The translations under genes and the position numbers were made by a program. This document shows, in pieces, positions 1 through 64,000 of a stretch of 64,000 nucleotides of DNA. The stretch is taken from IMG/VR virus record IMGVR_UViG_3300034061_004620; one strand, 5' to 3'. The stretch comes from a virus. Taxonomy: Duplodnaviria; Caudoviricetes. Each line of letters starts with the position of its first letter. The stretch's first letter is position 1. The notes beneath the pieces were generated by a model. The model was not told the DNA's origin, searched no databases, and was given only the letters and a program-made list of their open reading frames with translations.

Positions 1-1
1 T

Positions 2-1609
2 AACACCACAGTACAAGTTATTACAAATAGCAATCACGGATTAAAAGTCAACAACACATTGTCGGTGGTCAACTTTAGTTGGGCAAACATTACAGGCGCT
101 CAAACTATTGCCACAGTATCAAATACCAAGGCATTTGAATATACAGTTGGCACAACTTTAGGTACTACTTCATTTGCAGCCAGTGCAGGTAATGTTTATG
201 TTAGGCCGCAAGGGGTAGCATATGCCGCTCCGGTTGATGGCGGTATTACAATGACCACAAACGACACACAACCTAATAGTCGTATCATTAGACAAAGCCG
301 TAAGTATTTTCGGTATCAGTCTGGTAAAGGTGTTCAAGTTTCGTTTGCTGTGGCATTTAATAATCCAGCACAGGCTGCAAGCAATATTCAAAACAGAGCT
401 GGTGTATACGATGATCAAAACGGTGCATTCTGGGAATGGGATGGCTCTACGTTATGGGCAGTTCGTAGATCAAGTACAAGGCAGTTGTCAGGCACAATTA
501 CTGTGACCCGAGACTCGGGGGTTTTTTCAGGCAGTGGTACAGCATTTGACACCGAACTCAAGGCCGGAGATTTCATTGTGGTAAAAGGAAACAGTTACAA
601 AGTTGTGTCGGTAAACAGTGCAACCAGTATTGATGTGGCTCCGGCCTATCGTGCAGACACATCAATTACGTCATTGTCGGGCGTTAAAGTAAGCGTCACT
701 ATTGATGCACGTATTCCACAGAGTGGGTTTAACATTGACAAGGCTGATGGTACAGGCCCAACTGGTTTCAATTTGGACATCAACAAGATTCTCATGTATT
801 ACATTGATTATGCCTGGTATGGTGCGGGTACAATCCGTTACGGTGTCAAAGATCAAGACGGTGAAATTGCCTACCTACACAAGTTTGTACACGGAAATAA
901 CAAAGTGGAAGCATACTTCCGTTCTGGTAACCTACCTGTAAGATACGAAGTGTTAAATGGAGAGACAGCACCAAGTGCACCACCTACCCTGTTCCATTGG
1001 GGTACTTCCATGATCATGGATGGTTTGTTTAACGAAGACCGCGGCTATACATTTAGTGCCACTGGACAATTAAATACTATTAACCAATTTAGTCCATATA
1101 CTATTTTGAATCTTAGATTGGCACCAACTGCGGATTCCGGCATTCCGGGCGGGTTTGGCGTAAGAGACTTGTGTAACCACATGCAAGTATGGCCGTTGAG
1201 TCTCGAAGTGGCAGCAAGTGATGCGTGTCAGATGCAAGTAATTTTAAATGGAATATTGAGTAATCCTGCACCAACCTGGATAAATGTTGGAGGTAACAGT
1301 TTGTGTCAGTACGATGATTCGGCAACATTGACCACTGGCGGTGAAATAGTATGGCAAGGAATTATACCAGCGCCAGCACCACGACAAAATGCTGTAAATT
1401 ATTCTGGTTCTCTTACTACTGGTGGAGTTAATTACAGTACCATTGTGTATGATTTATCAAAGGTAAAAGAACTTAACAACAGTTTGTTGGGTGGATTCAA
1501 CACATTCCCAGACGGCCCAGACACACTTAGTGTAGTAGTTACTCCACTTAACAATAATATTCGTGTGTTTTCAAGAGCAGTGCTACGTTGGCAGGAAAAT
1601 CAGGCCTAA
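2..1609 (+). CDS. Virion structural protein (tail/baseplate-associated), 5'-truncated by the window edge
   Basis: Frame is open from position 2 (the track start at 59 is an internal TTG). Thr/Ser/Gly-rich beta protein with RQSRKYFRYQSGKG, DKADGTGPTG and IDYAWYGAG..RSGNLPVRYE blocks seen in large myovirus virion proteins; sits among fibre genes. Confidence 0.6.
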   Translation, partial: NTTVQVITNSNHGLKVNNTLSVVNFSWANITGAQTIATVSNTKAFEYTVGTTLGTTSFAASAGNVYVRPQGVAYAAPVDGGITMTTNDTQPNSRIIRQSRKYFRYQSGKGVQVSFAVAFNNPAQAASNIQNRAGVYDDQNGAFWEWDGSTLWAVRRSSTRQLSGTITVTRDSGVFSGSGTAFDTELKAGDFIVVKGNSYKVVSVNSATSIDVAPAYRADTSITSLSGVKVSVTIDARIPQSGFNIDKADGTGPTGFNLDINKILMYYIDYAWYGAGTIRYGVKDQDGEIAYLHKFVHGNNKVEAYFRSGNLPVRYEVLNGETAPSAPPTLFHWGTSMIMDGLFNEDRGYTFSATGQLNTINQFSPYTILNLRLAPTADSGIPGGFGVRDLCNHMQVWPLSLEVAASDACQMQVILNGILSNPAPTWINVGGNSLCQYDDSATLTTGGEIVWQGIIPAPAPRQNAVNYSGSLTTGGVNYSTIVYDLSKVKELNNSLLGGFNTFPDGPDTLSVVVTPLNNNIRVFSRAVLRWQENQA

Positions 1610-1630
1610 TAGAAAAAGGAAACAAGAGCT

Positions 1631-2149
1631 ATGGCATTACAAAGAATTGATACAGCGTTTGGGCCTAATCCAATTAGATTTAATGGAAACATTCAGCCAC
1701 AAGCAAACGCAAACGTATATTTAGGCAATTTAACCTTTCGTTTTGCAACCATATATGGTGTTTCTCACAATGCCTTATATGCTGACTTGGCAGAAATGTA
1801 TACTGCAGATCAGCTGTACGGTCCGGGCACTGTGGTGCAGTTTGGCGGCACTGAAGAAATTACTCAAGCACAAGCAGGCACAACCAGAGTAGCTGGAGTA
1901 GTTTCTACTAACCCTGCTTATTTGATGAACGACAGCTTGACTGGTAGTCATATAACAGCAGTGGCGCTTATTGGGCGGGTTCCGTGCCGAGTAGTAGGTC
2001 CAGTGGAAAAAGGCGATATGCTTGTGTCGGCTGGCAACGGATTTGCAAGTGCTTGCAGCACTCCAACCATTGGATCAGTTATTGGTAAAGCATTAGAGAA
2101 ATTTGATGGCGAAACAGGTACTGTGGAAGTGGTAGTTGGCCGGTTATAA
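1631..2149 (+). CDS. Short tail-fibre-type protein with C-terminal intramolecular chaperone/autocleavage domain (peptidase G2/S74-like)
   Basis: YADLAEMY..YGPGTVV..VAGVVSTNPAYLMN..VALIGRVPC..VEVVVGRL; paralogous to the C-terminus of 4113..5372. Confidence 0.65.
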   Translation: MALQRIDTAFGPNPIRFNGNIQPQANANVYLGNLTFRFATIYGVSHNALYADLAEMYTADQLYGPGTVVQFGGTEEITQAQAGTTRVAGVVSTNPAYLMNDSLTGSHITAVALIGRVPCRVVGPVEKGDMLVSAGNGFASACSTPTIGSVIGKALEKFDGETGTVEVVVGRL

Positions 2150-2167
2150 TTTGGGCAATTTTGTAAC

Positions 2168-2196
2168 AAGGGCTCTTAGGAGCCCTTTTATTTTTT
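2168..2196 (+). terminator. Rho-independent terminator
   Basis: AAGGGCTC-ttag-GAGCCCTT followed by TTATTTTTT. Confidence 0.8.
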
Positions 2197-2199
2197 CCA

Positions 2200-2205
2200 T
2201 AAATA
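2200..2205 (+). promoter_or_regulatory. T4-type late promoter (TAAATA) within a hairpin that covers the RBS
   Basis: TAAATA 20 nt before ATG 2226; TCCATAA (2196-2202) pairs with TTATGGA (2213-2219). Confidence 0.65.
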
Positions 2206-2225
2206 CAAAATATTATGGATAAAAG

Positions 2226-4103
2226 ATGGCATTAACCCGAGCACGCCTTGCACAAGTAAACACTACCGTAGCCAGCCTGCAGGATCCTATTACACTAATT
2301 AATAGGGGCGCAGACACTGCCAATGTTGATGTTGGCTTTGTTTTTAATAGAGATGCCGGCAGTAACTCAAATGTTGCCATAATTTGGGACGAAACAAATG
2401 ATCTCTTTACTACTGTTTTCACTGATAGCACAGGTGGAACAAACAGTAATATTAACGTTGTAAACTTTGCTAACCTAAAAATAAACAATCTTTTTGCTAA
2501 TATAGGTGGCGGCACCTCGCAAGCAAACATATATGTCACAGGTTCTTTATTACCAAGTGCAAATATAACTTATGATTTAGGATCTGCTACTAACCGATTT
2601 AAAACTTTGTGGTTGGCAGGTAATACTTTGGACATAGGTGGCGAAACTATTTCTGTTGGCGAAAGCGGTACCTGGAACTTTAGTAGCAACGGCACCGTGA
2701 TCAGTTTAGGGCATTCTGCCCCCTTTAACCCTGTATCGATAAACAGTACAAGCGGTACCTTTACCATACTCACGACTACTGGTACAACAGTTTTAGCTAA
2801 TACAAGCGGTAACACAGTAGTAGCATCAACTACTCAAAGTACCGGAGCCACATTGGGTGCCTTGGTTGTAAAAGGTGGTGTAGGTATAGCCAAAGATCTT
2901 TGGGTGGATGGCAATTTGATTGTAGCAGGAACATCTACTACACTCAATACTGCAACTTTGGATGTGACTGATCTCAATGTTACATTAGCCAAAGGTGCTC
3001 CAACTGCGTTTGCTGCTGATGGTGCCGGAATTACCATTGATGGCGCTGGTGCCACGTTGTTGTACAACAATGCAAATGATGCTTTTGATTTTAATAAAGT
3101 TGTACGTGGACCAGGGTTGTATCTTACAACAGCAAATGTTACCACAGGAAACATAGTCACAGCTGATGTAGTGACACTTAATGCATCAACGGGTAACATA
3201 ACTACTCTCACTGGTTCAACTGTAAATGTGCAGTCCACCACATCAACGGTGTTGAATGTAACAACTGCCAACATTGGATCAACAATCACAGCCAGTGGCA
3301 ATATTGTTGCTGCATCGGGAACAGAAAGTGTAAGCACTACTACTGGTGCAGTAGTTGTTGTTGGCGGTGTTGGTGCCAGCGGCAATGTTACTGCATCAAA
3401 ATTGTACACCGGCGGCGGATTATTTTGGTCGGCAAACGGTGTCAGTGCGCTATCAGCAGCAGGTACTACAGCAAGCACAAGCCCACCTGGCAGTGCCAAA
3501 TACGGTGACTTATGGTACAATACCGCCACCGACGTGGTATATCAATATCTAAATGATGGTGTTAGTGACTACTGGATTGATATATCATCACAGACTATTG
3601 CAGCCAATACATCAAATGTTGTTAGTGGTAATTTAAGTATCACTGGAACATATCAAGTTGGTGGCAAACAAGCTGTCAATGGTCCTGCTTTTAGAGCCTA
3701 CATAGCTACTGAACAAGCGATCACTTCGGGCAGTCAACAAAAAGTAACATTTGGTACAGAAACATTTGATACTAACAGTAACTTTAGTTCAAGCCGCTTT
3801 ACTCCTACCATAGAAGGCTATTATCAACTCAACGCCACAGTTCGTATTGAAGGTAATTCAGGCACAGGCGAGTGTATGATCACTATATGGAAAAACGGCA
3901 GTGAATATGCTCGTGGCACCAATGAACAAGGCACTGAACAAGGTGCAAACTGGTATTCAATGCAGGTATCAGACTTGGCCTATGCCAACGGCACTGGAGA
4001 CTATTTTGAGATTTATATACAACAAGGCAGTGGTGGCAATAGAAATACAACTGCTGGCACAAACATCTCGTACTTCAGTGGCGCCATGGTAAGAGGAGCA
4101 TAA
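2226..4103 (+). CDS. Tail fibre / receptor-binding protein with C-terminal C1q/TNF-like domain
   Basis: T/G/N-rich fibre repeats (LLPSANITYDLGSATNRF, GALVVKGGVGI), a GDLWYNT module, and C-terminal AFRAY..KVTFGTETFDT..FTPTIEGYYQL..FSGAMV typical of C1q-like jelly rolls. Confidence 0.7.
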   Translation: MALTRARLAQVNTTVASLQDPITLINRGADTANVDVGFVFNRDAGSNSNVAIIWDETNDLFTTVFTDSTGGTNSNINVVNFANLKINNLFANIGGGTSQANIYVTGSLLPSANITYDLGSATNRFKTLWLAGNTLDIGGETISVGESGTWNFSSNGTVISLGHSAPFNPVSINSTSGTFTILTTTGTTVLANTSGNTVVASTTQSTGATLGALVVKGGVGIAKDLWVDGNLIVAGTSTTLNTATLDVTDLNVTLAKGAPTAFAADGAGITIDGAGATLLYNNANDAFDFNKVVRGPGLYLTTANVTTGNIVTADVVTLNASTGNITTLTGSTVNVQSTTSTVLNVTTANIGSTITASGNIVAASGTESVSTTTGAVVVVGGVGASGNVTASKLYTGGGLFWSANGVSALSAAGTTASTSPPGSAKYGDLWYNTATDVVYQYLNDGVSDYWIDISSQTIAANTSNVVSGNLSITGTYQVGGKQAVNGPAFRAYIATEQAITSGSQQKVTFGTETFDTNSNFSSSRFTPTIEGYYQLNATVRIEGNSGTGECMITIWKNGSEYARGTNEQGTEQGANWYSMQVSDLAYANGTGDYFEIYIQQGSGGNRNTTAGTNISYFSGAMVRGA

Positions 4104-4112
4104 GGATAAACA

Positions 4113-5372
4113 ATGGCATTTCCAACAACACCAACAAACGGCCAAATTGCCACAGTAAACGGAATAACATTTTCCTATAGCTCGTCTACAAACAGCTGGA
4201 CCAGAGTAAGCAGTGCTTTATACAATATCGCAAACATTGTTATTACCAGTAATGCCAACGTAGGTAATCTCAATGCAATCAACAATGTAACTGGTAGTAC
4301 TGGTAATTTTAGTGGCAATGTTTTTGCTGCAGGCGTAGTAGGAACTACCTACTACGGTCAGATTAACTTAGGTACTACCAGTGTCAACTTAGATCGTACA
4401 AGCGGAAGTCAAATCCTTAATGGCGTGGGTATTGGTGGCACTGCCGCCACTGCAACTGTTGCTATTAATAATCAAATTACAGCGAACACCAACGCCGGTA
4501 CAGCCTACATAACATTTGTAGACAAAACTTCTGGCAATGCAGGAGAAAATGCAACAACCAGCCTGACATTTAATCCAGCAACAGGCAATATTACTGCACA
4601 AGGCATGTTTACTGCCACTGGCGTATATTGGGCAGGAAATGGCGCAGCATTTGCTTCTGCACCTGGCGGAACCACTGGGCAAATACAATTTAACAATGCT
4701 TCAACATTTGCTGGTGCTGCAGGTTTGACATATTTTCCAGTATCAGGGAACTTGTATCTCTCTACAAATACTCAATCTACCAGCGTTACTACCGGAGCAT
4801 TAGTAATTGAAGGTGGACTGGGATTAGATTCTAATTTGTATATTCAAGGCTCTGCAGGAAATTCAATTGTGGCCACTGGTAATGTAAATGTACGTGGTAA
4901 TCTTGTTCCATTTGGTTGGGCATCGGGATCAGGTAACATTGGCAGTCCAGGCCGAGCCTGGAACACAGTATTTGCAAAAGCTACATCTGCTCAGTATGCT
5001 GACTTGGCAGAAAATTACATCGCAGACAGTGATTATGCTCCAGGCACTGTGTTAATTTTTGGTGGCGACAAAGAAGTTACTGTTACAGAACTTTCGCACG
5101 ATACCAGAGTAGCCGGTGTGGTATCAACTGAACCTGCATATTTAATGAACTCGATGAATGGTAATGTGCCTGTTGCATTAACTGGTAGAGTGCCGTGTTT
5201 TGTTCGCGGGCCAATTTATAAAGGATCACTATTAGTGACCAGTGACATACCAGGTGTAGCCGAAGCTATGTCTACCGGTCTTTATAGACCAGGTTGTGTA
5301 ATTGGTAAAAGTTTAGAAGAAATACAAACAAACGAAATACAAACTATCGAAGTTGTAGTAGGGAGAACATGA
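4113..5372 (+). CDS. Tail fibre protein with C-terminal chaperone/autocleavage domain
   Basis: N-terminal MAFPTTPTNGQ..WTR module, GQIQFNN and GALVIEGGLG fibre motifs, C-terminal YADLAENY..VALTGRVPC..IEVVVGR. Confidence 0.7.
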   Translation: MAFPTTPTNGQIATVNGITFSYSSSTNSWTRVSSALYNIANIVITSNANVGNLNAINNVTGSTGNFSGNVFAAGVVGTTYYGQINLGTTSVNLDRTSGSQILNGVGIGGTAATATVAINNQITANTNAGTAYITFVDKTSGNAGENATTSLTFNPATGNITAQGMFTATGVYWAGNGAAFASAPGGTTGQIQFNNASTFAGAAGLTYFPVSGNLYLSTNTQSTSVTTGALVIEGGLGLDSNLYIQGSAGNSIVATGNVNVRGNLVPFGWASGSGNIGSPGRAWNTVFAKATSAQYADLAENYIADSDYAPGTVLIFGGDKEVTVTELSHDTRVAGVVSTEPAYLMNSMNGNVPVALTGRVPCFVRGPIYKGSLLVTSDIPGVAEAMSTGLYRPGCVIGKSLEEIQTNEIQTIEVVVGRT

Positions 5373-6130
5373 TGCAAAAATTAACTAAAATTTATAGAAA
5401 AGATTATCGCGGCGAAGATGTGATTATAGATAGAATCTACAAAAATTCAGAGTGGAATCCTCGAGCTGAATTTGTACCCAAGACATTTAATTTTATCCCC
5501 GAACAACCTCGTGCAGTTGTTATTGGTAACGGAACGTCAAGGTTAGATTTTGATCTACGTATGTTCTTAGAGTATAGAGAAGGTAATTTTCAAAATTGGA
5601 AGCCAGCATCAATAAAAAGAACATTTTATACCTACGGATGTAACGCAATTTTTAGAGATTATGTGACCGACTTTATCGCAATTACTGGCGAAGGTTTATT
5701 AGATGAATTTGTTAGTACTGTACAAAGACAGGAAGTTATTGCCTACGCTAACAATCAATTTTTGTATAAACATCCATCAAAGTTTAGTTTGATTCCACAA
5801 AATCCCAATCTAAATAGCGGAGCCATTGCTTCTTATCTGGCCGCCTTTGATGGCCATAGTCAAATTTACATGTTAGGATTTGATGGTAACGATACGCCAA
5901 ATTACAATTATAATGTATATGCTAACACATCTTATTATCCAACCTTGTATGAAAACGTACAAGAAGATTTTTGGGTTAAAAGCCTGTCAACAATAATGAA
6001 AGTTTACAACGATACAGAATTTGTTAGAGTGATGCCAACCAGCAGTTCAAGAATTCCTGAACCATGGAAGTATTTTACTAATTTTAGACAAGTAAATTTT
6101 AATCAATTTGCATCTGAGATTGGTTTATAA
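5369..6130 (+). CDS. CstII/Maf (DUF115-like) glycosyltransferase-fold protein
   Basis: AVVIGNGTSR..YGCNAIFR..NSGAIASYLAAFDGHSQIYMLGFD matches the GNGPS/CN/xSG/IYLxGxD pattern of CstII and Maf sialyl-type transferases. Confidence 0.55.
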   Translation: MMQKLTKIYRKDYRGEDVIIDRIYKNSEWNPRAEFVPKTFNFIPEQPRAVVIGNGTSRLDFDLRMFLEYREGNFQNWKPASIKRTFYTYGCNAIFRDYVTDFIAITGEGLLDEFVSTVQRQEVIAYANNQFLYKHPSKFSLIPQNPNLNSGAIASYLAAFDGHSQIYMLGFDGNDTPNYNYNVYANTSYYPTLYENVQEDFWVKSLSTIMKVYNDTEFVRVMPTSSSRIPEPWKYFTNFRQVNFNQFASEIGL

Positions 6131-6545
6131 CCTGTTCCACCGTTTTAATCTTGTCGATAATTGATTTAAAGCTAAAGGTACGCCATACCCCTGGATGCAA
6201 TGGTTTTGGATGATCCTCTAAACCGGTCCAAGCATACCCGCGATGTTCGGTATTTAACCGTGGTATAAATTCGTCGTCTACAACAATCAAATAGGTATGA
6301 TATTCAAAGTTGTTGGTATCACTGGTAAATTTTTCTAAGGGTATAATTTTGGTAGTCGTAATTTGACCAATTTCTTCGCAGATTTCTCGTTGTAATCCTT
6401 CAATTGGGGTTTCATGTTGTTCCAATCCACCACCTACCAATCCCCAAGACCCTGCATGACGTTTTTGATTACGTAGTAAAAAAAGATATCTTTGAGTTGA
6501 CTTACTGTAAATTAAAGCACCACAACCTATATGATTAGACTCCAC
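6099..6545 (-). CDS. Nudix hydrolase
   Basis: Nudix box GGGLEQHETPIEGLQREICEEIG. Confidence 0.9.
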   Translation of the reverse strand: MESNHIGCGALIYSKSTQRYLFLLRNQKRHAGSWGLVGGGLEQHETPIEGLQREICEEIGQITTTKIIPLEKFTSDTNNFEYHTYLIVVDDEFIPRLNTEHRGYAWTGLEDHPKPLHPGVWRTFSFKSIIDKIKTVEQVINQSQMQID

Positions 6546-7882
6546 TCACCACCTCGATAAACACCTTCTACACTCTTGACCCACTCCTCACCAGTCCATC
6601 TGTACTGTGTGTTGGTATTGGTATTGGTTACATATTCTATTTGATCGTTAGCTGCACTGTTAAATACCACTGTCCACTGCGAGCCATTGTATTCTATTAT
6701 ATCGTTCTGATACGCAACTATTTCACCCCATTCGCTGTAAAACTGATTTTCAGCTGATCCAACATTGTCTGTAAGCAGGTATCTTGTACCTGCTGTGGGT
6801 GTTAGTAGAGCACTGTCAACATCTATGTTCAAAGGATTAATGATAGCATCAACTGGATCTATAGTATTCAAGGGCATGGTATCTTCAATTGCCGTGAACA
6901 AAAGAATGTTTGGATCCGATGGGTGATAGGTAATTGATCCTATCAGTTCGTTGCCAGTGGGCAATTCTATTCTGATTTCACTTTGCCCAGTTACCAGACT
7001 ACCATAAATGTCAATAAAAGCACGCCATGTATCTGGAGCACCCACATTGGTAATGTTTGCTTGATCGTCTACCACTTCCTGCGGTTTCAGCAAGCGCAAT
7101 TGATTACCAGCAAAGAATATGCCATAGTTCATAGGAGTTACTCGAACTCTACTTACCAAATTAGATAACACTGTTTCTTCACTGAATGCGCCTTGCTCGT
7201 CGTAAATGTTAGCGATGAATTTTTGTATCACACCAAGACGTTTGACCTTGGCCGGTGCACTGATCCAGATTGGCATTTCAAAAGTCAATGTTGCAACATC
7301 AATTGGTTCTTCAGTGCTGGTTGGAATAGTGCGCGAACTCCACATCATCTCGGTCAATTGCACGTAAGTTAAACTGGTCCAATCTATATAATTGTCAGTG
7401 CTTTGTATTTCCAGACTGGGATTGAACAGCACAGCCAATTGTTCAATGATCTGCATTTTTTGTTCGGTATTACTGGTCCATATATCTAACTTTGCTGTAA
7501 GTTTGTAAGGAACCGGCATCAAGCGTTCAATAGTGTAACTGTCACCTTGATTGGAGTTATACAAACCGGTATCAGGATCAAATTCACGTTCACGCAAATG
7601 CATCTTGCTTACAAAGTTTGGCTCTTGCATGCGAGCTTGATCGTAATTTAAACCGTCGATGTAGACAGCCATTGCAGGAACTGCATTCAGTGTATTCTCG
7701 CTGTTACCCTTGAGTATTACAGCAGCCTGTCTACTTTGGTCTCCATAGTACACTGGTACACGTTGCAAAGATCTCACGCCTTGACTGTTTTTACCAAATT
7801 CCACATCAATTCCGCTCACAATTCGCATGAATTGAACCAAGAATCTACGTAACTGACCATCATAAAAAAATTGTTGAGCCAT
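6527..7882 (-). CDS. gp15: Tail terminator / sheath stabiliser, T4 gp15-like, with C-terminal extension
   Basis: N-terminal QFFYDGQLRRF..VPVYYG and MPVPYKL..LDIWT..QIIEQL..FNP pattern of gp15; adjacent to gp14. Confidence 0.7.
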   Translation of the reverse strand: MAQQFFYDGQLRRFLVQFMRIVSGIDVEFGKNSQGVRSLQRVPVYYGDQSRQAAVILKGNSENTLNAVPAMAVYIDGLNYDQARMQEPNFVSKMHLREREFDPDTGLYNSNQGDSYTIERLMPVPYKLTAKLDIWTSNTEQKMQIIEQLAVLFNPSLEIQSTDNYIDWTSLTYVQLTEMMWSSRTIPTSTEEPIDVATLTFEMPIWISAPAKVKRLGVIQKFIANIYDEQGAFSEETVLSNLVSRVRVTPMNYGIFFAGNQLRLLKPQEVVDDQANITNVGAPDTWRAFIDIYGSLVTGQSEIRIELPTGNELIGSITYHPSDPNILLFTAIEDTMPLNTIDPVDAIINPLNIDVDSALLTPTAGTRYLLTDNVGSAENQFYSEWGEIVAYQNDIIEYNGSQWTVVFNSAANDQIEYVTNTNTNTQYRWTGEEWVKSVEGVYRGGEWSLII

Positions 7883-9267
7883 TAGTTATCTGCCTTTGGT
7901 CTAAGTGCCTGACTTAAACTTTGTCTAATTGTAACATTGCCGGTGTTGTTGACATAAGTTTCGGTATTGTTAACAAAGCCGCTGCGTTGTGTCTTGTTGT
8001 CTGCACCAAGGGTGAGTGTTGTGCGTACATTGTCTTCAATCTTGACCCATCTACGACCCTCCCATCTAAATAGCCTGTTAGGCAAATAGTCGGTTCTTAA
8101 TGCATAATCACCAATTTGCGGATTGACAGGAAAGGCTATACCGGTGGTCATTGGCAAGCCGTTTGGCGGCCCTCCTACACCAGTTAGATAACCATGTACA
8201 GTATCGTCTGGTGACAAAATACCCGTATCTGTTCCTATGATCCCAGTGTCGCCGGTTACTGCATCGCTATCTGTTGTGATTCCGGCAGGATCGCCAGGCG
8301 CCTCATCAACTGTTTTAGATTTAATATAAAGATGGCTGATATCATAACCACTGTAAGGTACATTGGTTTCTGCTTCTTCAAGAATAGCATTGTTGATGGT
8401 TTGGTACTTGCTGATAATACTGGAAACAGAGCCTAATGAAATATTACCCAAAGTTGGATCACCCTCAGGAGCATCAACTTTGATCTGATTGAGAATGTCT
8501 TTGTATTCTTGACTGTCAGTCAACGGATTAATCTTGCAACGCCATAAATGCGGCCACCAGGTAGGACTAAATCCTTCAGAAGCATTGTTACAGTCGCTTA
8601 TTACATAAAATCTTTTCAGTGCCACTGGTAACGTGTCGTCCAGCGGATAATAGTCTTTGAGATGCATGAGTTCAATGACATCGCCAGGCATCAACTTGCG
8701 TCCTATTGTTTCAATCATGTCGTTGATATGAAAAACTATAAACAAGGTACCTGTTTGCAAGAACATACCAAATTGGCTAAGATCAAAGGTTACATCTTGT
8801 GTTTGATAGATACCACGCATGGCATACACGCTGGTATCATATTTTCTATCGCGATTTTCTAAGAAAAACAGATCTTGAATGTTTTGTGCGCTTTGATTGA
8901 TATAACTTGGTTTACTGGCATTTTCATAAAACTTTACAGTTGAATTACTGGTCAGCGCAGTAGTGGTATTTGAGCTCAATGTCACTGTGTTTGCGGTTTT
9001 TGCAATTACAGTTGTGTTGGCTGCTATACCAGTACCAACAACAAAGTTACCAAGCATGACATCGCCTGTAGCGCCAAAATTCAAAATTGGACTTGCATTT
9101 GCTTGAGATACTGAAGTGATTTTTACCGTGTTCTGTTCGTTTATACCAAGATATTTGTGAACCAAAATACCAGTGCCGCCCAGAGTAAACATTTCGCTTA
9201 TTCTGCGATCAAAAAATTTATAGTCGTTGCTGTGACGTCCGTCTTTCCAAAGTGATAATCTTGGCAC
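7882..9267 (-). CDS. gp14: Neck protein, T4 gp14-like (GTG start)
   Basis: FDLSQFGMFLQ..FHINDM..GRKLMPGDVIEL motif; SD (AGGA) and TAAATA upstream on the minus strand. Confidence 0.65.
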   Translation of the reverse strand: MPRLSLWKDGRHSNDYKFFDRRISEMFTLGGTGILVHKYLGINEQNTVKITSVSQANASPILNFGATGDVMLGNFVVGTGIAANTTVIAKTANTVTLSSNTTTALTSNSTVKFYENASKPSYINQSAQNIQDLFFLENRDRKYDTSVYAMRGIYQTQDVTFDLSQFGMFLQTGTLFIVFHINDMIETIGRKLMPGDVIELMHLKDYYPLDDTLPVALKRFYVISDCNNASEGFSPTWWPHLWRCKINPLTDSQEYKDILNQIKVDAPEGDPTLGNISLGSVSSIISKYQTINNAILEEAETNVPYSGYDISHLYIKSKTVDEAPGDPAGITTDSDAVTGDTGIIGTDTGILSPDDTVHGYLTGVGGPPNGLPMTTGIAFPVNPQIGDYALRTDYLPNRLFRWEGRRWVKIEDNVRTTLTLGADNKTQRSGFVNNTETYVNNTGNVTIRQSLSQALRPKADN

Positions 9268-9287
9268 AATTGTATCCTGTTATTTTA

Positions 9288-9293
9288 TATTTA
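9288..9293 (-). promoter_or_regulatory. Late promoter TAAATA for the gp14-gp15-Nudix operon
   Basis: Reverse strand reads GCTAAATATAAAATAACAGGATACAATT-GTG. Confidence 0.65.
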
Positions 9294-9306
9294 GCGGACT
9301 CCTACT

Positions 9307-9335
9307 TTGACATAAATTAGGGTATACTATATAAT
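9307..9335 (+). promoter_or_regulatory. Sigma70-type early promoter
   Basis: TTGACA-17 nt-TATAAT, perfect consensus; ATG 9343 lies 7 nt after the -10 box. Confidence 0.85.
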
Positions 9336-9342
9336 ACACACA

Positions 9343-9624
9343 ATGAGTGAATTTAAAAGTTTACACGACTGGCAAGAAATTGAAACGCAAATCAAGCGTT
9401 CGTTATGGTCCTTGTACAATTTACAGCACAAACGAGAGCTGGAACGCATGTACAAAAACTTAATGAACACTGTGACTGATTTGAGCCGAGCAGATGTAGA
9501 CAGACGCAGGTATGGGCATAGCATTAAGTATGACGAACAGTTAGCAAAAGTGCAACAACAGTTGCAAGAATTGCAATCCTGGCTCATGTTTGCAACACTA
9601 CTTGACGAAAAACCCAAAGAATAG
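9343..9624 (+). CDS. Hypothetical early protein (93 aa, helical)
   Basis: ORF directly behind a perfect sigma70 promoter, with no SD. Confidence 0.65.
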   Translation: MSEFKSLHDWQEIETQIKRSLWSLYNLQHKRELERMYKNLMNTVTDLSRADVDRRRYGHSIKYDEQLAKVQQQLQELQSWLMFATLLDEKPKE

Positions 9625-9630
9625 TATAAT
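9602..9630 (+). promoter_or_regulatory. Sigma70-type promoter embedded in the 3' end of the upstream ORF
   Basis: TTGACG-17 nt-TATAAT. Confidence 0.8.
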
Positions 9631-9660
9631 TGTAAAGTTGTAAATATCAAGGAGCCTGCT

Positions 9661-10848
9661 ATGGCATTAGCACAATCTGTTAAAGCACCTAAAAAAGCAC
9701 CACCAAAAAAACGTGATCCGCTATTTGCTGATGAAAAGTACACCGGACGTGAACCAGTCTGGGATACAGAACGAGCACTTGCAATGACACAAGAGGAGTT
9801 TGATCATCACTTGCGTAAAAGTTTTTTTTACTACAACTACTTTTATGTACAAAAAGATCTCAAAAAACATGCAGTAAAGTGGATGCAAGACAACAAATAC
9901 AGCAAAGCAGAAGTTTCTGCCTTTGTTCGCAGCCCAGACCGCGCAGTTACAATGACTGCTTACAGTCTGCTTATGTCAAGTCTGCAAGGTATGCCGTTCC
10001 GTGAAAAAGAACTTGCTTACTTCAAGCAACAAATTGCCAATGCCATCAGTTCAGCTGACGCAGAGCCAGCAGAAACTGTGACAGGCGCAAAAGCAGCGGT
10101 GCCGATTGCGGCAGTGCGAGTGCCCACTATTCAGGACAGGCTCAACGAAAAAACCAGCGAGCATCTGGCACACTTTGAAGGACTGTATGACGAAGTGTGC
10201 ATGGGCACCACTGTTGATCCCAAAGCCTACGATTATCTGGTTTCAAACGCAGTGCCACAAAGCCAGATTAAAAAGTTTGAAGACCTGTTCATGCGGCGCA
10301 AGACCGAGTTGGGCGAAGCTGTAGGTAAAGTTGACGAACAAATAGTGGAAGCGTACCGGCATTACAAAACTGCGGACTTTAAACGGTTGCATGCGTTTAT
10401 TCAATGCATCTTAGACGCTCTGGACCAATACCGTTCAGTTAAAAAAGCTACAAAGAAGGCTCGCGTAAAACGTGCGCCCAACAAGGAAAAAGTTGTCAGC
10501 AAGCTCAAGTACATGAAGGAAGAAAAGACACTCAAGCTGGTGAGTATTAATCCAGTTGATATCATTGGCGCACAAGAGTTGTGGACATACAACACAAAGA
10601 CCCGTAAACTGTACAAGTACATTGCCGACAGCTTGCACGGACCGTTGGGTGTAAAAGGTACCAGCCTAACCGGATTTGATGACGCCAAATCTGTAGGTAA
10701 AACTTTGCGTAAACCCGATGAAAAGCTCAAGGAGTTTGGCCGAGCCAGCAAGGTACAGCTACGCAAGTTCTTGGACGAAATCAAAGCCACAGAAACTGTA
10801 GGTAACGGGCGTATCAATGCTGACATGATTCTGCTTCGAATCAACTAA
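9661..10848 (+). CDS. Conserved hypothetical protein of T4-like phages
   Basis: 395 aa, SD AAGGAG; C-terminal ELWTYNTKTRKL..VKGTSLTGFD..KTLRKP block recalled from T4-like phages; function unknown. Confidence 0.7.
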   Translation: MALAQSVKAPKKAPPKKRDPLFADEKYTGREPVWDTERALAMTQEEFDHHLRKSFFYYNYFYVQKDLKKHAVKWMQDNKYSKAEVSAFVRSPDRAVTMTAYSLLMSSLQGMPFREKELAYFKQQIANAISSADAEPAETVTGAKAAVPIAAVRVPTIQDRLNEKTSEHLAHFEGLYDEVCMGTTVDPKAYDYLVSNAVPQSQIKKFEDLFMRRKTELGEAVGKVDEQIVEAYRHYKTADFKRLHAFIQCILDALDQYRSVKKATKKARVKRAPNKEKVVSKLKYMKEEKTLKLVSINPVDIIGAQELWTYNTKTRKLYKYIADSLHGPLGVKGTSLTGFDDAKSVGKTLRKPDEKLKEFGRASKVQLRKFLDEIKATETVGNGRINADMILLRIN

Positions 10849-10854
10849 GAGCAA

Positions 10855-10885
10855 GGTGTCCTGGTAAATACACTATCAGGACACC
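10855..10885 (+). promoter_or_regulatory. Late promoter inside an SD-sequestering hairpin
   Basis: GGTGTCCTG-gTAAATAcactat-CAGGACACC: 9-bp perfect stem, TAAATA (10865-10870) in the loop, AGGA SD in the 3' arm, ATG at 10889. Confidence 0.8.
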
Positions 10886-10888
10886 CAA

Positions 10889-11815
10889 ATGGCCACAGCA
10901 GATACAACCAACTTTTACGCCAATGGCGTAATGATTACAGACAGTCTTTACAATCCAGTTACTGGAACAGGCACTGGGCACATTGCCTATGATCCCAACG
11001 AAACACTCGGGAACATTTCTGCGCCCGAACTTGACACAGTCAATAATAAACGTACCGAAATCACGGACTATATTAGACTGCGTTTAGCCGACGGTATAGT
11101 AGACGTAGAATTAGATAAAGAGCATTATGATTTAGCCATTAACCAAGCTCTTATCAAATATAGACAACGTGCCGCCAACAGCCAAGAAGAGTCTTACGCT
11201 TTCTTAAAACTAAAACCTGAAACACAAGAATATATATTACCCAACGAAGTTATGGAGGTACGTGCTGCCTATCGCAGAGGTATAGGATCAGTTACTGGTA
11301 CTACAGCCAGCCAATTTGAGCCATTTAGTTCCGGGTACCTGAACACCTACATGCTTGTAGCTGGCAGAGTGGGCGGACTGTTAAGCTATGAACTATTTGT
11401 TGATTATCAGAAAATGTCAATGAAGATGTTTGGCGGATACTTAAATTTTTATTTTAATAAAACAACTAAAAAGTTAACTCTTATACGTAAAATTCCATAT
11501 GCTGGTGCAAATCAACAAGAAGAACAAATGGAAGATTGTTTGCTGCACATATACAATTACAAACCTGACAGCATGTTGTTAAACGATTTCCAAGCGTTTC
11601 CTTGGATCCAAGAGTATGCATACAGCTTTGCCAAACGTATCCTGGGCGAAGCAAGAGAAAAGTTTGGCAGTATTGCAGGTCCACAAGGCGGAACGCAACT
11701 GAACGGTGCCAGTTTAAAAGCAGAAGCAGTAAATGAAATTACCGAATTAGAAAAGCAACTGTTAGACGCAGTAGATGGCTCTATTCCTACGTCAGCATTT
11801 TTTGTTATAGGTTAA
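10889..11815 (+). CDS. gp13: Neck protein, T4 gp13-like
   Basis: YIRLRLADGIVDVELDKEHYDLAINQAL..W.QEYAY..KRILGEAREKF..GGTQLNG pattern of gp13. Confidence 0.75.
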   Translation: MATADTTNFYANGVMITDSLYNPVTGTGTGHIAYDPNETLGNISAPELDTVNNKRTEITDYIRLRLADGIVDVELDKEHYDLAINQALIKYRQRAANSQEESYAFLKLKPETQEYILPNEVMEVRAAYRRGIGSVTGTTASQFEPFSSGYLNTYMLVAGRVGGLLSYELFVDYQKMSMKMFGGYLNFYFNKTTKKLTLIRKIPYAGANQQEEQMEDCLLHIYNYKPDSMLLNDFQAFPWIQEYAYSFAKRILGEAREKFGSIAGPQGGTQLNGASLKAEAVNEITELEKQLLDAVDGSIPTSAFFVIG

Positions 11816-11816
11816 C

Positions 11817-12191
11817 ATGAAAATCAAAGACATTATCATTGAGCAAAAAGGTGTGTTAAAAGATCGGGCACGATTGGCCACACGTGGGTTAAATAAGTTC
11901 TCAGACGCAAAAAAATGGAACGGCGATTACACACTTTATAGACTTGGTTTGGCGTTGGCGTCCACAGACGGTAAAGAAATGCCAGATGTTGACGAAGAAT
12001 CTTGGATTGGTAAGTGGAAACTGGCAGCACCCTATACTCAAGCTGAGCAAGACATGCTAAACTTGGCATACAAAGCAGTGGATGCAAATGTTGAAGATAT
12101 GAATCACGGAGATATGAAAAGTCAAGAATGTCACACTGTGAACAAATCCAGTCCGGTAGCTGTAAACAAAAAGAACAAATATGGTGTTTGA
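11817..12191 (+). CDS. Hypothetical protein with a capsid-targeting-like leader (MKIKDIIIE)
   Basis: 124 aa ORF coupled to gp13; N-terminus ends in I-I-E. Confidence 0.55.
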   Translation: MKIKDIIIEQKGVLKDRARLATRGLNKFSDAKKWNGDYTLYRLGLALASTDGKEMPDVDEESWIGKWKLAAPYTQAEQDMLNLAYKAVDANVEDMNHGDMKSQECHTVNKSSPVAVNKKNKYGV

Positions 12192-12237
12192 CTTGTGCTT
12201 AAAAATAAATTAAAATGCTCCTTAGGGGGCATTTTTT
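12188..12237 (+). promoter_or_regulatory. Sigma70 promoter overlapping a terminator-like hairpin
   Basis: TTGACT (12188)-17 nt-TAAAAT (12211); hairpin AAAATGCTCC-ttag-GGGGCATTTT-TT ends just before ATG 12238. Confidence 0.7.
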
Positions 12238-12903
12238 ATGATCATAGGTATTACAGGTTTTATTGGATCTGGTAAAGACACAGTAGCAAATTATCTTGTT
12301 GCCAAACATGGATTTGTAAGAGACAGTTATGCTGGTACGCTTAAAGATGCTGTAGCCAGAGTATTTGGGTGGGATAGAGAACTGTTAGAAGGACTAACAC
12401 CCGAAGCCAGAGAATGGCGAGAACAAGTAGACCCGTGGTGGGCAAAACGACTGGACATGCCCCGACTCACTCCTCGGTATATGCTGCAACTTTGGGGGAC
12501 AGAAGTTTGCCGTAAAGCATTTCATAATGATATATGGATTGCCAGCTTAGAAAATAGACTCCGTAAAACCACTGAAGATATTGTTATCAGTGATGTGCGT
12601 TTTCCTAATGAAATAGCTGCTATTAGAAAACACGGTGGAATCTGTGTATGGGTAAAACGTGGATCATTACCACAGTGGTATGATTGTGCGTTACGTGAAA
12701 ACACCACACACGAACATAGCCAATGGCTATTAGAAGATGCCGGACAGCTTATGCCGCAACAGTATCCTGATGTGCATCACAGCGAGTGGGCTTGGATTGG
12801 GCAAGCATTCGACTACGAACTGGACAACAACGGCACAGTAGAAGATTTATACCAGCAAGTTAATAATCTGCTACAAGCGGACTCTCACGCCAAGTTGTTT
12901 TAG
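12238..12903 (+). CDS. gp1: Deoxynucleoside monophosphate kinase, T4 gp1-like
   Basis: P-loop GITGFIGSGKDT, YAGTLKDAV, RYMLQLWGTEV, ISDVRFPNE. Confidence 0.9.
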   Translation: MIIGITGFIGSGKDTVANYLVAKHGFVRDSYAGTLKDAVARVFGWDRELLEGLTPEAREWREQVDPWWAKRLDMPRLTPRYMLQLWGTEVCRKAFHNDIWIASLENRLRKTTEDIVISDVRFPNEIAAIRKHGGICVWVKRGSLPQWYDCALRENTTHEHSQWLLEDAGQLMPQQYPDVHHSEWAWIGQAFDYELDNNGTVEDLYQQVNNLLQADSHAKLF

Positions 12904-13204
12904 AGTTATCAATATCAATTCTACAGTTAGCACAAACTGACCGTAGATTTGTCCAATCATTGTTCTTGAGATTGCCGTCAATGTGAAAAACAAACATTTG
13001 ATTGGCGGTTTTTGCTTTAAAATTGCAACGGTCACACGCTAATTTTTTCTTATACCCGGTCTTGATCCAACCGGGCGAAACACGATTCTTTTTACCCTTG
13101 CGTAAACAACCTGCACACATTTTCCTGTAGCGTGTTTTTTCACCTGAATGATAATTAATAGCTACAGGATTGCCATGACATGCTGCACATAATGGTCTAT
13201 TCAT
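12860..13204 (-). CDS. Zn-finger / HNH-like protein
   Basis: CxxC pairs (CAAC, CAGC, CDRC, CANC) and FHIDGNLKNNDWTNL; start moved to the second ATG because the first overlaps the TAAATA at 13215-13210. Confidence 0.65.
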   Translation of the reverse strand: MNRPLCAACHGNPVAINYHSGEKTRYRKMCAGCLRKGKKNRVSPGWIKTGYKKKLACDRCNFKAKTANQMFVFHIDGNLKNNDWTNLRSVCANCRIDIDNSKTTWRESPLVADY

Positions 13205-13259
13205 AGTCATATTTATATATAAACCTTTCGAAAGGCACCTGTACAGCCATAAAATAATA

Positions 13260-13296
13260 TCCTTTTAATAAATACACAAAATGTTTGTTAAAAGGA
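13260..13296 (+). promoter_or_regulatory. Late promoter inside a 15-bp SD-sequestering hairpin
   Basis: TCCTTTTAATAAATA (13260-13274) pairs with TGTTTGTTAAAAGGA (13282-13296; 2 G-U pairs), 7-nt loop; AAAGGA SD in the 3' arm, ATG at 13304. Confidence 0.75.
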
Positions 13297-13303
13297 AAAA
13301 AAC

Positions 13304-16300
13304 ATGGCACTCGTATCCGCAGGTTTAGAAATTAGCGTAACAGACGAAAGTCAATACGTACCAGGAGCAGTGGGCACTATCCCACTTATTATAATGGCCA
13401 CAGCGCAAGATAAAACAAATCCGTCTGGCGCTATTGCAACTGACACTACATCGGCAAGAGCTGGCAAATTATTAGCATTTAGTAGTCAGCGAGAACTTAT
13501 CAGTGCTATGGGCTATCCAAGCTTTAAGCAAAGTGCAGCTGGCACCCCATTACATGGCGATGAACGCAATGAATACGGTTTGATGGCAGCTTATAGTGCG
13601 CTGGGCAACGTTAATAGAATCTATGCCATACGTGCAGACGTTGATTTAAATGCCTTAGAAGGTACCAGTGTCAGACCTACCAACCCAGTTGCTAATGGTA
13701 CACATTGGTTAGACTTGTCAGAATCAACCTGGGGCATTAACGAATGGGATGCTGTAAATTCTACTTTTAGTTTAAAATCTCCTTTATTAGTAACAGACAA
13801 TGCCAATGACACAACTTCAGTAGGTGGAATTAATACACCTAAAAGCAGTATTGGACAAATTGGACAGTATGCAATTGCTTGGACAGGTACCAATGCACAT
13901 ATGTTTTACAAAGCAGGCTCAAGTTTGCCAGTTCAAGGCGTGGTACAGGCACCTGCGACAGATTCTAAATATAACGTATGGGTAAGATTAGGTACAGCAG
14001 ATTGGCAAAGATCTTGGGCCACTGTCAAAGGCACAGTTACAGTTACAGATGGTAATGCAGATCTTATTCCTGCAAGTACACCGGCTGCATCTATTACAAT
14101 TAATGGCACCACAATCACGGTTGGTAATACCGGTGCAGCCAGAAGTCTAAATCAGGTGGTTACAGCTATTACTGGTATCACAGGTGTCACAGCAGCTAAT
14201 GTAGGTGGTAAGCTGTTCTTGTATGCCACAAGTTTGGCAGAAAGCGTTCCAGGTACCGCAGATGGTAAAATTTTAATTGGTAACAGCTCAGGGACTCCGT
14301 TGGCTACGTTAGGAATTACAGCCGGCGAATACGCAAACACACAACTTGAATATGGAAATTTTGCTCAAATTCCAAGTTGGAGAAGCACAGATACTACACC
14401 ACGACCAAGTGGTAGTGTATTTGTCAAAATTGGGGCAACAGGTAGCGGTGCCGATCAAGTAATTAAACGATACAGTGCATCAACTGGTCAGTGGTTGACT
14501 CTTGCTACAGAATTTTACGAGAGAGCCGAAGATGCGCTATTTGGTTTAGATCCAAGCGGTGGCGGTAATGGTATTGCAGCAGGCACAGTATGGGTAGGAT
14601 ACGATCCATTAAGAACACAAACTGGAGGATACAAGCCATTTAGACGCAGGGTTTCTGGACAAACAGTAGTAAGCGGTAGCGCCACAGCAGCCAATCCATT
14701 TACAGCAGCCGATGCGTTAATTATTGGCGTAACAGAAATTGGTTCTGCCGATATCACGGAATACACTGTGACACTGACTGGTACAAGCACAGGCAGTTTT
14801 GTAAGTGACGTATTAGCTACAAATATTCCTGAAATAAACGTAAGTGTGAGCACTTCTAATGTGATCACATTTACTCATATCTATGGAGGTGACATCTATC
14901 TTACCGACGATGTTGGAACTCCAACAGCTGATGCAGGATTTACCAGTACCACAACAGGAACTATCGTATATGGGTCAACTCTGGCACTAACTAATTGGGA
15001 AATTCCTAACAGCACCAGTTTTATTGTAACTTACAGTACCACAGAACCGTACCAAGAGCCAGCAGACGGTACTTTATGGTACTACAGTGATCCTGCTACA
15101 GTTGACATCATGATTAATGAAATTGGTGGTTGGAGATCTTATCATAGCAGCTATTACGACGGCTCTACCACAGACGCAAGAGGCTTTGATCTAAGTCTAA
15201 CCGATCCTGAAGGTGTTATTATCAGTGCAAGTCAGCCTACACAACAAAGTGATGGCGTAACGGCATTAGCAGCAGGAGATTTATGGTTAGACAGTGGTGA
15301 CCTTGAAAATTATCCAGTGCTGTACAGATATGATGGCTCAGACTGGATTCTGATTGATAACACCGATCAGGTAGGGCAAAATGGTATATTATTTGCTGAT
15401 GCCCGTTGGGATACATCAGGTACAACTGATATTATCACTGACAGTTTACCATCAATTACTGATCTATTAGAAAGCGATTATTTAGATCAAGATGCACCTG
15501 ACTTTAGATTGTATCCGCGTGGTATGTTATTGTTTAACACAAGACGCAGTGGTTACAATATCAAACAGTATGTGAGTAATAAATTTAATGCAACAGCATA
15601 CCCTGATTTACCAGCCGTGCCAGGCGCCGGAGGTAGTTTGCCAGCAGTGAAAAATACATGGCAAACAGCCAGTGGGTTGAAAGACAACGGAAGTCCGTAC
15701 ATGGGTCGCCAAGCACAGCGTAGAATGATTACAGCAGCTATGCAGGCAGCGTTGATAGCCAGTACCGAAGTCCGTGAAGAACAATTTGCATTCAATATTA
15801 TTTGTGCACCAGGTTATCCAGAAGTAATTGATGAGATGGTAGCATTAAATAACGATCGTGCAAACACAGCATTTATCATTGGCGACACACCGATGCGACT
15901 TGCACCAAATGCAATTGACATTGCCAATTGGAGCAACAACGCCAACGGTGACGGTCTGGCAATATCTGATCCTTACCTGGGCGTGTATTATCCATGCGGT
16001 CAGACAAGTGATTTGCAAGGCAACTCGATTGTAGTACCAGCCAGTCATATGGCATTACGTACAATGATTTTTAATGACAATGTAGCCTATCAATGGTTTG
16101 CTCCAGCCGGAACACGAAGAGGCTTAATTGATAATGCCAGCAGCATTGGTTATATTGATGCCAATACTGGTGAGTTTAATTTTAACAGCATACGTGTGGG
16201 ACTAAGAGACACATTGTATGAAAATAGAATTAATCCTATTACAAACTTACCTGGTGTTGGTCTTGTTGTATGGGGGCAGAAAACTCGTAACCCAACTGCA

Positions 16301-16630
16301 AGCAGTCTGGATCGTATCAATGTTGCAAGACTGGTCAACTATATAAGAACTATTCTTGCAAATGTGGGCAATGGTTTCTTGTTTGAACCAAACGATAAAA
16401 TCACTCGTGATCAGATCAAGAACGTAATTAGCGGAGCTATTAACGATCTTGTGTCAAAACGCGGTATTTACGACTATCTTGTTGTTTGTGACGATACTAA
16501 CAATACACCAACACGTATTGCACGTAATGAATTGTACGTTGATATTGCAATTGAGCCTATGAAAGATGTAGAGTTTATTTACATTCCAATTCGTTTAAAG
16601 AACCCAGGTGACATTGCAGCAGGAGTATAA
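13304..16630 (+). CDS. gp18: Contractile tail sheath protein (large, with insertions)
   Basis: N-terminal LVSAGLEISVTDESQY; C-terminal WFAPAG..RG, RINPIT..VWGQKT..SLDRINVARL..FLFEPND..IAIEPMKDVEFIYIPI. Confidence 0.95.
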   Translation: MALVSAGLEISVTDESQYVPGAVGTIPLIIMATAQDKTNPSGAIATDTTSARAGKLLAFSSQRELISAMGYPSFKQSAAGTPLHGDERNEYGLMAAYSALGNVNRIYAIRADVDLNALEGTSVRPTNPVANGTHWLDLSESTWGINEWDAVNSTFSLKSPLLVTDNANDTTSVGGINTPKSSIGQIGQYAIAWTGTNAHMFYKAGSSLPVQGVVQAPATDSKYNVWVRLGTADWQRSWATVKGTVTVTDGNADLIPASTPAASITINGTTITVGNTGAARSLNQVVTAITGITGVTAANVGGKLFLYATSLAESVPGTADGKILIGNSSGTPLATLGITAGEYANTQLEYGNFAQIPSWRSTDTTPRPSGSVFVKIGATGSGADQVIKRYSASTGQWLTLATEFYERAEDALFGLDPSGGGNGIAAGTVWVGYDPLRTQTGGYKPFRRRVSGQTVVSGSATAANPFTAADALIIGVTEIGSADITEYTVTLTGTSTGSFVSDVLATNIPEINVSVSTSNVITFTHIYGGDIYLTDDVGTPTADAGFTSTTTGTIVYGSTLALTNWEIPNSTSFIVTYSTTEPYQEPADGTLWYYSDPATVDIMINEIGGWRSYHSSYYDGSTTDARGFDLSLTDPEGVIISASQPTQQSDGVTALAAGDLWLDSGDLENYPVLYRYDGSDWILIDNTDQVGQNGILFADARWDTSGTTDIITDSLPSITDLLESDYLDQDAPDFRLYPRGMLLFNTRRSGYNIKQYVSNKFNATAYPDLPAVPGAGGSLPAVKNTWQTASGLKDNGSPYMGRQAQRRMITAAMQAALIASTEVREEQFAFNIICAPGYPEVIDEMVALNNDRANTAFIIGDTPMRLAPNAIDIANWSNNANGDGLAISDPYLGVYYPCGQTSDLQGNSIVVPASHMALRTMIFNDNVAYQWFAPAGTRRGLIDNASSIGYIDANTGEFNFNSIRVGLRDTLYENRINPITNLPGVGLVVWGQKTRNPTASSLDRINVARLVNYIRTILANVGNGFLFEPNDKITRDQIKNVISGAINDLVSKRGIYDYLVVCDDTNNTPTRIARNELYVDIAIEPMKDVEFIYIPIRLKNPGDIAAGV

Positions 16631-16639
16631 TATGGGTAA

Positions 16640-16658
16640 GGGGGTGTAAAATACCCCC
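16640..16658 (+). terminator. GC-rich hairpin between sheath and tube genes (terminator or processing site)
   Basis: GGGGGTGT-aaa-ATACCCCC; no clean U-tract, so function is uncertain. Confidence 0.4.
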
Positions 16659-16681
16659 GAAAAATTTTGGAAAAAATTTGA

Positions 16682-16687
16682 TAAATA
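16682..16687 (+). promoter_or_regulatory. Late promoter TAAATA (gp19)
   Basis: ATAAATA, then SD AGGAG, then ATG 16708. Confidence 0.7.
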
Positions 16688-16707
16688 CCTATAACAGGAG
16701 AATATAA

Positions 16708-17331
16708 ATGGCAATAGCCTCATTAAACAGATTTACAGTACCTTTAGCAACTAATCAAAGTGCGAGCACCCAAGGTCTGCTAATGCCTAAACTAAAGTAT
16801 CGCTTCCGTGCGATATTTGAAAACTTTGGTGTAAGCAGCGACAGAGTTGAACTAACAAAACAAGTGGCAAGTATTAGCCGTCCTAACGTAAACTTCAATC
16901 CTTTTGTCATTGAGGCTTATAACAGTAAGGTTAACTTGGTTGGTAAACCAAGTTGGGAACCAGTCACTGTCACATTACGTGACGATGCCGGCGGCAATGT
17001 GAGCAAATTGGTTGGTGAGCAGATTCAGAAACAATTTGATTTTATGGAACAGGCATCAGCAAGCTCTGGCATTGATTACAAATTCCTTTTAAAGTTTGAA
17101 ATGTTAGATGGTGGCAATGGTGCTAACCAGCCTACCGTATTAGAAACTTGGGAACTGTATGGAGCGTTTGTTAATCAAGTAAATTATGGTGAAATGGCAT
17201 ATACTGAGAGTTCTCCAGCAGATATTACATTGACAGTGACTTACGATAATGCAATCCAGACTCCAACTGGAACAGGAGTAGGAACATTGGTAGGACGTAC
17301 ACTGGGAACATTGGTTACTGGTGTAAGTTAA
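16708..17331 (+). CDS. gp19: Tail tube protein
   Basis: PKLKYRFR..KPSWEPVTVTLRDD..W.L.GAF..VNYGE..ITLTVTYDNA; follows the sheath gene. Confidence 0.9.
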   Translation: MAIASLNRFTVPLATNQSASTQGLLMPKLKYRFRAIFENFGVSSDRVELTKQVASISRPNVNFNPFVIEAYNSKVNLVGKPSWEPVTVTLRDDAGGNVSKLVGEQIQKQFDFMEQASASSGIDYKFLLKFEMLDGGNGANQPTVLETWELYGAFVNQVNYGEMAYTESSPADITLTVTYDNAIQTPTGTGVGTLVGRTLGTLVTGVS

Positions 17332-17346
17332 TTATTTTGATTGTAG

Positions 17347-17379
17347 AAAAAATACCCGGTCAAATCCGGGTATTTTTTT
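17347..17379 (+). terminator. Rho-independent (bidirectional) terminator
   Basis: AAAAAATACCCGG-tcaaat-CCGGGTATTTTTTT. Confidence 0.85.
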
Positions 17380-17383
17380 GGCA

Positions 17384-17389
17384 TAAATA
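17384..17389 (+). promoter_or_regulatory. Late promoter TAAATA
   Basis: Directly after the terminator, 17 nt before ATG 17407. Confidence 0.65.
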
Positions 17390-17406
17390 TCTAAAAGGTA
17401 ATCATA

Positions 17407-19071
17407 ATGGGAATATTTGACGGTTTCTTAAAGCAACTTGCCACTGGCGATCAAATAAAAGATTTCAAACATGCCAGTCGTTTGTATGTTGACAATAACT
17501 ACGCTCTAAGCCCTAAATATGATTGGCTTTATCATGTGTACTTTGATTTAGATCCTACCTTGACCAAGGTAGCAAGAGATAGAGTATTAGAAGCAGGTAT
17601 GCTGGTCAAGTCGGTTGATTTACCCAAGTTTAATATAGACACCAAAACTTTCAACATGTATAACAGACCAGATGTTATACAAACAAAAATAAAATATGAC
17701 AACATACAAATAACTTTTCATGACGATCAGTCTGATGTGGTAAGAAATTTTTGGTTTGATTACATGCATCATTACTACAGAGATATGGATGCAAGTTATT
17801 CAGACAGTTCGGGTCAAATTCATCCGTTATATCATTCAAAAACACAGTATAGACTTGGTCAAAGGGATGTACTTAACAATTTTGGATATAAGCCAAGAAA
17901 TGGTGGCGGAGTCAACGGCGCACAGTATATCCAAGCAATAAGAATTTACAGTTTACATCAAAAAAGATTTAGTGAATATACACTTGTAAATCCCACTATA
18001 ATTAGTTTCAGTCACGGACAGCATCAGGCCAGCAGCAACGGGAGCCTGGAACATTCAATGACATTGGCCTATACTACCTTGCTTTATGCCAGCGGATATG
18101 TCACAAGAAACACTGTCAAAGGCTTTGCAGACTTACACTATGACAAATCGCCAAGTCCTTTAACCGCAGCGGGCGGCGGTACTAACAGCATATTAGGCCC
18201 TGGTGGTATAGTATCGGCGCTGGACAGTTTTGTACAAAACCCAGTGCGCGGAGCATTTGGATTATTTAGATCTTTTGAAAAAAATCAGAATGTTGACTTG
18301 GGTGGATTGGCAGCGGCAGAATTGTTGTCCGCCGGAACCGATATCTTGAATGGCAGAGATCCCAGAGACAGATTTTTTGTACCTTCAATTGGCAGTTTAG
18401 CCAATAGACCATCATCGGGTGGTTTTAGTCTTCCTGGCATACCCGGAGTATCGTCGGGCTCGGTCAACAGTAACGGATCGTCAATTGGACTTGGAACAGG
18501 TCTGGCTATTGGTGGTGCAGCACTGGCACTGACAGGCAAACCAGAATTGGGTGTAGGTGTGGCCATTGCAGGCTTACTGGTTAATAATAAAAATCAAATC
18601 ACCGGCGGTGAATTGGATAAAACTGTTGTAACAGACAAACCCGGCACTCCTGGAGCAGCAGAAACTGCAACAGCACTTACAGCGGTAGGCAGTGAATCTC
18701 CGTTCGCTGCGTTTAGTTTTGGAGGAGCAATCTTGAAAGTGGCCAAAGAACGCGAAGCCAAGGCCAAAGCAGAACAAGAGAAAAAGAATCAAGAACAAGC
18801 AGATGCTTATAGAAATTATTTTAGTTCTCCATCAAATGCTCCTACATATTTTTCAGGCACAAACCAAGTTGCATCAACAACTGGTGCATTAGCTCAAACA
18901 CCATATGGCGGCACTGTGATAGCCAGCAGCGGTCAGTTTACCGAAGTGGCAGCATTTAGAAATGTAGCAGGTGCTGAAGCAGGACAATTTATTCAAAATG
19001 GTAATCCACAACCGGCTTTGAGTTATGCAGGATACCCAACGTCGACTAATGCTGCAAAAGGAAACGCATAA
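17407..19071 (+). CDS. Baseplate tail-tube initiator/cap (T4 gp48/gp54-like, tube fold) with low-complexity C-terminus
   Basis: VKSVDLPKFNIDTKTFNMYNR..YDNIQITFHDD..FWFDY..YTLVNPTI..MTLAY tube-fold signature. Confidence 0.6.
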   Translation: MGIFDGFLKQLATGDQIKDFKHASRLYVDNNYALSPKYDWLYHVYFDLDPTLTKVARDRVLEAGMLVKSVDLPKFNIDTKTFNMYNRPDVIQTKIKYDNIQITFHDDQSDVVRNFWFDYMHHYYRDMDASYSDSSGQIHPLYHSKTQYRLGQRDVLNNFGYKPRNGGGVNGAQYIQAIRIYSLHQKRFSEYTLVNPTIISFSHGQHQASSNGSLEHSMTLAYTTLLYASGYVTRNTVKGFADLHYDKSPSPLTAAGGGTNSILGPGGIVSALDSFVQNPVRGAFGLFRSFEKNQNVDLGGLAAAELLSAGTDILNGRDPRDRFFVPSIGSLANRPSSGGFSLPGIPGVSSGSVNSNGSSIGLGTGLAIGGAALALTGKPELGVGVAIAGLLVNNKNQITGGELDKTVVTDKPGTPGAAETATALTAVGSESPFAAFSFGGAILKVAKEREAKAKAEQEKKNQEQADAYRNYFSSPSNAPTYFSGTNQVASTTGALAQTPYGGTVIASSGQFTEVAAFRNVAGAEAGQFIQNGNPQPALSYAGYPTSTNAAKGNA

Positions 19072-19253
19072 TGACAGCCAACAGTGCTATATTTTCAACT
19101 TCGTTGTTTGGAAACAGCAGTGGTAGTACTGCCGCCGAACAGGCAGAAATAGATACACATGCTAAAGAAATATTCTTGGCAAAAACAAGCACAAACAATT
19201 TACGTACAAAAGTACCTGTTGTGCCAAGCAATCAAAAGTACATGAGAGATTAA
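19071..19253 (+). CDS. Hypothetical protein (60 aa)
   Basis: Stop/start overlap (TAATG) with the upstream gene. Confidence 0.5.
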   Translation: MTANSAIFSTSLFGNSSGSTAAEQAEIDTHAKEIFLAKTSTNNLRTKVPVVPSNQKYMRD

Positions 19254-19254
19254 A

Positions 19255-19656
19255 ATGGCAAACATTTTAAAAAAAACAGTCACTGAACCAACCAATTTAG
19301 AACGTATCAACTTAAATACCTTTGATCCACCAAATGTGACCAAGTATTTTAATAATTTTTTTGAAATACCAGTAAACGTAAGCAGTAATGTTGACGCTGC
19401 AATTGTTGCTTATTTTCAGCAAATAGCAGATAACGAAATTGAAGCTCGAGCCCTGGCCAGTGCTGTAATTTATACCAGTGTCAAACAAGGTATCAATCCT
19501 ATGGAAACACTGAAACAGTTTCAGCGTCTACCGCCAGGTGAACTTGATGCATACACAGCATTATTTTTAAACTTTGAACGTAAGGGCACAAGTTATCTTG
19601 GTGTTACCAATCAGCCTGTGCAGAACAAATATATACAACGCAGTATAAGACCCTAA
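19255..19656 (+). CDS. Hypothetical virion protein
   Basis: 133 aa, tightly coupled within the tail operon. Confidence 0.6.
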   Translation: MANILKKTVTEPTNLERINLNTFDPPNVTKYFNNFFEIPVNVSSNVDAAIVAYFQQIADNEIEARALASAVIYTSVKQGINPMETLKQFQRLPPGELDAYTALFLNFERKGTSYLGVTNQPVQNKYIQRSIRP

Positions 19657-20093
19657 TGGCAGCAAAATTTGCAAATGGTTTTTACCAAATTTTAAACCCA
19701 GACAAATATGTAGGAAAGAAAGTTCCACATTTCAGAAGCAGTTGGGAACACACATTTATGAGATTTTGTGACACTAATCCGGCGGTGTTGCAGTGGGCCA
19801 GTGAAGCAATACACATACCATATCGCAATCCTTTTACAAACAAAAATACAATTTATGTGCCTGATTTTATGATCATGTACGTGAATAAAAATGGTGACAA
19901 GTATGCAGAACTTATTGAAGTAAAACCTACTAAAGAAACCAATCTTCAAGAAGCACGTAGCGAAAGAGACAAAGCCTCGGCAATTTTAAATATGTACAAA
20001 TGGCAAGCAGCCCAAGCCTGGTGCAGCCAAAATGGTTTACGCTTTCGTGTTATAACTGAAAATGATATCTTCCATCAAGGACGAGCTCGGTAA
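19656..20093 (+). CDS. gp4: Head completion nuclease, T4 gp4-like (TnsA-N fold)
   Basis: G.Y..LNPDKYVG..FRSSWE..FM..CD.NP.VLQWASE..IPY..YVPDF..ELIEVKP..KW.AA..WC..F.VITE. Confidence 0.9.
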   Translation: MAAKFANGFYQILNPDKYVGKKVPHFRSSWEHTFMRFCDTNPAVLQWASEAIHIPYRNPFTNKNTIYVPDFMIMYVNKNGDKYAELIEVKPTKETNLQEARSERDKASAILNMYKWQAAQAWCSQNGLRFRVITENDIFHQGRAR

Positions 20094-20101
20094 ATACGAG
20101 C
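20085..20101 (+). promoter_or_regulatory. Late promoter in a hairpin loop, 5 nt before the start codon
   Basis: GCTCG-gTAAATA-CGAGC immediately followed by ATG 20102. Confidence 0.6.
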
Positions 20102-20599
20102 ATGACCAAAAAACTCTCAGAACTCTTTGATCTTCCTACTAATTTGCCTTCAACAGAATCTGCTGAATCAAACGAAGCTTTGAAAGCCATTGCTGACAAC
20201 AAAGAAATAATTGCCCGAGTAGACGAAGCTATAGACAAAATTGATATAGCATTGCCTACAGTGCGTGATCTCGAAGCCAGTGACCAAGAAATGGACGAAC
20301 TTGCAAACTTGGCTAAAGACAAATTTAACGATCTGATGGATTTAGGCATGAACATGGATCCAAGATTTGGCGGAGTGGTATTTCAAACAGCAGGCACATT
20401 GCTGGGTCATGCTATCACAGCCAAAACAGCCAAAATGGACAAAAAGCTACGTATGGTACAACTACAGCTACAGAAGGCCCGACTGGACCACCAAGTGAGC
20501 AAAGACGCACCAGAGGATCGTCCTATAGATGGACAAGGCATTGTGCTTGACCGTAATGCATTACTGGAACAGATTCTCCAAAAGAACAAAAACACATAA
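20102..20599 (+). CDS. Probable terminase small subunit
   Basis: 165 aa helical protein; DQEMDELA..FNDLMDLG..R..VFQTAG.L..AI.AK..K..KKL pattern and R..LL..I tail like T4-type TerS; next to gp4. Confidence 0.55.
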   Translation: MTKKLSELFDLPTNLPSTESAESNEALKAIADNKEIIARVDEAIDKIDIALPTVRDLEASDQEMDELANLAKDKFNDLMDLGMNMDPRFGGVVFQTAGTLLGHAITAKTAKMDKKLRMVQLQLQKARLDHQVSKDAPEDRPIDGQGIVLDRNALLEQILQKNKNT

Positions 20600-20602
20600 A
20601 TA
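20597..20602 (+). promoter_or_regulatory. Late promoter TAAATA
   Basis: Followed by SD AGGA and ATG 20625. Confidence 0.65.
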
Positions 20603-20624
20603 CTCTATAAACAGGATTTTACCT

Positions 20625-21245
20625 ATGAAAAGTCTCCACGATTATATAGCAGAACGAAACTCAAACTACAGTTTTAGGATCAAGGTAGCAAAACAAAACC
20701 CCAAAGATATCATGGAAGAAATCAAGAACGCTCTTGATGCTTACGAACTTGTAGATATCACCACACCAAAAAGTATGCCGGTACAAGAGCATAGAGAATT
20801 TCCCAAGTGGGGTGCATGCGAATGTTGGCAATTTGAAGCCACAGTGGCATATCCTACTACTACAGTACAAATCGCACAATTACTTAAAGAACGCACAGGC
20901 ATGCAGGCCGAGTGGGTTTGTGTGTACGGCAAACAACAAGCAGATCAAAACGATTATGCCGAAGCTTATGGCAAGGATCACGAAGGCGCACTATTGTTAG
21001 ACGGAGAACTCAAAGACGTACCCGGTGGGCAAGATCTTGTGGCAGAAAAGCGCAAAGACAGCTTATTAAAAGAACTTGATAAGAAGAGTCCATTACTAAC
21101 AGGCCCTGGCGAACCAGACTTAGTGACTACCCACGCAAAAGAAAGAACCAAGCCAGCACAAACAACTAATGCACTTCCGCAAGGTACTAAGAGTCCTGTA
21201 GGTAGCCAACAAAACAAATTACCCCCAATTAAAGGAAGAAAATAA
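20625..21245 (+). CDS. Putative internal head protein with CTS-like leader MKSLHDYIAE
   Basis: Start moved from 20529 to ATG 20625 (SD and late promoter); the leader resembles T4 IPII/IPIII MKTYQEFIAE. Confidence 0.6.
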   Translation: MKSLHDYIAERNSNYSFRIKVAKQNPKDIMEEIKNALDAYELVDITTPKSMPVQEHREFPKWGACECWQFEATVAYPTTTVQIAQLLKERTGMQAEWVCVYGKQQADQNDYAEAYGKDHEGALLLDGELKDVPGGQDLVAEKRKDSLLKELDKKSPLLTGPGEPDLVTTHAKERTKPAQTTNALPQGTKSPVGSQQNKLPPIKGRK

Positions 21246-22222
21246 TGAGCAACAATATCTATGACATCTTGAAAAAGATGCAACGCCTTGAGTCACCCAA
21301 GCAGGTTCTTGCAGAAGGTAAAAAAGCAAAACCTGATTTTGCAGACCTTGACAAGGATGGTGACAAAAAAGAGCCTATGAAAAAAGCTGCCAAAGAAAAA
21401 AACAAAGGCGCAATCGCAGAAGCAGTTGCTCGAGTTGAAAAGAATTTAGCAGAAAAGTACATGAGCTACAAGAAACGACTGGGCGAAGAGTCTGACATGA
21501 TTAGAAAAGTTATTCCGGTCAATGTCATTGATGGCCCTGGCGGTTACGAAGAAGCACAAAAGCGTATTAAAGATCATGAATCATCAAAAGTAAAGAGACA
21601 AGAAATGCCAGGTAAAGAGTTACCTCCAGTAGACGATAGATCTCGACCAGCCGACAAGCCCAAGACTAAAGAAGTAGATGAAAGTGGCTTACAAGCGTAT
21701 CTTGGCAAAAAGAAGTATGGCAAAGAAGGTATGCAGGCATTACAGAAAGCAGGCCGCGAAGGTGCAAGTAAAGAAAAAATGGCCAGCATTCGTGCCCGTC
21801 ATGACAAGATGGATGAAGACGCATACAATGAAGACATGCTGAGTCCTAAGCAACAAAAAATTGCTCGTATGGCCGGGGATCCTAAAAAAATTGACGCCAA
21901 CGATCTAAAAGCTTTGCGAGCCGGTAAGAACAAAAAAGCCGAAGGCAATGCTTTTAGTGGCGCTTTAGATGCAGCAAGAGACGCTGGCAAATCTGAATTT
22001 GAAGTCGACGGAAAAAGCTATAAAGTAAAAGAAGGCTGGGACGAAATGCTAAAAGCACAAAAAGAACGTAGCGGTCCACAACCCAGTGGCGGATCAGGCA
22101 TTAAGCAAGGCAAACGTTATGGTGGCGGCGCACAAACCGACGAACCAGACACAGATAACGAAACAGGTGAAGTAGCTAAAAAAGGCCGCGGTCGCCCTAA
22201 AAAAGATAAATTTGCAAAATGA
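21245..22222 (+). CDS. Putative internal head / prohead-core polyprotein-like protein (DxDxDG motif, C-terminal AT-hook)
   Basis: Lys-rich modules separated by LAE/IAE/VDE/MDE/VKE; KPDFADLDKDGDKKE; KKGRGRPKK. Confidence 0.55.
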   Translation: MSNNIYDILKKMQRLESPKQVLAEGKKAKPDFADLDKDGDKKEPMKKAAKEKNKGAIAEAVARVEKNLAEKYMSYKKRLGEESDMIRKVIPVNVIDGPGGYEEAQKRIKDHESSKVKRQEMPGKELPPVDDRSRPADKPKTKEVDESGLQAYLGKKKYGKEGMQALQKAGREGASKEKMASIRARHDKMDEDAYNEDMLSPKQQKIARMAGDPKKIDANDLKALRAGKNKKAEGNAFSGALDAARDAGKSEFEVDGKSYKVKEGWDEMLKAQKERSGPQPSGGSGIKQGKRYGGGAQTDEPDTDNETGEVAKKGRGRPKKDKFAK

Positions 22223-25200
22223 AAATTCGTGAAATAGCCAAACAGTCTTCATTACAAGAAGGTGCAATATCTAACAAAGTGTTACCTGGTTTGAGTTTTG
22301 CTGACGCTGGTATCAGAGTGGCTGAAAAAGATTATCCCGGTGCCGCCATTGCTGGCACAGCAGCTGGGCTAAGTCTAATACCAACAATACCCACACAAGC
22401 TGCCAGTATTGGTTTAGAGGCATTTAATCAATTACGCGACGAAGCTGCGCGACGCGGTGGTTGGGGAAATCTTGGCAGAGATATGATGAAGTCTGTCAGG
22501 GATGGTGATTTTGATCATATCCATATGCTACCAGAAGAATTTGACAAATTAGATCAATTAGAACGAGCAGGCAAACTTGACGAAGGTGGTTTAACAAGTA
22601 TTCCAGGCTGGATAGCCAAATACGGTGATGATGCTGTTCGGTGGTTAAAAACTGTCGGAAGACGCGATAAACCAGATGCTCCTGCTTCTAAGCCAGAAGT
22701 ACCAGATGCCTCGGTACCTTCTAAGAAGCCATACACCAGAGACGAAGATTTGCCTATTGTGGGGCGAGATACACCTACTCCACCACCGGCCTCAACTCCT
22801 GTAGAATTACCAAAACAAAAACGATTTGAATCAGACAAAGCATATTTAGACAGATTACAAAAAATGGGTCCTGAGTTTGTGCAAAAGAAAACACAAATGG
22901 ATCAAGCTCTGATTAGTGCTAATCAAGCAAAAGAGTTAAGTAAAGGACCAGTTAGAAAAGGATTAGAAACAACTGGAAAATTCTTAGTAAGGAACCCAAT
23001 AACATGGGGTGCAGGGGCATACGGAGGATACGAAGCAGCTAAAGAATACGGACCAGATATAGGACGAAAATCGATTGAATGGTGGCGACAAGGTCCTGAA
23101 AAAGAAATTCTCCAAAAAGCTCCTGAAGGCGAATTGCTGTCAGACATTATAAAAGGTGTAACAGCACAACCTCCAGCCAATGCACCGGCTCCGGTGACAC
23201 CAGAAAAACAGCAAGAACTCCCACCGCATATAGATCCTGCCACCGGCAAAACAAGGGACCAAGGCGCCAGACTTGATGACAAAGAAAAAACATTGACTGA
23301 GAAATATCAACAGTTTCTCAATGACGATAAAAAGCCGCAATACACCAAGGAACAGTTTATTCAATTGGCTGCAAAATATGCCAAGCAGTATGATGTTCCA
23401 TTGCCTGTAGTCTTACATGCCATGCGTAAGGAAACTGGTGCGTATGATGCAAACACCGCAGCCACAGTTCTTGGACCCAAAACCAAATATGGACAAGCAG
23501 TTGGTGTCATGCAGTTGATGCCATCATTCTTTAAAACATTAAAACCTGAAGATCTAACAAATCCAGATCGAAACATTGAAGCTGGTACAAAATTTTTAGC
23601 AAACTTGTACAAGACATACGGCAGTGCCGAAGCAGCCCTGGCAGCATACAACGCCGGACCATATAATAAAAAATTTAAGGCTTGGCTTAAATCCAATGAT
23701 CCAAAAGATTTACCGGCACAGACCAGAGAATATCTCTACGGCGATCCACGAAAGAAAACTGTTGGCTATGTTGATGATGTAGCACAACAAGTTGCGCTAT
23801 TGAATCCACCGAGCACCAGAGATAAAGTTGTAAAGGTAGCTACAGACGTATTGGCTGCTGCCACAGGATCAGGCGACGCACAAGCAGCAAACAGCAAAAA
23901 ATCTAAAGCTGAAGTCATCAGCGGCCCTCAATATCCACCTCACGGTACACCAATAGAGAAAGTACAACTACCTGGTCATTGGACCAATCCTGTATTGAAA
24001 CCTTTAGATGGTAGAGTACACATGCAGTTGCAAGATTTAAGTGGCGAGTTTAAAGCGGCCTTAGATAAAGCCATGGCCGATTATGCCAAAGACAATCCAG
24101 GAGTTACAATTACTGTAACCAGCGGAGTGAGAACTCCCGAAGATCAAAAGGCTTTGGCCAAGCGAGCAGCAATAGAATATGAAAAAATGAAAAGGGGAGA
24201 GCCGAACAATTATATACCTGCCTCAAAAGAATTAGCCGGACATGCAGGATATGCCATTGACATGAACACTCCTGATCTGGTAAAATTTTCCAAATGGTTG
24301 CGAAAAAACGATCCATATGACAAAAAAAATCCAAGCAACACAAAATACGGATTGCAAGACGGATTCGAAATAGCAGACCGTGTGCATTTACAATTGAGAG
24401 GCTACGAGCAATTAGATTCAGAAAAGGCCAGAAGAGCATACAATAAAAACTTGCCTATAGATAAACAAATTCTAACTGCCTCTGATTGGGAATCGTATGT
24501 ACAACGCACAGAAGCCGAAAAACTGGCTTTAGCGCAGCCTAAAGACAAGAAACTAACCGATCCCGGACTTGGTGGTGCTCCAGAAGCCCAGGCTGATACA
24601 ACATCAAAAGCAGATAACAGTAAACCTCTCAAATTTCCTTCTATTAGATCAGATATACCATCCGTTGATTACCAGTCTCAAGGTGATGACACACCGGCTA
24701 AATCAGCTGAAAAGAAAGCAGAAAAGCCAGCTGATAAACCTGCCGACAAAGACAAATCTAAAGCAAAAACTCGCGTTACAACAGATGCAACGGGAAGAGA
24801 AACAACATATACTCAAAATGAAAAAGGCCAATGGGTCGATCCTCGAGGCAATATTATGCCCGCACCCGAAAAACCAGGATCAAGAAAAGATCTTGATATC
24901 ACTGACAAAGGCGGAGACCCCAGTGCAGCAGATTTAGAAAAATCAAGAAACATAACCGGTCGTAAAGATCCTCTCATCGATCCTGACACTGGTTTTCCTA
25001 CCACAGAAAAAGCCTTACGCGACAAACTTACTCAGCGTGCCGCCGACGAAAAGGCAGCAGCAGAACGAGAAGCCAAGCGTATTGCTGACTTAGAAAAAAT
25101 TCAACGAGATGCAGAAGCCAGGAAAAAGGCCGAAAAACCAGCCGACAAAGAAGCAGGTAAAGCAGATGCAGGCACAGGTCTTGCTGGCACAGACACAGGC

Positions 25201-26040
25201 AAAGACAAAGGTAAAGCAGATAAACAACAACGTGTGCCAGCTGCACCTGCTGCTGAAGTTCCTGCTGCAGACGCAAAAGATAAGTCTGCTAAAATAAATG
25301 TACGTAAAGAATTTGAAAAGGCCTTTGCAGCAGCAAGAGCCGCACAGGCGTTAAAGACCGGAAAAGGCAGTGGAGGAACATTCACATGGACAGATCCACG
25401 AACTGGTAAAGAAAGTACATATACTACAGACTACGGTGATGAGGTCAAAGATAAAAAGTCAGTAAAGGTGGTACCTAAAGCTGAACCTAAAGCCGAACCA
25501 AAAGCCGATGCTGGTGCTGACACATACTGGGTAGATCCAAGACTATCAAAAGTGCCATACGATGTTATACGCAAGCAGATTAAACCTGATTATACAGTGG
25601 ATGCAGATCCGGATGCAATAAAAGTTCCACGAGCTACAGAACCTGATACAGATACAAAATTGCCATCACAGACACGTAGTGTGAGCGAGCCAGACCGTGC
25701 CAATGTATTACGTTCCACAGACGGCACCCCAGTTACATCAGGCACAGGCGAACCGTGGGGTACCGGCACCAGTACCAAGAAAGATATAGAACGTGCCAAG
25801 GATGAATTGCAGAAAAAAATTGATGATGAAAAATTCAAAAAAGAATTGCAAAAAATTAGTCCTGATTTGTCAGAACCCGAACAAGGTAATAGATGGATTG
25901 ACAAATGGAATCAAGGCATAGAAGCACTAACTGGTAAAGAAAGAATGACACCCGATGACATGAACAGGATACGTGTTCCAGAATCGGTAAATACAGAACT
26001 GAATGACATATTATGGTTGGCTGGAAGGGTAAAAAGATAA
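22219..26040 (+). CDS. Large virion protein with SLT lytic transglycosylase and M15-type peptidase domains
   Basis: SLT ~23341-23790 (MRKET..AVGVMQLMP..NIEAGTKFL..ALAAYNAGP); M15 ~24020-24410 (VTSGVRTPEDQ..AGHAGYAIDM..DRVHLQL). Confidence 0.75.
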   Translation: MKIREIAKQSSLQEGAISNKVLPGLSFADAGIRVAEKDYPGAAIAGTAAGLSLIPTIPTQAASIGLEAFNQLRDEAARRGGWGNLGRDMMKSVRDGDFDHIHMLPEEFDKLDQLERAGKLDEGGLTSIPGWIAKYGDDAVRWLKTVGRRDKPDAPASKPEVPDASVPSKKPYTRDEDLPIVGRDTPTPPPASTPVELPKQKRFESDKAYLDRLQKMGPEFVQKKTQMDQALISANQAKELSKGPVRKGLETTGKFLVRNPITWGAGAYGGYEAAKEYGPDIGRKSIEWWRQGPEKEILQKAPEGELLSDIIKGVTAQPPANAPAPVTPEKQQELPPHIDPATGKTRDQGARLDDKEKTLTEKYQQFLNDDKKPQYTKEQFIQLAAKYAKQYDVPLPVVLHAMRKETGAYDANTAATVLGPKTKYGQAVGVMQLMPSFFKTLKPEDLTNPDRNIEAGTKFLANLYKTYGSAEAALAAYNAGPYNKKFKAWLKSNDPKDLPAQTREYLYGDPRKKTVGYVDDVAQQVALLNPPSTRDKVVKVATDVLAAATGSGDAQAANSKKSKAEVISGPQYPPHGTPIEKVQLPGHWTNPVLKPLDGRVHMQLQDLSGEFKAALDKAMADYAKDNPGVTITVTSGVRTPEDQKALAKRAAIEYEKMKRGEPNNYIPASKELAGHAGYAIDMNTPDLVKFSKWLRKNDPYDKKNPSNTKYGLQDGFEIADRVHLQLRGYEQLDSEKARRAYNKNLPIDKQILTASDWESYVQRTEAEKLALAQPKDKKLTDPGLGGAPEAQADTTSKADNSKPLKFPSIRSDIPSVDYQSQGDDTPAKSAEKKAEKPADKPADKDKSKAKTRVTTDATGRETTYTQNEKGQWVDPRGNIMPAPEKPGSRKDLDITDKGGDPSAADLEKSRNITGRKDPLIDPDTGFPTTEKALRDKLTQRAADEKAAAEREAKRIADLEKIQRDAEARKKAEKPADKEAGKADAGTGLAGTDTGKDKGKADKQQRVPAAPAAEVPAADAKDKSAKINVRKEFEKAFAAARAAQALKTGKGSGGTFTWTDPRTGKESTYTTDYGDEVKDKKSVKVVPKAEPKAEPKADAGADTYWVDPRLSKVPYDVIRKQIKPDYTVDADPDAIKVPRATEPDTDTKLPSQTRSVSEPDRANVLRSTDGTPVTSGTGEPWGTGTSTKKDIERAKDELQKKIDDEKFKKELQKISPDLSEPEQGNRWIDKWNQGIEALTGKERMTPDDMNRIRVPESVNTELNDILWLAGRVKR
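25988..25993 (+). promoter_or_regulatory. Possible late promoter TAAATA inside the end of the SLT/M15 gene
   Basis: GGTAAATAC, 48 nt before ATG 26042. Confidence 0.4.
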
Positions 26041-26041
26041 A

Positions 26042-29000
26042 ATGAACATGCGAGAACTAATAAATCTAATAGAGGCACCGGCTCCTAAACAAGGTGTTAC
26101 TGGACAAAAACTTGCTCAAACAAGTGGCGGCCAATTTATGAATCGAGCCGATAGAACCAATCAAGCCAAAGTTGATGCAGCGTTAGGCCCAGGATTCAAA
26201 GCAGGAAGTGCAGCAGCCAATCAGGCATTAGCTAAAAAATTCAGTCAGCCACAAGCTGTACCGGCAGCAAACACAGCAAGTGCTCAACAATCAGCAGCAT
26301 TAGACACTTCCAAGGCAAATGCAATTGGTGGGCAACAGGCAGCAACCACGGCAGCAGCACCAGAACCAGACACAAGAGGTGCAGCAGCGATGGCAAGTAG
26401 ATCGGCCCCGGCCGCTGCAAATACAGAGCCAGTTCAAGCAGCAGCTCCTGCTCAAACTTCAGATCAGATTGCAACCGCTGCACTAAATGCACAAGATTCA
26501 ACACCACAAGCTGACACAAGAGGTGCAGCAGCAATGGCCAGTAGATCAACAAGTACTCCTGCTCAAACTTCAGATCAGATTGCAACCGCTGCACTAAATG
26601 CACAAGATTCAACACCACAAGCTGACACAAGAGGTGCAGCAGCAATGGCCAGTAGATCAACAAGTACTCCTGCTCAAACAACTCCGGATCAAATACCAAC
26701 TCAAACAGCAACAGCTCAAAGTATAGGTGCTACTAATTTGCAAGGCGAAAATCCAGCAGCACCAGCACAACAAAATACAGCAGCACCTGCTCAAGCAGGC
26801 GGATATGCTCAGAGTGCCACTGCCGCCACCAATAATCCTGCACCCAAGAGTGACTATCAGCCTGTAGCTGGAAGTTCTAATTTAGTCTCAAGAACCTCCG
26901 ATAAAATTGCAGCAGACGCAAAAGCTGGGCCTGGTGGGCAAAATCCTGCAACAAAAAGTTATGCCAGTTTTGGTGATTTTGCCAGTGCTGTAGGAAACAA
27001 AGTTAAAGGTTTTTTTGGTGGCAATCAACCAGCACCAGACGCAACTGCAGGTACTGGTCCTAATTTAGGTACAGGAACATTAGGCAGCACACCAAATGCA
27101 CAACAGCCGCCTGCATTTGTGCCGTCAGCTACAACAGCCGGCACCCCAGCTGCGTTTGGTAAAGTTGCCGAAGCTGATGCGCCAGTGAATTCCGCACCTC
27201 AGCAGCCGGCAGCAAAAACTCAAAAAGCACCAAGCATGTACGATGTTGACAAGGCCAACAGAAAAGAAATAGCAAGTCAATTTGACCCTAATTCAACTTA
27301 TGTAAATCCCCATGACAAAGATACACGAGCGTCTGCTCCAGGATCAAAGGCAGTAAACACCATGGCTGACTTTGAAGAAGATGTTGATCATGCATTGGCA
27401 GAGATGATGCGCTTGAGTGGTTTAACTTTGAGTGAAAAAGCACCACCAGGCAAGAAGGCCGAACGCATGGTTAAACACATTAAAAAAGGTTATGCCAAGG
27501 ACGGTAAACTCACAGACAAAGAAAAGTCAATTGCATTTGCAACTGCATGGAAACAGCACAACAAAGAAAAGGTAAACGAAGGCATGGACATTATGTTAGA
27601 CGAAGATGGGCATACACTAAAACATATCGTTAATAGATTCAAACATGAAACTAAAAATTTCATGAATACAGGATTTATGGCAGAGAACTTGTATGATGCA
27701 TTATATGATTATTATCTGGATAGAGGCGACATGCCTTACGGTATTGCCAAGGCAAGAGAAGGTGATCCATACGAGTGGGTAGAAGAACACTTCTATGCAG
27801 ACATGGGCAGTCAAATGAGTGAAGGTGCTGTAGCAGAACAAACTGTGGACCCACTGAGTGAATTAGCACGTTTGGCTGGATTGTCAGAAGACGGTCCTGG
27901 ATCTGCTATGCTAAATGCCCCAAAGAAAGACACTGATTCATTTGCAGACAGAATGAGAAGTGCAGGAAAAGAAATTAGGCGTACGATTGATCGCGCAACA
28001 TTGCCAGCTGCAATGAGAGCAGATTATGATAGAATTGAAGCAGAAAAAGAAAGAGCCTCAGCTCCTGTAGCAACACCAGCAGTCGCTAAAGCTGATGCAT
28101 TTAAAGATGCAATGGGTTCTGGATCCAACAAAGCACAAGCAGATGACAAATTGAAAGAAATGGGCGACAGTCCATTGGCAAGACTCAATCAAATGCCACA
28201 AACTAAAGGACAAGAACCAAGTTCGGGTGCAGCGAGCTCGTTCGCACCACGTGAGCGCGAGCGTGTGGTTAGCCCCAAGATTGACAAATACGAAAAAGAC
28301 AAAGAACGTGCAGAAAAAGCCAGAAGAGATATTGTTGATAGAGAAAGTCCAGATGCTAATACATTTGGTCGTAAAATAGGCAAAGCAGTATCAGAACCAG
28401 TTGCAGCAATCAAGAGTGCATGGCACGGTGCAACAGATGCCTGGGATCATACTATGGGCAATGATACAGCCCCAGATCCAAAACCACCAGTTAGTGTTGT
28501 TAACAAAAGAGACTGGAAAGGTGACAAGGATAATCCTGCACTAAAAGAAAATGACGAGTTAAATCGTATGCGTAAAATTGCCGGACTACAGGAATGTGGA
28601 GATATGGGCATGGAACGCGATCATATGCAACAAAAAGATCGATTGAATGTTACCACAAACATGAGCAGTGATGGTACCAAGGACGTCACTATCAATGCAC
28701 AAGGTGACGCCGCAGAAGATCTACTGTCTATGTTGAAACTGGCAGGTATGGAAAGACATCATCAGCCTACAATGGTCATGATTGACCGCGATGAAGAAAT
28801 GATGGAACGAGAAGAAACTCCTGTACCTGATGATGGTAATGTATTAGGTGGTATGGGAGATTTTGAACAAATAGATGCAATAGACGAAGCCAAGAAGAAG
28901 CGTATTACACGTCATAGCAACACACCCGACGAAGAATATCAAACCGTAGATAGTATTCTACGTCAAGGCAATGATCTCAACAGAGAAAAACGCCAGTACA

Positions 29001-29575
29001 AGAAAGAATACCCCGGCGACAATCCAATGTCTGAAAGCATGCTTGATCAAGACTTAAACGACATCCTTGAGAGCATCTTGATTCGCGAAGAACCTATTCC
29101 AACTACTACAGATCCTGAGACAGGACGAGTAAAAGCAACATTACCCTCAAATTTTTTCCGTCCTGGTAAAAAACGTGATCGTGCCAGTCAAGAGATACCA
29201 ATGGAACCTGAATCGCCAGAATCTCGTGTAACTGGGCCACGCAGTATGAAAATACCTGGTGAGCGAACAGGTACAGAAAACTTTGGTAAAGACAAAGAAG
29301 TTGACGAAGGTTGGGAAGATGTAAAAACAGGTGTATCTAACTTTGTTGGAGATCTTTTTAACACAGACGACAGTATACGCAGAAGAAGCGGGCAGTTTCG
29401 TGATCTTGAAGCTATGCAACAAAAGTATAAACCTGGAACTCCAGAGTATGATCAATTGGAAATGCGTAAGACCAAGCAAAAAGAAAGGTATTACGGAGAC
29501 CAAGGTGAAGTGGTAGGTAAAGACGGCGAACCAATTAAAGTATTACCACCTGATCAATGGAAAGGTGGCAAGTGA
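26042..29575 (+). CDS. Large low-complexity putative internal head protein (leader MNMRELINLIE, four LxxLAG-type helices)
   Basis: 1177 aa, Ala/Gln/Pro-rich N-terminal half, many (L/V/M/I)xE sites. Confidence 0.55.
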   Translation: MNMRELINLIEAPAPKQGVTGQKLAQTSGGQFMNRADRTNQAKVDAALGPGFKAGSAAANQALAKKFSQPQAVPAANTASAQQSAALDTSKANAIGGQQAATTAAAPEPDTRGAAAMASRSAPAAANTEPVQAAAPAQTSDQIATAALNAQDSTPQADTRGAAAMASRSTSTPAQTSDQIATAALNAQDSTPQADTRGAAAMASRSTSTPAQTTPDQIPTQTATAQSIGATNLQGENPAAPAQQNTAAPAQAGGYAQSATAATNNPAPKSDYQPVAGSSNLVSRTSDKIAADAKAGPGGQNPATKSYASFGDFASAVGNKVKGFFGGNQPAPDATAGTGPNLGTGTLGSTPNAQQPPAFVPSATTAGTPAAFGKVAEADAPVNSAPQQPAAKTQKAPSMYDVDKANRKEIASQFDPNSTYVNPHDKDTRASAPGSKAVNTMADFEEDVDHALAEMMRLSGLTLSEKAPPGKKAERMVKHIKKGYAKDGKLTDKEKSIAFATAWKQHNKEKVNEGMDIMLDEDGHTLKHIVNRFKHETKNFMNTGFMAENLYDALYDYYLDRGDMPYGIAKAREGDPYEWVEEHFYADMGSQMSEGAVAEQTVDPLSELARLAGLSEDGPGSAMLNAPKKDTDSFADRMRSAGKEIRRTIDRATLPAAMRADYDRIEAEKERASAPVATPAVAKADAFKDAMGSGSNKAQADDKLKEMGDSPLARLNQMPQTKGQEPSSGAASSFAPRERERVVSPKIDKYEKDKERAEKARRDIVDRESPDANTFGRKIGKAVSEPVAAIKSAWHGATDAWDHTMGNDTAPDPKPPVSVVNKRDWKGDKDNPALKENDELNRMRKIAGLQECGDMGMERDHMQQKDRLNVTTNMSSDGTKDVTINAQGDAAEDLLSMLKLAGMERHHQPTMVMIDRDEEMMEREETPVPDDGNVLGGMGDFEQIDAIDEAKKKRITRHSNTPDEEYQTVDSILRQGNDLNREKRQYKKEYPGDNPMSESMLDQDLNDILESILIREEPIPTTTDPETGRVKATLPSNFFRPGKKRDRASQEIPMEPESPESRVTGPRSMKIPGERTGTENFGKDKEVDEGWEDVKTGVSNFVGDLFNTDDSIRRRSGQFRDLEAMQQKYKPGTPEYDQLEMRKTKQKERYYGDQGEVVGKDGEPIKVLPPDQWKGGK
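26445..26679 (+). repeat. Exact in-frame tandem repeat, 111 bp x ~2.1 (37-aa unit)
   Basis: Unit starts CTCCTGCTCAAAC at 26445, 26556 and 26667; encodes PAQTSDQIATAALNAQDSTPQADTRGAAAMASRSTST. Confidence 0.95.
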
Positions 29576-30633
29576 TGAAAACGTTTCGCGAATATCTCAA
29601 CGAAGCAGAACTGACAGAAGGAAATCCTGCTGTTGGGGATATTTTTGAGTTAGAAATAGCCAGAGACGAAACTTTGCTCGAAACTTATATTGTTGATGTG
29701 TTTGAGGATGGAATAGTATTAGAAGCAGACGACACCATGATGAGAATTTTAACGCATGTTGGATATATAACAGAAGATTCAAACATGCCCACTGCTCGAG
29801 ATTCTATCAGTCCAATACATTCAAATGTGAACAGAGACAAAAGCTCCGATGACGACCTCATGGACAAAGACTCAGGTGCCACACCACCTGCTCGTCCTAC
29901 ACGCGATGCGGTAGACACTAAGCCGCTAACCGAGCCAAAAAACAAAAAAGATCCCAAAGACTACATGGTGCATGAGGCGCCCGAAGGATGGGGACAAGAT
30001 ACCATGACCAACAAAGACGGTTCGGTGATGAAATACAACCCCGATGATGACAGTTACAGCATGGTATCTCCTCCTACGGTAAAGCCTACTAAAACGTCAA
30101 TGTCGGTGATTGATACTCATAGATCACAAGATCGCAGCTCGTCTAAAGGAGATAGTACACACAAGCAGGAATTTACATCTGCTTCGTTTGCAAGAGATCC
30201 CAAAACTGGCGCAGGCGATTATTACATATCTCGATCAACAGATGATGATTACGACGATGACTTTCAGCAAGATGTAAGTGCCCCTTGGATGAACTATACG
30301 CAAGCCAAAGCAAAATATGATTCAGATCTTATGTTTGGTAAAAAAACAGCCATGCCTCAAGGGCCAATGAGTCAGTTCAGAGCACCAACCAATGAAGCCA
30401 AATATCAAGGTCGTGAAGTTCCGTTAGGCAAGAAGATGAAGGGCGATGTTAAGAAGAGTAAAGTGTATGTAAGAGGACCCAAAGGTAATGTAGTTAAAGT
30501 GAACTTTGGCGATCCTAACATGACAATCAAAAAGTCAAATCCAGCCCGTCGTAAAAGTTTCAGAGCAAGACACAATTGCGCCAATCCAGGACCAAGATGG
30601 AAAGCAAGGTACTGGTCATGTAGGAGTTGGTAA
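29575..30633 (+). CDS. Putative internal head protein (leader MKTFREYLNE) with a basic C-terminal RRKSFRARHNC..ARYWSC domain
   Basis: Start placed at ATG 29575 overlapping the upstream TGA; strongest CTS-like leader in the window. Confidence 0.65.
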   Translation: MKTFREYLNEAELTEGNPAVGDIFELEIARDETLLETYIVDVFEDGIVLEADDTMMRILTHVGYITEDSNMPTARDSISPIHSNVNRDKSSDDDLMDKDSGATPPARPTRDAVDTKPLTEPKNKKDPKDYMVHEAPEGWGQDTMTNKDGSVMKYNPDDDSYSMVSPPTVKPTKTSMSVIDTHRSQDRSSSKGDSTHKQEFTSASFARDPKTGAGDYYISRSTDDDYDDDFQQDVSAPWMNYTQAKAKYDSDLMFGKKTAMPQGPMSQFRAPTNEAKYQGREVPLGKKMKGDVKKSKVYVRGPKGNVVKVNFGDPNMTIKKSNPARRKSFRARHNCANPGPRWKARYWSCRSW

Positions 30634-31418
30634 TGACAGATCCAAGATTTTTTAGACAGTATTTAGAGATATTAAAAGAAGGCCCTCCTGCAGGTGTTGG
30701 TCCTAATGCACCTATAAAACAACCTGTGCAGCAGCCAGCTAATACCAGTCAAGAACCAAGCCAATTTCAACAGGCCAAGGATGCAGTAGGGCAACAATAT
30801 CAAAATTACAAAGATATATCGGGACAACTTGATCAAGGTGTACAACAAGGATTAATCAGCAAAGATGTGGCCGATAAAACAAGAAGTTATGCACAAGGTT
30901 CAATGTTAAGAGGTGGTTGGGAGGCAGGTAAAGCAGCAATGCAAGGTCGTGATCCATCATCGGCCTATGTAGGTAGCTTGATTAGATCAATGGGTAATTT
31001 GGCTGCTGATTCTGGTCTTGATGATGCTGCAAAAAAACTTGGACAATTTGCAAGTCAGTATCGAGGTCCTAATGCCAAAGATATAACAAAAGATCCCGCA
31101 TACCTAAAAGCATCACCGGAACAACAAGCACAAGCCCGTAAAGATTTTGAAGCAATTAAATCATTGCCTGATGATGAATACAATTATATTTTTGGTGGCA
31201 ATGCGTTTAAGGAACGTGGCGCACAGGCAGCTCAAGTTGGTCAAGACATGATTGATCAAAAAGATTGGGGTACAGGTCGTAGCGCAGGGTTTTCACCAAA
31301 AGCAAATGAACTTTTTGGATTAGATCCAACTCGTCAGGCAACTGATGCAGAAATGCAAGCGGCAGCAACAGGTACCAACGAAGAATTAGATAGACTCAAA
31401 CAACTTATTAGAAGATAA
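30633..31418 (+). CDS. Putative internal head protein (leader MTDPRFFRQYLEILKE)
   Basis: TAATG coupling; Q/G/A-rich; ends EELDRLKQLIRR. Confidence 0.55.
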   Translation: MTDPRFFRQYLEILKEGPPAGVGPNAPIKQPVQQPANTSQEPSQFQQAKDAVGQQYQNYKDISGQLDQGVQQGLISKDVADKTRSYAQGSMLRGGWEAGKAAMQGRDPSSAYVGSLIRSMGNLAADSGLDDAAKKLGQFASQYRGPNAKDITKDPAYLKASPEQQAQARKDFEAIKSLPDDEYNYIFGGNAFKERGAQAAQVGQDMIDQKDWGTGRSAGFSPKANELFGLDPTRQATDAEMQAAATGTNEELDRLKQLIRR

Positions 31419-31873
31419 TGAGCGATCCAAGATTTTTTAGACGATACTTAGATATTCTTGACGAACAACCTGTCACTGCAAACATTGATGACTACACAAG
31501 CGTGACTGTTGATCCTACAGCAAAAAATCTTGCAATGCAAACCAAGATTGGGGACTTGGATCTCAAAGCAACGCATGACCGTTCCGCAATCCCGGCCAAT
31601 CAAATTTCAGCCAATTACCAAGTGGACCCTAAATTAAAGGTTGGCGGCACACACACTCAAGCAGGATATAAAGGACAAATGACTCCTACCACTCAAATTT
31701 CAGCCAACTACGACGATCCTGATGTTGGTAAAGCTGATCTACAAGTAGATAAAGGTGCCATGTTCCAGGGTGCAGGAAAAAATATTCAGCAAGGAAATCC
31801 CGCTATCGTAACTGCCAAATTTACAAACCCACAAGGCCAAACAGCCACTTACAATACAAACAGAAACTTATAA
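31418..31873 (+). CDS. Putative internal head protein (leader MSDPRFFRRYLDILDE), beta-strand-rich body
   Basis: Leader nearly identical to that of the preceding gene; internal repeat TQISANYQVDP / TQISANYDDP. Confidence 0.55.
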   Translation: MSDPRFFRRYLDILDEQPVTANIDDYTSVTVDPTAKNLAMQTKIGDLDLKATHDRSAIPANQISANYQVDPKLKVGGTHTQAGYKGQMTPTTQISANYDDPDVGKADLQVDKGAMFQGAGKNIQQGNPAIVTAKFTNPQGQTATYNTNRNL

Positions 31874-31882
31874 GGAAAATCA

Positions 31883-32317
31883 ATGAAAAAATTATTAGCA
31901 ATTCTATTATTAGCACCTACTCTTGCACTTGCTCAAAAACAACCACAAGGTGTTATGTATGATGCACAAATTGTGAGAGTAAACGATGGCGACACAGTAG
32001 TCATTGCTGCTCCATTCTTGCCAGCTCCACTCAAGCCCGAGTTGGCTGTGCGTGTTTATGGAGTGGATACTCCTGAAAAAGGCCATAGAGCCATGTGTCC
32101 AAGCGAAGCACAAAGAGGTGAAGCAGCCACAGCGTTTACAAAAAATGCAGTGGCCAAATCAGTCAAGCGTCAGGTAGTGCTTTACGGTTGGGACAAGTTT
32201 GGTGGGCGAGTATTAGGCGACATGATTCTTGATGGACAAAGCTTGCGAGCTCAACTTATTGCCAATGGATACGCAAGAGAGTATTATGGTGAAGCCAAAC
32301 AGTCATGGTGTAACTAA
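31883..32317 (+). CDS. Staphylococcal-nuclease (thermonuclease) family protein with Sec signal peptide
   Basis: VNDGDTV, VRVYGVDTPE, DKFGGRVLG, LIANGYAR; N-terminal MKKLLAILLLAPTLALA; SD AAGGA. Confidence 0.9.
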   Translation: MKKLLAILLLAPTLALAQKQPQGVMYDAQIVRVNDGDTVVIAAPFLPAPLKPELAVRVYGVDTPEKGHRAMCPSEAQRGEAATAFTKNAVAKSVKRQVVLYGWDKFGGRVLGDMILDGQSLRAQLIANGYAREYYGEAKQSWCN

Positions 32318-32372
32318 AGGACCAGACACACCTGATGACGATCGTCCGGTTGTGCCTTACAGTGATCATTAA

Positions 32373-32540
32373 ATGAAATGGATTTTTGTTCTAATGGTGT
32401 TAGTGGTTGATGATGGAGTATGGAGAGCATGGAACAGTTATCCTACTTTAGCAGAATGCGACGAAGTTATACAAGTGATAACTCATCATAGAGAAGAAAA
32501 AATTAAAGCCTATTGTTTGGCCAGGCAAGTAGATGAATGA
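32373..32540 (+). CDS. Small hypothetical protein (55 aa, hydrophobic N-terminus, two Cys), missing from the ORF track
   Basis: MKWIFVLMVLVVDDGVWRAWNSYPTLAECDEVIQVITHHREEKIKAYCLARQVDE; overlaps the next start. Confidence 0.55.
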   Translation: MKWIFVLMVLVVDDGVWRAWNSYPTLAECDEVIQVITHHREEKIKAYCLARQVDE

Positions 32541-32742
32541 TATTGAACAATTACGAGTATTAGCTGGTATTAGTAACCGTGCAGTGATGCAGGAGTACAA
32601 AGGCTTTCCGGGTAGTAATATCTCTGTTACCGGAAATGAAAAAGGCGAACTCATGAAAAAACATGACATTCGCCCCGGTACTGATGCTTGGTTTAAACTT
32701 TGGTTCAGCAAGCCATATTTAACTGGTGAACGGCCAATATGA
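32533..32742 (+). CDS. Small conserved phage protein with N-terminal EQLRVLAGI motif
   Basis: 69 aa; K.ELMKKHDIRPGTDAWFKLWFSKPYLTGE. Confidence 0.65.
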   Translation: MNDIEQLRVLAGISNRAVMQEYKGFPGSNISVTGNEKGELMKKHDIRPGTDAWFKLWFSKPYLTGERPI

Positions 32743-33689
32743 GAGTCTTAGTTGATCAACTTTATGCTCATGTTGTTCCGTCAAATTTAACATACGATTT
32801 TTTAGATCAAAAGATAGATATTGATTCTTTAAATTATCAAAGTAATAAAGTAAACATAGTTGATCTATCACAGAATTGTCTTACTGAACTTGATAAACAA
32901 GCTTATCATAAGTTTTTGCAAACTTCCGATTCAGTAATAATTTTACATCCTGACCCAAGAATACACGACGAGTCAGTAATTTATTATCCGTTCTGGCAAA
33001 TTTATGGAATGCGTGAATGGGAAAGAAATAATTTCACTTATTCAAGAAATTGTATAATGAGTTGTCTTAACGGGAATCCGCACGAACATCGGTGGTATAT
33101 TTACAGAAATTTAATAAAAATGGATTACAATGATGTTATGTATTCATTTCATAATAATTCTCATTACGATTTAAATTATACCAATTGCGGATCAGAACTA
33201 TCTCATTATTTCCAACAAGAAAAACATAGTTTTCCGGAACGATCCAGTAATGATTTATCAATATCTCACGACGCCTATAAAAAATCTTTTGTAAATCTTG
33301 TTACAGAAACATCAATTGAGGACAACTTGTTTATAAGTGAAAAAACATGGAAACCAATTGCAAGCGGCCAGTTCTTTATAATTGCAGGCCCAAAGGGAAT
33401 TATAAAATATTTACGCGAAACAGGAATAGATGTCTATGACGATATAGTTGATCACAGCTATGACACGATTGCAGATTGGAGAATTAGAATGGACGCGGTA
33501 CTCCAATCTGTTAATAAGTTAATCAATCAAGATCTAAATATGCTGTTTGCACAAACTTCGGCACGTAGAAAACAAAATGTTGAACATTTTTTTTCGGGTA
33601 GTATAGCACAACCCTATTTAGAAAAATTAGAAAAACTAATTAACTCTAAGCTGCCGCAGCATCTCTACCCAAATACTGATTCCATTTAG
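32739..33689 (+). CDS. Glycosyltransferase-like protein (GT10 fucosyltransferase-like C-terminal motif)
   Basis: FVNLVTETS..FISEKTWKPIASGQFFIIAG..DHSYD resembles the GT10 F.L..EN..Y.TEK motif. Confidence 0.45.
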   Translation: MRVLVDQLYAHVVPSNLTYDFLDQKIDIDSLNYQSNKVNIVDLSQNCLTELDKQAYHKFLQTSDSVIILHPDPRIHDESVIYYPFWQIYGMREWERNNFTYSRNCIMSCLNGNPHEHRWYIYRNLIKMDYNDVMYSFHNNSHYDLNYTNCGSELSHYFQQEKHSFPERSSNDLSISHDAYKKSFVNLVTETSIEDNLFISEKTWKPIASGQFFIIAGPKGIIKYLRETGIDVYDDIVDHSYDTIADWRIRMDAVLQSVNKLINQDLNMLFAQTSARRKQNVEHFFSGSIAQPYLEKLEKLINSKLPQHLYPNTDSI

Positions 33690-34176
33690 GATCTTTTACT
33701 CTAAATGGACTGTTTTTCCATGCCGCCGCTAATGCCCAATAATCCGGGCGATATGGTTTGCGAACAGGTTTCATAAAATTTTTGTCAGCTTTTTTAAAAT
33801 TACAGGCTTTGCAACTGGTTACACAATTGGTCCATTCAGTTTTGCCACCTTGACTTATAGGGGTAACGTGATCAATCGTAAGATCTTGGAAATCGAATGT
33901 ATCTTCACAATACTGGCACTGATAAAGGTCGCGTAGATACATGTTGTATCTTGTGAAGTTGACCTTGCGTTTAAAATTGAAATATTCGCGAGTGATAGCA
34001 ACACTGGGCACATTGATAGCAAGCTTTTCGCTCCTTATAATCCAGTCTGGGTATGTTTCAATCACCTGAATTCTACCCAGATACATGAGCTTGACAGCAT
34101 GTTGCCAGTGGATAACACTTAGCGGGAGTACACTAATTGGAGTGTAATCTTTATTCAAAAGTAAAGTATGTGACAT
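33646..34176 (-). CDS. HNH endonuclease (McrA/HNH_5-like)
   Basis: RDLYQCQYC..LTIDHVTP.SQGG.TEWTNCVTSCKACNFKK; start at MSHTLLLN (34176). Confidence 0.9.
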   Translation of the reverse strand: MSHTLLLNKDYTPISVLPLSVIHWQHAVKLMYLGRIQVIETYPDWIIRSEKLAINVPSVAITREYFNFKRKVNFTRYNMYLRDLYQCQYCEDTFDFQDLTIDHVTPISQGGKTEWTNCVTSCKACNFKKADKNFMKPVRKPYRPDYWALAAAWKNSPFRVKDPKWNQYLGRDAAAA

Positions 34177-34190
34177 AAGTAATTTATATG
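34174..34190. promoter_or_regulatory. Overlapping divergent late-type promoters between two start codons 11 bp apart
   Basis: Plus strand TAAGTA-6 nt-ATG (terL); minus strand TATAAATT-4 nt-ATG (HNH). Confidence 0.55.
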
Positions 34191-35756
34191 AAAACCAATG
34201 ATACAACTATTATAAAGAGTCCGTACCAAAAGGTCAACTTTTCTGAGGATCAAATTGTAGAGTTTATGCGATGTGCTGATCCTGAATCGGGACCAGAATA
34301 CTTTATGAGCAACTATTTCTACATTCAGCACCCGGTTCGGGGAAAAATGCTATATCAACCTTTTGAGTATCAACGGAAACTTATAGATACTTATCACAAT
34401 AATAGATTTAGCATCAGCCTGATGCCTCGACAAACCGGCAAAACCACAAGTGCCGCAGGATACTTGCTTTGGTTTGCTATGTTTAGACCAGATTCAACCA
34501 TATTAATTGCAGCACACAAGTATACCGGTGCCCAAGAAATCATGCAACGTGTTCGTTATGCCTACGAACTATGTCCAGACTGGATCAGGGCAGGTGTTAC
34601 CAGCTATAACAAAGGATCAATTGATTTTGAAAATGGAAGTCGCATTGTAAGCCAAACAACAACAGAGACTACCGGCCGAGGTATGAGTATTACCCTACTA
34701 TACTGTGACGAGTTTGCATTCGTTAGACCCACAATTGCCAAAGAGTTTTGGACTTCAATATCACCGACACTCAGCACTGGAGGTAAAGCAATTATTACCA
34801 GTACACCTAATAGTGATGAAGATCAATTTGCGTTTATATGGAAACAGGCAAATAAAACCATTGATGAGTTTGGAAATCCACGAACAGATGGCTTGGGCGT
34901 AAATGGATTTAAAGGATATCAGGCCAGCTGGTGGGAGCATCCAGATAGAGACCAACAATGGAAACAAGAAGAGATTGGTCGAATTGGGGAAGAACGTTTC
35001 AGACGCGAGCACGGGTGTGAGTTTTTGATCTATGACGAAACCTTGATTAACTCAATTAAACTGTCAGAACTGGTGAGTAAAGAGCCGCTTGAATTACAAG
35101 GACAAGTAAGGTGGTTTCAAAAACCGCAGAGAAACAAAACATATGTGATTGGACTTGATCCCAGTTTAGGAACAGGAGGCGACTATGCAGCAATTGAAGT
35201 TTTTGAATTGCCTACGATGGTACAAGTGGCCGAGTGGCAGCACAACAAGACACCTGTGCAAAGACAAATCGCTATTCTTAAAGAAATTTGTGAGTACATA
35301 TACGATACCGTTGGTACTACCAATGACATATACTATAGTGTAGAGAATAACACCTTAGGTGAAGCAGCCTTGGTAGTTATAGCAGAATTTGGCGAAGAAA
35401 ATATTAAAGGAACGTTTTTAAGCCAACCTATAAAAGCCGGGCAAGCAAGACTTCATAGAAAAGGATTTACAACTACAAATAAAACAAAATTAGCAGTATG
35501 CGCCAAATTGAAAAATTTAATTGAAAACAACAAAATGACACTAAACAGTAAAAATTTAATTAGCGAGCTAAAAACATTTGTAGCCAGTGGCGCAGGATTT
35601 GCAGCCAAAATTGGAGAAACGGACGATTTGGTATCAAGCACTTTATTGGTACTTAGAGTAATACAGGCTTTGCAAAGTTTTGATGCAGAGCTTGATGAAA
35701 AATTACGTGACAAAACTGATGACTACTTGGCACCAATGCCATTTATATTGGTATGA
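34188..35756 (+). CDS. gp17: Terminase large subunit, T4 gp17-like
   Basis: Walker A MPRQTGKTT, Walker B LLYCDEFAF, STPN, nuclease GLDPSLGTGGDY and TDDLV. Confidence 0.97.
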   Translation: MKTNDTTIIKSPYQKVNFSEDQIVEFMRCADPESGPEYFMSNYFYIQHPVRGKMLYQPFEYQRKLIDTYHNNRFSISLMPRQTGKTTSAAGYLLWFAMFRPDSTILIAAHKYTGAQEIMQRVRYAYELCPDWIRAGVTSYNKGSIDFENGSRIVSQTTTETTGRGMSITLLYCDEFAFVRPTIAKEFWTSISPTLSTGGKAIITSTPNSDEDQFAFIWKQANKTIDEFGNPRTDGLGVNGFKGYQASWWEHPDRDQQWKQEEIGRIGEERFRREHGCEFLIYDETLINSIKLSELVSKEPLELQGQVRWFQKPQRNKTYVIGLDPSLGTGGDYAAIEVFELPTMVQVAEWQHNKTPVQRQIAILKEICEYIYDTVGTTNDIYYSVENNTLGEAALVVIAEFGEENIKGTFLSQPIKAGQARLHRKGFTTTNKTKLAVCAKLKNLIENNKMTLNSKNLISELKTFVASGAGFAAKIGETDDLVSSTLLVLRVIQALQSFDAELDEKLRDKTDDYLAPMPFILV

Positions 35757-36304
35757 AAATAACTGCTGTCGATGACAAAAAAGATTTATTTCTTGTAGAA
35801 GATATCTTACCTGACAATATAATCGGCGCGATACAACAATTGGATCTTGATAGTTTGGATTGGGAATTACAATCTGGGCAAGAAGTATGGAAAAGAAAGA
35901 AGCTGATTCCGCCCGCGTCATGTGTTTTAAACGACGTAGATCCCTATTTAAATTCAGTGCGATTGCAAATAGCTGACACGATTGGAATAGAATTAGTAGA
36001 ATATGATTGTTGGAGCAGTTTCTGGTATGATACAGAAGGTTTTACCACAGATATTCATTTAGATGGTACTTTGCCAAATGCTATGCAGCTATATTTAAAA
36101 AACGGTCCTGAAAATTTTGGAACAGTATTTTATTACAATAATAGCGTGCCGTGGAAAGTAAGGTATAAATTTAAATACAAACCAAATACAGGGTATATAA
36201 TGTTAAACAATCCTGATCAATGGCATGCTGTGCCTGTGGTTCTGGCAGCAGGACAATCCAGGTTTAGCAGTTACACTTACTTTGGTAACTATAGCCATAA
36301 ATAA
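35753..36304 (+). CDS. 2OG-Fe(II) oxygenase
   Basis: HxD (IHLD), GTVFY, NTGYIM, distal H (WHAV), RxS (RFS). Confidence 0.8.
   Translation: MKITAVDDKKDLFLVEDILPDNIIGAIQQLDLDSLDWELQSGQEVWKRKKLIPPASCVLNDVDPYLNSVRLQIADTIGIELVEYDCWSSFWYDTEGFTTDIHLDGTLPNAMQLYLKNGPENFGTVFYYNNSVPWKVRYKFKYKPNTGYIMLNNPDQWHAVPVVLAAGQSRFSSYTYFGNYSHK
36298..36303 (+). promoter_or_regulatory. Late promoter TAAATA, near-leaderless
   Basis: 7 nt before ATG 36311, no SD. Confidence 0.65.
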
Positions 36305-36310
36305 TACATT

Positions 36311-37762
36311 ATGCGTGAATTAGATAAAATATCAGCTGCTTTATTTGACAAAATACGTGCTCGCTTTGATCATGTGAATATTGGCGACGAAAATGCCCAA
36401 AGAGTTACAGACCCAGAAAAAGCAAGATTTCTAAATTTTGATTACATCAGCGAAGATGGTGAGAATTTTGGTAATGTTACTATCAGTCTAATAGATGAAG
36501 ACAGTTTAAAAATCTACTTTGGCGCAAATATTACCGAAGCACTGGACGAAGAACAAGAAACAGAATGGTATAAATTTTTGCGTGGGCTCCGCGAGTTTGC
36601 AAGACGTAACATGTTGAATTTTGATGTTAGGGATATTAATCGTAGTAATTTAGATCTTAAAGACATTAAACAACAGAGTGTATCAGACGCCACTTACGAT
36701 AAAGAAGAATTGGCCATTGCCGAAGGAAGATTGTACGGACACGGCAATAACCGCAGAGTAAGTTTCGGTGATGTAGGCGAACACAAACTTATTATCAAGC
36801 ACAGAGATCAAATTGATCCAGAACGGCACGGTGCAAGAGCCAGACAAATAGAACATGTGTTCATCGAAACTCCAGTTGGAGAAAGATTCCTATTAGATCA
36901 TACCAATTTACATGGTGCCAGAGCTACAGCCAATCATTTACGCCACGGTGGTAACATTGGCGACGAAGGTAGTCAATTAATTAACGAAATGGTCAAAGAA
37001 ATGGCCAGCATGCGCCATTTTGTGCGTTCGATGAAAAATAGAACATTTGAAGATGCTGAAACTTCGGGCATGGTGGAAGCAGCCATTTATCGCTACAACG
37101 AAGTTAAAAATAATTTGAAACGTTTTCAAGGTCGAAAAGGCCATGAATTACTAATAGACATGTGTGATCGCCGTTACAATGACATGGACGAAACAGTGGA
37201 TGTAGACTCATTGCGCGAGCGTTTTGTGAAGAAAATTTACGATGATAGGTTCAACGAAGCACTACCATATGTTTATCGTGCATACAAAAACAAACAAAAA
37301 ATGGACACACCAATGACAGTGGAATTTGAGTCTTGGGCAAATGAAATTACTGAACAGACTTGGGATGAGGATAATGACGATAGAGATGAACAAGATTTAA
37401 CAGTGCTCATGCAAACTCCTATCGCAGTAGGTGTAGATGCATCAGATGGTATAGCTGCTATTTCTAACATCAATTTTTTACAAGACGATGAATTAAAACA
37501 AGCACTATTAAAATTGAGTCAGGTTCAAGGTCCAGATGCTGATGCAAGACGTACAATAGTTGGCTGGCTGGCTGCAAATGGAGAAACTGCATTAGCGAAC
37601 CAATTTATGCAAGTACTACAACAACAAAATACTAACACACAGCCAGCACCACAGCAACCGGTTCCACCACCTCAACCAGTAGGCGCAACCACAATGGATC
37701 AACCGGTAGTACAAGAAGATTTAGGATTTTTACGCAAGTTGGCAGGTTTGGTTAAAAAATAA
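36311..37762 (+). CDS. Conserved hypothetical late protein ending in VVQE-DLGFLRKLAGL
   Basis: 483 aa; late promoter; C-terminal LxxLAG motif shared with the putative head proteins. Confidence 0.65.
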   Translation: MRELDKISAALFDKIRARFDHVNIGDENAQRVTDPEKARFLNFDYISEDGENFGNVTISLIDEDSLKIYFGANITEALDEEQETEWYKFLRGLREFARRNMLNFDVRDINRSNLDLKDIKQQSVSDATYDKEELAIAEGRLYGHGNNRRVSFGDVGEHKLIIKHRDQIDPERHGARARQIEHVFIETPVGERFLLDHTNLHGARATANHLRHGGNIGDEGSQLINEMVKEMASMRHFVRSMKNRTFEDAETSGMVEAAIYRYNEVKNNLKRFQGRKGHELLIDMCDRRYNDMDETVDVDSLRERFVKKIYDDRFNEALPYVYRAYKNKQKMDTPMTVEFESWANEITEQTWDEDNDDRDEQDLTVLMQTPIAVGVDASDGIAAISNINFLQDDELKQALLKLSQVQGPDADARRTIVGWLAANGETALANQFMQVLQQQNTNTQPAPQQPVPPPQPVGATTMDQPVVQEDLGFLRKLAGLVKK

Positions 37763-37773
37763 TAAATTTATTA

Positions 37774-37822
37774 TTGACTTGCTAAATACAATTGTTATAC
37801 AATTGCACGGTGCAGTTGTATA
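37774..37822 (+). promoter_or_regulatory. Dual promoter and hairpin upstream of gp32
   Basis: TTGACT (37774)-18 nt-TACAAT; TAAATA 37783-37788; 12-bp hairpin 37796-37822. Confidence 0.6.
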
Positions 37823-37863
37823 TCCAGGCACAAACATTATGGCATTTTATAAGGAGAAACATT

Positions 37864-38865
37864 ATGGCCACATCTTTAGCAGAAATTCGCGCTAAACTTC
37901 AAGCGCAAGAGAACCGTTCGCAAGGCGGACAATCACAAGGCGACAACGCCATCTATGCACACTGGAACATTCCAGAAGGCTCAAGTGCAAAAATTAGATT
38001 CCTACCAGACGCTAACACACAGAACTCATTCTTCTGGGTTGAGCGACTGATGATTCGCCTGCCGTTTGCAGGCATCAAAGGACAATCAGATTCAAAACCA
38101 GTTGTGGTACAGGTACCTTGCGTAGAAATGTATGGTGACGCCTGTCCTATTTTGGCAGAAGTACGTACTTGGTTCAAGGACCCAGGACTTGAAGAAATGG
38201 GTCGTAAGTACTGGAAAAAGAAAAGTTACTTGTTCCAAGGCTTTGTAAGAGAAAATCCATTGGCGGATGACAAAACACCTGAGAATCCTATTCGTAGATT
38301 CGTTATTAGTCCCCAGATCTTTAATTTAATCAAGGCTGCACTTATGGACCCAGAATTAGAAAGCATGCCAACTGATTACACCGCTGGTTTGGATTTTACT
38401 GTGACAAAAACTTCTAAGGGCGGCTATGCAGATTACAGCACCAGTAAGTGGAGCCGCAAAGAGACTGCGCTGAACGCACAAGAACAAGGTGCAATTGACA
38501 GCTTTGGTCTTTATAACTTAAGTGACTTCTTACCCAAGCGTCCAGGTGAAGTTGAACTAAAGGTGATCAAGGAAATGTTTGAAGCAAGTGTGGACGGCCA
38601 AGCATATGATCCAGAGCGTTGGAGTCAATATTTCAAGCCCAGCGGCTTTCAAACAAAAGGCGGTGACGATACAGAAAATACTTCGGCATCTACACCTGCT
38701 GCCAAAACAGCTCCTGCTCCCGTTCAATCTGCTGCACCAATTGATGCCGATGAGGAAGATGACGCACCAGTGGCAACTGCACCTGTGCAAGCCTCTGCTG
38801 CCAAACCATCAAGTCAACGAGCTGAGGATATCTTGGCTATGATTAGGAACCGTAGCAAGCAATAA
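37864..38865 (+). CDS. gp32: Single-stranded DNA-binding protein, T4 gp32-like
   Basis: Start MATSLAEIRAKL after SD AAGGAG; IRFLPD, CPIL, RKYWKKKSYL, DYSTSKW. Confidence 0.92.
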   Translation: MATSLAEIRAKLQAQENRSQGGQSQGDNAIYAHWNIPEGSSAKIRFLPDANTQNSFFWVERLMIRLPFAGIKGQSDSKPVVVQVPCVEMYGDACPILAEVRTWFKDPGLEEMGRKYWKKKSYLFQGFVRENPLADDKTPENPIRRFVISPQIFNLIKAALMDPELESMPTDYTAGLDFTVTKTSKGGYADYSTSKWSRKETALNAQEQGAIDSFGLYNLSDFLPKRPGEVELKVIKEMFEASVDGQAYDPERWSQYFKPSGFQTKGGDDTENTSASTPAAKTAPAPVQSAAPIDADEEDDAPVATAPVQASAAKPSSQRAEDILAMIRNRSKQ

Positions 38866-38872
38866 GGTAAAA

Positions 38873-39481
38873 ATGTTATCACAACTTGATAACATCATTT
38901 TTCCAGATCGTTGTGATGTGCTTGAAATAGTGCCATCACAACGATATGTCTATCCTATATACAAAAACGGAAGTAGCAGTTTATATAGTTCAGGATTCAG
39001 ACTCGTGAATAATGATGAGTTAAAGCATATACCTGTAATCGATATCTATGTTCGTAATCCGTACGATCGTTTTGTTACTGGTGTAAATACCTTCTTAAAA
39101 CATAATTCCAAATTAGATAGAGAAACTGCATTACACTTTGTAACTAATTATCTGTTTTTGAATAGACATTTTTGCCCGCAGTTTTATTGGTTAGTTAACC
39201 TACAACGATATACTGATGCAAAGATTAAAATTAATCCAATTGAGTCTTTGGCAGAAGTAACATCACTAAAATATAATGTCACCGAAGATTCTAAGTTAGA
39301 TGAAATTCTTAGTACAGACAAATTACATTTTTATTTGTCAATTGATAAAGTTTTGACAGAAGATTTATTAGGAAAAACTGTGCCATTCAACTTGATCCTT
39401 AATACCATAAAACATAGATATACTGAAATTTATAATGAAATAATTCAACGGAGTATTGACGTATGCAATGTCCTCGCTTAG
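38873..39481 (+). CDS. Sulfotransferase-family (Sulfotransfer_2-like) protein
   Basis: PIYKNGSSS (5'-PSB-like), VRNPYDRFVTG (3'-PB-like), HFCPQ. Confidence 0.6.
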   Translation: MLSQLDNIIFPDRCDVLEIVPSQRYVYPIYKNGSSSLYSSGFRLVNNDELKHIPVIDIYVRNPYDRFVTGVNTFLKHNSKLDRETALHFVTNYLFLNRHFCPQFYWLVNLQRYTDAKIKINPIESLAEVTSLKYNVTEDSKLDEILSTDKLHFYLSIDKVLTEDLLGKTVPFNLILNTIKHRYTEIYNEIIQRSIDVCNVLA

Positions 39482-40410
39482 ATCATTTTGTAAGATTCAA
39501 TTCAAATGGTACAGTTAGTAGATGTGGACATATGACCAATGCTCCGCAGTTTGATACCTTACGTGAAATGGAAGACAGCTCATGGTTACTTGGTGTAAAG
39601 GCCGAATTAGAATACGGAAATTGGCCAAAAGAATGTGTGCGTTGCCAAGAAACTGAAAATATTAACAATACCAGTATAAGGCTCAATGCAATTAAATTGG
39701 ATCAAATACAAACAAAGTCAGATTATTTAATAGTAGGTGGGATTCTTGATAATACTTGTAACAGTGGTTGTTTTACATGTGATGAGACATATAGCACCAA
39801 GATTGGTAGTTTAAAATCTCGTGTATATCCTATAATAAACAATTCTAATAAATTCTGGAACTTACCCTTAGACCGAATAGTTCATTTAGACATCAACGGT
39901 GGCGAACCAAGTGCAAGTAAAAATTACAAAGAAATATTACAAAATCCTCCGTCAAATGTAAAATCAATTAGAATTAACACAAACGGATCAATTGTTATTG
40001 ATGAAATAAAACAGCTTATTGACAAAGGAATAAAGGTTACTGTGACAGTTAGTCTTGATGGTATCGAAGAGGTACATGATTTTGTACGTTGGCCCATTAA
40101 ATGGGATAAGTTTTATTTAAACCTAATGCATTATAAGGCAATCGATAAATTAGAATTGAATACATGGACAACTGTGAGTGCATTAAATATTGGTAATTTT
40201 TTAAAAATTAAAAAGTTTGTAACAAAATATCAAATTAATCATTCTTATGCATTTTTACAATATCCAGAATCAATAAATGTTAAGTATAAAAATAATCTAA
40301 CATTACCTTATAAAAATATTTTTCCAAATATAGTAGCTATTGATAAAGAAAATCAAATTGATCTTGATGAATTCATAATGAAACAAAAAAAATTGCGTAA
40401 CCTGCAATAA
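39463..40410 (+). CDS. Radical SAM protein with N-terminal twitch/SPASM-like Cys cluster
   Basis: CNSGCFTC, NGGEP, NTNG; N-terminal CPRL..SRCGH..CVRC. Confidence 0.85.
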   Translation: MQCPRLDHFVRFNSNGTVSRCGHMTNAPQFDTLREMEDSSWLLGVKAELEYGNWPKECVRCQETENINNTSIRLNAIKLDQIQTKSDYLIVGGILDNTCNSGCFTCDETYSTKIGSLKSRVYPIINNSNKFWNLPLDRIVHLDINGGEPSASKNYKEILQNPPSNVKSIRINTNGSIVIDEIKQLIDKGIKVTVTVSLDGIEEVHDFVRWPIKWDKFYLNLMHYKAIDKLELNTWTTVSALNIGNFLKIKKFVTKYQINHSYAFLQYPESINVKYKNNLTLPYKNIFPNIVAIDKENQIDLDEFIMKQKKLRNLQ

Positions 40411-40434
40411 TTTTTAGGAATTATACAAACTAAA

Positions 40435-40983
40435 ATGAAAATAGCAATAACTGGTTATAGTGCAGGCATTGGGCAAGCATTAGCAAAAATTTACCAACAG
40501 CAAGGACACGAAATCATTGGCCTTAGTAGACGTAATGGATATAATATCAGAAGCATCAATAAAATTGTTGCTATGGTTGAACACTGCGATATTTTTATTA
40601 ATAACGCCCAAGTAGGCTTCGCGCAGACAGAGTTGTTGTTTGCTATCTATAAGTTGTGGCATAACCAAAAAGATAAATCAATTATTAATATTAGCTCGAT
40701 GCTTACATCTTTTCCTGTATGCACACTGCCAGGAATCGAAATGACGGAATATTTTGTGCAGAAGAAATCTCTTGAAGAAGCTATTTCACAACTAAGAAAT
40801 TATCAAGCCTGGCCAAAACTTTATTTAATTAAGCCTGGTGCAGTAGCAACACAACCAGGACAGACTGATTGCACATCATATGCCAATGTAGATGAATGGG
40901 CTATTCAATTGATAAAAATTTTAGATGCTGGTCCTACCTTAGATGTTTGTGAAATAGCATTGGGTGTAAATTATGGACAGTAA
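40435..40983 (+). CDS. Short-chain dehydrogenase/reductase (compact)
   Basis: ITGYSAGIG, FINNA, IINISS, YFVQK (YxxxK). Confidence 0.85.
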   Translation: MKIAITGYSAGIGQALAKIYQQQGHEIIGLSRRNGYNIRSINKIVAMVEHCDIFINNAQVGFAQTELLFAIYKLWHNQKDKSIINISSMLTSFPVCTLPGIEMTEYFVQKKSLEEAISQLRNYQAWPKLYLIKPGAVATQPGQTDCTSYANVDEWAIQLIKILDAGPTLDVCEIALGVNYGQ

Positions 40984-42121
40984 AGAATATTTAACTAATC
41001 GTAACTTTTGCCCAATGCCGTGGACTGGATTAATGTATAATTTTGACGGTACAGTTAAAAATTGTATAAGAAGCTCAGCACCAATTGGTAATATACAAGA
41101 AAAGTCAATTGAACAAATTATTAATAATAATACAAATATCCACACTCGATCAGAAATGATTGCAAATAGGCCTGGCCCAAATTGTAATCCTTGTTATGAA
41201 TTAGAGAAAACAAAGAATAAATTTGATATAATAAGTGATAGAGTTTTTTATTTAAAAGAATTAAAACAAGTGCCAATGAGCACATATGAGCAGACACAAA
41301 ATTTTGACTTACATACAATTGACGTTAGATGGACAAATTTATGTAATTTTGCATGTGTTTATTGCGGCCCAGAATTTAGCAGTAAATGGGCCAGTGAATT
41401 GAATGAGCAGTTACAAGTGCCAACAGATCAAGCCAAAGAAAATTTTAAAAGTTTTGTCTTATCTCGCACAAAAAATTTAAAACATGTATATCTCGCCGGC
41501 GGCGAACCATTACTCATGAAAGAAAACTTGGAGCTATTGGAAAAATTATACATAGAAAATCCTGAAGTAAACCTAAGAATTAATACAAATTTAAGTAAAG
41601 TAGATACCAGTGTATTTGATCAAGTGTGCAAATTCAAAAATGTGCATTGGACTATTAGTGTTGAAACAATAGATAAAGAATACGAATATATTAGGTACGG
41701 TGGTAGTTGGACCGACTTTGTTGATAATTTAGCTGTGGTCAAAAGTTTAAATCATAAAATAACGTTCAACATGTTATATTTTTTATTAAATTATAGTTCA
41801 ATATTTGATTGTATAGAATATCTTCAGCAAATGGGATTTCATAATAACAGTTTTGTTATAGGAGCTTTAATTGGACCTGCTTTTTTTGACGTACGGCATT
41901 TACCAGGCAGCGTTTTAAACGACGTTGCTAAAGAGCTTGAAATTCGAATTTCACAATCACCAAAATTTTTACTTGAAAATAGTTACCAAAACTTATTACA
42001 ATACATAAAAAAACCAATGAACAAAGATTTAAAAAATTCCTTTACAATGATAAAAAATATTGATAAACGACGAAATCTAAACAGCAAAGACATTTTTCCA
42101 AAATTGTATGCTTATGAATGA
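40973..42121 (+). CDS. Radical SAM protein with N-terminal twitch domain
   Basis: FCPMPW..DGTVKNC..CNPC; CNFACVYC; AGGEP; NTN. Confidence 0.9.
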   Translation: MDSKEYLTNRNFCPMPWTGLMYNFDGTVKNCIRSSAPIGNIQEKSIEQIINNNTNIHTRSEMIANRPGPNCNPCYELEKTKNKFDIISDRVFYLKELKQVPMSTYEQTQNFDLHTIDVRWTNLCNFACVYCGPEFSSKWASELNEQLQVPTDQAKENFKSFVLSRTKNLKHVYLAGGEPLLMKENLELLEKLYIENPEVNLRINTNLSKVDTSVFDQVCKFKNVHWTISVETIDKEYEYIRYGGSWTDFVDNLAVVKSLNHKITFNMLYFLLNYSSIFDCIEYLQQMGFHNNSFVIGALIGPAFFDVRHLPGSVLNDVAKELEIRISQSPKFLLENSYQNLLQYIKKPMNKDLKNSFTMIKNIDKRRNLNSKDIFPKLYAYE

Positions 42122-43286
42122 TATAAAATCAATTGGGTTTGCATTAGATCCCAATAATATACCTGCATTTCTATTAGATTGGGAGCTTACAAAACTTTGC
42201 AATTTAGATTGTAGTTATTGTGGAGTTGGCATAGAATGGGGAGGTCATGACAATAACACAAAGCATCCGGCAAAAAAAGAATGTTTTGACACTATAGATT
42301 TTATGTATGCCTATGTTGATTTATATATGAAAAATAAGAAACCAAGTCAACGCAAAGTTATTCTTAATGTTTACGGCGGGGAAAGTTTATTTCATCCAGA
42401 TATTGTAGAAATTTTGCATGAATGCAGAAATAGATATCAAATATATAAAAATAATTGGCATCTTACAATTACTTGTACAACTAATGGGGTGGTAGGATTC
42501 AATAATTGGAGACGAATTGTTCCCTTAATTGATGAATTTACTGTGAGTTATCACTCAGAGAATTTACCTAAGCAAAAACAACAATATAAAGATAATATTT
42601 TGTTTCTTAAGAAACAAAATAAAAGGTTTAAATGTGTAATTATGATGCATAACAATAAGGAATTATTTGAAGATTCTGAATCTATAGCTCAGTTTTGCAA
42701 CACACACGGTATTCGCTACGTGCTAAAGCCTTTGGATAATACCGGAGACGAATGGAAATATTCTATAGATCAATTTGAAAAAATGAAAACTTTTTGGATT
42801 AATACTGTGCCTGAATCCAAAAAAGATAATAACCGTAAAATTTTTCAAATTTTAAATGAAGGTACAAAGGTATCAAGTATACACGAAGGACGGGCTTGCT
42901 GCGGTGGAAGAAAATTAAGTATTAACAGCGATCTTAAATCAAATGTAACATATGTACCAAAACAAGGATTTCGAGATTGGTACTGTAGTGTAAATTGGTT
43001 TTTTCTATTTGTACAACAATTAACCGGTAACATTTATACAAATAAAGATTGCCGTACAAGTACAACTGGTCGGGTAGAACCATTGGGAAATTTAAGGTCA
43101 ACTAAAGAATTATTGGATAATGTAAAAACACAACTTGACAATCACTCTATGCCTGTTATAAAATGTGTAAAAGATATTTGCCAGTGTGGCTTCTGTGCTC
43201 CAAAAGCAGATAACATGAAAGATTATAAAGAATTATTTGATAGACAATTAGACAAGGAAAAATATCATGGCAACCAAACCCTTTGA
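42108..43286 (+). CDS. Radical SAM protein with C-terminal SPASM-like domain
   Basis: CNLDCSYC, YGGES, TTNG, SYH; C-terminal CCGG..CSVNW..DC..C..ICQCGFC. Confidence 0.9.
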   Translation: MLMNDIKSIGFALDPNNIPAFLLDWELTKLCNLDCSYCGVGIEWGGHDNNTKHPAKKECFDTIDFMYAYVDLYMKNKKPSQRKVILNVYGGESLFHPDIVEILHECRNRYQIYKNNWHLTITCTTNGVVGFNNWRRIVPLIDEFTVSYHSENLPKQKQQYKDNILFLKKQNKRFKCVIMMHNNKELFEDSESIAQFCNTHGIRYVLKPLDNTGDEWKYSIDQFEKMKTFWINTVPESKKDNNRKIFQILNEGTKVSSIHEGRACCGGRKLSINSDLKSNVTYVPKQGFRDWYCSVNWFFLFVQQLTGNIYTNKDCRTSTTGRVEPLGNLRSTKELLDNVKTQLDNHSMPVIKCVKDICQCGFCAPKADNMKDYKELFDRQLDKEKYHGNQTL

Positions 43287-44337
43287 TGTATCAAAATTTC
43301 GCAAAAGTATTACAAAAAGTATTGACGGTATCTCAGTTGGATTCAACGACCCAACAGATTGGATCAGCACAAACAACTACGCTCTTAACTATCTTATATC
43401 TGGAGACTTTAACAAGGGTATTCCAATGGGAAAGGTCACTGTATTTGCTGGCGAATCTGGTGCGGGCAAATCCTTTATCTGCTCAGGAAATCTTGTCAAG
43501 AACGCTCAAGAACAAGGTATCTATGTTATACTCATTGACACCGAAAACGCTCTTGATGAGGCTTGGTTACACGCACTCGGAGTGGATACTGCTGAGGACA
43601 AACTACTTAAACTTAATATGGCAATGATTGACGATGTGGCCAAAATGATTACTGAGTTTGTAAAAGAATACAAAACACTACCGGAAGACCAACGTCCCAA
43701 GGTGTTAATCGTGTTAGACAGTTTGGGCATGTTGCTCACCCCAACTGACGTAAATCAGTTCGAAGCAGGTGACTTGAAAGGTGACATGGGCCGTAAGCCC
43801 AAAGCACTGACTGCCTTGGTTCGTAACTGCGTTAACATGTTTGGCAGTTTAAATATTGGTCTGGTAGCAACCAACCATACCTATGCCAGTCAGGACATGT
43901 TTGATCCTGATGACAAGATCTCAGGTGGTCAAGGTTTTATCTATGCAAGTTCTATTGTAGTCGCTATGCGTAAGTTAAAGTTAAAAGAAGACGAAGATGG
44001 TAATAAAATTAGCGAAGTAAAAGGTATTCGTGCAGCATGCAAGATCATGAAAACACGTTATGCTAAACCGTTCGAATCAGTACAGGTCAAGATCCCTTAC
44101 GAACAGGGAATGAATCCATACTCTGGATTAGTTGACATGTTTGAAGGAAAAGGATTATTACAGAAAGAAGGTAATAGTCTTAAATACACCTTAGCAGATG
44201 GCACTGTAATTAAGCAGTTTCGTAAGGCCTGGGAGCGTAACGAAGGTGGCAGTCTTGATAGTGTAATGACTGACTATACTGCCAATCCACATCAACATCT
44301 TGCCGCAGAACACCAAAATACAGTAGATGATGAATGA
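43267..44337 (+). CDS. uvsX: RecA-like recombinase UvsX
   Basis: FAGESGAGKS (Walker A), IDTENA, LDSLG, NHTY, SGG.GF.YASS. Confidence 0.95.
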   Translation: MATKPFDVSKFRKSITKSIDGISVGFNDPTDWISTNNYALNYLISGDFNKGIPMGKVTVFAGESGAGKSFICSGNLVKNAQEQGIYVILIDTENALDEAWLHALGVDTAEDKLLKLNMAMIDDVAKMITEFVKEYKTLPEDQRPKVLIVLDSLGMLLTPTDVNQFEAGDLKGDMGRKPKALTALVRNCVNMFGSLNIGLVATNHTYASQDMFDPDDKISGGQGFIYASSIVVAMRKLKLKEDEDGNKISEVKGIRAACKIMKTRYAKPFESVQVKIPYEQGMNPYSGLVDMFEGKGLLQKEGNSLKYTLADGTVIKQFRKAWERNEGGSLDSVMTDYTANPHQHLAAEHQNTVDDE

Positions 44338-45022
44338 GCTTAATTTGGTCAGCTCGGCAACTGTAACTAAACATAATCCTATAGTCAAAGTTAGGCCTTA
44401 TGTGCCATGTTTACAAATTGAGTGGATGATAAGTAAACGTTGCAATTTTGATTGTAGTTATTGTCCTCCAATTTGGCACGATAAAACTTCTAAGGACTTA
44501 ACATTAGATGAATTAAAAAATGCCTGGCTAAAAATTATAAAAGTATCAGAACACAAAACAGAACAAAAAATTCATTTAACAATTTTAGGTGGCGAGCCAA
44601 GTTTAAATAAAAATTTATTACCTTTTTTGCAATGGGCAAGAAATAATTTTTCAGATAGAATAGGTCAAATTGGCACTATTACTAACGGAAGTGCTAATTC
44701 AAATTTTTACACAGAATTAGTTAGTTATTGCGATTGGGTGACATTTTCTACTCACAGTGAGTTCATGAATGAGAGAAAATTTTTTAGAAACGTAATCAAA
44801 GCACACCGAGCAAGTAAAAAAAAGAATGCAATGGTAATGGTCAATTTGATGCAAGAATCATGGTTCAATGAAAGAATACATTTGTATCAAAAATTTTTAA
44901 ACAAATTTAATATTGCTAATTATATGCATCAAATTGAATATAACGAAGGATTCAACGAATTTAACGGAAAACGTGCAGATGTAAAACCGGTGAAATTAAT
45001 AAAAAAAATGAAATTTATATGA
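44327..45022 (+). CDS. Radical SAM core protein (no auxiliary domain)
   Basis: IEWMISKRCNFDCSYC, LGGEP, ITNGS, FSTHSE. Confidence 0.85.
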   Translation: MMNELNLVSSATVTKHNPIVKVRPYVPCLQIEWMISKRCNFDCSYCPPIWHDKTSKDLTLDELKNAWLKIIKVSEHKTEQKIHLTILGGEPSLNKNLLPFLQWARNNFSDRIGQIGTITNGSANSNFYTELVSYCDWVTFSTHSEFMNERKFFRNVIKAHRASKKKNAMVMVNLMQESWFNERIHLYQKFLNKFNIANYMHQIEYNEGFNEFNGKRADVKPVKLIKKMKFI

Positions 45023-45348
45023 CAACACTAACTAAAGATCACCATTGTAATGCAATAGTTACTCTACGTGACGGTACTGAAATTGAAGTTTTTGCTAATC
45101 AATTGTTAGACAAAAATCTCCATCATTGGAAAGGTTGGTATTGTCACGCCGGAGTTGATAGAATTGTAATTAATGATGATTTTAGTGTGCATAGCGGAAG
45201 ATGTTTAAACGATCATCTTGGCAATTTATTAGACGACAATTTTAAACTTTTTACAGAACCCACAATATGTCGTCAACAAGAATGTTCAATATGCCACGGG
45301 GATTTGTATGTTGAAAAAAAACTTGATTGGAAAAAGGATGAAATATGA
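45019..45348 (+). CDS. Stand-alone SPASM/twitch-like Cys-rich protein
   Basis: WYCHAG..I.D..V.SGRC..LGNL..PTIC..CSIC; overlaps the stop of the rSAM core gene (ATGA). Confidence 0.7.
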   Translation: MTTLTKDHHCNAIVTLRDGTEIEVFANQLLDKNLHHWKGWYCHAGVDRIVINDDFSVHSGRCLNDHLGNLLDDNFKLFTEPTICRQQECSICHGDLYVEKKLDWKKDEI

Positions 45349-45566
45349 GCATTGATGTTGAAGTTTTGATTGAAACTTATATAACGTTAAAAGAATACGT
45401 TCCTGCCAAAGAACGACAAGCAGCGGCTGATAACTTAGTAAGTATGCTTGTTGATAATCTGAGCGACAAGGAACTGAGAGAATTTGGCGGTGCTGATAGT
45501 TACACCAAGCGAGCACTGGAAGAATATCTTGACGACGAGGACGACGAACTTGATTACGAAGAGTAA
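45345..45566 (+). CDS. Conserved small acidic phage protein
   Basis: 73 aa, SD AAGGA, acidic tail; lies between the uvsX and uvsY regions. Confidence 0.7.
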   Translation: MSIDVEVLIETYITLKEYVPAKERQAAADNLVSMLVDNLSDKELREFGGADSYTKRALEEYLDDEDDELDYEE

Positions 45567-46018
45567 TGTGGTATAATCGTGTTGTGGCAGATCTTGGCGA
45601 GATTCCGGCCTTCATTGATTATTATGAAGGCGAACTCGCACAGGCAAAAACAGAAACATACATACGAGGTAATGTCGAAAAGTCCGCTGCGAATCTACCG
45701 GGTATTACAGAGCACCGATTTAACCAGCTTCAGGAGATCGAGGCTGTACTTAACTATCTTAATATACAACTTCGCAAGATTAGACGAAAGCATTTTCAAA
45801 AATACTTGGAATCTTATGCCCGAGCTCTTACAAGTCGCGACGCTGAGAAATATACAGATGGTGAGGACGAAGTCATTGACTTTGAAACTATCATTAACGA
45901 AGTTGCTTTGCTTAGAAACAAATGGCTTGGAGTTATGAAAGGTTTAGAAAGTAAAAATTTCATGTTAGGACATGTGGTAAGACTGCGTACAGCCGGGATG
46001 GAGGACATTTCGGTTTGA
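45566..46018 (+). CDS. uvsY: Recombination mediator UvsY
   Basis: KYLESYARALTSRDAEKY.DGE..INEVALLRNKWLG.MKGL..K..LRTAGMED. Confidence 0.8.
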   Translation: MWYNRVVADLGEIPAFIDYYEGELAQAKTETYIRGNVEKSAANLPGITEHRFNQLQEIEAVLNYLNIQLRKIRRKHFQKYLESYARALTSRDAEKYTDGEDEVIDFETIINEVALLRNKWLGVMKGLESKNFMLGHVVRLRTAGMEDISV

Positions 46019-46269
46019 TAAATTACAAGGAACGGGCAGAACAAATATTACGAGAATGGGCATTATGCTCAAATGCCCGTCCCAAGTATAACGCTGTAGA
46101 CATACAAATTGAAAAAGATACGTGTGGTCGTTGGGCAACTAATCTTATCCATAATTTAAATTGGGGATCAGAAACTGAACTTGCCGAGGCTTGTAATCAA
46201 CTTGAATCAAGATTAAAACCTTTAAAAGAAAAAATAATTATTGAGGTAATACAAAATGGTGCAATTTAA
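46015..46269 (+). CDS. Hypothetical protein (84 aa)
   Basis: Coupled ORF with overlaps on both sides. Confidence 0.6.
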   Translation: MINYKERAEQILREWALCSNARPKYNAVDIQIEKDTCGRWATNLIHNLNWGSETELAEACNQLESRLKPLKEKIIIEVIQNGAI

Positions 46270-47017
46270 AAATGCATTCGAAAGTCATCAACATAGTTTA
46301 CAAACATTGGATCTACTTTATGGATACGATAGCTTTTTAGATAGTTTGGAATTTGTGGCTGACTTTGGTTGTGGCGCTGGATTAGACACAAAGTGGTGGG
46401 CTACATTAGAAACCAGAGATGATCCCCCAGAATCAAGAAATTATAAGACCTATGCAGTTGATATCAATAAAAACATTATTGATCCCGGGTTATCTCAATT
46501 AGAAAATGTATACGTTGTTAATGAAGATTTTGATACAGCTGATTGTCCAATTTCAAGAAGTGTTGATCTCATTTGGTGCCATAATGCTTTTCAGTATGTT
46601 ACCAATCCTCTATCGACCCTTCGTACTTGGAATTCTCAATTGGTGCCCGACGGGATGCTAATTCTAATTTTTCCGCAGAACAGTCACTACTCCTATAATA
46701 GATTAAACAATCATAGCTATAATGGTTGTTACTACAATCATAATCTTGTAAATTTAATATACATGTTGGCAGTCAACGGATTTGATTGTAGAGATGCGTA
46801 TTTTCTTAAAGAGGAAAACAATCCATGGCTACACGCTGCTGTATACAAATCAAATATTGCACCAATGGACCCAAAGAAAACAACCTGGTTTGATTTAGCA
46901 GATCTTAACTTGATTAATGACAGCGTGATTGATAGTCTTAATAAATTCAGCTATGTTAAACAAGAAGAAATTATTACAACTTGGCTTGATAAAAATTTCC
47001 ACTTTCCAAAAGAATGA
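46256..47017 (+). CDS. Class I SAM-dependent methyltransferase
   Basis: VADFGCGAG, AVDIN, DLIWCHNAFQY, L.PDGMLIL. Confidence 0.8.
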   Translation: MVQFKNAFESHQHSLQTLDLLYGYDSFLDSLEFVADFGCGAGLDTKWWATLETRDDPPESRNYKTYAVDINKNIIDPGLSQLENVYVVNEDFDTADCPISRSVDLIWCHNAFQYVTNPLSTLRTWNSQLVPDGMLILIFPQNSHYSYNRLNNHSYNGCYYNHNLVNLIYMLAVNGFDCRDAYFLKEENNPWLHAAVYKSNIAPMDPKKTTWFDLADLNLINDSVIDSLNKFSYVKQEEIITTWLDKNFHFPKE

Positions 47018-47793
47018 AAATAGTATTGGTTACTGGTGGATTTGATCCAGTACACTCTGGACACATATCTTATCTCAATCATGCTGATCACTTAGGCGAT
47101 TGGCTAATTGTTGGTTTAAATTCAGACGCCTGGCTTGCACATAAAAAAGGTAAACCATTTATGTCATGGCATGAGCGCATGACAATTCTTGACAATCTAC
47201 ACATGGTAGATCGTGTAATTGAGTTTGATGACCGTGACGGCACTGCATGTGATGCTATACGCAAGGCAAAAGAAATGTTCCCCAACGATACTATTATTTT
47301 TGCCAATGGTGGTGACAGAAATCAAGACAATATTCCTGAAATGATTTTTGATGATGTAGAATTTGTTTTTGGAGTAGGTGGAGAGGACAAAAAGAACAGT
47401 AGTAGTGATATTCTCAAGCGATGGACTTCTACGGAAGTACAGAGAAAATGGGGATCGTACACAGTATTAAACGAAATACCAGGCGCAAAAGTTAAAACTT
47501 TAAGAGTTGATCCAGGTCAAACTCTCAGTATGCAAAGACATCAGTATAGAAGTGAATACTGGATGGTTACAGAGGGCACTTGCATGATCAATATGGCCAT
47601 GCCCGGCGATTTAGATAACCCACCTAAGATCTTGGGAAAATATGACGAATGGCGTGTACCACGCAATGCCTGGCATCAACTTACTAATCCGTTTACAAAA
47701 CCTTGTACCATTGTAGAAATTCAGTATGGAGACCGGTGCGAAGAAGAAGATATCGAACGATTAGATGACGCCGGTCAAACAACGCAAATATAA
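47014..47793 (+). CDS. Cytidylyl/adenylyltransferase (HxGH) fused to a PMI type II-like cupin
   Basis: TGGFDPVHSGH..GLNSD..FANGGDR..K.NSSS; then RKWGSY..KVKTL.V.PGQTLSMQRHQYRSEYW..IVEIQYG..EEDIERL. Confidence 0.85.
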   Translation: MKIVLVTGGFDPVHSGHISYLNHADHLGDWLIVGLNSDAWLAHKKGKPFMSWHERMTILDNLHMVDRVIEFDDRDGTACDAIRKAKEMFPNDTIIFANGGDRNQDNIPEMIFDDVEFVFGVGGEDKKNSSSDILKRWTSTEVQRKWGSYTVLNEIPGAKVKTLRVDPGQTLSMQRHQYRSEYWMVTEGTCMINMAMPGDLDNPPKILGKYDEWRVPRNAWHQLTNPFTKPCTIVEIQYGDRCEEEDIERLDDAGQTTQI

Positions 47794-47836
47794 ATCTGTT
47801 TGTCTTTGTCTGTATTCTATAATTGCCTGTATAATT

Positions 47837-48001
47837 TTACGCATTTGATTTCCAGTCCCTGTGATTTTGATATGTGTACTGTTGTAACCAATGTTCAACA
47901 TCAGCGGCATTTTTTGGATTTTTTGATTCGATGTATTGTTCAACATCGCTTTTATAAGCGAAACAGTTTTGTAAACGTTTCATTAGACTTTGGCAGTCCA
48001 T
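47837..48001 (-). CDS. Small hypothetical protein (54 aa)
   Basis: Start MDCQSL after SD AAGGAG and TAAATA (48032-48027); YIESKNPKNAADVEHW. Confidence 0.65.
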   Translation of the reverse strand: MDCQSLMKRLQNCFAYKSDVEQYIESKNPKNAADVEHWLQQYTYQNHRDWKSNA

Positions 48002-48069
48002 TTGATCTCCTTGTGGGTTATATGAGTATTTATTGCAACGCAACAAACATTAACATATTACAAATTCAA

Positions 48070-48075
48070 TAAATA
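48070..48075 (+). promoter_or_regulatory. Late promoter TAAATA, near-leaderless
   Basis: 7 nt before ATG 48083, no SD. Confidence 0.65.
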
Positions 48076-48082
48076 GCTTATT

Positions 48083-49546
48083 ATGCGTGATTTATTAAAC
48101 ATTATTTTAAACGAAGTTACACTTAGCAAATACGGCCCTGGACATAAATTTATTTTTAGTAACGGTGCCGCTGGGCAACAGCTGGCCAGTCAATTGGCCG
48201 CTTTGGGTTTAAACACAGATGGCGTCATTGAACTTACAAATAAATCTAAAGGCCTTGAATCCTTAGTAAACAAAAGCGATATAATAACAAGATTTGGTAA
48301 AGGAACAGATGTATATGAATTTCGTACCGAAGACGATGTGTATTTTTACGTGTTTGGAACCACAGGCACCATTGAAACAGCATTAAATCACAGCAAAGAA
48401 AGTGCCATTAGCAATCGCGGCGAAGTAAGCGAAGGTATTCTTGGTGCAGCTATGTTTGCTAAATTTACCAAACGCCAACCAGGCGAAGAAGTAGGCCAAG
48501 TTACCTCTGCAGATATCACTGGTGTATTAGATGCTCTACAATCGCAAGGCGAAGATACTTATAGTGTCACCGTTAATGATGCTGAAAGCGAAATAGCAGA
48601 TACTATTAGTTTTGTTTTGAGATTAAAAACAGCCCCGTACCAAGATCTTATGAATCCGTTAAAGCGTAAGCTTTTGACCAACGAACTGAACAGTGCCGCA
48701 GCGTATGTTAACAGTGCAATGGCCGAACGCTATAGCAAGTATTTTTATATTAATGGCAAGGCAGATGAAATTAATATCATGGCCGATGGTGCTGCCAGCG
48801 AGTCTGAAAAGAAATCAGATGTCTGGGTAGGCATTAGAGATCAAAATGGAGCAATACGTACTCTCAAACTTAATGCCAGTTTAAAAGTTGGCGGGCAAGC
48901 ACAATTTGGACAAGTTGGCGGCAGTGACACAGAGTCAATGACCAAGTTGTTTGGTTATTTTGGAATCGATGTTGCTCCGTATATTGAAAAATTTGAAAAG
49001 CAACACAAACAAGATCCACTAAAAGCGGTGGAGTATATGTATAGACAGATCACCAATGCTTTGCAATCAAAGTTATCAGGGGACGACGACACTGAAGAAG
49101 CACGATTCGTTGATAGTGTTGCTCGCGCGGTAACACATTTTGCTACACTGGGTGATAGCAATGTTGAATTGGTTGATTTTGACAAGGGTGGTTTTAAGAT
49201 TTTGAGATTTAAAAATCTCGAGTATAAGTTAAGAAATATTGATTTGACTGCGTCATATGTTTCATCTAAAACAAGACCCGAAATTAGTATTCACGACGTG
49301 GAAGATCCTAAAAAAGAACTTATTTCTATTCGTTGCAAAGTTGAACATAAAAAAGCAGGACCGTATGTACGCAACTATATCGAAAAAGGTTCTTTATTAG
49401 AGGAAATTACCAAAGTTCAAGAAAGAAGTTTTAAAGAATTAGAAACTCCTGATCCAGAGAAAACAAGGGTAAAAATTAAGCCACCTGGTAGACAAGCCTT
49501 ACCTCGAGACAAAGATACAACTCCAAGACAAAAACGCGATAAGTAA
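48083..49546 (+). CDS. Putative PD-(D/E)XK (restriction-like) nuclease with CTS-like leader MRDLLNIILNE
   Basis: NRGEVSEG helix, KSDVWV..ASLK strand pair, basic C-terminal tail. Confidence 0.45.
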   Translation: MRDLLNIILNEVTLSKYGPGHKFIFSNGAAGQQLASQLAALGLNTDGVIELTNKSKGLESLVNKSDIITRFGKGTDVYEFRTEDDVYFYVFGTTGTIETALNHSKESAISNRGEVSEGILGAAMFAKFTKRQPGEEVGQVTSADITGVLDALQSQGEDTYSVTVNDAESEIADTISFVLRLKTAPYQDLMNPLKRKLLTNELNSAAAYVNSAMAERYSKYFYINGKADEINIMADGAASESEKKSDVWVGIRDQNGAIRTLKLNASLKVGGQAQFGQVGGSDTESMTKLFGYFGIDVAPYIEKFEKQHKQDPLKAVEYMYRQITNALQSKLSGDDDTEEARFVDSVARAVTHFATLGDSNVELVDFDKGGFKILRFKNLEYKLRNIDLTASYVSSKTRPEISIHDVEDPKKELISIRCKVEHKKAGPYVRNYIEKGSLLEEITKVQERSFKELETPDPEKTRVKIKPPGRQALPRDKDTTPRQKRDK

Positions 49547-49550
49547 AAAC

Positions 49551-50399
49551 ATGCAAAGACCTACTATGGAAATAACAACCATGATTGGTTGTTCCTTGAT
49601 GTGCAATTTTTGCCCTCAAGACAATTTACGAGACATGTATGGTAACGATGTCAAATACATGACTTTGGATACATTTAAAACAGCATTATCAAAAGTACCA
49701 AAAAATACCAGAATTGATTTTAGTGGCATGGCCGAAGCCTGGATCAATCCTGCGGCCACTGACATGTTAGAACATACTTTGGTATCAGGACACAATGTAG
49801 CTATCTATACAACTTTTTACAATTGGGATATTGGGACTGCTGAACGTGTTGTGCAGTTACTTTATCGTTATCGAGCACAGATCGAAGTACTTAGTGTGCA
49901 TTTTCCTGATGAATACGGTAATATGAAGGGATGGAAATATAGCACTGAATGGGAAGCTGTATTTCACATGGTAACCTCTGCGGTACAAGATGCTAATATT
50001 AAATTAGAAGCTATGACCATGAGCGATCATGGTAAGATACATAAGGATTTGCAGCATCTTGGGATCCAATTGTACAATTGGTTTGGGCACGACCGTGCTG
50101 GAAGTTTGAATAAAGAACAAGTTAAAGAACAACCAGTTCATTTTGTTACTAAACACGAACGCCCGGTGAGTTGTAGTAAGACTGTGAATTATGATCAACA
50201 CGTACTGCTACCCAATGGTGATGTAGTATTATGCTGCATGGATTATGATCTAAAACACGTGATTGGTAATTTGGTTAACGATTCCTATTTGGATTTGTTC
50301 ACCGGTGAACCCATGATAAATCTAATACGAGAAAATCAAAAAAATTGCTACAGTGCGGCAAGTTTATGTAAAAGTTGCACTGATGCTAAAATACATTGA
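49551..50399 (+). CDS. Radical SAM protein with C-terminal SPASM domain
   Basis: CSLMCNFC, FSGMAE; CSKT..LPNGDVVLCCMDY..IGNL..CKSC. Confidence 0.9.
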   Translation: MQRPTMEITTMIGCSLMCNFCPQDNLRDMYGNDVKYMTLDTFKTALSKVPKNTRIDFSGMAEAWINPAATDMLEHTLVSGHNVAIYTTFYNWDIGTAERVVQLLYRYRAQIEVLSVHFPDEYGNMKGWKYSTEWEAVFHMVTSAVQDANIKLEAMTMSDHGKIHKDLQHLGIQLYNWFGHDRAGSLNKEQVKEQPVHFVTKHERPVSCSKTVNYDQHVLLPNGDVVLCCMDYDLKHVIGNLVNDSYLDLFTGEPMINLIRENQKNCYSAASLCKSCTDAKIH

Positions 50400-50424
50400 C
50401 TTAACTGATCAAATATTATATAAT
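50396..50424 (+). promoter_or_regulatory. Sigma70-type promoter
   Basis: TTGACT-17 nt-TATAAT; ATG 5 nt after the -10 box. Confidence 0.85.
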
Positions 50425-50429
50425 CAACT

Positions 50430-50609
50430 ATGACAAAAATTTATCTGGCCATGGCCGAAATGCAAAACGGCAACCGTATCTTTGAACGTGCATATCTTAC
50501 TCAAGAGCGTGCCGAGCAAGCGTGTCAAGAGATGATAAAAGATATTACGGAAAACACTGACTGGAAAGTTGTTCCTGTTGTTGAAGAGTTGGAGTTAGTT
50601 GATGAATGA
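50430..50609 (+). CDS. Small hypothetical early protein (59 aa), missing from the ORF track
   Basis: MTKIYLAMAEMQNGNRIFERAY..LELVDE, behind the promoter and overlapping the next start. Confidence 0.65.
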   Translation: MTKIYLAMAEMQNGNRIFERAYLTQERAEQACQEMIKDITENTDWKVVPVVEELELVDE

Positions 50610-50874
50610 GCGAATCCAAGAAACTTTAGATATTTTGCAAGAAGAGTGTGCCGAAGTTATTGTTGAGATCAGCAAATGTAGAAGATTTGGATTAGATTCG
50701 TATCATTACAAAACTGGAGTTAAACATCGTGACATGCTTGAAATGGAAATTGGTGATGTTTTAGCAATGGTTGATATTTTAATAGAGCATAACTTTATAG
50801 ATCAAGATAAACTTAACAACGCCAAGGAAAATAAAAGAAATAAATTAAAGACCTGGTCTAACATTTTTAAATGA
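50602..50874 (+). CDS. MazG-like nucleotide pyrophosphohydrolase
   Basis: LQEECAEV..LEMEIGDVL (ExxE/ExxD). Confidence 0.8.
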   Translation: MNERIQETLDILQEECAEVIVEISKCRRFGLDSYHYKTGVKHRDMLEMEIGDVLAMVDILIEHNFIDQDKLNNAKENKRNKLKTWSNIFK

Positions 50875-51683
50875 TCACTCGCATAATGATGATAGGTGCT
50901 GGTCGCATATACGAAGCGGCATGCACCTTGAGTTTTGATAAAAACTTGCATCCAACAATTGACCAGACCATAATTGTAAGTCCGTATAGTTTTGTTACTT
51001 TAACAAAAGAGTTTGAACATTTTGGTGTTGATGTATCAAAATTTAAATTCTATCATGACAACGAGGTAATAGACAAATTTAATTTACAAGCATGGGCAAC
51101 AAATCATTGGTATTTACAGCAGGGATTTAAACTAAGTCTGATGGATAGCATTGATAGCGACTTTTTAATTCAAGATTGCGATGTTCTTGCATTACAACCG
51201 TATCAATATATTCTTGATAATGATATAAATTTTAGAGTAGAAGATTTATGGAATCCTTATCAACAAGTTTATGCTGATGCAATAAAAAAATTAATTGGGT
51301 TTGATAGAGCTATAAATTACAGCTTTGTGACAGAATTCATGCCCTATAAAAAGCAAGATTGGATAGCTTGTAAAAACCAAATTGAAAATTTTACTCAATC
51401 AACATGGCAAAATGCAATAACAAATTTAGCACCGTTTGATGAAAAAAAATGGTTTAGTGAATATGAATTGTTGGGAATTTTTAAAACAAATACAGATACC
51501 AATTATAAACTAAGATATGATATTCAACCAATTATTAACAATTGGGAAGATTTTTTCCGTGCAGACTGGTCAAATATCGAAACAATAAAATTTAAGGCAC
51601 AACCTTTTAAATATATGGGACGGAAGTCCGCAATAACAATACGAGATTTTTTTATTAGGAAAGATGATGACAGAATTATATAG
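50871..51683 (+). CDS. Hypothetical protein, possibly glycosyltransferase-like (DUF6492-like)
   Basis: WYLQQGFKL..LIQDCD..SEYELLG pattern; DxD-like motif. Confidence 0.45.
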   Translation: MITRIMMIGAGRIYEAACTLSFDKNLHPTIDQTIIVSPYSFVTLTKEFEHFGVDVSKFKFYHDNEVIDKFNLQAWATNHWYLQQGFKLSLMDSIDSDFLIQDCDVLALQPYQYILDNDINFRVEDLWNPYQQVYADAIKKLIGFDRAINYSFVTEFMPYKKQDWIACKNQIENFTQSTWQNAITNLAPFDEKKWFSEYELLGIFKTNTDTNYKLRYDIQPIINNWEDFFRADWSNIETIKFKAQPFKYMGRKSAITIRDFFIRKDDDRII

Positions 51684-52023
51684 AGGATTATTGTTTGTAC
51701 TCACAACTAACTTTAACAGTTTGATAGAAACTATTAGAAATCATGTGAGATCATTCAATCAAAATACTACAGACGAAGGTAATTTTTTAGATGTTGGTGT
51801 ACTTGGTTTTTGGAATTTAATGTTAGAGGTAGTTTTTACTTTGTTTGTTTTACTTAGTTTAACAACAGGAATTTTGTTAACAGCCGGGTTGGCAGTAAGT
51901 GCATATCCTTTTGTGGCATTTTTGACATATTCAAGAAACTTGCTTGTAGGTACAAGGGGAAAACAAGACAAAGATATTCAAATAATAAAGTTACCTAATG
52001 ACTCGAGTCAAGAAAAAGTCTAA
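51664..52023 (+). CDS. Hypothetical membrane protein
   Basis: Long hydrophobic stretch (LMLEVVFTLFVLLSLTTGILLTAGLAVSAYPFVAFL). Confidence 0.55.
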   Translation: MMTELYRGLLFVLTTNFNSLIETIRNHVRSFNQNTTDEGNFLDVGVLGFWNLMLEVVFTLFVLLSLTTGILLTAGLAVSAYPFVAFLTYSRNLLVGTRGKQDKDIQIIKLPNDSSQEKV

Positions 52024-52507
52024 CCTTGCCAAAGGCAAAGATAGTTACGATGCAGAAATAGGCGGCGAATTAGTCGCCTTTTTCAATAAAAATATTACTC
52101 CTTATGCAACAGAAGTAGGCGGGCCTGCCTTTGATTTAATTCCTATACAAAAACAAAAAGATATAATGGTCAATGTTGCTCGTATGCATGCCGAGCAAGA
52201 ATATAACCGTATAATGGATTTAGTTAAAGTATTACAGAAACAAGCAGATGAAATTAAAAGAAGATTATATATAACTGATGCCGTACATGCCGCAGAATAT
52301 CAATTTCAAATCTATCATGGTCAAACATATTGGCTATGCTTTGATAGCAAAATAAATCGTACAAGATTATGTCACCAAGGACCTAAAGATTGGACTACCG
52401 GTGCACCCGAACATTATAACTATATTGCACAGGTCAAATGGTTAGGTGACTACACGTGGCAAGAAGTTACCACACAAACGTTTGGGAATAGTACTGAACA
52501 ATCTTAG
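51998..52507 (+). CDS. DUF2452-like conserved protein
   Basis: EQEYNRI..LQKQA..HAAEYQFQIYHGQTYWL..GP.DW..L.D.TW. Confidence 0.55.
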   Translation: MTRVKKKSNLAKGKDSYDAEIGGELVAFFNKNITPYATEVGGPAFDLIPIQKQKDIMVNVARMHAEQEYNRIMDLVKVLQKQADEIKRRLYITDAVHAAEYQFQIYHGQTYWLCFDSKINRTRLCHQGPKDWTTGAPEHYNYIAQVKWLGDYTWQEVTTQTFGNSTEQS

Positions 52508-53420
52508 CAAGTTCTACTTCAAATACAGCTCTTGGTTGCCACCCAAGAGTCTTTAGTTTTTCATCATTGATACTATACCTTACATCTTGACCAGGTCTGG
52601 TTATATCTAAATTTAAATATTTTCCGTGATCTGTAATTTGTTCAGGGCAGAACATGTCAATAATCTGCATTGCAATAACTATATTTTGCTCTTCGTGATT
52701 GCCACTTATATTGTAAATTTCGTTCTGCACTCCGGATTCAATTATAGTGAGCACAGCACTTGCTGTGTCGCTTACGTGTAACCATGTGCGACGGGGTAGT
52801 CCGGCATCGTGCAGTGCGATTGGCCTACCTAATTGTAAATGTTTAATACTTTTTGGTATAAACTTTTCTGTATATTGACCTATTCCGTAATTGTTAGTTG
52901 GTCTAACAATTACGTAAGGAACCTTGAATGTACGTGCCCACGCTAATATTAATTGGTCTGCTGCGGCTTTGGTTGCTGAATACGGATTACTTGGCTTTAG
53001 TAAATCTGTTTCAATATGACTACCAGATTCAATATCACCATACACTTCGTCTGTACTAAAATGCAACAAGGTTGGCATCTTGAAACGATGGCGTTCTTTT
53101 ATCAAGTTTAGCAAATGATGAACACCATTTACATTACTGCGTAAAAACACATCTGAACTAACAATACTGTTATCTACATGTGTTTCTGCTGCGGTATTAA
53201 TTATATAATCGCAGTCGTATAGCATATCTAAATCATTGATATCGGATTCAATGAATTTAAAACGCGAATGTTTGATTAGGTCTGGTAAGAATTGAACGTT
53301 AGCAGCATAGGTTTTTTTATCTACACCAATTACATAGTAACCCTTATCTAAACAGGCCTGGGTAACATGATAGCCGATGAATCCAAGACAGCCGGTAACG
53401 TATACAACTTTTGTCGTCAT
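52467..53420 (-). CDS. rfbB: dTDP-glucose 4,6-dehydratase (RmlB/RfbB-like)
   Basis: VTGCLGFIG, DKKTYA, AAETHVDNSI, STDEVYG, YSATK, RPTNNYG, RPGQD.RY; start at MTTKVV. Confidence 0.9.
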   Translation of the reverse strand: MTTKVVYVTGCLGFIGYHVTQACLDKGYYVIGVDKKTYAANVQFLPDLIKHSRFKFIESDINDLDMLYDCDYIINTAAETHVDNSIVSSDVFLRSNVNGVHHLLNLIKERHRFKMPTLLHFSTDEVYGDIESGSHIETDLLKPSNPYSATKAAADQLILAWARTFKVPYVIVRPTNNYGIGQYTEKFIPKSIKHLQLGRPIALHDAGLPRRTWLHVSDTASAVLTIIESGVQNEIYNISGNHEEQNIVIAMQIIDMFCPEQITDHGKYLNLDITRPGQDVRYSINDEKLKTLGWQPRAVFEVELAKIVQYYSQTFVW

Positions 53421-53899
53421 AATTTTCTTGTTAAATTTAAATATGCTGGTTCTGGTGAACCAATAAACACAGGCCAAATGTCTTCTAATTCAGCAATACT
53501 CTGTGGTTTATATAATTGAATGTTTGGCAAAGCAGCCAACACTTGTTCGTCATCATGAGCCCAATGGCTAACACCATCGTGACTATAGTCTTTGTCTCTG
53601 CCGCTGCCAATTAGTTTTACAGGAATGTTTTCGTAACTTACATAATTACGCAGAAACTCAAAAGGACGATACAATAAAAAGCTACTCATACTGTAACATA
53701 CCGGAATCAACCCTTCATTGGCCATACCAATGGCAGCACCTATCATTAGTTGTTCAGCCGCGCCCACGTTATAAAAACGTTCCGGAAAAGCATTACGTAT
53801 TTGATCCAAGATACCAAAACCTAAGTCTGCTGTGACAACTCTTATGTCATCGGTGCTGACCATGCTTTCTAATAGAAGACCGGCACATTCTTTTCTCAT
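53417..53899 (-). CDS. Transketolase-like subunit, pyrimidine-binding domain only
   Basis: TADLGFG..RFYNVGAAEQLMIG.A.G.A..G..P..Y..SFL..R..E..R..HW. Confidence 0.85.
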   Translation of the reverse strand: MRKECAGLLLESMVSTDDIRVVTADLGFGILDQIRNAFPERFYNVGAAEQLMIGAAIGMANEGLIPVCYSMSSFLLYRPFEFLRNYVSYENIPVKLIGSGRDKDYSHDGVSHWAHDDEQVLAALPNIQLYKPQSIAELEDIWPVFIGSPEPAYLNLTRKL

Positions 53900-54510
53900 T
53901 GTGTTAACGCCTCATAATCTGATTGTTTAAGTACATAATAATGTGTGAGTAATTCTTTAGCAAAAGGCCAATTTGGCGGATTACTAAATCTCACATTGAT
54001 TCGAGGCAGAAATGCCACTAAACGATGACTCAATGTTATGGTGTCAATCATGTCGTATGCACCCATTCCGTTTAAATTGGCATAAACGTGCAAGTTATCA
54101 ATTTTGTTATCATTGATAAAGCGAAGCGCCTCCCATATTGATCCTTCGGCACATTCGCCATCGCTGATCATGCAGTAAACATTTTTATCAGGAGTAGCCA
54201 GTGCGTGTCCTACTGCAATAGGTAATCCTGACCCCAGACTACCAGTTGAGCAGTAAAGATGATTTGGTAAATCTCTACCAGGATGGATTCCATGTTTGTG
54301 CAACATTGCAACAGGATCTACTCCGTGGTATTTTTCTAAAACTACGTATAGCGCCAATCCTGCATGACCATTACTGAGAATAAAAACTTCATCATCTTTA
54401 CGTTTTGCGTAAATTTCTTCAATGATAGGCAATGCGCTCAGTGTTGAACTGAGGTGGCTGAGTTTTTCCTGATAAGTTATATCAATTATTCTACGTGTTA
54501 GTGCGTTCAT
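53896..54510 (-). CDS. Transketolase-like subunit, N-terminal ThDP-binding domain
   Basis: SHLSSTLS, FILSNGHA, STGSLGSGL..AVG.A, ISDGECAEGSIWEA..N. Confidence 0.88.
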   Translation of the reverse strand: MNALTRRIIDITYQEKLSHLSSTLSALPIIEEIYAKRKDDEVFILSNGHAGLALYVVLEKYHGVDPVAMLHKHGIHPGRDLPNHLYCSTGSLGSGLPIAVGHALATPDKNVYCMISDGECAEGSIWEALRFINDNKIDNLHVYANLNGMGAYDMIDTITLSHRLVAFLPRINVRFSNPPNWPFAKELLTHYYVLKQSDYEALTQ

Positions 54511-55214
54511 TTCCATGCCAATAGTTGATCGTGAATGACCATTTCAGTTTGATAACCGTGCCGTTGAAACAACTCTGCCAGCTGTTGTCTATTATCGCCC
54601 AAGTTACCCGGCCATGACTGTTGTTTAACATCAGTTTGATGAACTTCAACAAACCAAAATTTAACTTTGTTTGCAACAGGACCTAAAGTTGCATCTGTTA
54701 ATGCTTCCATTTCTGAACCTTCGATGTCACATTTGATAAAATCCACATGATCTAATCCTTGCATGTGTAATAGTGTTTCCAAGGTCATACATTGAACTTT
54801 GGTTTCTTTTCCGTTGCGATTAAGCATACTATTTGTAGTGCTGTTTTCGTTGATATAAAAAGAAATCATTTCATTATGCGGACCAACAGCCAATTGTAAA
54901 GGAGTAATATTGCCATGGTCCTTAACAATTTCTTGAAGTACATTAAATGTGTTTGGTGTTGGTTCAACAGCAATTACTTTGCTACAACTGTCTGCTGCAT
55001 ACAGACTAAACAATCCACAGTTTGCACCAAGGTCAAGTATAACCATGTCGCCACGACCAGCAAAAATAGGATCATACATACGATCTTCGTTGATTTGCTT
55101 TAAGATAACATCTGTATAATTTTCTGGATCGTTAAACCAGGCTTGCACATCTGCATGTTCGCTCTGATATGTATAATCTTGTTGCTGACTTGTTTTAATG
55201 GTTCGTTCTATCAT
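54507..55214 (-). CDS. FkbM-family methyltransferase
   Basis: ILDLGAN.G.FS, AVEP, IKCDIEGSE, VEVH. Confidence 0.9.
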   Translation of the reverse strand: MIERTIKTSQQQDYTYQSEHADVQAWFNDPENYTDVILKQINEDRMYDPIFAGRGDMVILDLGANCGLFSLYAADSCSKVIAVEPTPNTFNVLQEIVKDHGNITPLQLAVGPHNEMISFYINENSTTNSMLNRNGKETKVQCMTLETLLHMQGLDHVDFIKCDIEGSEMEALTDATLGPVANKVKFWFVEVHQTDVKQQSWPGNLGDNRQQLAELFQRHGYQTEMVIHDQLLAWK

Positions 55215-56037
55215 ATTTTGCCTTTAATAAAAAATCTCTAATACCTGTTTCTAAATTGTATTCGCAGCTGAAACCTAATTGTGAAGATTTGTTTATATCA
55301 CAGACCCACACTGTGTTTTCAAATGCCTTACGCATCTCTGCTACTCGTGCAACCGGTGCTCCTGCGTTTTCTGTTATTTGTACCCAAAGGTCATACAAAT
55401 CAAAATTACTAATTTGATATCCGCTACCAAAATTTACAATTTCGCCTGGTGCCAAATCCCACTCTTGTAGAACTAAATCAATTCCTCTAACAAAATCGTT
55501 TATATAGATAAAATCATGATGCCCTTGATATAATGTCATTGGTTCGTCGTAATTGAATGCTCGATATAAACGGGGAAACAACCTATGTGGCCTCTCACCG
55601 GGACCGTATACACTGTAAGGTCTCACAATCCATATGGGTAAATTTAAGTGTCGTGCCCATCCTTGACAAAGTAATGTTGCAGCACCTTTTGTGGCCTGAT
55701 AAAAATCAACAGGTTTCAGTAACGTATCTTCGGCAGTGGCATGATTGGTAGGGCCGTATTCACTGCTGCTTCCTATCTGTACCACACGACATTTTTGATC
55801 ACAATCTCGTACATATTCTAAAATAGTTTGAACCATCAATATGTTGGGTTCAAACATTTGCTCATGATCATAAATTTCTGCTGCCGAGTTTATAATAGCA
55901 TCTGGTTTGAAATTTTCTAAACACTCGCGTAAAGATTCGTGGCGTCGAAAGGCATAAACTTCATGTCCCCTTGTGGTGTAATATTGTACCAGATTTTGTC
56001 CAACAAAACCAGTGGCACCTGTTATGAAAAATTTCAT
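55195..56037 (-). CDS. NAD-dependent epimerase/reductase (extended SDR)
   Basis: ITGATGFVG, GSSSEYG, YQATK, RPYSVYGP, HDFIYIND. Confidence 0.9.
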   Translation of the reverse strand: MKFFITGATGFVGQNLVQYYTTRGHEVYAFRRHESLRECLENFKPDAIINSAAEIYDHEQMFEPNILMVQTILEYVRDCDQKCRVVQIGSSSEYGPTNHATAEDTLLKPVDFYQATKGAATLLCQGWARHLNLPIWIVRPYSVYGPGERPHRLFPRLYRAFNYDEPMTLYQGHHDFIYINDFVRGIDLVLQEWDLAPGEIVNFGSGYQISNFDLYDLWVQITENAGAPVARVAEMRKAFENTVWVCDINKSSQLGFSCEYNLETGIRDFLLKAKYDRTNH

Positions 56038-56675
56038 CTGATCAATTGTGATAAGTGATGATTGGCTCGGCTGATACGAGTTGGCTTATAGGTTCCGGGC
56101 CAATGCACTATCCAGTCGCCCGGCTCCCATGCACCACTATTACCAAGAATGTCAAATCTGGCATCGCAATAGTCATAAATTTCTGGTTCATAACTGTTCA
56201 TATATTTTTGCGGAACAATTTTTACAATGTCTTGATATTGATCGATAGTATCGATAATAACCTGTTGTTCTGCCCATTCTATATTTTTATATGATTCTTC
56301 TTTGTCTATAATCATTTGTAGATAAGCACGACCTTGTTCACTATTACGTACTAAAAAGTTACCAGAATTGAGATTGAGACGATCAACAGGTACAATGAAG
56401 TGATAGTTGTCATCAATTCGATCCTCAATTTGAATGGTTTGATTGGTAATCATAGCATCGCATTCACTGAACAACAACCATTCTATTTCTGGATGTTGGG
56501 TGAATAAATCTAATGCGTAATGAATTTTGTTAAAACCAGTAATTGTGCTATACTTCATTTCAGTTAGCACATGAAATTGGTATCCGTATCTTGCACAATA
56601 TTCTTGTTTTGATTGATCGGTTAGTGCTGCCAAATCTGAGTAATTGGCATCATGTAAGCTTGCAACAGCATGCAT
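56034..56675 (-). CDS. GT34 (GMA12/MNN10-like) glycosyltransferase
   Basis: YC.RYGY, WLLFSECDA, LNSGNFLVRN, AEQ, W.PGDWIVHWPG. Confidence 0.8.
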   Translation of the reverse strand: MHAVASLHDANYSDLAALTDQSKQEYCARYGYQFHVLTEMKYSTITGFNKIHYALDLFTQHPEIEWLLFSECDAMITNQTIQIEDRIDDNYHFIVPVDRLNLNSGNFLVRNSEQGRAYLQMIIDKEESYKNIEWAEQQVIIDTIDQYQDIVKIVPQKYMNSYEPEIYDYCDARFDILGNSGAWEPGDWIVHWPGTYKPTRISRANHHLSQLIR

Positions 56676-56703
56676 AGGTGTCCTTGAAAATCATTGAGTA
56701 AGG

Positions 56704-56721
56704 TATTTATTATACTAAGTA
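56704..56721. promoter_or_regulatory. Back-to-back late promoters for the two sugar transcription units
   Basis: Minus strand TAAATA 56709-56704; plus strand TAAGTA 56716-56721, 5 nt before ATG 56727. Confidence 0.65.
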
Positions 56722-56726
56722 TTGAC

Positions 56727-57560
56727 ATGAAAATCTATGACTGTTTTACATTTTTTAACGAATTTGAGCTATTAGAACTCAGATTACGTGAGCTTTACGA
56801 TCATGTGGATCATTTTGTTTTGGTTGAAGCCAATAGAACTTTCCAAAATAAAGAGAAATCACTTTACTATAAAGAAAATGCTGCCCGCTTTGCTCAGTGG
56901 GCAGATAAAATAATTCATTGGGTCGTTGAAGATATGCCAACAGACACGGACACATGGGGCAGAGAACGTCATCAACGAGATGCCATAGTGCAAGCGGTTG
57001 CTGATGCGGAATCAGATGATATCATACTCATTGGTGATGCAGATGAAATACCCAGACCGGAAACTATTGAATATCTAAAGAAAAGTGATCAGGGTATCTG
57101 GGGCTTTAGAATGCCATTGTTCAATTTTAAATACAACTACATGTTAACAAATCAAGATTGCTATTCTGTGTGGAGCGGTGCTGTAAGAAAAAAGCTATTG
57201 GTCAGCGCAGAAGATTTTAGACGTATGCGACATGTACTTGGTGGATTAGAATACGGTTATAAAGACAACGTGGTTGAAATAGTAGAACATGCAGGATGGC
57301 ATTTTACATATCTTGGCAACGAAGAGTTTGCAAAGACCAAAATACAAAGTTTTGCACACGCAGAAACTAATACGCCAGACATAGTAGATCAGCTGGACAT
57401 AGAGGCCAGTATAGTTCGCGGCGCTGGCATTATTCAAACAGATGTTAATTATAGATTTTCTCCTGTGGCTGTTGACAATTATTTGCCGTTATCGGTACAG
57501 AAAAGTACACATATAATTCAAGGAAACTTTCCTTCTGCGAAAGAATTTTTGCCAAAGTAG
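56727..57560 (+). CDS. GT17 (beta-1,4-N-acetylglucosaminyltransferase-like) glycosyltransferase
   Basis: MKIYDCFTFFNE..LRL.EL..VD.FV.VE..TF, RE..QR, GDADEIP, GWHFTY..KIQSFAH. Confidence 0.88.
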   Translation: MKIYDCFTFFNEFELLELRLRELYDHVDHFVLVEANRTFQNKEKSLYYKENAARFAQWADKIIHWVVEDMPTDTDTWGRERHQRDAIVQAVADAESDDIILIGDADEIPRPETIEYLKKSDQGIWGFRMPLFNFKYNYMLTNQDCYSVWSGAVRKKLLVSAEDFRRMRHVLGGLEYGYKDNVVEIVEHAGWHFTYLGNEEFAKTKIQSFAHAETNTPDIVDQLDIEASIVRGAGIIQTDVNYRFSPVAVDNYLPLSVQKSTHIIQGNFPSAKEFLPK

Positions 57561-57564
57561 CGTT

Positions 57565-57582
57565 TTGTAACACGCTTGTAAT
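57565..57582 (+). promoter_or_regulatory. Pho box (PhoB site) upstream of pstS
   Basis: TTGTAAC-ACGC-TTGTAAT, 11-bp-period direct repeat matching CTGTCAT-N4-CTGTCAY; TAAATA at 57594-57599 and palindrome TGTGCA-A-TGCACA at 57604-57616 follow. Confidence 0.6.
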
Positions 57583-57634
57583 CTTACGATGTTTAAATAT
57601 TTGTGTGCAATGCACATTAAATGGAGATTACAAC

Positions 57635-58660
57635 GTGAAAAAATTATTAGCAGTTGTGTTTGCTACACTGACCGGGTATGCCGGAGCAGCAGAACTAACA
57701 GGAGCAGGAGCAACATTTCCTTTTCCTATCTATGCCAAATGGGCCGAAGCCTATAAAGCTGCCACTGGTATTGGACTTAACTATCAATCAATTGGTAGCG
57801 GTGGTGGTATCAAACAAATCAAAGCCAAGACGGTGGACTTTGGTGCCAGCGACATGCCATTGAAGCCAGAAGAGCTTGAAAAAGAAGGCTTGATGCAGTT
57901 TCCGGCTGTTATTGGAGGAGTAGTACCAGTATACAACTTAGATGGTGTTGCACCGGGTCAATTGAAGTTGACACCAGAAATTATTGCAAACATTCATCTT
58001 GGTAAAATTACAAAGTGGAACGATAGATCAATTGTAGAATTAAATGCTGGTGTTAATTTACCAGCACTCAATATTACAGTTGTACATCGTGCAGATGGCT
58101 CAGGTACTACATTTATTTGGACAAACTTCTTAGGCAAAGCAAATACAGAATTTGCTAAAACTGTTGGCGAAGGCACAGCAGTCAAGTGGCCAACGGGTGT
58201 AGGTGGCAAAGGTAATGAAGGTGTTGCTGTTCAAGTACAAAGAATCAAAGGTGCATTTGGCTATGTAGAATATGCATATGCCAAAAGAAACAAAATTGCA
58301 CATGCTCAATTACGAAATCGTGATGGTGTTTTTGTACAACCAAGCGATGACACATTCAAGGCAGCAGCAGCTAATGCAGATTGGGCTAATGCACCAGGTA
58401 TGTATTTGTTACTAACTTGGCAGACAGGTAAGGATGCTTGGCCAGCCACAGGTGCAAGTTTTATTCTCATGCACAAGCAACAGGCAGACGCATTAACAGG
58501 TCGTGCAGTTCTCAAATTCTTTGATTGGAGTTGGAAGAATGGTGCCAAGATGAGTGAAGAGTTAGAATATGTTCACTTACCACAGGCAGTTATTAAATTA
58601 AATCAGGACAACTGGAAACGAGATCTAAAAGGTCCTGATAGCAACTCAATTTGGAAATAA
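57635..58660 (+). CDS. pstS: Phosphate ABC transporter substrate-binding protein
   Basis: GTG start after GGAG; signal peptide; TGAGATFP.P.Y.KW, NYQSIGSGGG, DFGASD, HRADGSGTT, GYVEYAYA. Confidence 0.97.
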   Translation: MKKLLAVVFATLTGYAGAAELTGAGATFPFPIYAKWAEAYKAATGIGLNYQSIGSGGGIKQIKAKTVDFGASDMPLKPEELEKEGLMQFPAVIGGVVPVYNLDGVAPGQLKLTPEIIANIHLGKITKWNDRSIVELNAGVNLPALNITVVHRADGSGTTFIWTNFLGKANTEFAKTVGEGTAVKWPTGVGGKGNEGVAVQVQRIKGAFGYVEYAYAKRNKIAHAQLRNRDGVFVQPSDDTFKAAAANADWANAPGMYLLLTWQTGKDAWPATGASFILMHKQQADALTGRAVLKFFDWSWKNGAKMSEELEYVHLPQAVIKLNQDNWKRDLKGPDSNSIWK

Positions 58661-58669
58661 GGATCAATT

Positions 58670-60076
58670 ATGAAAACATTTACAAAAATTGCTCTTGCTA
58701 TCAGTTTAGCTTTTAGTGCACCAGCTTATGCCGACGATTATCTTGATACTTTGAAAATTTTAAAAGATAAAGGTATTTTAACACAAACTGAATATGACAC
58801 CAAAGTTCAAGCACATGAAGAAAAAGCAGAAAATAAAAAGTTTGCAGAACAGCGAATCGACAAAGATGTCAGCGACTCTGTCAAATACAGACAAGCCAGA
58901 GCTAATGACGGATCAGTTACAGAAAATGGAATTGGACTCAAAAGCAAAGATGGCAACAATACCATCCAACTTACAGGTCGATTACATATGGACTATCGTC
59001 AGTACTCCCCGGATTATGGTACAGGTCAAACCACGGATTCGTATCAGAACACCGCTGAAGCACGACGAGCCAGATTTGGAGTAAGAGGACAGTTTGCCAA
59101 AGACTTCAAATATCAATTGTTAGCAAACTTTGGTGCCAGTGACGGTTTTAGCTCAACATCAAGTACAGCAGACGAAATGTGGGTCAACTATGCTGCTAAT
59201 CCAGAAATGCAATTTCAGTTTGGATTGTTTAAAATGCCTTTCAGTTTAGAACAAATGACCAGTTCAAATAATCTGGATTTCATGGAGCGTAGTTTAATTG
59301 GCCAAAACGACAGTGAATTAATTCCTGCTAAAGAAACTGGATTCATGCTGCATGGTATTCCTAAGCCTGGGTTAACTTATGCTATTGCGGCCAGTCGCGG
59401 CAAAAGTAATAAGAGTGCCGAGTTCGATGGATTTGACTACATTGGTCGTGTAACTACAAACATTGCCGAACTGACCGGAAGCAAAGCATATACAGCACAC
59501 CTTGGTGCTGCTTATAGCACAGGTGAAATCAAGGGCGGTGTTATTCCAGTAAGCGGCAGAACAGAATCACGTATGCAGTCAGCATGGTTTACCGGATCTG
59601 CTCTCAGCGGTGCAACTACAAGAACACGCCAAGGACTTGAGGCCGCATTTGCTTATAATGCTTTCAAAGTACAAGGCGAGCAGTTTAATTTTAGATATGA
59701 TCCTGCCACTGGAGACAATCAAGAAATTCGTGGATATTATGCACAAGCTGTTTATAACCTAACTGGTGAATCTCACGCATATAAAGATGGAACATTTGGT
59801 TGGATTAAGCCAAACAACCCTGTTGACAAAGGCGGCAGCGGCGCTTGGCAAGTAGGTGTACGTATGAGTGAATTTGATGCCAGTGATATCACGGTAGCCA
59901 CAGGCAAATCAAATCGTGCTACTGCTATGACATATGGAATCACCTGGTTCTGCACAGACAACCTACGTTTTATGTTAAACTACGTGGATACAAAGTTTGA
60001 TGCATTAGTTGGCAGTTCGGGTAGTCGTGTAAATGGTGACAAAGCAGTAATGTTCAGAAGTCAGCTTAGTTTTTAA
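58670..60076 (+). CDS. oprP: OprO/OprP-family phosphate-selective porin
   Basis: Signal peptide, G.LHMDY, RRARFGV.G, G.FK.PFSLE..TSSN...FMERS, LRFMLNY, C-terminal QLSF. Confidence 0.88.
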   Translation: MKTFTKIALAISLAFSAPAYADDYLDTLKILKDKGILTQTEYDTKVQAHEEKAENKKFAEQRIDKDVSDSVKYRQARANDGSVTENGIGLKSKDGNNTIQLTGRLHMDYRQYSPDYGTGQTTDSYQNTAEARRARFGVRGQFAKDFKYQLLANFGASDGFSSTSSTADEMWVNYAANPEMQFQFGLFKMPFSLEQMTSSNNLDFMERSLIGQNDSELIPAKETGFMLHGIPKPGLTYAIAASRGKSNKSAEFDGFDYIGRVTTNIAELTGSKAYTAHLGAAYSTGEIKGGVIPVSGRTESRMQSAWFTGSALSGATTRTRQGLEAAFAYNAFKVQGEQFNFRYDPATGDNQEIRGYYAQAVYNLTGESHAYKDGTFGWIKPNNPVDKGGSGAWQVGVRMSEFDASDITVATGKSNRATAMTYGITWFCTDNLRFMLNYVDTKFDALVGSSGSRVNGDKAVMFRSQLSF

Positions 60077-60092
60077 ATTAGATAGTAAATCG

Positions 60093-60160
60093 GGCACAAA
60101 GATAGAGTGCCACTGGAACTCGTAACCAGAAACAAATGGGCAACCAAAGTTGCCTATTTT
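60093..60160 (+). terminator. Three consecutive hairpins after oprP, the last terminator-like
   Basis: GGCAC-9-GTGCC, CTGG-9-CCAG, GGGCAAC-caaa-GTTGCCT-ATTTT. Confidence 0.55.
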
Positions 60161-60161
60161 C

Positions 60162-60190
60162 TTGACTTGATGCTGCGGTGCATATATAAT
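60162..60190 (+). promoter_or_regulatory. Sigma70-type promoter
   Basis: TTGACT-17 nt-TATAAT. Confidence 0.85.
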
Positions 60191-60222
60191 TCGTTCTGTA
60201 ATTTTAAACAAGGAGAAGTAAA

Positions 60223-60792
60223 TTGAAATTAGTAAAAATTGTAGTAGTAGCAGCAATGTTGGTAGCAGGTGCAGCACAAGCAGCAGGTTATACCACATTT
60301 GAGTATCATCAAGAAGAAAAACGTAGTGATTCGACCACAAGAGACAAATTTGGTATCGTAGTTGGCACCAAAACAGAAGGTGGACAAGACTACAGCATTA
60401 AACTTGATACCAACCAAAGCGCATGGGGTACAGGTAGTGTTGGTTCTGGTGTAGAAGTACGTGCCAGACAAAATTATCAATTGATTGGCAAAGTTAATTC
60501 ATATTATGGAATTAGACTTGGACAAAAATTGGGCACGGACGAAAGCTTTAGTCACTATGCAGCCGAAGCTGGTGTTAAGTTTCCGATCGCAGGTGCCTTG
60601 AGCGGAGATGTTGGTGCTCGTTATCGTGATGCATTTTCCGGCTCACAACCTTTCGACAGCACTCGCTATCATGCCATGATTTCATATGCAGTTAGTAAAT
60701 CTGATAGTGTGGGCTTGCGTTATAGCCAAGCATACGGCAACGCAGCCGAAGAGAAAAATGCTTATCGTGTAACCTGGACACACAGCTTCTAA
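60223..60792 (+). CDS. Small outer-membrane beta-barrel protein
   Basis: TTG start after AAGGAG; signal peptide (AQA cleavage site); alternating Y/G beta-strands; terminal Phe (VTWTHSF). Confidence 0.75.
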   Translation: MKLVKIVVVAAMLVAGAAQAAGYTTFEYHQEEKRSDSTTRDKFGIVVGTKTEGGQDYSIKLDTNQSAWGTGSVGSGVEVRARQNYQLIGKVNSYYGIRLGQKLGTDESFSHYAAEAGVKFPIAGALSGDVGARYRDAFSGSQPFDSTRYHAMISYAVSKSDSVGLRYSQAYGNAAEEKNAYRVTWTHSF

Positions 60793-60809
60793 TCGAACCG
60801 ATAGTTAAC

Positions 60810-60833
60810 AAAAGCCCCGCAAGGGGCTTTTTT
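60810..60833 (+). terminator. Rho-independent terminator
   Basis: AAAAGCCCC-gcaa-GGGGCTTTT-TT. Confidence 0.9.
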
Positions 60834-60840
60834 ATTGCCA

Positions 60841-60846
60841 TAAATA
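60841..60846 (+). promoter_or_regulatory. Late promoter TAAATA
   Basis: Directly after the terminator, 17 nt before ATG 60864. Confidence 0.6.
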
Positions 60847-60863
60847 GAGTATATAATTCAAAA

Positions 60864-61508
60864 ATGAAACGCTCTACGATAGCTTTGTTTATACACCAGC
60901 CCCGTTGTTCTGTACAATGTGCTAACGGGATGATTCGGGCTCTATCACCGCACTATGATTTTAAAATTTTTACCAAACACGAAATTGAAGACGACTTTTT
61001 CAACGATGTGGATTTGGTAGCTTTTCCTGGAGGTGACGGGGATTCTGACAGCTATGATTATTTGTTAAAACACCATGCACAAAGAATACGCAACTACGTA
61101 GCCGACGGCGGCCGATATCTGGGAATTTGTATGGGTGCATATTGGGCAGATACAGATTATTTTGGATTGTTGGATAGCGTCAGAGCTGTACAATACATAA
61201 CACAACCTAAAACTTGCACACGACGACCCCATGCCAAAGCCATGCCTATAAATTGGCGTGGTGAGCAGATAAAGATGTATTTTTATGATGGCTGCGCCTT
61301 AGTAGGTGATACCAGTAAATTTGAAACTGTGGCTACTTATTCCAACGGCGACCCTATGGCAATTATACAAGGACGCATTGGCTTAATTGGCTGTCATCCC
61401 GAAGCAGAGTACAACTGGTATCAATTACAAAGTTGGATGAAAAAAGAATGGCAAGGTTCAAAACATAGTTATCTACTGAATTTTGTTGACGAACTAATGC
61501 GTAGGTAA
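60864..61508 (+). CDS. Class I glutamine amidotransferase-like (BPL_N family) protein
   Basis: FPGG, YLGICMGAY (nucleophile elbow), GCHPE. Confidence 0.8.
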   Translation: MKRSTIALFIHQPRCSVQCANGMIRALSPHYDFKIFTKHEIEDDFFNDVDLVAFPGGDGDSDSYDYLLKHHAQRIRNYVADGGRYLGICMGAYWADTDYFGLLDSVRAVQYITQPKTCTRRPHAKAMPINWRGEQIKMYFYDGCALVGDTSKFETVATYSNGDPMAIIQGRIGLIGCHPEAEYNWYQLQSWMKKEWQGSKHSYLLNFVDELMRR

Positions 61509-61514
61509 TATAAT
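61486..61514 (+). promoter_or_regulatory. Sigma70-type promoter in the 3' end of the upstream gene
   Basis: TTGACG-17 nt-TATAAT. Confidence 0.8.
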
Positions 61515-61534
61515 TACAGCAACAAAGGATATAT

Positions 61535-61774
61535 ATGAATCATACATTTGATATAGACATCGAAATGATTGGGCGCATAAGCATCACTGCAACCACTAAC
61601 ATAATTGTTGCTGCTGTTGAACGACAAACTGGTCGACAAGTGTCAGATATTAAAGCAAGATACAATGACGAGAAGTTTGACGGATTTGATATTACATTTG
61701 ATCCTAAATTAAAAAGTTATCACAATTTTAAACCCTCTAAAGAATTTGTTGTGACTAATTTTGATGAGAATTAG
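61535..61774 (+). CDS. Hypothetical protein (79 aa)
   Basis: SD AAGGA, behind a sigma70 promoter. Confidence 0.65.
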   Translation: MNHTFDIDIEMIGRISITATTNIIVAAVERQTGRQVSDIKARYNDEKFDGFDITFDPKLKSYHNFKPSKEFVVTNFDEN

Positions 61775-61778
61775 TTAT

Positions 61779-61807
61779 TTGACTTTTGTTAAATAAAGTG
61801 TTAAAAT
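61779..61807 (+). promoter_or_regulatory. Sigma70-type promoter
   Basis: TTGACT-17 nt-TAAAAT. Confidence 0.75.
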
Positions 61808-61835
61808 AATATATCAATCTAACCAAGGATATATT

Positions 61836-61985
61836 ATGTTTGAATCAATTGAAATCCGTAAAGTGGCAAATGGCTTTGTGGTTACTGTGAACATGGAAGA
61901 CGAAACTGTAGAGTACGTGTTCGACACCGCTCGCAAAGCAATGAGTCATATCAAGCAATTTATTGCACCAAAAGCAGGCGAATAA
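61836..61985 (+). CDS. Small hypothetical protein (49 aa), missing from the ORF track
   Basis: MFESIEIRKVANGFVVTVNMEDETVEYVFDTARKAMSHIKQFIAPKAGE; SD AAGGA; its stop overlaps TAAATA 61983-61988. Confidence 0.7.
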   Translation: MFESIEIRKVANGFVVTVNMEDETVEYVFDTARKAMSHIKQFIAPKAGE

Positions 61986-62014
61986 ATACTTTATTCAACA
62001 ATTATTGAGGATTC

Positions 62015-63052
62015 ATGTCAAAAAAAACAGTATTAGTAACCGGCGGCGCCGGATTTATTGCACATCATGTTATTGATTTAATTTTACGTAGTACGGACTG
62101 GAACGTTGTCTGTTTAGATAGATTAGATATATCTGGAAACTTAAACAGACTGGCGGATATGTTGATGTATCATAATCCGGCAACTACCAGGAGTAGAATA
62201 CGTATTGTATTTCATGACCTAAAAGCCGAAATAAACAGTCAAATCACCCAAGACATTGGACCTGTAGATATCATTTTACATCTTGCTGCAGGCAGTCATG
62301 TGGATCGCAGTATTCAATATCCCATGGAGTTTGTACAGGACAACGTGGTAGGTACTGTTAACTTATTAGATTATGCCAGAAAGAATCTCCCTAATTTGGA
62401 GAAGTTTGTATACTTTTCCACCGACGAGATATATGGGATTGCACCACCTGGTGTGGCCTATAAGGAATATGATAGATATAACAGTACCAATCCTTACTCT
62501 GCGAGTAAGGCAGCGGCCGAAGAGTTTTGTGTGGCATATGAAAACACTTACAAGATGCCCATTGTAGTTACCCATACCATGAACGTGTTTGGTGAGCGAC
62601 AACATCCAGAAAAGTTTATTCCCAGCACAATTCAAAAGGTGAGAGATGGCGAAACAGTCATTATACATTCGGATCCCTCCAGGACCGTTGCAGGAAGTAG
62701 GATGTATATCCATGCTCGTGACGTCGCTTCGGGTCTTATGTTCATACTCGGTCTCGAGAACTATACTCATAGGGGTGACTATGGCCACGCCCACTGTCCA
62801 AAATTCAACTTGGTTGGTACTGAGGAGATTGATAATCTCACTCTTGCACAAATGATTGCCAGTGCTGTGGGCAAGGAACTAAAATACGAAATGACTGACT
62901 TTCATACCAGTCGCCCCGGCCACGACATGCGTTATGCATTAGATGGTTCGCTGTTACGAGAGCTTGGGTGGGAACCTGGTATCAAATTGAGTGATCGAAT
63001 TGAAGCTATGGTACAATGGACGCTTGCCAACGACAGATGGTTACGTAAATGA
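62015..63052 (+). CDS. rfbB: dTDP-glucose 4,6-dehydratase (second paralogue)
   Basis: VTGGAGFI, HLAAGSHVDRSI, STDEIYG, YSASK, NVFGERQHPEKFIP, RPGHDMRY. Confidence 0.9.
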   Translation: MSKKTVLVTGGAGFIAHHVIDLILRSTDWNVVCLDRLDISGNLNRLADMLMYHNPATTRSRIRIVFHDLKAEINSQITQDIGPVDIILHLAAGSHVDRSIQYPMEFVQDNVVGTVNLLDYARKNLPNLEKFVYFSTDEIYGIAPPGVAYKEYDRYNSTNPYSASKAAAEEFCVAYENTYKMPIVVTHTMNVFGERQHPEKFIPSTIQKVRDGETVIIHSDPSRTVAGSRMYIHARDVASGLMFILGLENYTHRGDYGHAHCPKFNLVGTEEIDNLTLAQMIASAVGKELKYEMTDFHTSRPGHDMRYALDGSLLRELGWEPGIKLSDRIEAMVQWTLANDRWLRK

Positions 63053-63762
63053 TAAAACATTGTTTTGTAGTAACCAGTGCTATAAATTCAAAGTTTGGTG
63101 TATATACTCCAGCAGCAAGATTACAGCAAACACTAATGACACTGGCCAGTGTTAGATCTCGTGCTCCGGGATCTAAGATAATCGTAATGGAGTGCACCGG
63201 AACACCACTAACAGACGCCCAAAGTCAACTGTTAGAAGAAAATTGTGATCTTTTGGTAGATTTCAGTCGGGACTCAGATGTTCGAGCTATCTACGACAGT
63301 ACTGATAATTGGGACATTGTAAAAAACAGTACTGAAATAATGTGTTTTGGTAAAACTTTGCGTATGTGTTTGGATGACGGTGATTTTGAAGGTGTTGACA
63401 GAATACACAAGATGTCGGGTCGTTATGTGTTAAACGACAATTTTGATTTATCAGTATATGAACAACATGCTGAAAGAATAATTATTGGACCAAAAAATCA
63501 AAGTCAATTTCCTTACGAGGTAACTGGCATTGAATTGCAATACATGGCCAGACTATGGTCATGGCCAGCCAATCAAACAGAACATGTGATTCAGACTTAC
63601 ACAGACAGTTTGAACTACATAGCTCAACGTGTGGCAGCAGGAGGGTATGCCGACATTGAACATGTGCTTTATAAATTCCTGCCACCAGATCTTGTGACAG
63701 AAATACCAGTGTTAGGTGTTGAAGGCAGCATTGCGCCCAATGGAGTAGCTATTAAAAACTAA
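63049..63762 (+). CDS. Hypothetical protein in the sugar operon
   Basis: FVVTSAI..RL.QT..TL.S.., KMSGRY.L, DIEH.LY; probably glycan-related, from context only. Confidence 0.5.
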   Translation: MIKHCFVVTSAINSKFGVYTPAARLQQTLMTLASVRSRAPGSKIIVMECTGTPLTDAQSQLLEENCDLLVDFSRDSDVRAIYDSTDNWDIVKNSTEIMCFGKTLRMCLDDGDFEGVDRIHKMSGRYVLNDNFDLSVYEQHAERIIIGPKNQSQFPYEVTGIELQYMARLWSWPANQTEHVIQTYTDSLNYIAQRVAAGGYADIEHVLYKFLPPDLVTEIPVLGVEGSIAPNGVAIKN

Positions 63763-63763
63763 T

Positions 63764-64000
63764 ATGGAAAATTGTCAAGAACTTAAACATTGTTTGGCTT
63801 GCGGCAACAAAAGTTTACAATTAGAACTTACCTTAGGCAATCAGCCTCTTGCGAATAATTTTAAGAAAAACTTAGAGGAAGAGGATCATTACCCGTTGGC
63901 AGTAAACAGATGTACGCAGTGTTGTCATTTGCAATTAACTCACATAGTTGATCCTGCTATCATTTATAAAAATTATTCTTATGTGAGCGGAACAAGTCAA
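63764..64000 (+). CDS. NDP-hexose C-methyltransferase-like protein, N-terminal Zn domain (3'-truncated)
   Basis: MENCQELKHCLACG..LG.QPLANNF..YPL.V..C..C.HLQL..VDP..IY..Y.Y.SGTS. Confidence 0.8.
   Translation, partial: MENCQELKHCLACGNKSLQLELTLGNQPLANNFKKNLEEEDHYPLAVNRCTQCCHLQLTHIVDPAIIYKNYSYVSGTSQ

Follow-up and report, generated by a model that had tools for sequence, protein, structure and literature searches.

A six-gene phage operon centred on a split mini-transketolase and its possible role in branched-sugar synthesis

The window, the whole 64-kb stretch of viral DNA that we analysed, contains a six-gene minus-strand operon that is real, ordinary-looking and centred on an uncharacterised enzyme class, a mini-transketolase divided between two genes. 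We put at about an even chance the reading that this operon encodes a pathway by which a freshwater phage, probably late in infection, tailors nucleotide sugars in the cytoplasm and makes a branched, methylated sugar. The mini-transketolase family is widespread and biochemically uncharacterised, and if the proposal is true the ThDP-dependent sugar-branching enzymes gain a new variant. The window, in which tail sheath, tail tube, terminase and UvsX genes are present, is that of an uncultured T4-core phage of lake metagenomes, and the source is probably a jumbo phage.

Operon layout, neighbouring genes and promoter-like motif

ORF calls with Pfam and NCBIfam searches gave six overlapping genes in the order GT34, SDR, FkbM, PP, PYR and RmlB-like. 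An earlier note on this DNA had listed six minus-strand ORFs with these domains, and all were present. Because successive genes overlap by 4, 20, 10, 4 and 4 nt, its description of them as one coupled unit is fair. The operon and the features discussed around it are as follows.

56034..56675, minus strand: GT34-family glycosyltransferase, 213 aa (PF05637, 8e-19)
55195..56037, minus strand: short extended SDR, 280 aa (PF01370, 1.3e-36)
54507..55214, minus strand: FkbM-family SAM methyltransferase, 235 aa (PF05050, 3e-18; TIGR01444, 1.2e-25)
53896..54516, minus strand: ThDP/diphosphate-binding (PP) subunit of the mini-transketolase, 206 aa (PF00456/PF02775; NF004559, 5e-23)
53417..53899, minus strand: pyrimidine-binding (PYR) subunit, 160 aa (PF02779, 2e-19)
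52467..53420, minus strand: RmlB-like NDP-hexose 4,6-dehydratase, 317 aa from the ATG at 53420 (TIGR01181, 5e-86)
56704..56714, minus strand: promoter-like motif TATAATAAATA, conserved core (A)ATAAATA, with about 29 nt between its end and the GT34 ATG
56727..57560, plus strand: divergent GT17-family glycosyltransferase, 277 aa from the ATG at 56727 (PF04724, 3.6e-32)
62015..63762, plus strand: second RmlB-like dehydratase, 345 aa (TIGR01181, 4.3e-71), then an unknown 237-aa protein
47014..47793, plus strand: cytidylyl/adenylyl-transferase-like domain fused to a type II PMI cupin (PF01467, PF01050; rfaE domain II, 7e-22)

GT34 scored 68.8 bits against a Pfam gathering cut-off of 23, and FkbM 67 bits in Pfam (cut-off 22.7) and 90.6 bits in NCBIfam (cut-off 37.7). 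No operon protein has a hydrophobic segment, so that GT34 is soluble, and no nucleotidyltransferase lies within the six genes. For the dehydratase the likeliest start is the ATG at 53420 (MTTKVVYVTG...), which overlaps the PYR stop as ATGA; a TTG at 53477 was considered as the start and is probably wrong. This enzyme has GVDKK (with Asp after beta-2), STDEVYG and YSATK (YxxxK), and its TIGR01181 score of 288.6 bits falls under the equivalog cut-off of 365.1, the level that implies dTDP-glucose specificity. The SDR has GSSSEYG and YxxTK motifs without the TDE dehydratase signature, and the solved structures closest to it are those of UDP-hexose 4-epimerases and dTDP-glucose dehydratases. Of the 117 SDR family members, 108 have Arg or Lys where beta-2 ends, a position occupied by Asp in both dehydratases. 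The gene had been described as an epimerase or reductase; this NADPH-type signature favours the reductase, and we predict an NADPH-dependent ketoreductase.

The divergent GT17 protein (112.3 bits, cut-off 26) is likewise soluble and without a hydrophobic segment. It adjoins the module in 18 of 39 phage lineages and probably belongs to the same glycan system as the operon. The second dehydratase has an STDEIYG motif and an ATAAATA 33 nt upstream; it co-occurs with the module in 16 lineages and the 237-aa protein in 12, and both are possibly part of the same glycan island. From its domains, the transferase/cupin fusion is a candidate sugar-activating enzyme. Radical-SAM and other tailoring enzymes were also seen in the surrounding island.

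T4-type late promoters carry TATAAATA about 10 nt upstream of the late-gene transcript start. That exact octamer was not found before the operon, and it occurs once in the 64 kb against 5.8 copies expected by chance. The TAAATA previously reported upstream of the operon is real and lies within TATAATAAATA at 56714-56704, with a CAAGGA ribosome-binding site between it and GT34. ATAAATA is enriched in the window, where 7 of its 12 copies start 24-36 nt upstream of genes (binomial p ~1e-10), and copies of the 7-mer stand ahead of the tail sheath and tail tube genes and of the sugar operon. Most relatives with this gene order also have the core ahead of GT34 (L026 has only TAAATA); the TATAAT part is missing in L011, L025 and L026. 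The motif common to operon and tail genes is not the T4 consensus; it fits the late expression proposed earlier, which is probable.

Active site and modelled assembly of the mini-transketolase

The PP subunit aligned with E. coli TktA in hhalign with a probability of 99.1%, placing H21, H51, H78, D119, N149 and H192 at H26, H66, H100, D155, N185 and H261; these six residues are at least 97% conserved among 103 family members. The SDG..N motif of the ThDP-binding subunit, pointed out before, was located at residues 118-120 and N149 and is 95-99% conserved in the family. In the PYR subunit, E49, D108, H112 and R158 correspond to E411, D469, H473 and R520 of TktA and to E370, D427, H431 and R478 of DXS. 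Conservation of the catalytic set (H21, H51, H78, H192, E49, D108 and H112) ranges from 87 to 100%. These alignments show an intact predicted TK/DXS-type active site in the PP and PYR pair.

Transketolase binds phosphate with R358, S385, H461 and R520. The position of H461 is taken by G100 in PYR, and the next residue, the invariant R101, aligns with DXS R420; R78 aligns with DXS R398. R2 was matched to transketolase R358 by an RK motif only, with no alignment from any tool. R2, R101 and R158 line the predicted acceptor site, and these basic residues suggest a phosphate- or diphosphate-bearing acceptor. The retained phosphate-binding residues are compatible with sugar phosphates as much as with NDP-sugars.

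The complex model of PP and PYR had an ipSAE of 0.83 (best control 0.00), passing a mark that 58 of 80 solved complexes also reach, as do 2 of 110 mismatched pairs. Contact agreement between runs was at least 98%, partner pLDDT was 94 and the modelled interface is the transketolase-type PP:PYR face. Since a split transketolase of this likeness has already been solved (6yak/6yaj), the pass may simply reflect it.

As had been noted, the transketolase C-terminal domain is missing: Pfam gave no match to PF02780 (Transketolase_C) in the 160-aa PYR subunit, and close PYR homologues are all 160 aa. In a tree, PYR fell within a clade of 39 short representatives (SH-aLRT 97), and this clade is distinct there from transketolases with a C-terminal domain. 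The pair scored 81 and 56 bits against the NF004559 transketolase cut-off of 488, and far under every transketolase equivalog cut-off in NCBIfam.

Conservation of the module, proposed pathway and alternatives

An SDR-methyltransferase-PP-PYR module is kept in 80 IMG/VR loci of 39 lineages, and in 27 of 27 loci of the first comparison set. Among the 39 phage lineages we counted PP in 38, SDR in 36, an RmlB-like dehydratase within 9 kb of the module in 33, GT34 in 29, FkbM in 24 and GT17 in 18. The dehydratase is absent from that distance in 6 of the 39 and in most cellular loci. In other lineages the place of FkbM is taken by Methyltransf_24 (phages) or Methyltransf_23 (bacteria). Related sequences occur on 442 viral contigs and in 2479 metagenome proteins. 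Comparison with distant loci showed the transketolase subunits to be better conserved than any other operon gene, at 67-92% identity compared with 35-50% for the SDR, methyltransferase and glycosyltransferases. A P22-like podovirus contig has only SDR-PP-PYR, adjoining the terminase gene.

The cellular relatives (80 loci, mostly of Patescibacteria and Omnitrophota) have the order SDR-Methyltransf_23-PP-PYR-GT2, and 9 of the 80 have a PMT_2-type GT-C as well. The closest long-form relatives likewise lie in glycan contexts, including one SDR::GT2 fusion. The position of the module beside GT2 and GT-C in these bacteria points to glycan chemistry rather than to a pentose-phosphate auxiliary gene. 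A minimal, ordinary pentose-phosphate transketolase that redirects host carbon flux is accordingly very improbable: the catalytic residues and the R520 equivalent are kept and truncated transketolases can retain activity, but the pair forms a separate clade without the C-terminal domain, has lost H461, scores far below all transketolase equivalog cut-offs, is embedded among SDR, methyltransferase and glycosyltransferase genes in phages and bacteria alike, and has no other pentose-phosphate genes nearby. The earlier note's rejection of a pentose-phosphate AMG was upheld on these grounds.

We propose the following route. The RmlB-like enzyme, with its dehydratase motifs intact, would convert an NDP-hexose to the NDP-4-keto-6-deoxyhexose. 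The 206-aa and 160-aa proteins, whose residue set is intact and whose assembly is modelled, would form a two-domain TK/DXS-type ThDP carboligase that adds a C2 unit to a sugar carbonyl, most simply the C4 keto group, to give an acyloin; the unit would be acetyl if pyruvate is the donor and hydroxyacetyl if a ketol is. The conserved linkage and motifs of the next two proteins suggest that the NADPH-type SDR reduces the new ketone and that the methyltransferase methylates the product. In the least certain step, the soluble GT34 and GT17 would attach the sugar to an acceptor in the cytoplasm, for which a phage protein is the likeliest candidate. A wider proposal is tentative: that mini-transketolases are an unrecognised clade of two-domain ThDP carboligases for nucleotide-sugar acceptors, with a TK-like PP and the DXS Arg in PYR, found in abundant freshwater jumbo phages, podoviruses and ultra-small bacteria, and that, together with an NADPH reductase and a methyltransferase dedicated to the task, they yield a branched methylated sugar that the phage puts on its virion late, in the cytoplasm.

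The strongest alternative, a serious contender although somewhat below even, keeps this chemistry and changes the target, so that the glycan would go to a host envelope component, phage DNA or a small molecule instead of the virion. The bacterial relatives decorate the envelope via GT2 and GT-C, and the radical-SAM and other tailoring enzymes of the island are in keeping with such a target. Against it, the operon has no membrane-anchored, lipid-carrier, flippase or polymerase component, both glycosyltransferases are soluble, known DNA glycosyltransferase families are absent and the ATAAATA before the operon is the motif that stands before tail genes.

Two further alternatives change the acceptor, and we regard both as unlikely. 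The pair could act on a free sugar phosphate, giving a deoxy-ketose or higher ketose phosphate that is reduced, methylated and later activated, for example by the 47014-47793 fusion. PYR is closer to DXS than to E. coli transketolase (hhalign probabilities 96.6% and 40.6%) and retains, besides R398, the two residues with which DXS binds glyceraldehyde-3-phosphate, R420 and R478. Some lineages do without the dehydratase, and the fusion turns up close to the module in 7 phage lineages and 3 marine contigs. However, most lineages lack the fusion, the pair is constantly accompanied by an extended SDR of NDP-sugar type related to UDP-hexose 4-epimerase and dTDP-glucose dehydratase, and the next gene in bacteria is GT2, to which the SDR is once fused. 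An equally improbable scheme has the ThDP enzyme lengthen the sugar at an aldehyde, yielding a higher-carbon sugar rather than a tertiary C4 branch. Aldehydes are the natural acceptors of TK and DXS, the catalytic histidines are all kept and some lineages lack the 4,6-dehydratase; yet no aldehyde-generating nucleotide-sugar enzyme was recognised in the operon, and 33 of the 39 phage lineages have the ketone-making RmlB-like dehydratase along with the module.

Comparison with known systems

The nearest solved structure is the split transketolase of Carboxydothermus hydrogenoformans (6yak/6yaj; PYR 1.8e-19, PP 1.4e-10), which has the two-gene architecture of the phage enzyme and forms a heterotetramer. 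Its subunits of 309 and 341 aa include a C-terminal domain and have His at the H461 position, whereas the phage proteins are of 206 and 160 aa with Gly-Arg there. DXS is a single three-domain chain, and the phage pair is encoded by two genes without the third domain. Phage PYR keeps equivalents of DXS E370, R398, R420, D427, H431 and R478 (E49, R78, R101, D108, H112 and R158) but not of Y392, and its R2 is TK-like where DXS has Ser. In TIGR00204 (dxs), which has a cut-off of 466 bits, the pair scores 19 and 40.

AviB1/AviB2-type E1 alpha/beta pairs, ThDP enzymes of two subunits, attach C2 branches to deoxy-keto sugars (PMC12247030). The likeness of the phage pair to them, suggested earlier, proved loose: the AviB proteins are of the 2-oxoacid dehydrogenase E1 family and the phage pair is of TK/DXS type, with no E1 (PDH) family among its significant Pfam and PDB matches and one weak NCBIfam match (3e-4). 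Sugar branching by a transketolase-type enzyme is a proposal of the literature that has not been demonstrated; in the miharamycin and amipurimycin pathways of Streptomyces, split transketolases encoded by two genes are proposed to transfer hydroxyacetyl to a keto sugar (PMC12247030). They share with the phage pair the transketolase family and the two genes, a likeness drawn by description only, and they are known from secondary metabolism only and are uncharacterised in vitro.

In the YerE pathway, a ThDP enzyme adds a two-carbon unit to a dehydratase-made NDP-4-keto-deoxyhexose (PMC12247030). YerE is a single-chain decarboxylase-family enzyme (TPP_enzyme_N/M/C), unlike the two-subunit TK/DXS-type phage enzyme. 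YerE-like proteins have the order PYR-TH3-PP; in the phage PP precedes PYR, with a weak local TPP_enzyme_C match on the ThDP motif only. One marine contig carries a mini-transketolase plus a YerE-like enzyme, and branching there could be the work of the latter. Methylation would be obligatory in the proposed phage pathway, unlike in the YerE/YerF system. YerF is a nucleotide-sugar reductase that acts on the new ketone made by YerE. The NADPH-type signature of the phage SDR and its linkage to a ThDP enzyme suggest the same carboligase-plus-ketoreductase logic, so the YerE-like precedent invoked earlier fits by analogy, and the route to yersiniose A in Yersinia pseudotuberculosis matches the proposed phage pathway in its logic.

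Operon layout and promoter motif

A six-gene minus-strand operon had been described here in the earlier note, and the ORFs and their Pfam/NCBIfam assignments bear this out with one coordinate, the dehydratase start, changed. The six ORFs lie at 52467-56714 and overlap one another by 4 to 20 nt.

Genes of the operon in transcription order (assigned with Pfam/NCBIfam), and the divergent gene beside it
First, minus strand: GT34 glycosyltransferase, 213 aa
Second, minus strand: extended short-chain dehydrogenase/reductase (SDR), 280 aa
Third, minus strand: FkbM methyltransferase, 235 aa
Fourth, minus strand: thiamine-diphosphate-binding (PP) subunit, 206 aa
Fifth, minus strand: pyrimidine-binding (PYR) subunit, only 160 aa, without the transketolase C-terminal domain
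Sixth, minus strand: RmlB-like 4,6-dehydratase
From 56727, divergent to the operon: GT17 glycosyltransferase

For the dehydratase, the ATG at 53420 is the most likely start; it overlaps the PYR stop codon as ATGA, and the TTG at 53477, which opens the ORF, is probably not the start. At their 3' ends, the dehydratase and a convergent DUF2452 gene (51998-52507) overlap by 41 nt, and a plus-strand terminator-like hairpin (52528-52550) falls within the dehydratase coding region.

The late promoter previously proposed for the operon stands only in part. The T4 late consensus, TATAAATA, is not enriched (one copy in the window, rarer than expected by chance), whereas ATAAATA is common to tail genes and the operon. 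This motif occurs 12 times in the window, and 7 of the 12 copies begin 24-36 nt upstream of a same-strand gene start (binomial p ~1e-10 for placement upstream of genes). The genes behind it include the tail sheath, two tail-tube-like genes (207 aa and 554 aa), the operon and a second dehydratase, which it precedes by 33 nt. Most relatives with the same gene order retain the ATAAATA core upstream of GT34; in the related viral contig L026 only TAAATA is left. Because the motif stands before tail genes and is conserved in relatives, late-type expression of the operon can reasonably be inferred. An early sigma-70 promoter was set aside because a scan of the window found 23 sites against 20.8 in shuffled sequence, which is no excess, and because the TATAAT that overlaps ATAAATA is lost in three same-order relatives. 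No metatranscriptome match to the whole operon was listed; a single 217-nt contig matched 53914-54130 in one run and a 155-nt contig matched 52002-52147 in another, and as both may be DNA carry-over they are given no weight here.

The split ThDP enzyme and its partners

Among solved structures, the PP and PYR pair is nearest to the split transketolase of Carboxydothermus hydrogenoformans, human transketolase and DXS. In profile alignments with E. coli TktA, PP residues H21, H51, H78, D119, N149 and H192 correspond to H26, H66, H100, D155, N185 and H261, and PYR residues E49, D108, H112 and R158 correspond to E411, D469, H473 and R520. These residues are 87-100% conserved (103 PP and 149 PYR family members), so the catalytic machinery is intact and under selection. 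In the PYR subunit, Gly100 stands in place of the phosphate-binding H461 of transketolase and is followed by an invariant Arg101 that aligns with DXS R420 at the same spacing to the catalytic Asp. Equivalents of DXS E370, R398, D427, H431 and R478 are all present. R2 of PYR is transketolase-like (Ser in DXS) and matches R358 by motif only; the global hhalign alignment of the PYR N-terminus to TktA is unreliable (probability 7.6%), so we treat this correspondence as putative. From the comparison with TktA and DXS, the enzyme is a hybrid, with a transketolase-like PP half and a PYR half that carries the DXS acceptor-phosphate arginine. That three conserved basic residues lie at the predicted acceptor site suggests that the acceptor bears a phosphate or diphosphate. 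The donor could be pyruvate (as for DXS and YerE) or a ketol (as for transketolase), and the sequence fits either.

A model of the PP:PYR complex supports assembly of the two subunits, with an ipSAE of 0.83 (best control 0.00), a partner pLDDT of 94 and at least 98% of contacts shared between runs. Of 80 solved complexes, 58 reached the ipSAE mark, as did 2 of 110 mismatched pairs. The structure of a similar split transketolase has already been solved, so the result may reflect only likeness to it.

The SDR retains the Ser-Tyr-Lys catalytic set (GSSSEYG, YxxTK) and lacks the Thr-Asp-Glu signature found in both RmlB-like proteins of the window. The residue at the end of strand beta-2 is an established rule for SDR coenzyme preference; it is Arg or Lys in 108 of 117 SDR family members and Asp in the two dehydratases. 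By this rule, the Arg/Lys points to an NADPH-using reductase, not an NAD+-retaining epimerase or dehydratase. In yersiniose synthesis, YerF performs the reductase step. The constant pairing of a carboligase with a nucleotide-sugar-type ketoreductase matches the YerE/YerF logic of that synthesis (PMC12247030). Non-orthologous families have replaced one another in the methyltransferase slot at least twice, which argues that methylation is an integral pathway step. We infer the C4 branch, the donor, the nucleotide, the methylated position and the GT34/GT17 acceptor from gene linkage, motifs and precedent.

Gene neighbourhoods in viruses and cells

The PYR subunit has 2479 relatives in a 90%-clustered protein collection; the best 120 are 74-88% identical to it and nearly all exactly 160 aa long, with one of 162 aa. 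IMG/VR holds 442 contigs that encode a relative. To count neighbours, 80 viral loci were grouped into 39 lineages.

Genes accompanying the PYR subunit in 39 viral lineages
PP subunit near PYR: 38 of 39
Linked SDR near PYR: 36 of 39
RmlB-like dehydratase within 9 kb: 33 of 39
GT34 near the module: 29 of 39
FkbM near the module: 24 of 39
GT17 near the module: 18 of 39

In lineages without FkbM, a Methyltransf_24 enzyme usually fills the slot between the SDR and the PP subunit. Of all operon genes, the ThDP subunits are the most highly conserved (67-92% identity across loci), and the SDR, methyltransferase and glycosyltransferases fall to 35-50% identity in distant loci. The smallest version is SDR-PP-PYR alone (6661-8983 of L030, a 32-kb P22-like podovirus contig); it sits directly upstream of the small and large terminase genes, with no dehydratase, methyltransferase or glycosyltransferase close by. 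The marine contig L028 (661-8030) carries SDR-PP-PYR-FkbM with an RmlB-like gene and a ketopantoate-hydroxymethyltransferase-like gene. A YerE-like three-domain ThDP enzyme is also present there, so that two different ThDP carboligases share one sugar cluster.

Scanning one genome per prokaryotic species gave 80 cellular loci, mostly in Patescibacteria, Omnitrophota and uncultured Gammaproteobacteria and some on contigs longer than 1 Mb. The query was a 7-sequence PYR alignment, as a 23-protein diverse alignment was too divergent. In these loci the genes keep the order SDR (~316 aa), Methyltransf_23 enzyme, PP, PYR and GT2, and a PMT_2-type GT-C transferase comes next in 9 of the 80 loci. This layout, with its GT2 and GT-C, is reminiscent of the Arn pathway, where a lipid carrier receives the modified sugar before it reaches a surface acceptor. 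Of the long-form relatives, which keep the C-terminal domain, the nearest likewise occur in glycan contexts. At P0142 (GCA_041443065.1), the gene after a long-form split transketolase is a 642-aa extended SDR-GT2 fusion, and a methyltransferase comes next; the fusion hints at joint action of the reductase and the lipid-carrier transferase. Another long-form relative has a YerE-like enzyme and an arabinosyltransferase alongside. A tree of representatives places the PYR protein of the window within a clade of 39, all short (SH-aLRT 97).

The earlier note had argued against a pentose-phosphate auxiliary gene, and the glycan neighbourhoods in viruses and cells and the short clade in the tree agree with it. 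Given the viral neighbours, the cellular loci, the long-form contexts and the tree, we set that reading aside as the likely one; judged by gene context and phylogeny, the mini-transketolase belongs to nucleotide-sugar or glycan chemistry.

Source phage, acceptor and known systems

The window also codes for a tail sheath, tail tube, head-tail adaptor, large terminase and virion proteins, and its UvsX recombinase is ~66% identical to those of Rak2-like jumbo phages (Atu_ph07, CBB, GAP32). Lake and freshwater metagenomes of well over a dozen studies contain near-identical DNA; same-locus IMG/VR contigs reach 137 kb and relatives reach 357 kb. The source is a phage that is uncultured, common in fresh water and probably of the jumbo class. 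Among 50,697 deposited phage records, the operon DNA had no match, and protein searches with both ThDP subunits returned only matches of at most 37% identity, most of them to records resembling bacterial DNA or unannotated gut contigs; no close homologue of either subunit came from a cultured phage. No PHROGs family covers the PYR subunit, GT34 or GT17.

Other features of the window
13304-19071: unusually large tail sheath (1108 aa); tail tube gene (207 aa), then a 554-aa protein with a tube-like N-terminal part
39463-45022: UvsX gene flanked by four radical-SAM proteins (two twitch/SPASM-type, one NF033640 member, 1.6e-78) and a short SDR (40435-40983)
47014-47793: RfaE-domain-II-like nucleotidyltransferase fused to a type II phosphomannose-isomerase cupin
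49551-50399: additional SPASM protein
57605-60076, directly 3' of GT17: PstS-like phosphate-binding protein and phosphate-selective porin O/P
62015-63762: second RmlB-like dehydratase (STDEIYG signature), then a 237-aa protein without a family match

In 12 phage lineages the 237-aa protein accompanies the module, and several radical-SAM/SPASM proteins co-occur with the module in related contigs. For the island, the fusion protein may serve as a sugar-1-phosphate activating or isomerising enzyme. The PstS-like protein and porin suggest a Gram-negative host and phosphate-limited lakes.

Hydrophobic segments are absent from the six operon proteins and GT17, and genes for a lipid carrier, flippase or polymerase are missing from the operon. 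Both points speak for an acceptor in the cytoplasm, for instance a structural protein of the phage; the target is the weakest part of the model.

The family is large and conserved: it comprises thousands of metagenome proteins and the 442 IMG/VR contigs, and occurs in many genomes of Patescibacteria and Omnitrophota. The mini-transketolase is a compact test case of two subunits and 366 residues. If our reading is true, it would be a new enzyme class for tertiary-alcohol or chain-extended sugars and would define a sugar possibly common on freshwater phage particles and ultra-small bacterial surfaces; 'transketolase' annotations in viral metagenomes should then not count as pentose-phosphate auxiliary genes.

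To our knowledge, only YerE-like and E1-type enzymes have been shown to catalyse ThDP-dependent branching of nucleotide sugars. For split-gene transketolases, the passing of a hydroxyacetyl group onto a keto sugar has only been proposed, in miharamycin and amipurimycin biosynthesis, and 13 further candidates, all from Streptomyces, are uncharacterised (PMC12247030, a 2025 review). The literature searched gives no description of the short phage/Patescibacteria clade. Classical split transketolases studied so far keep the C-terminal domain (PMC13663882), whereas this clade is a different, smaller form. We suggest that the clade belongs to ThDP-dependent sugar tailoring, as a variant form.
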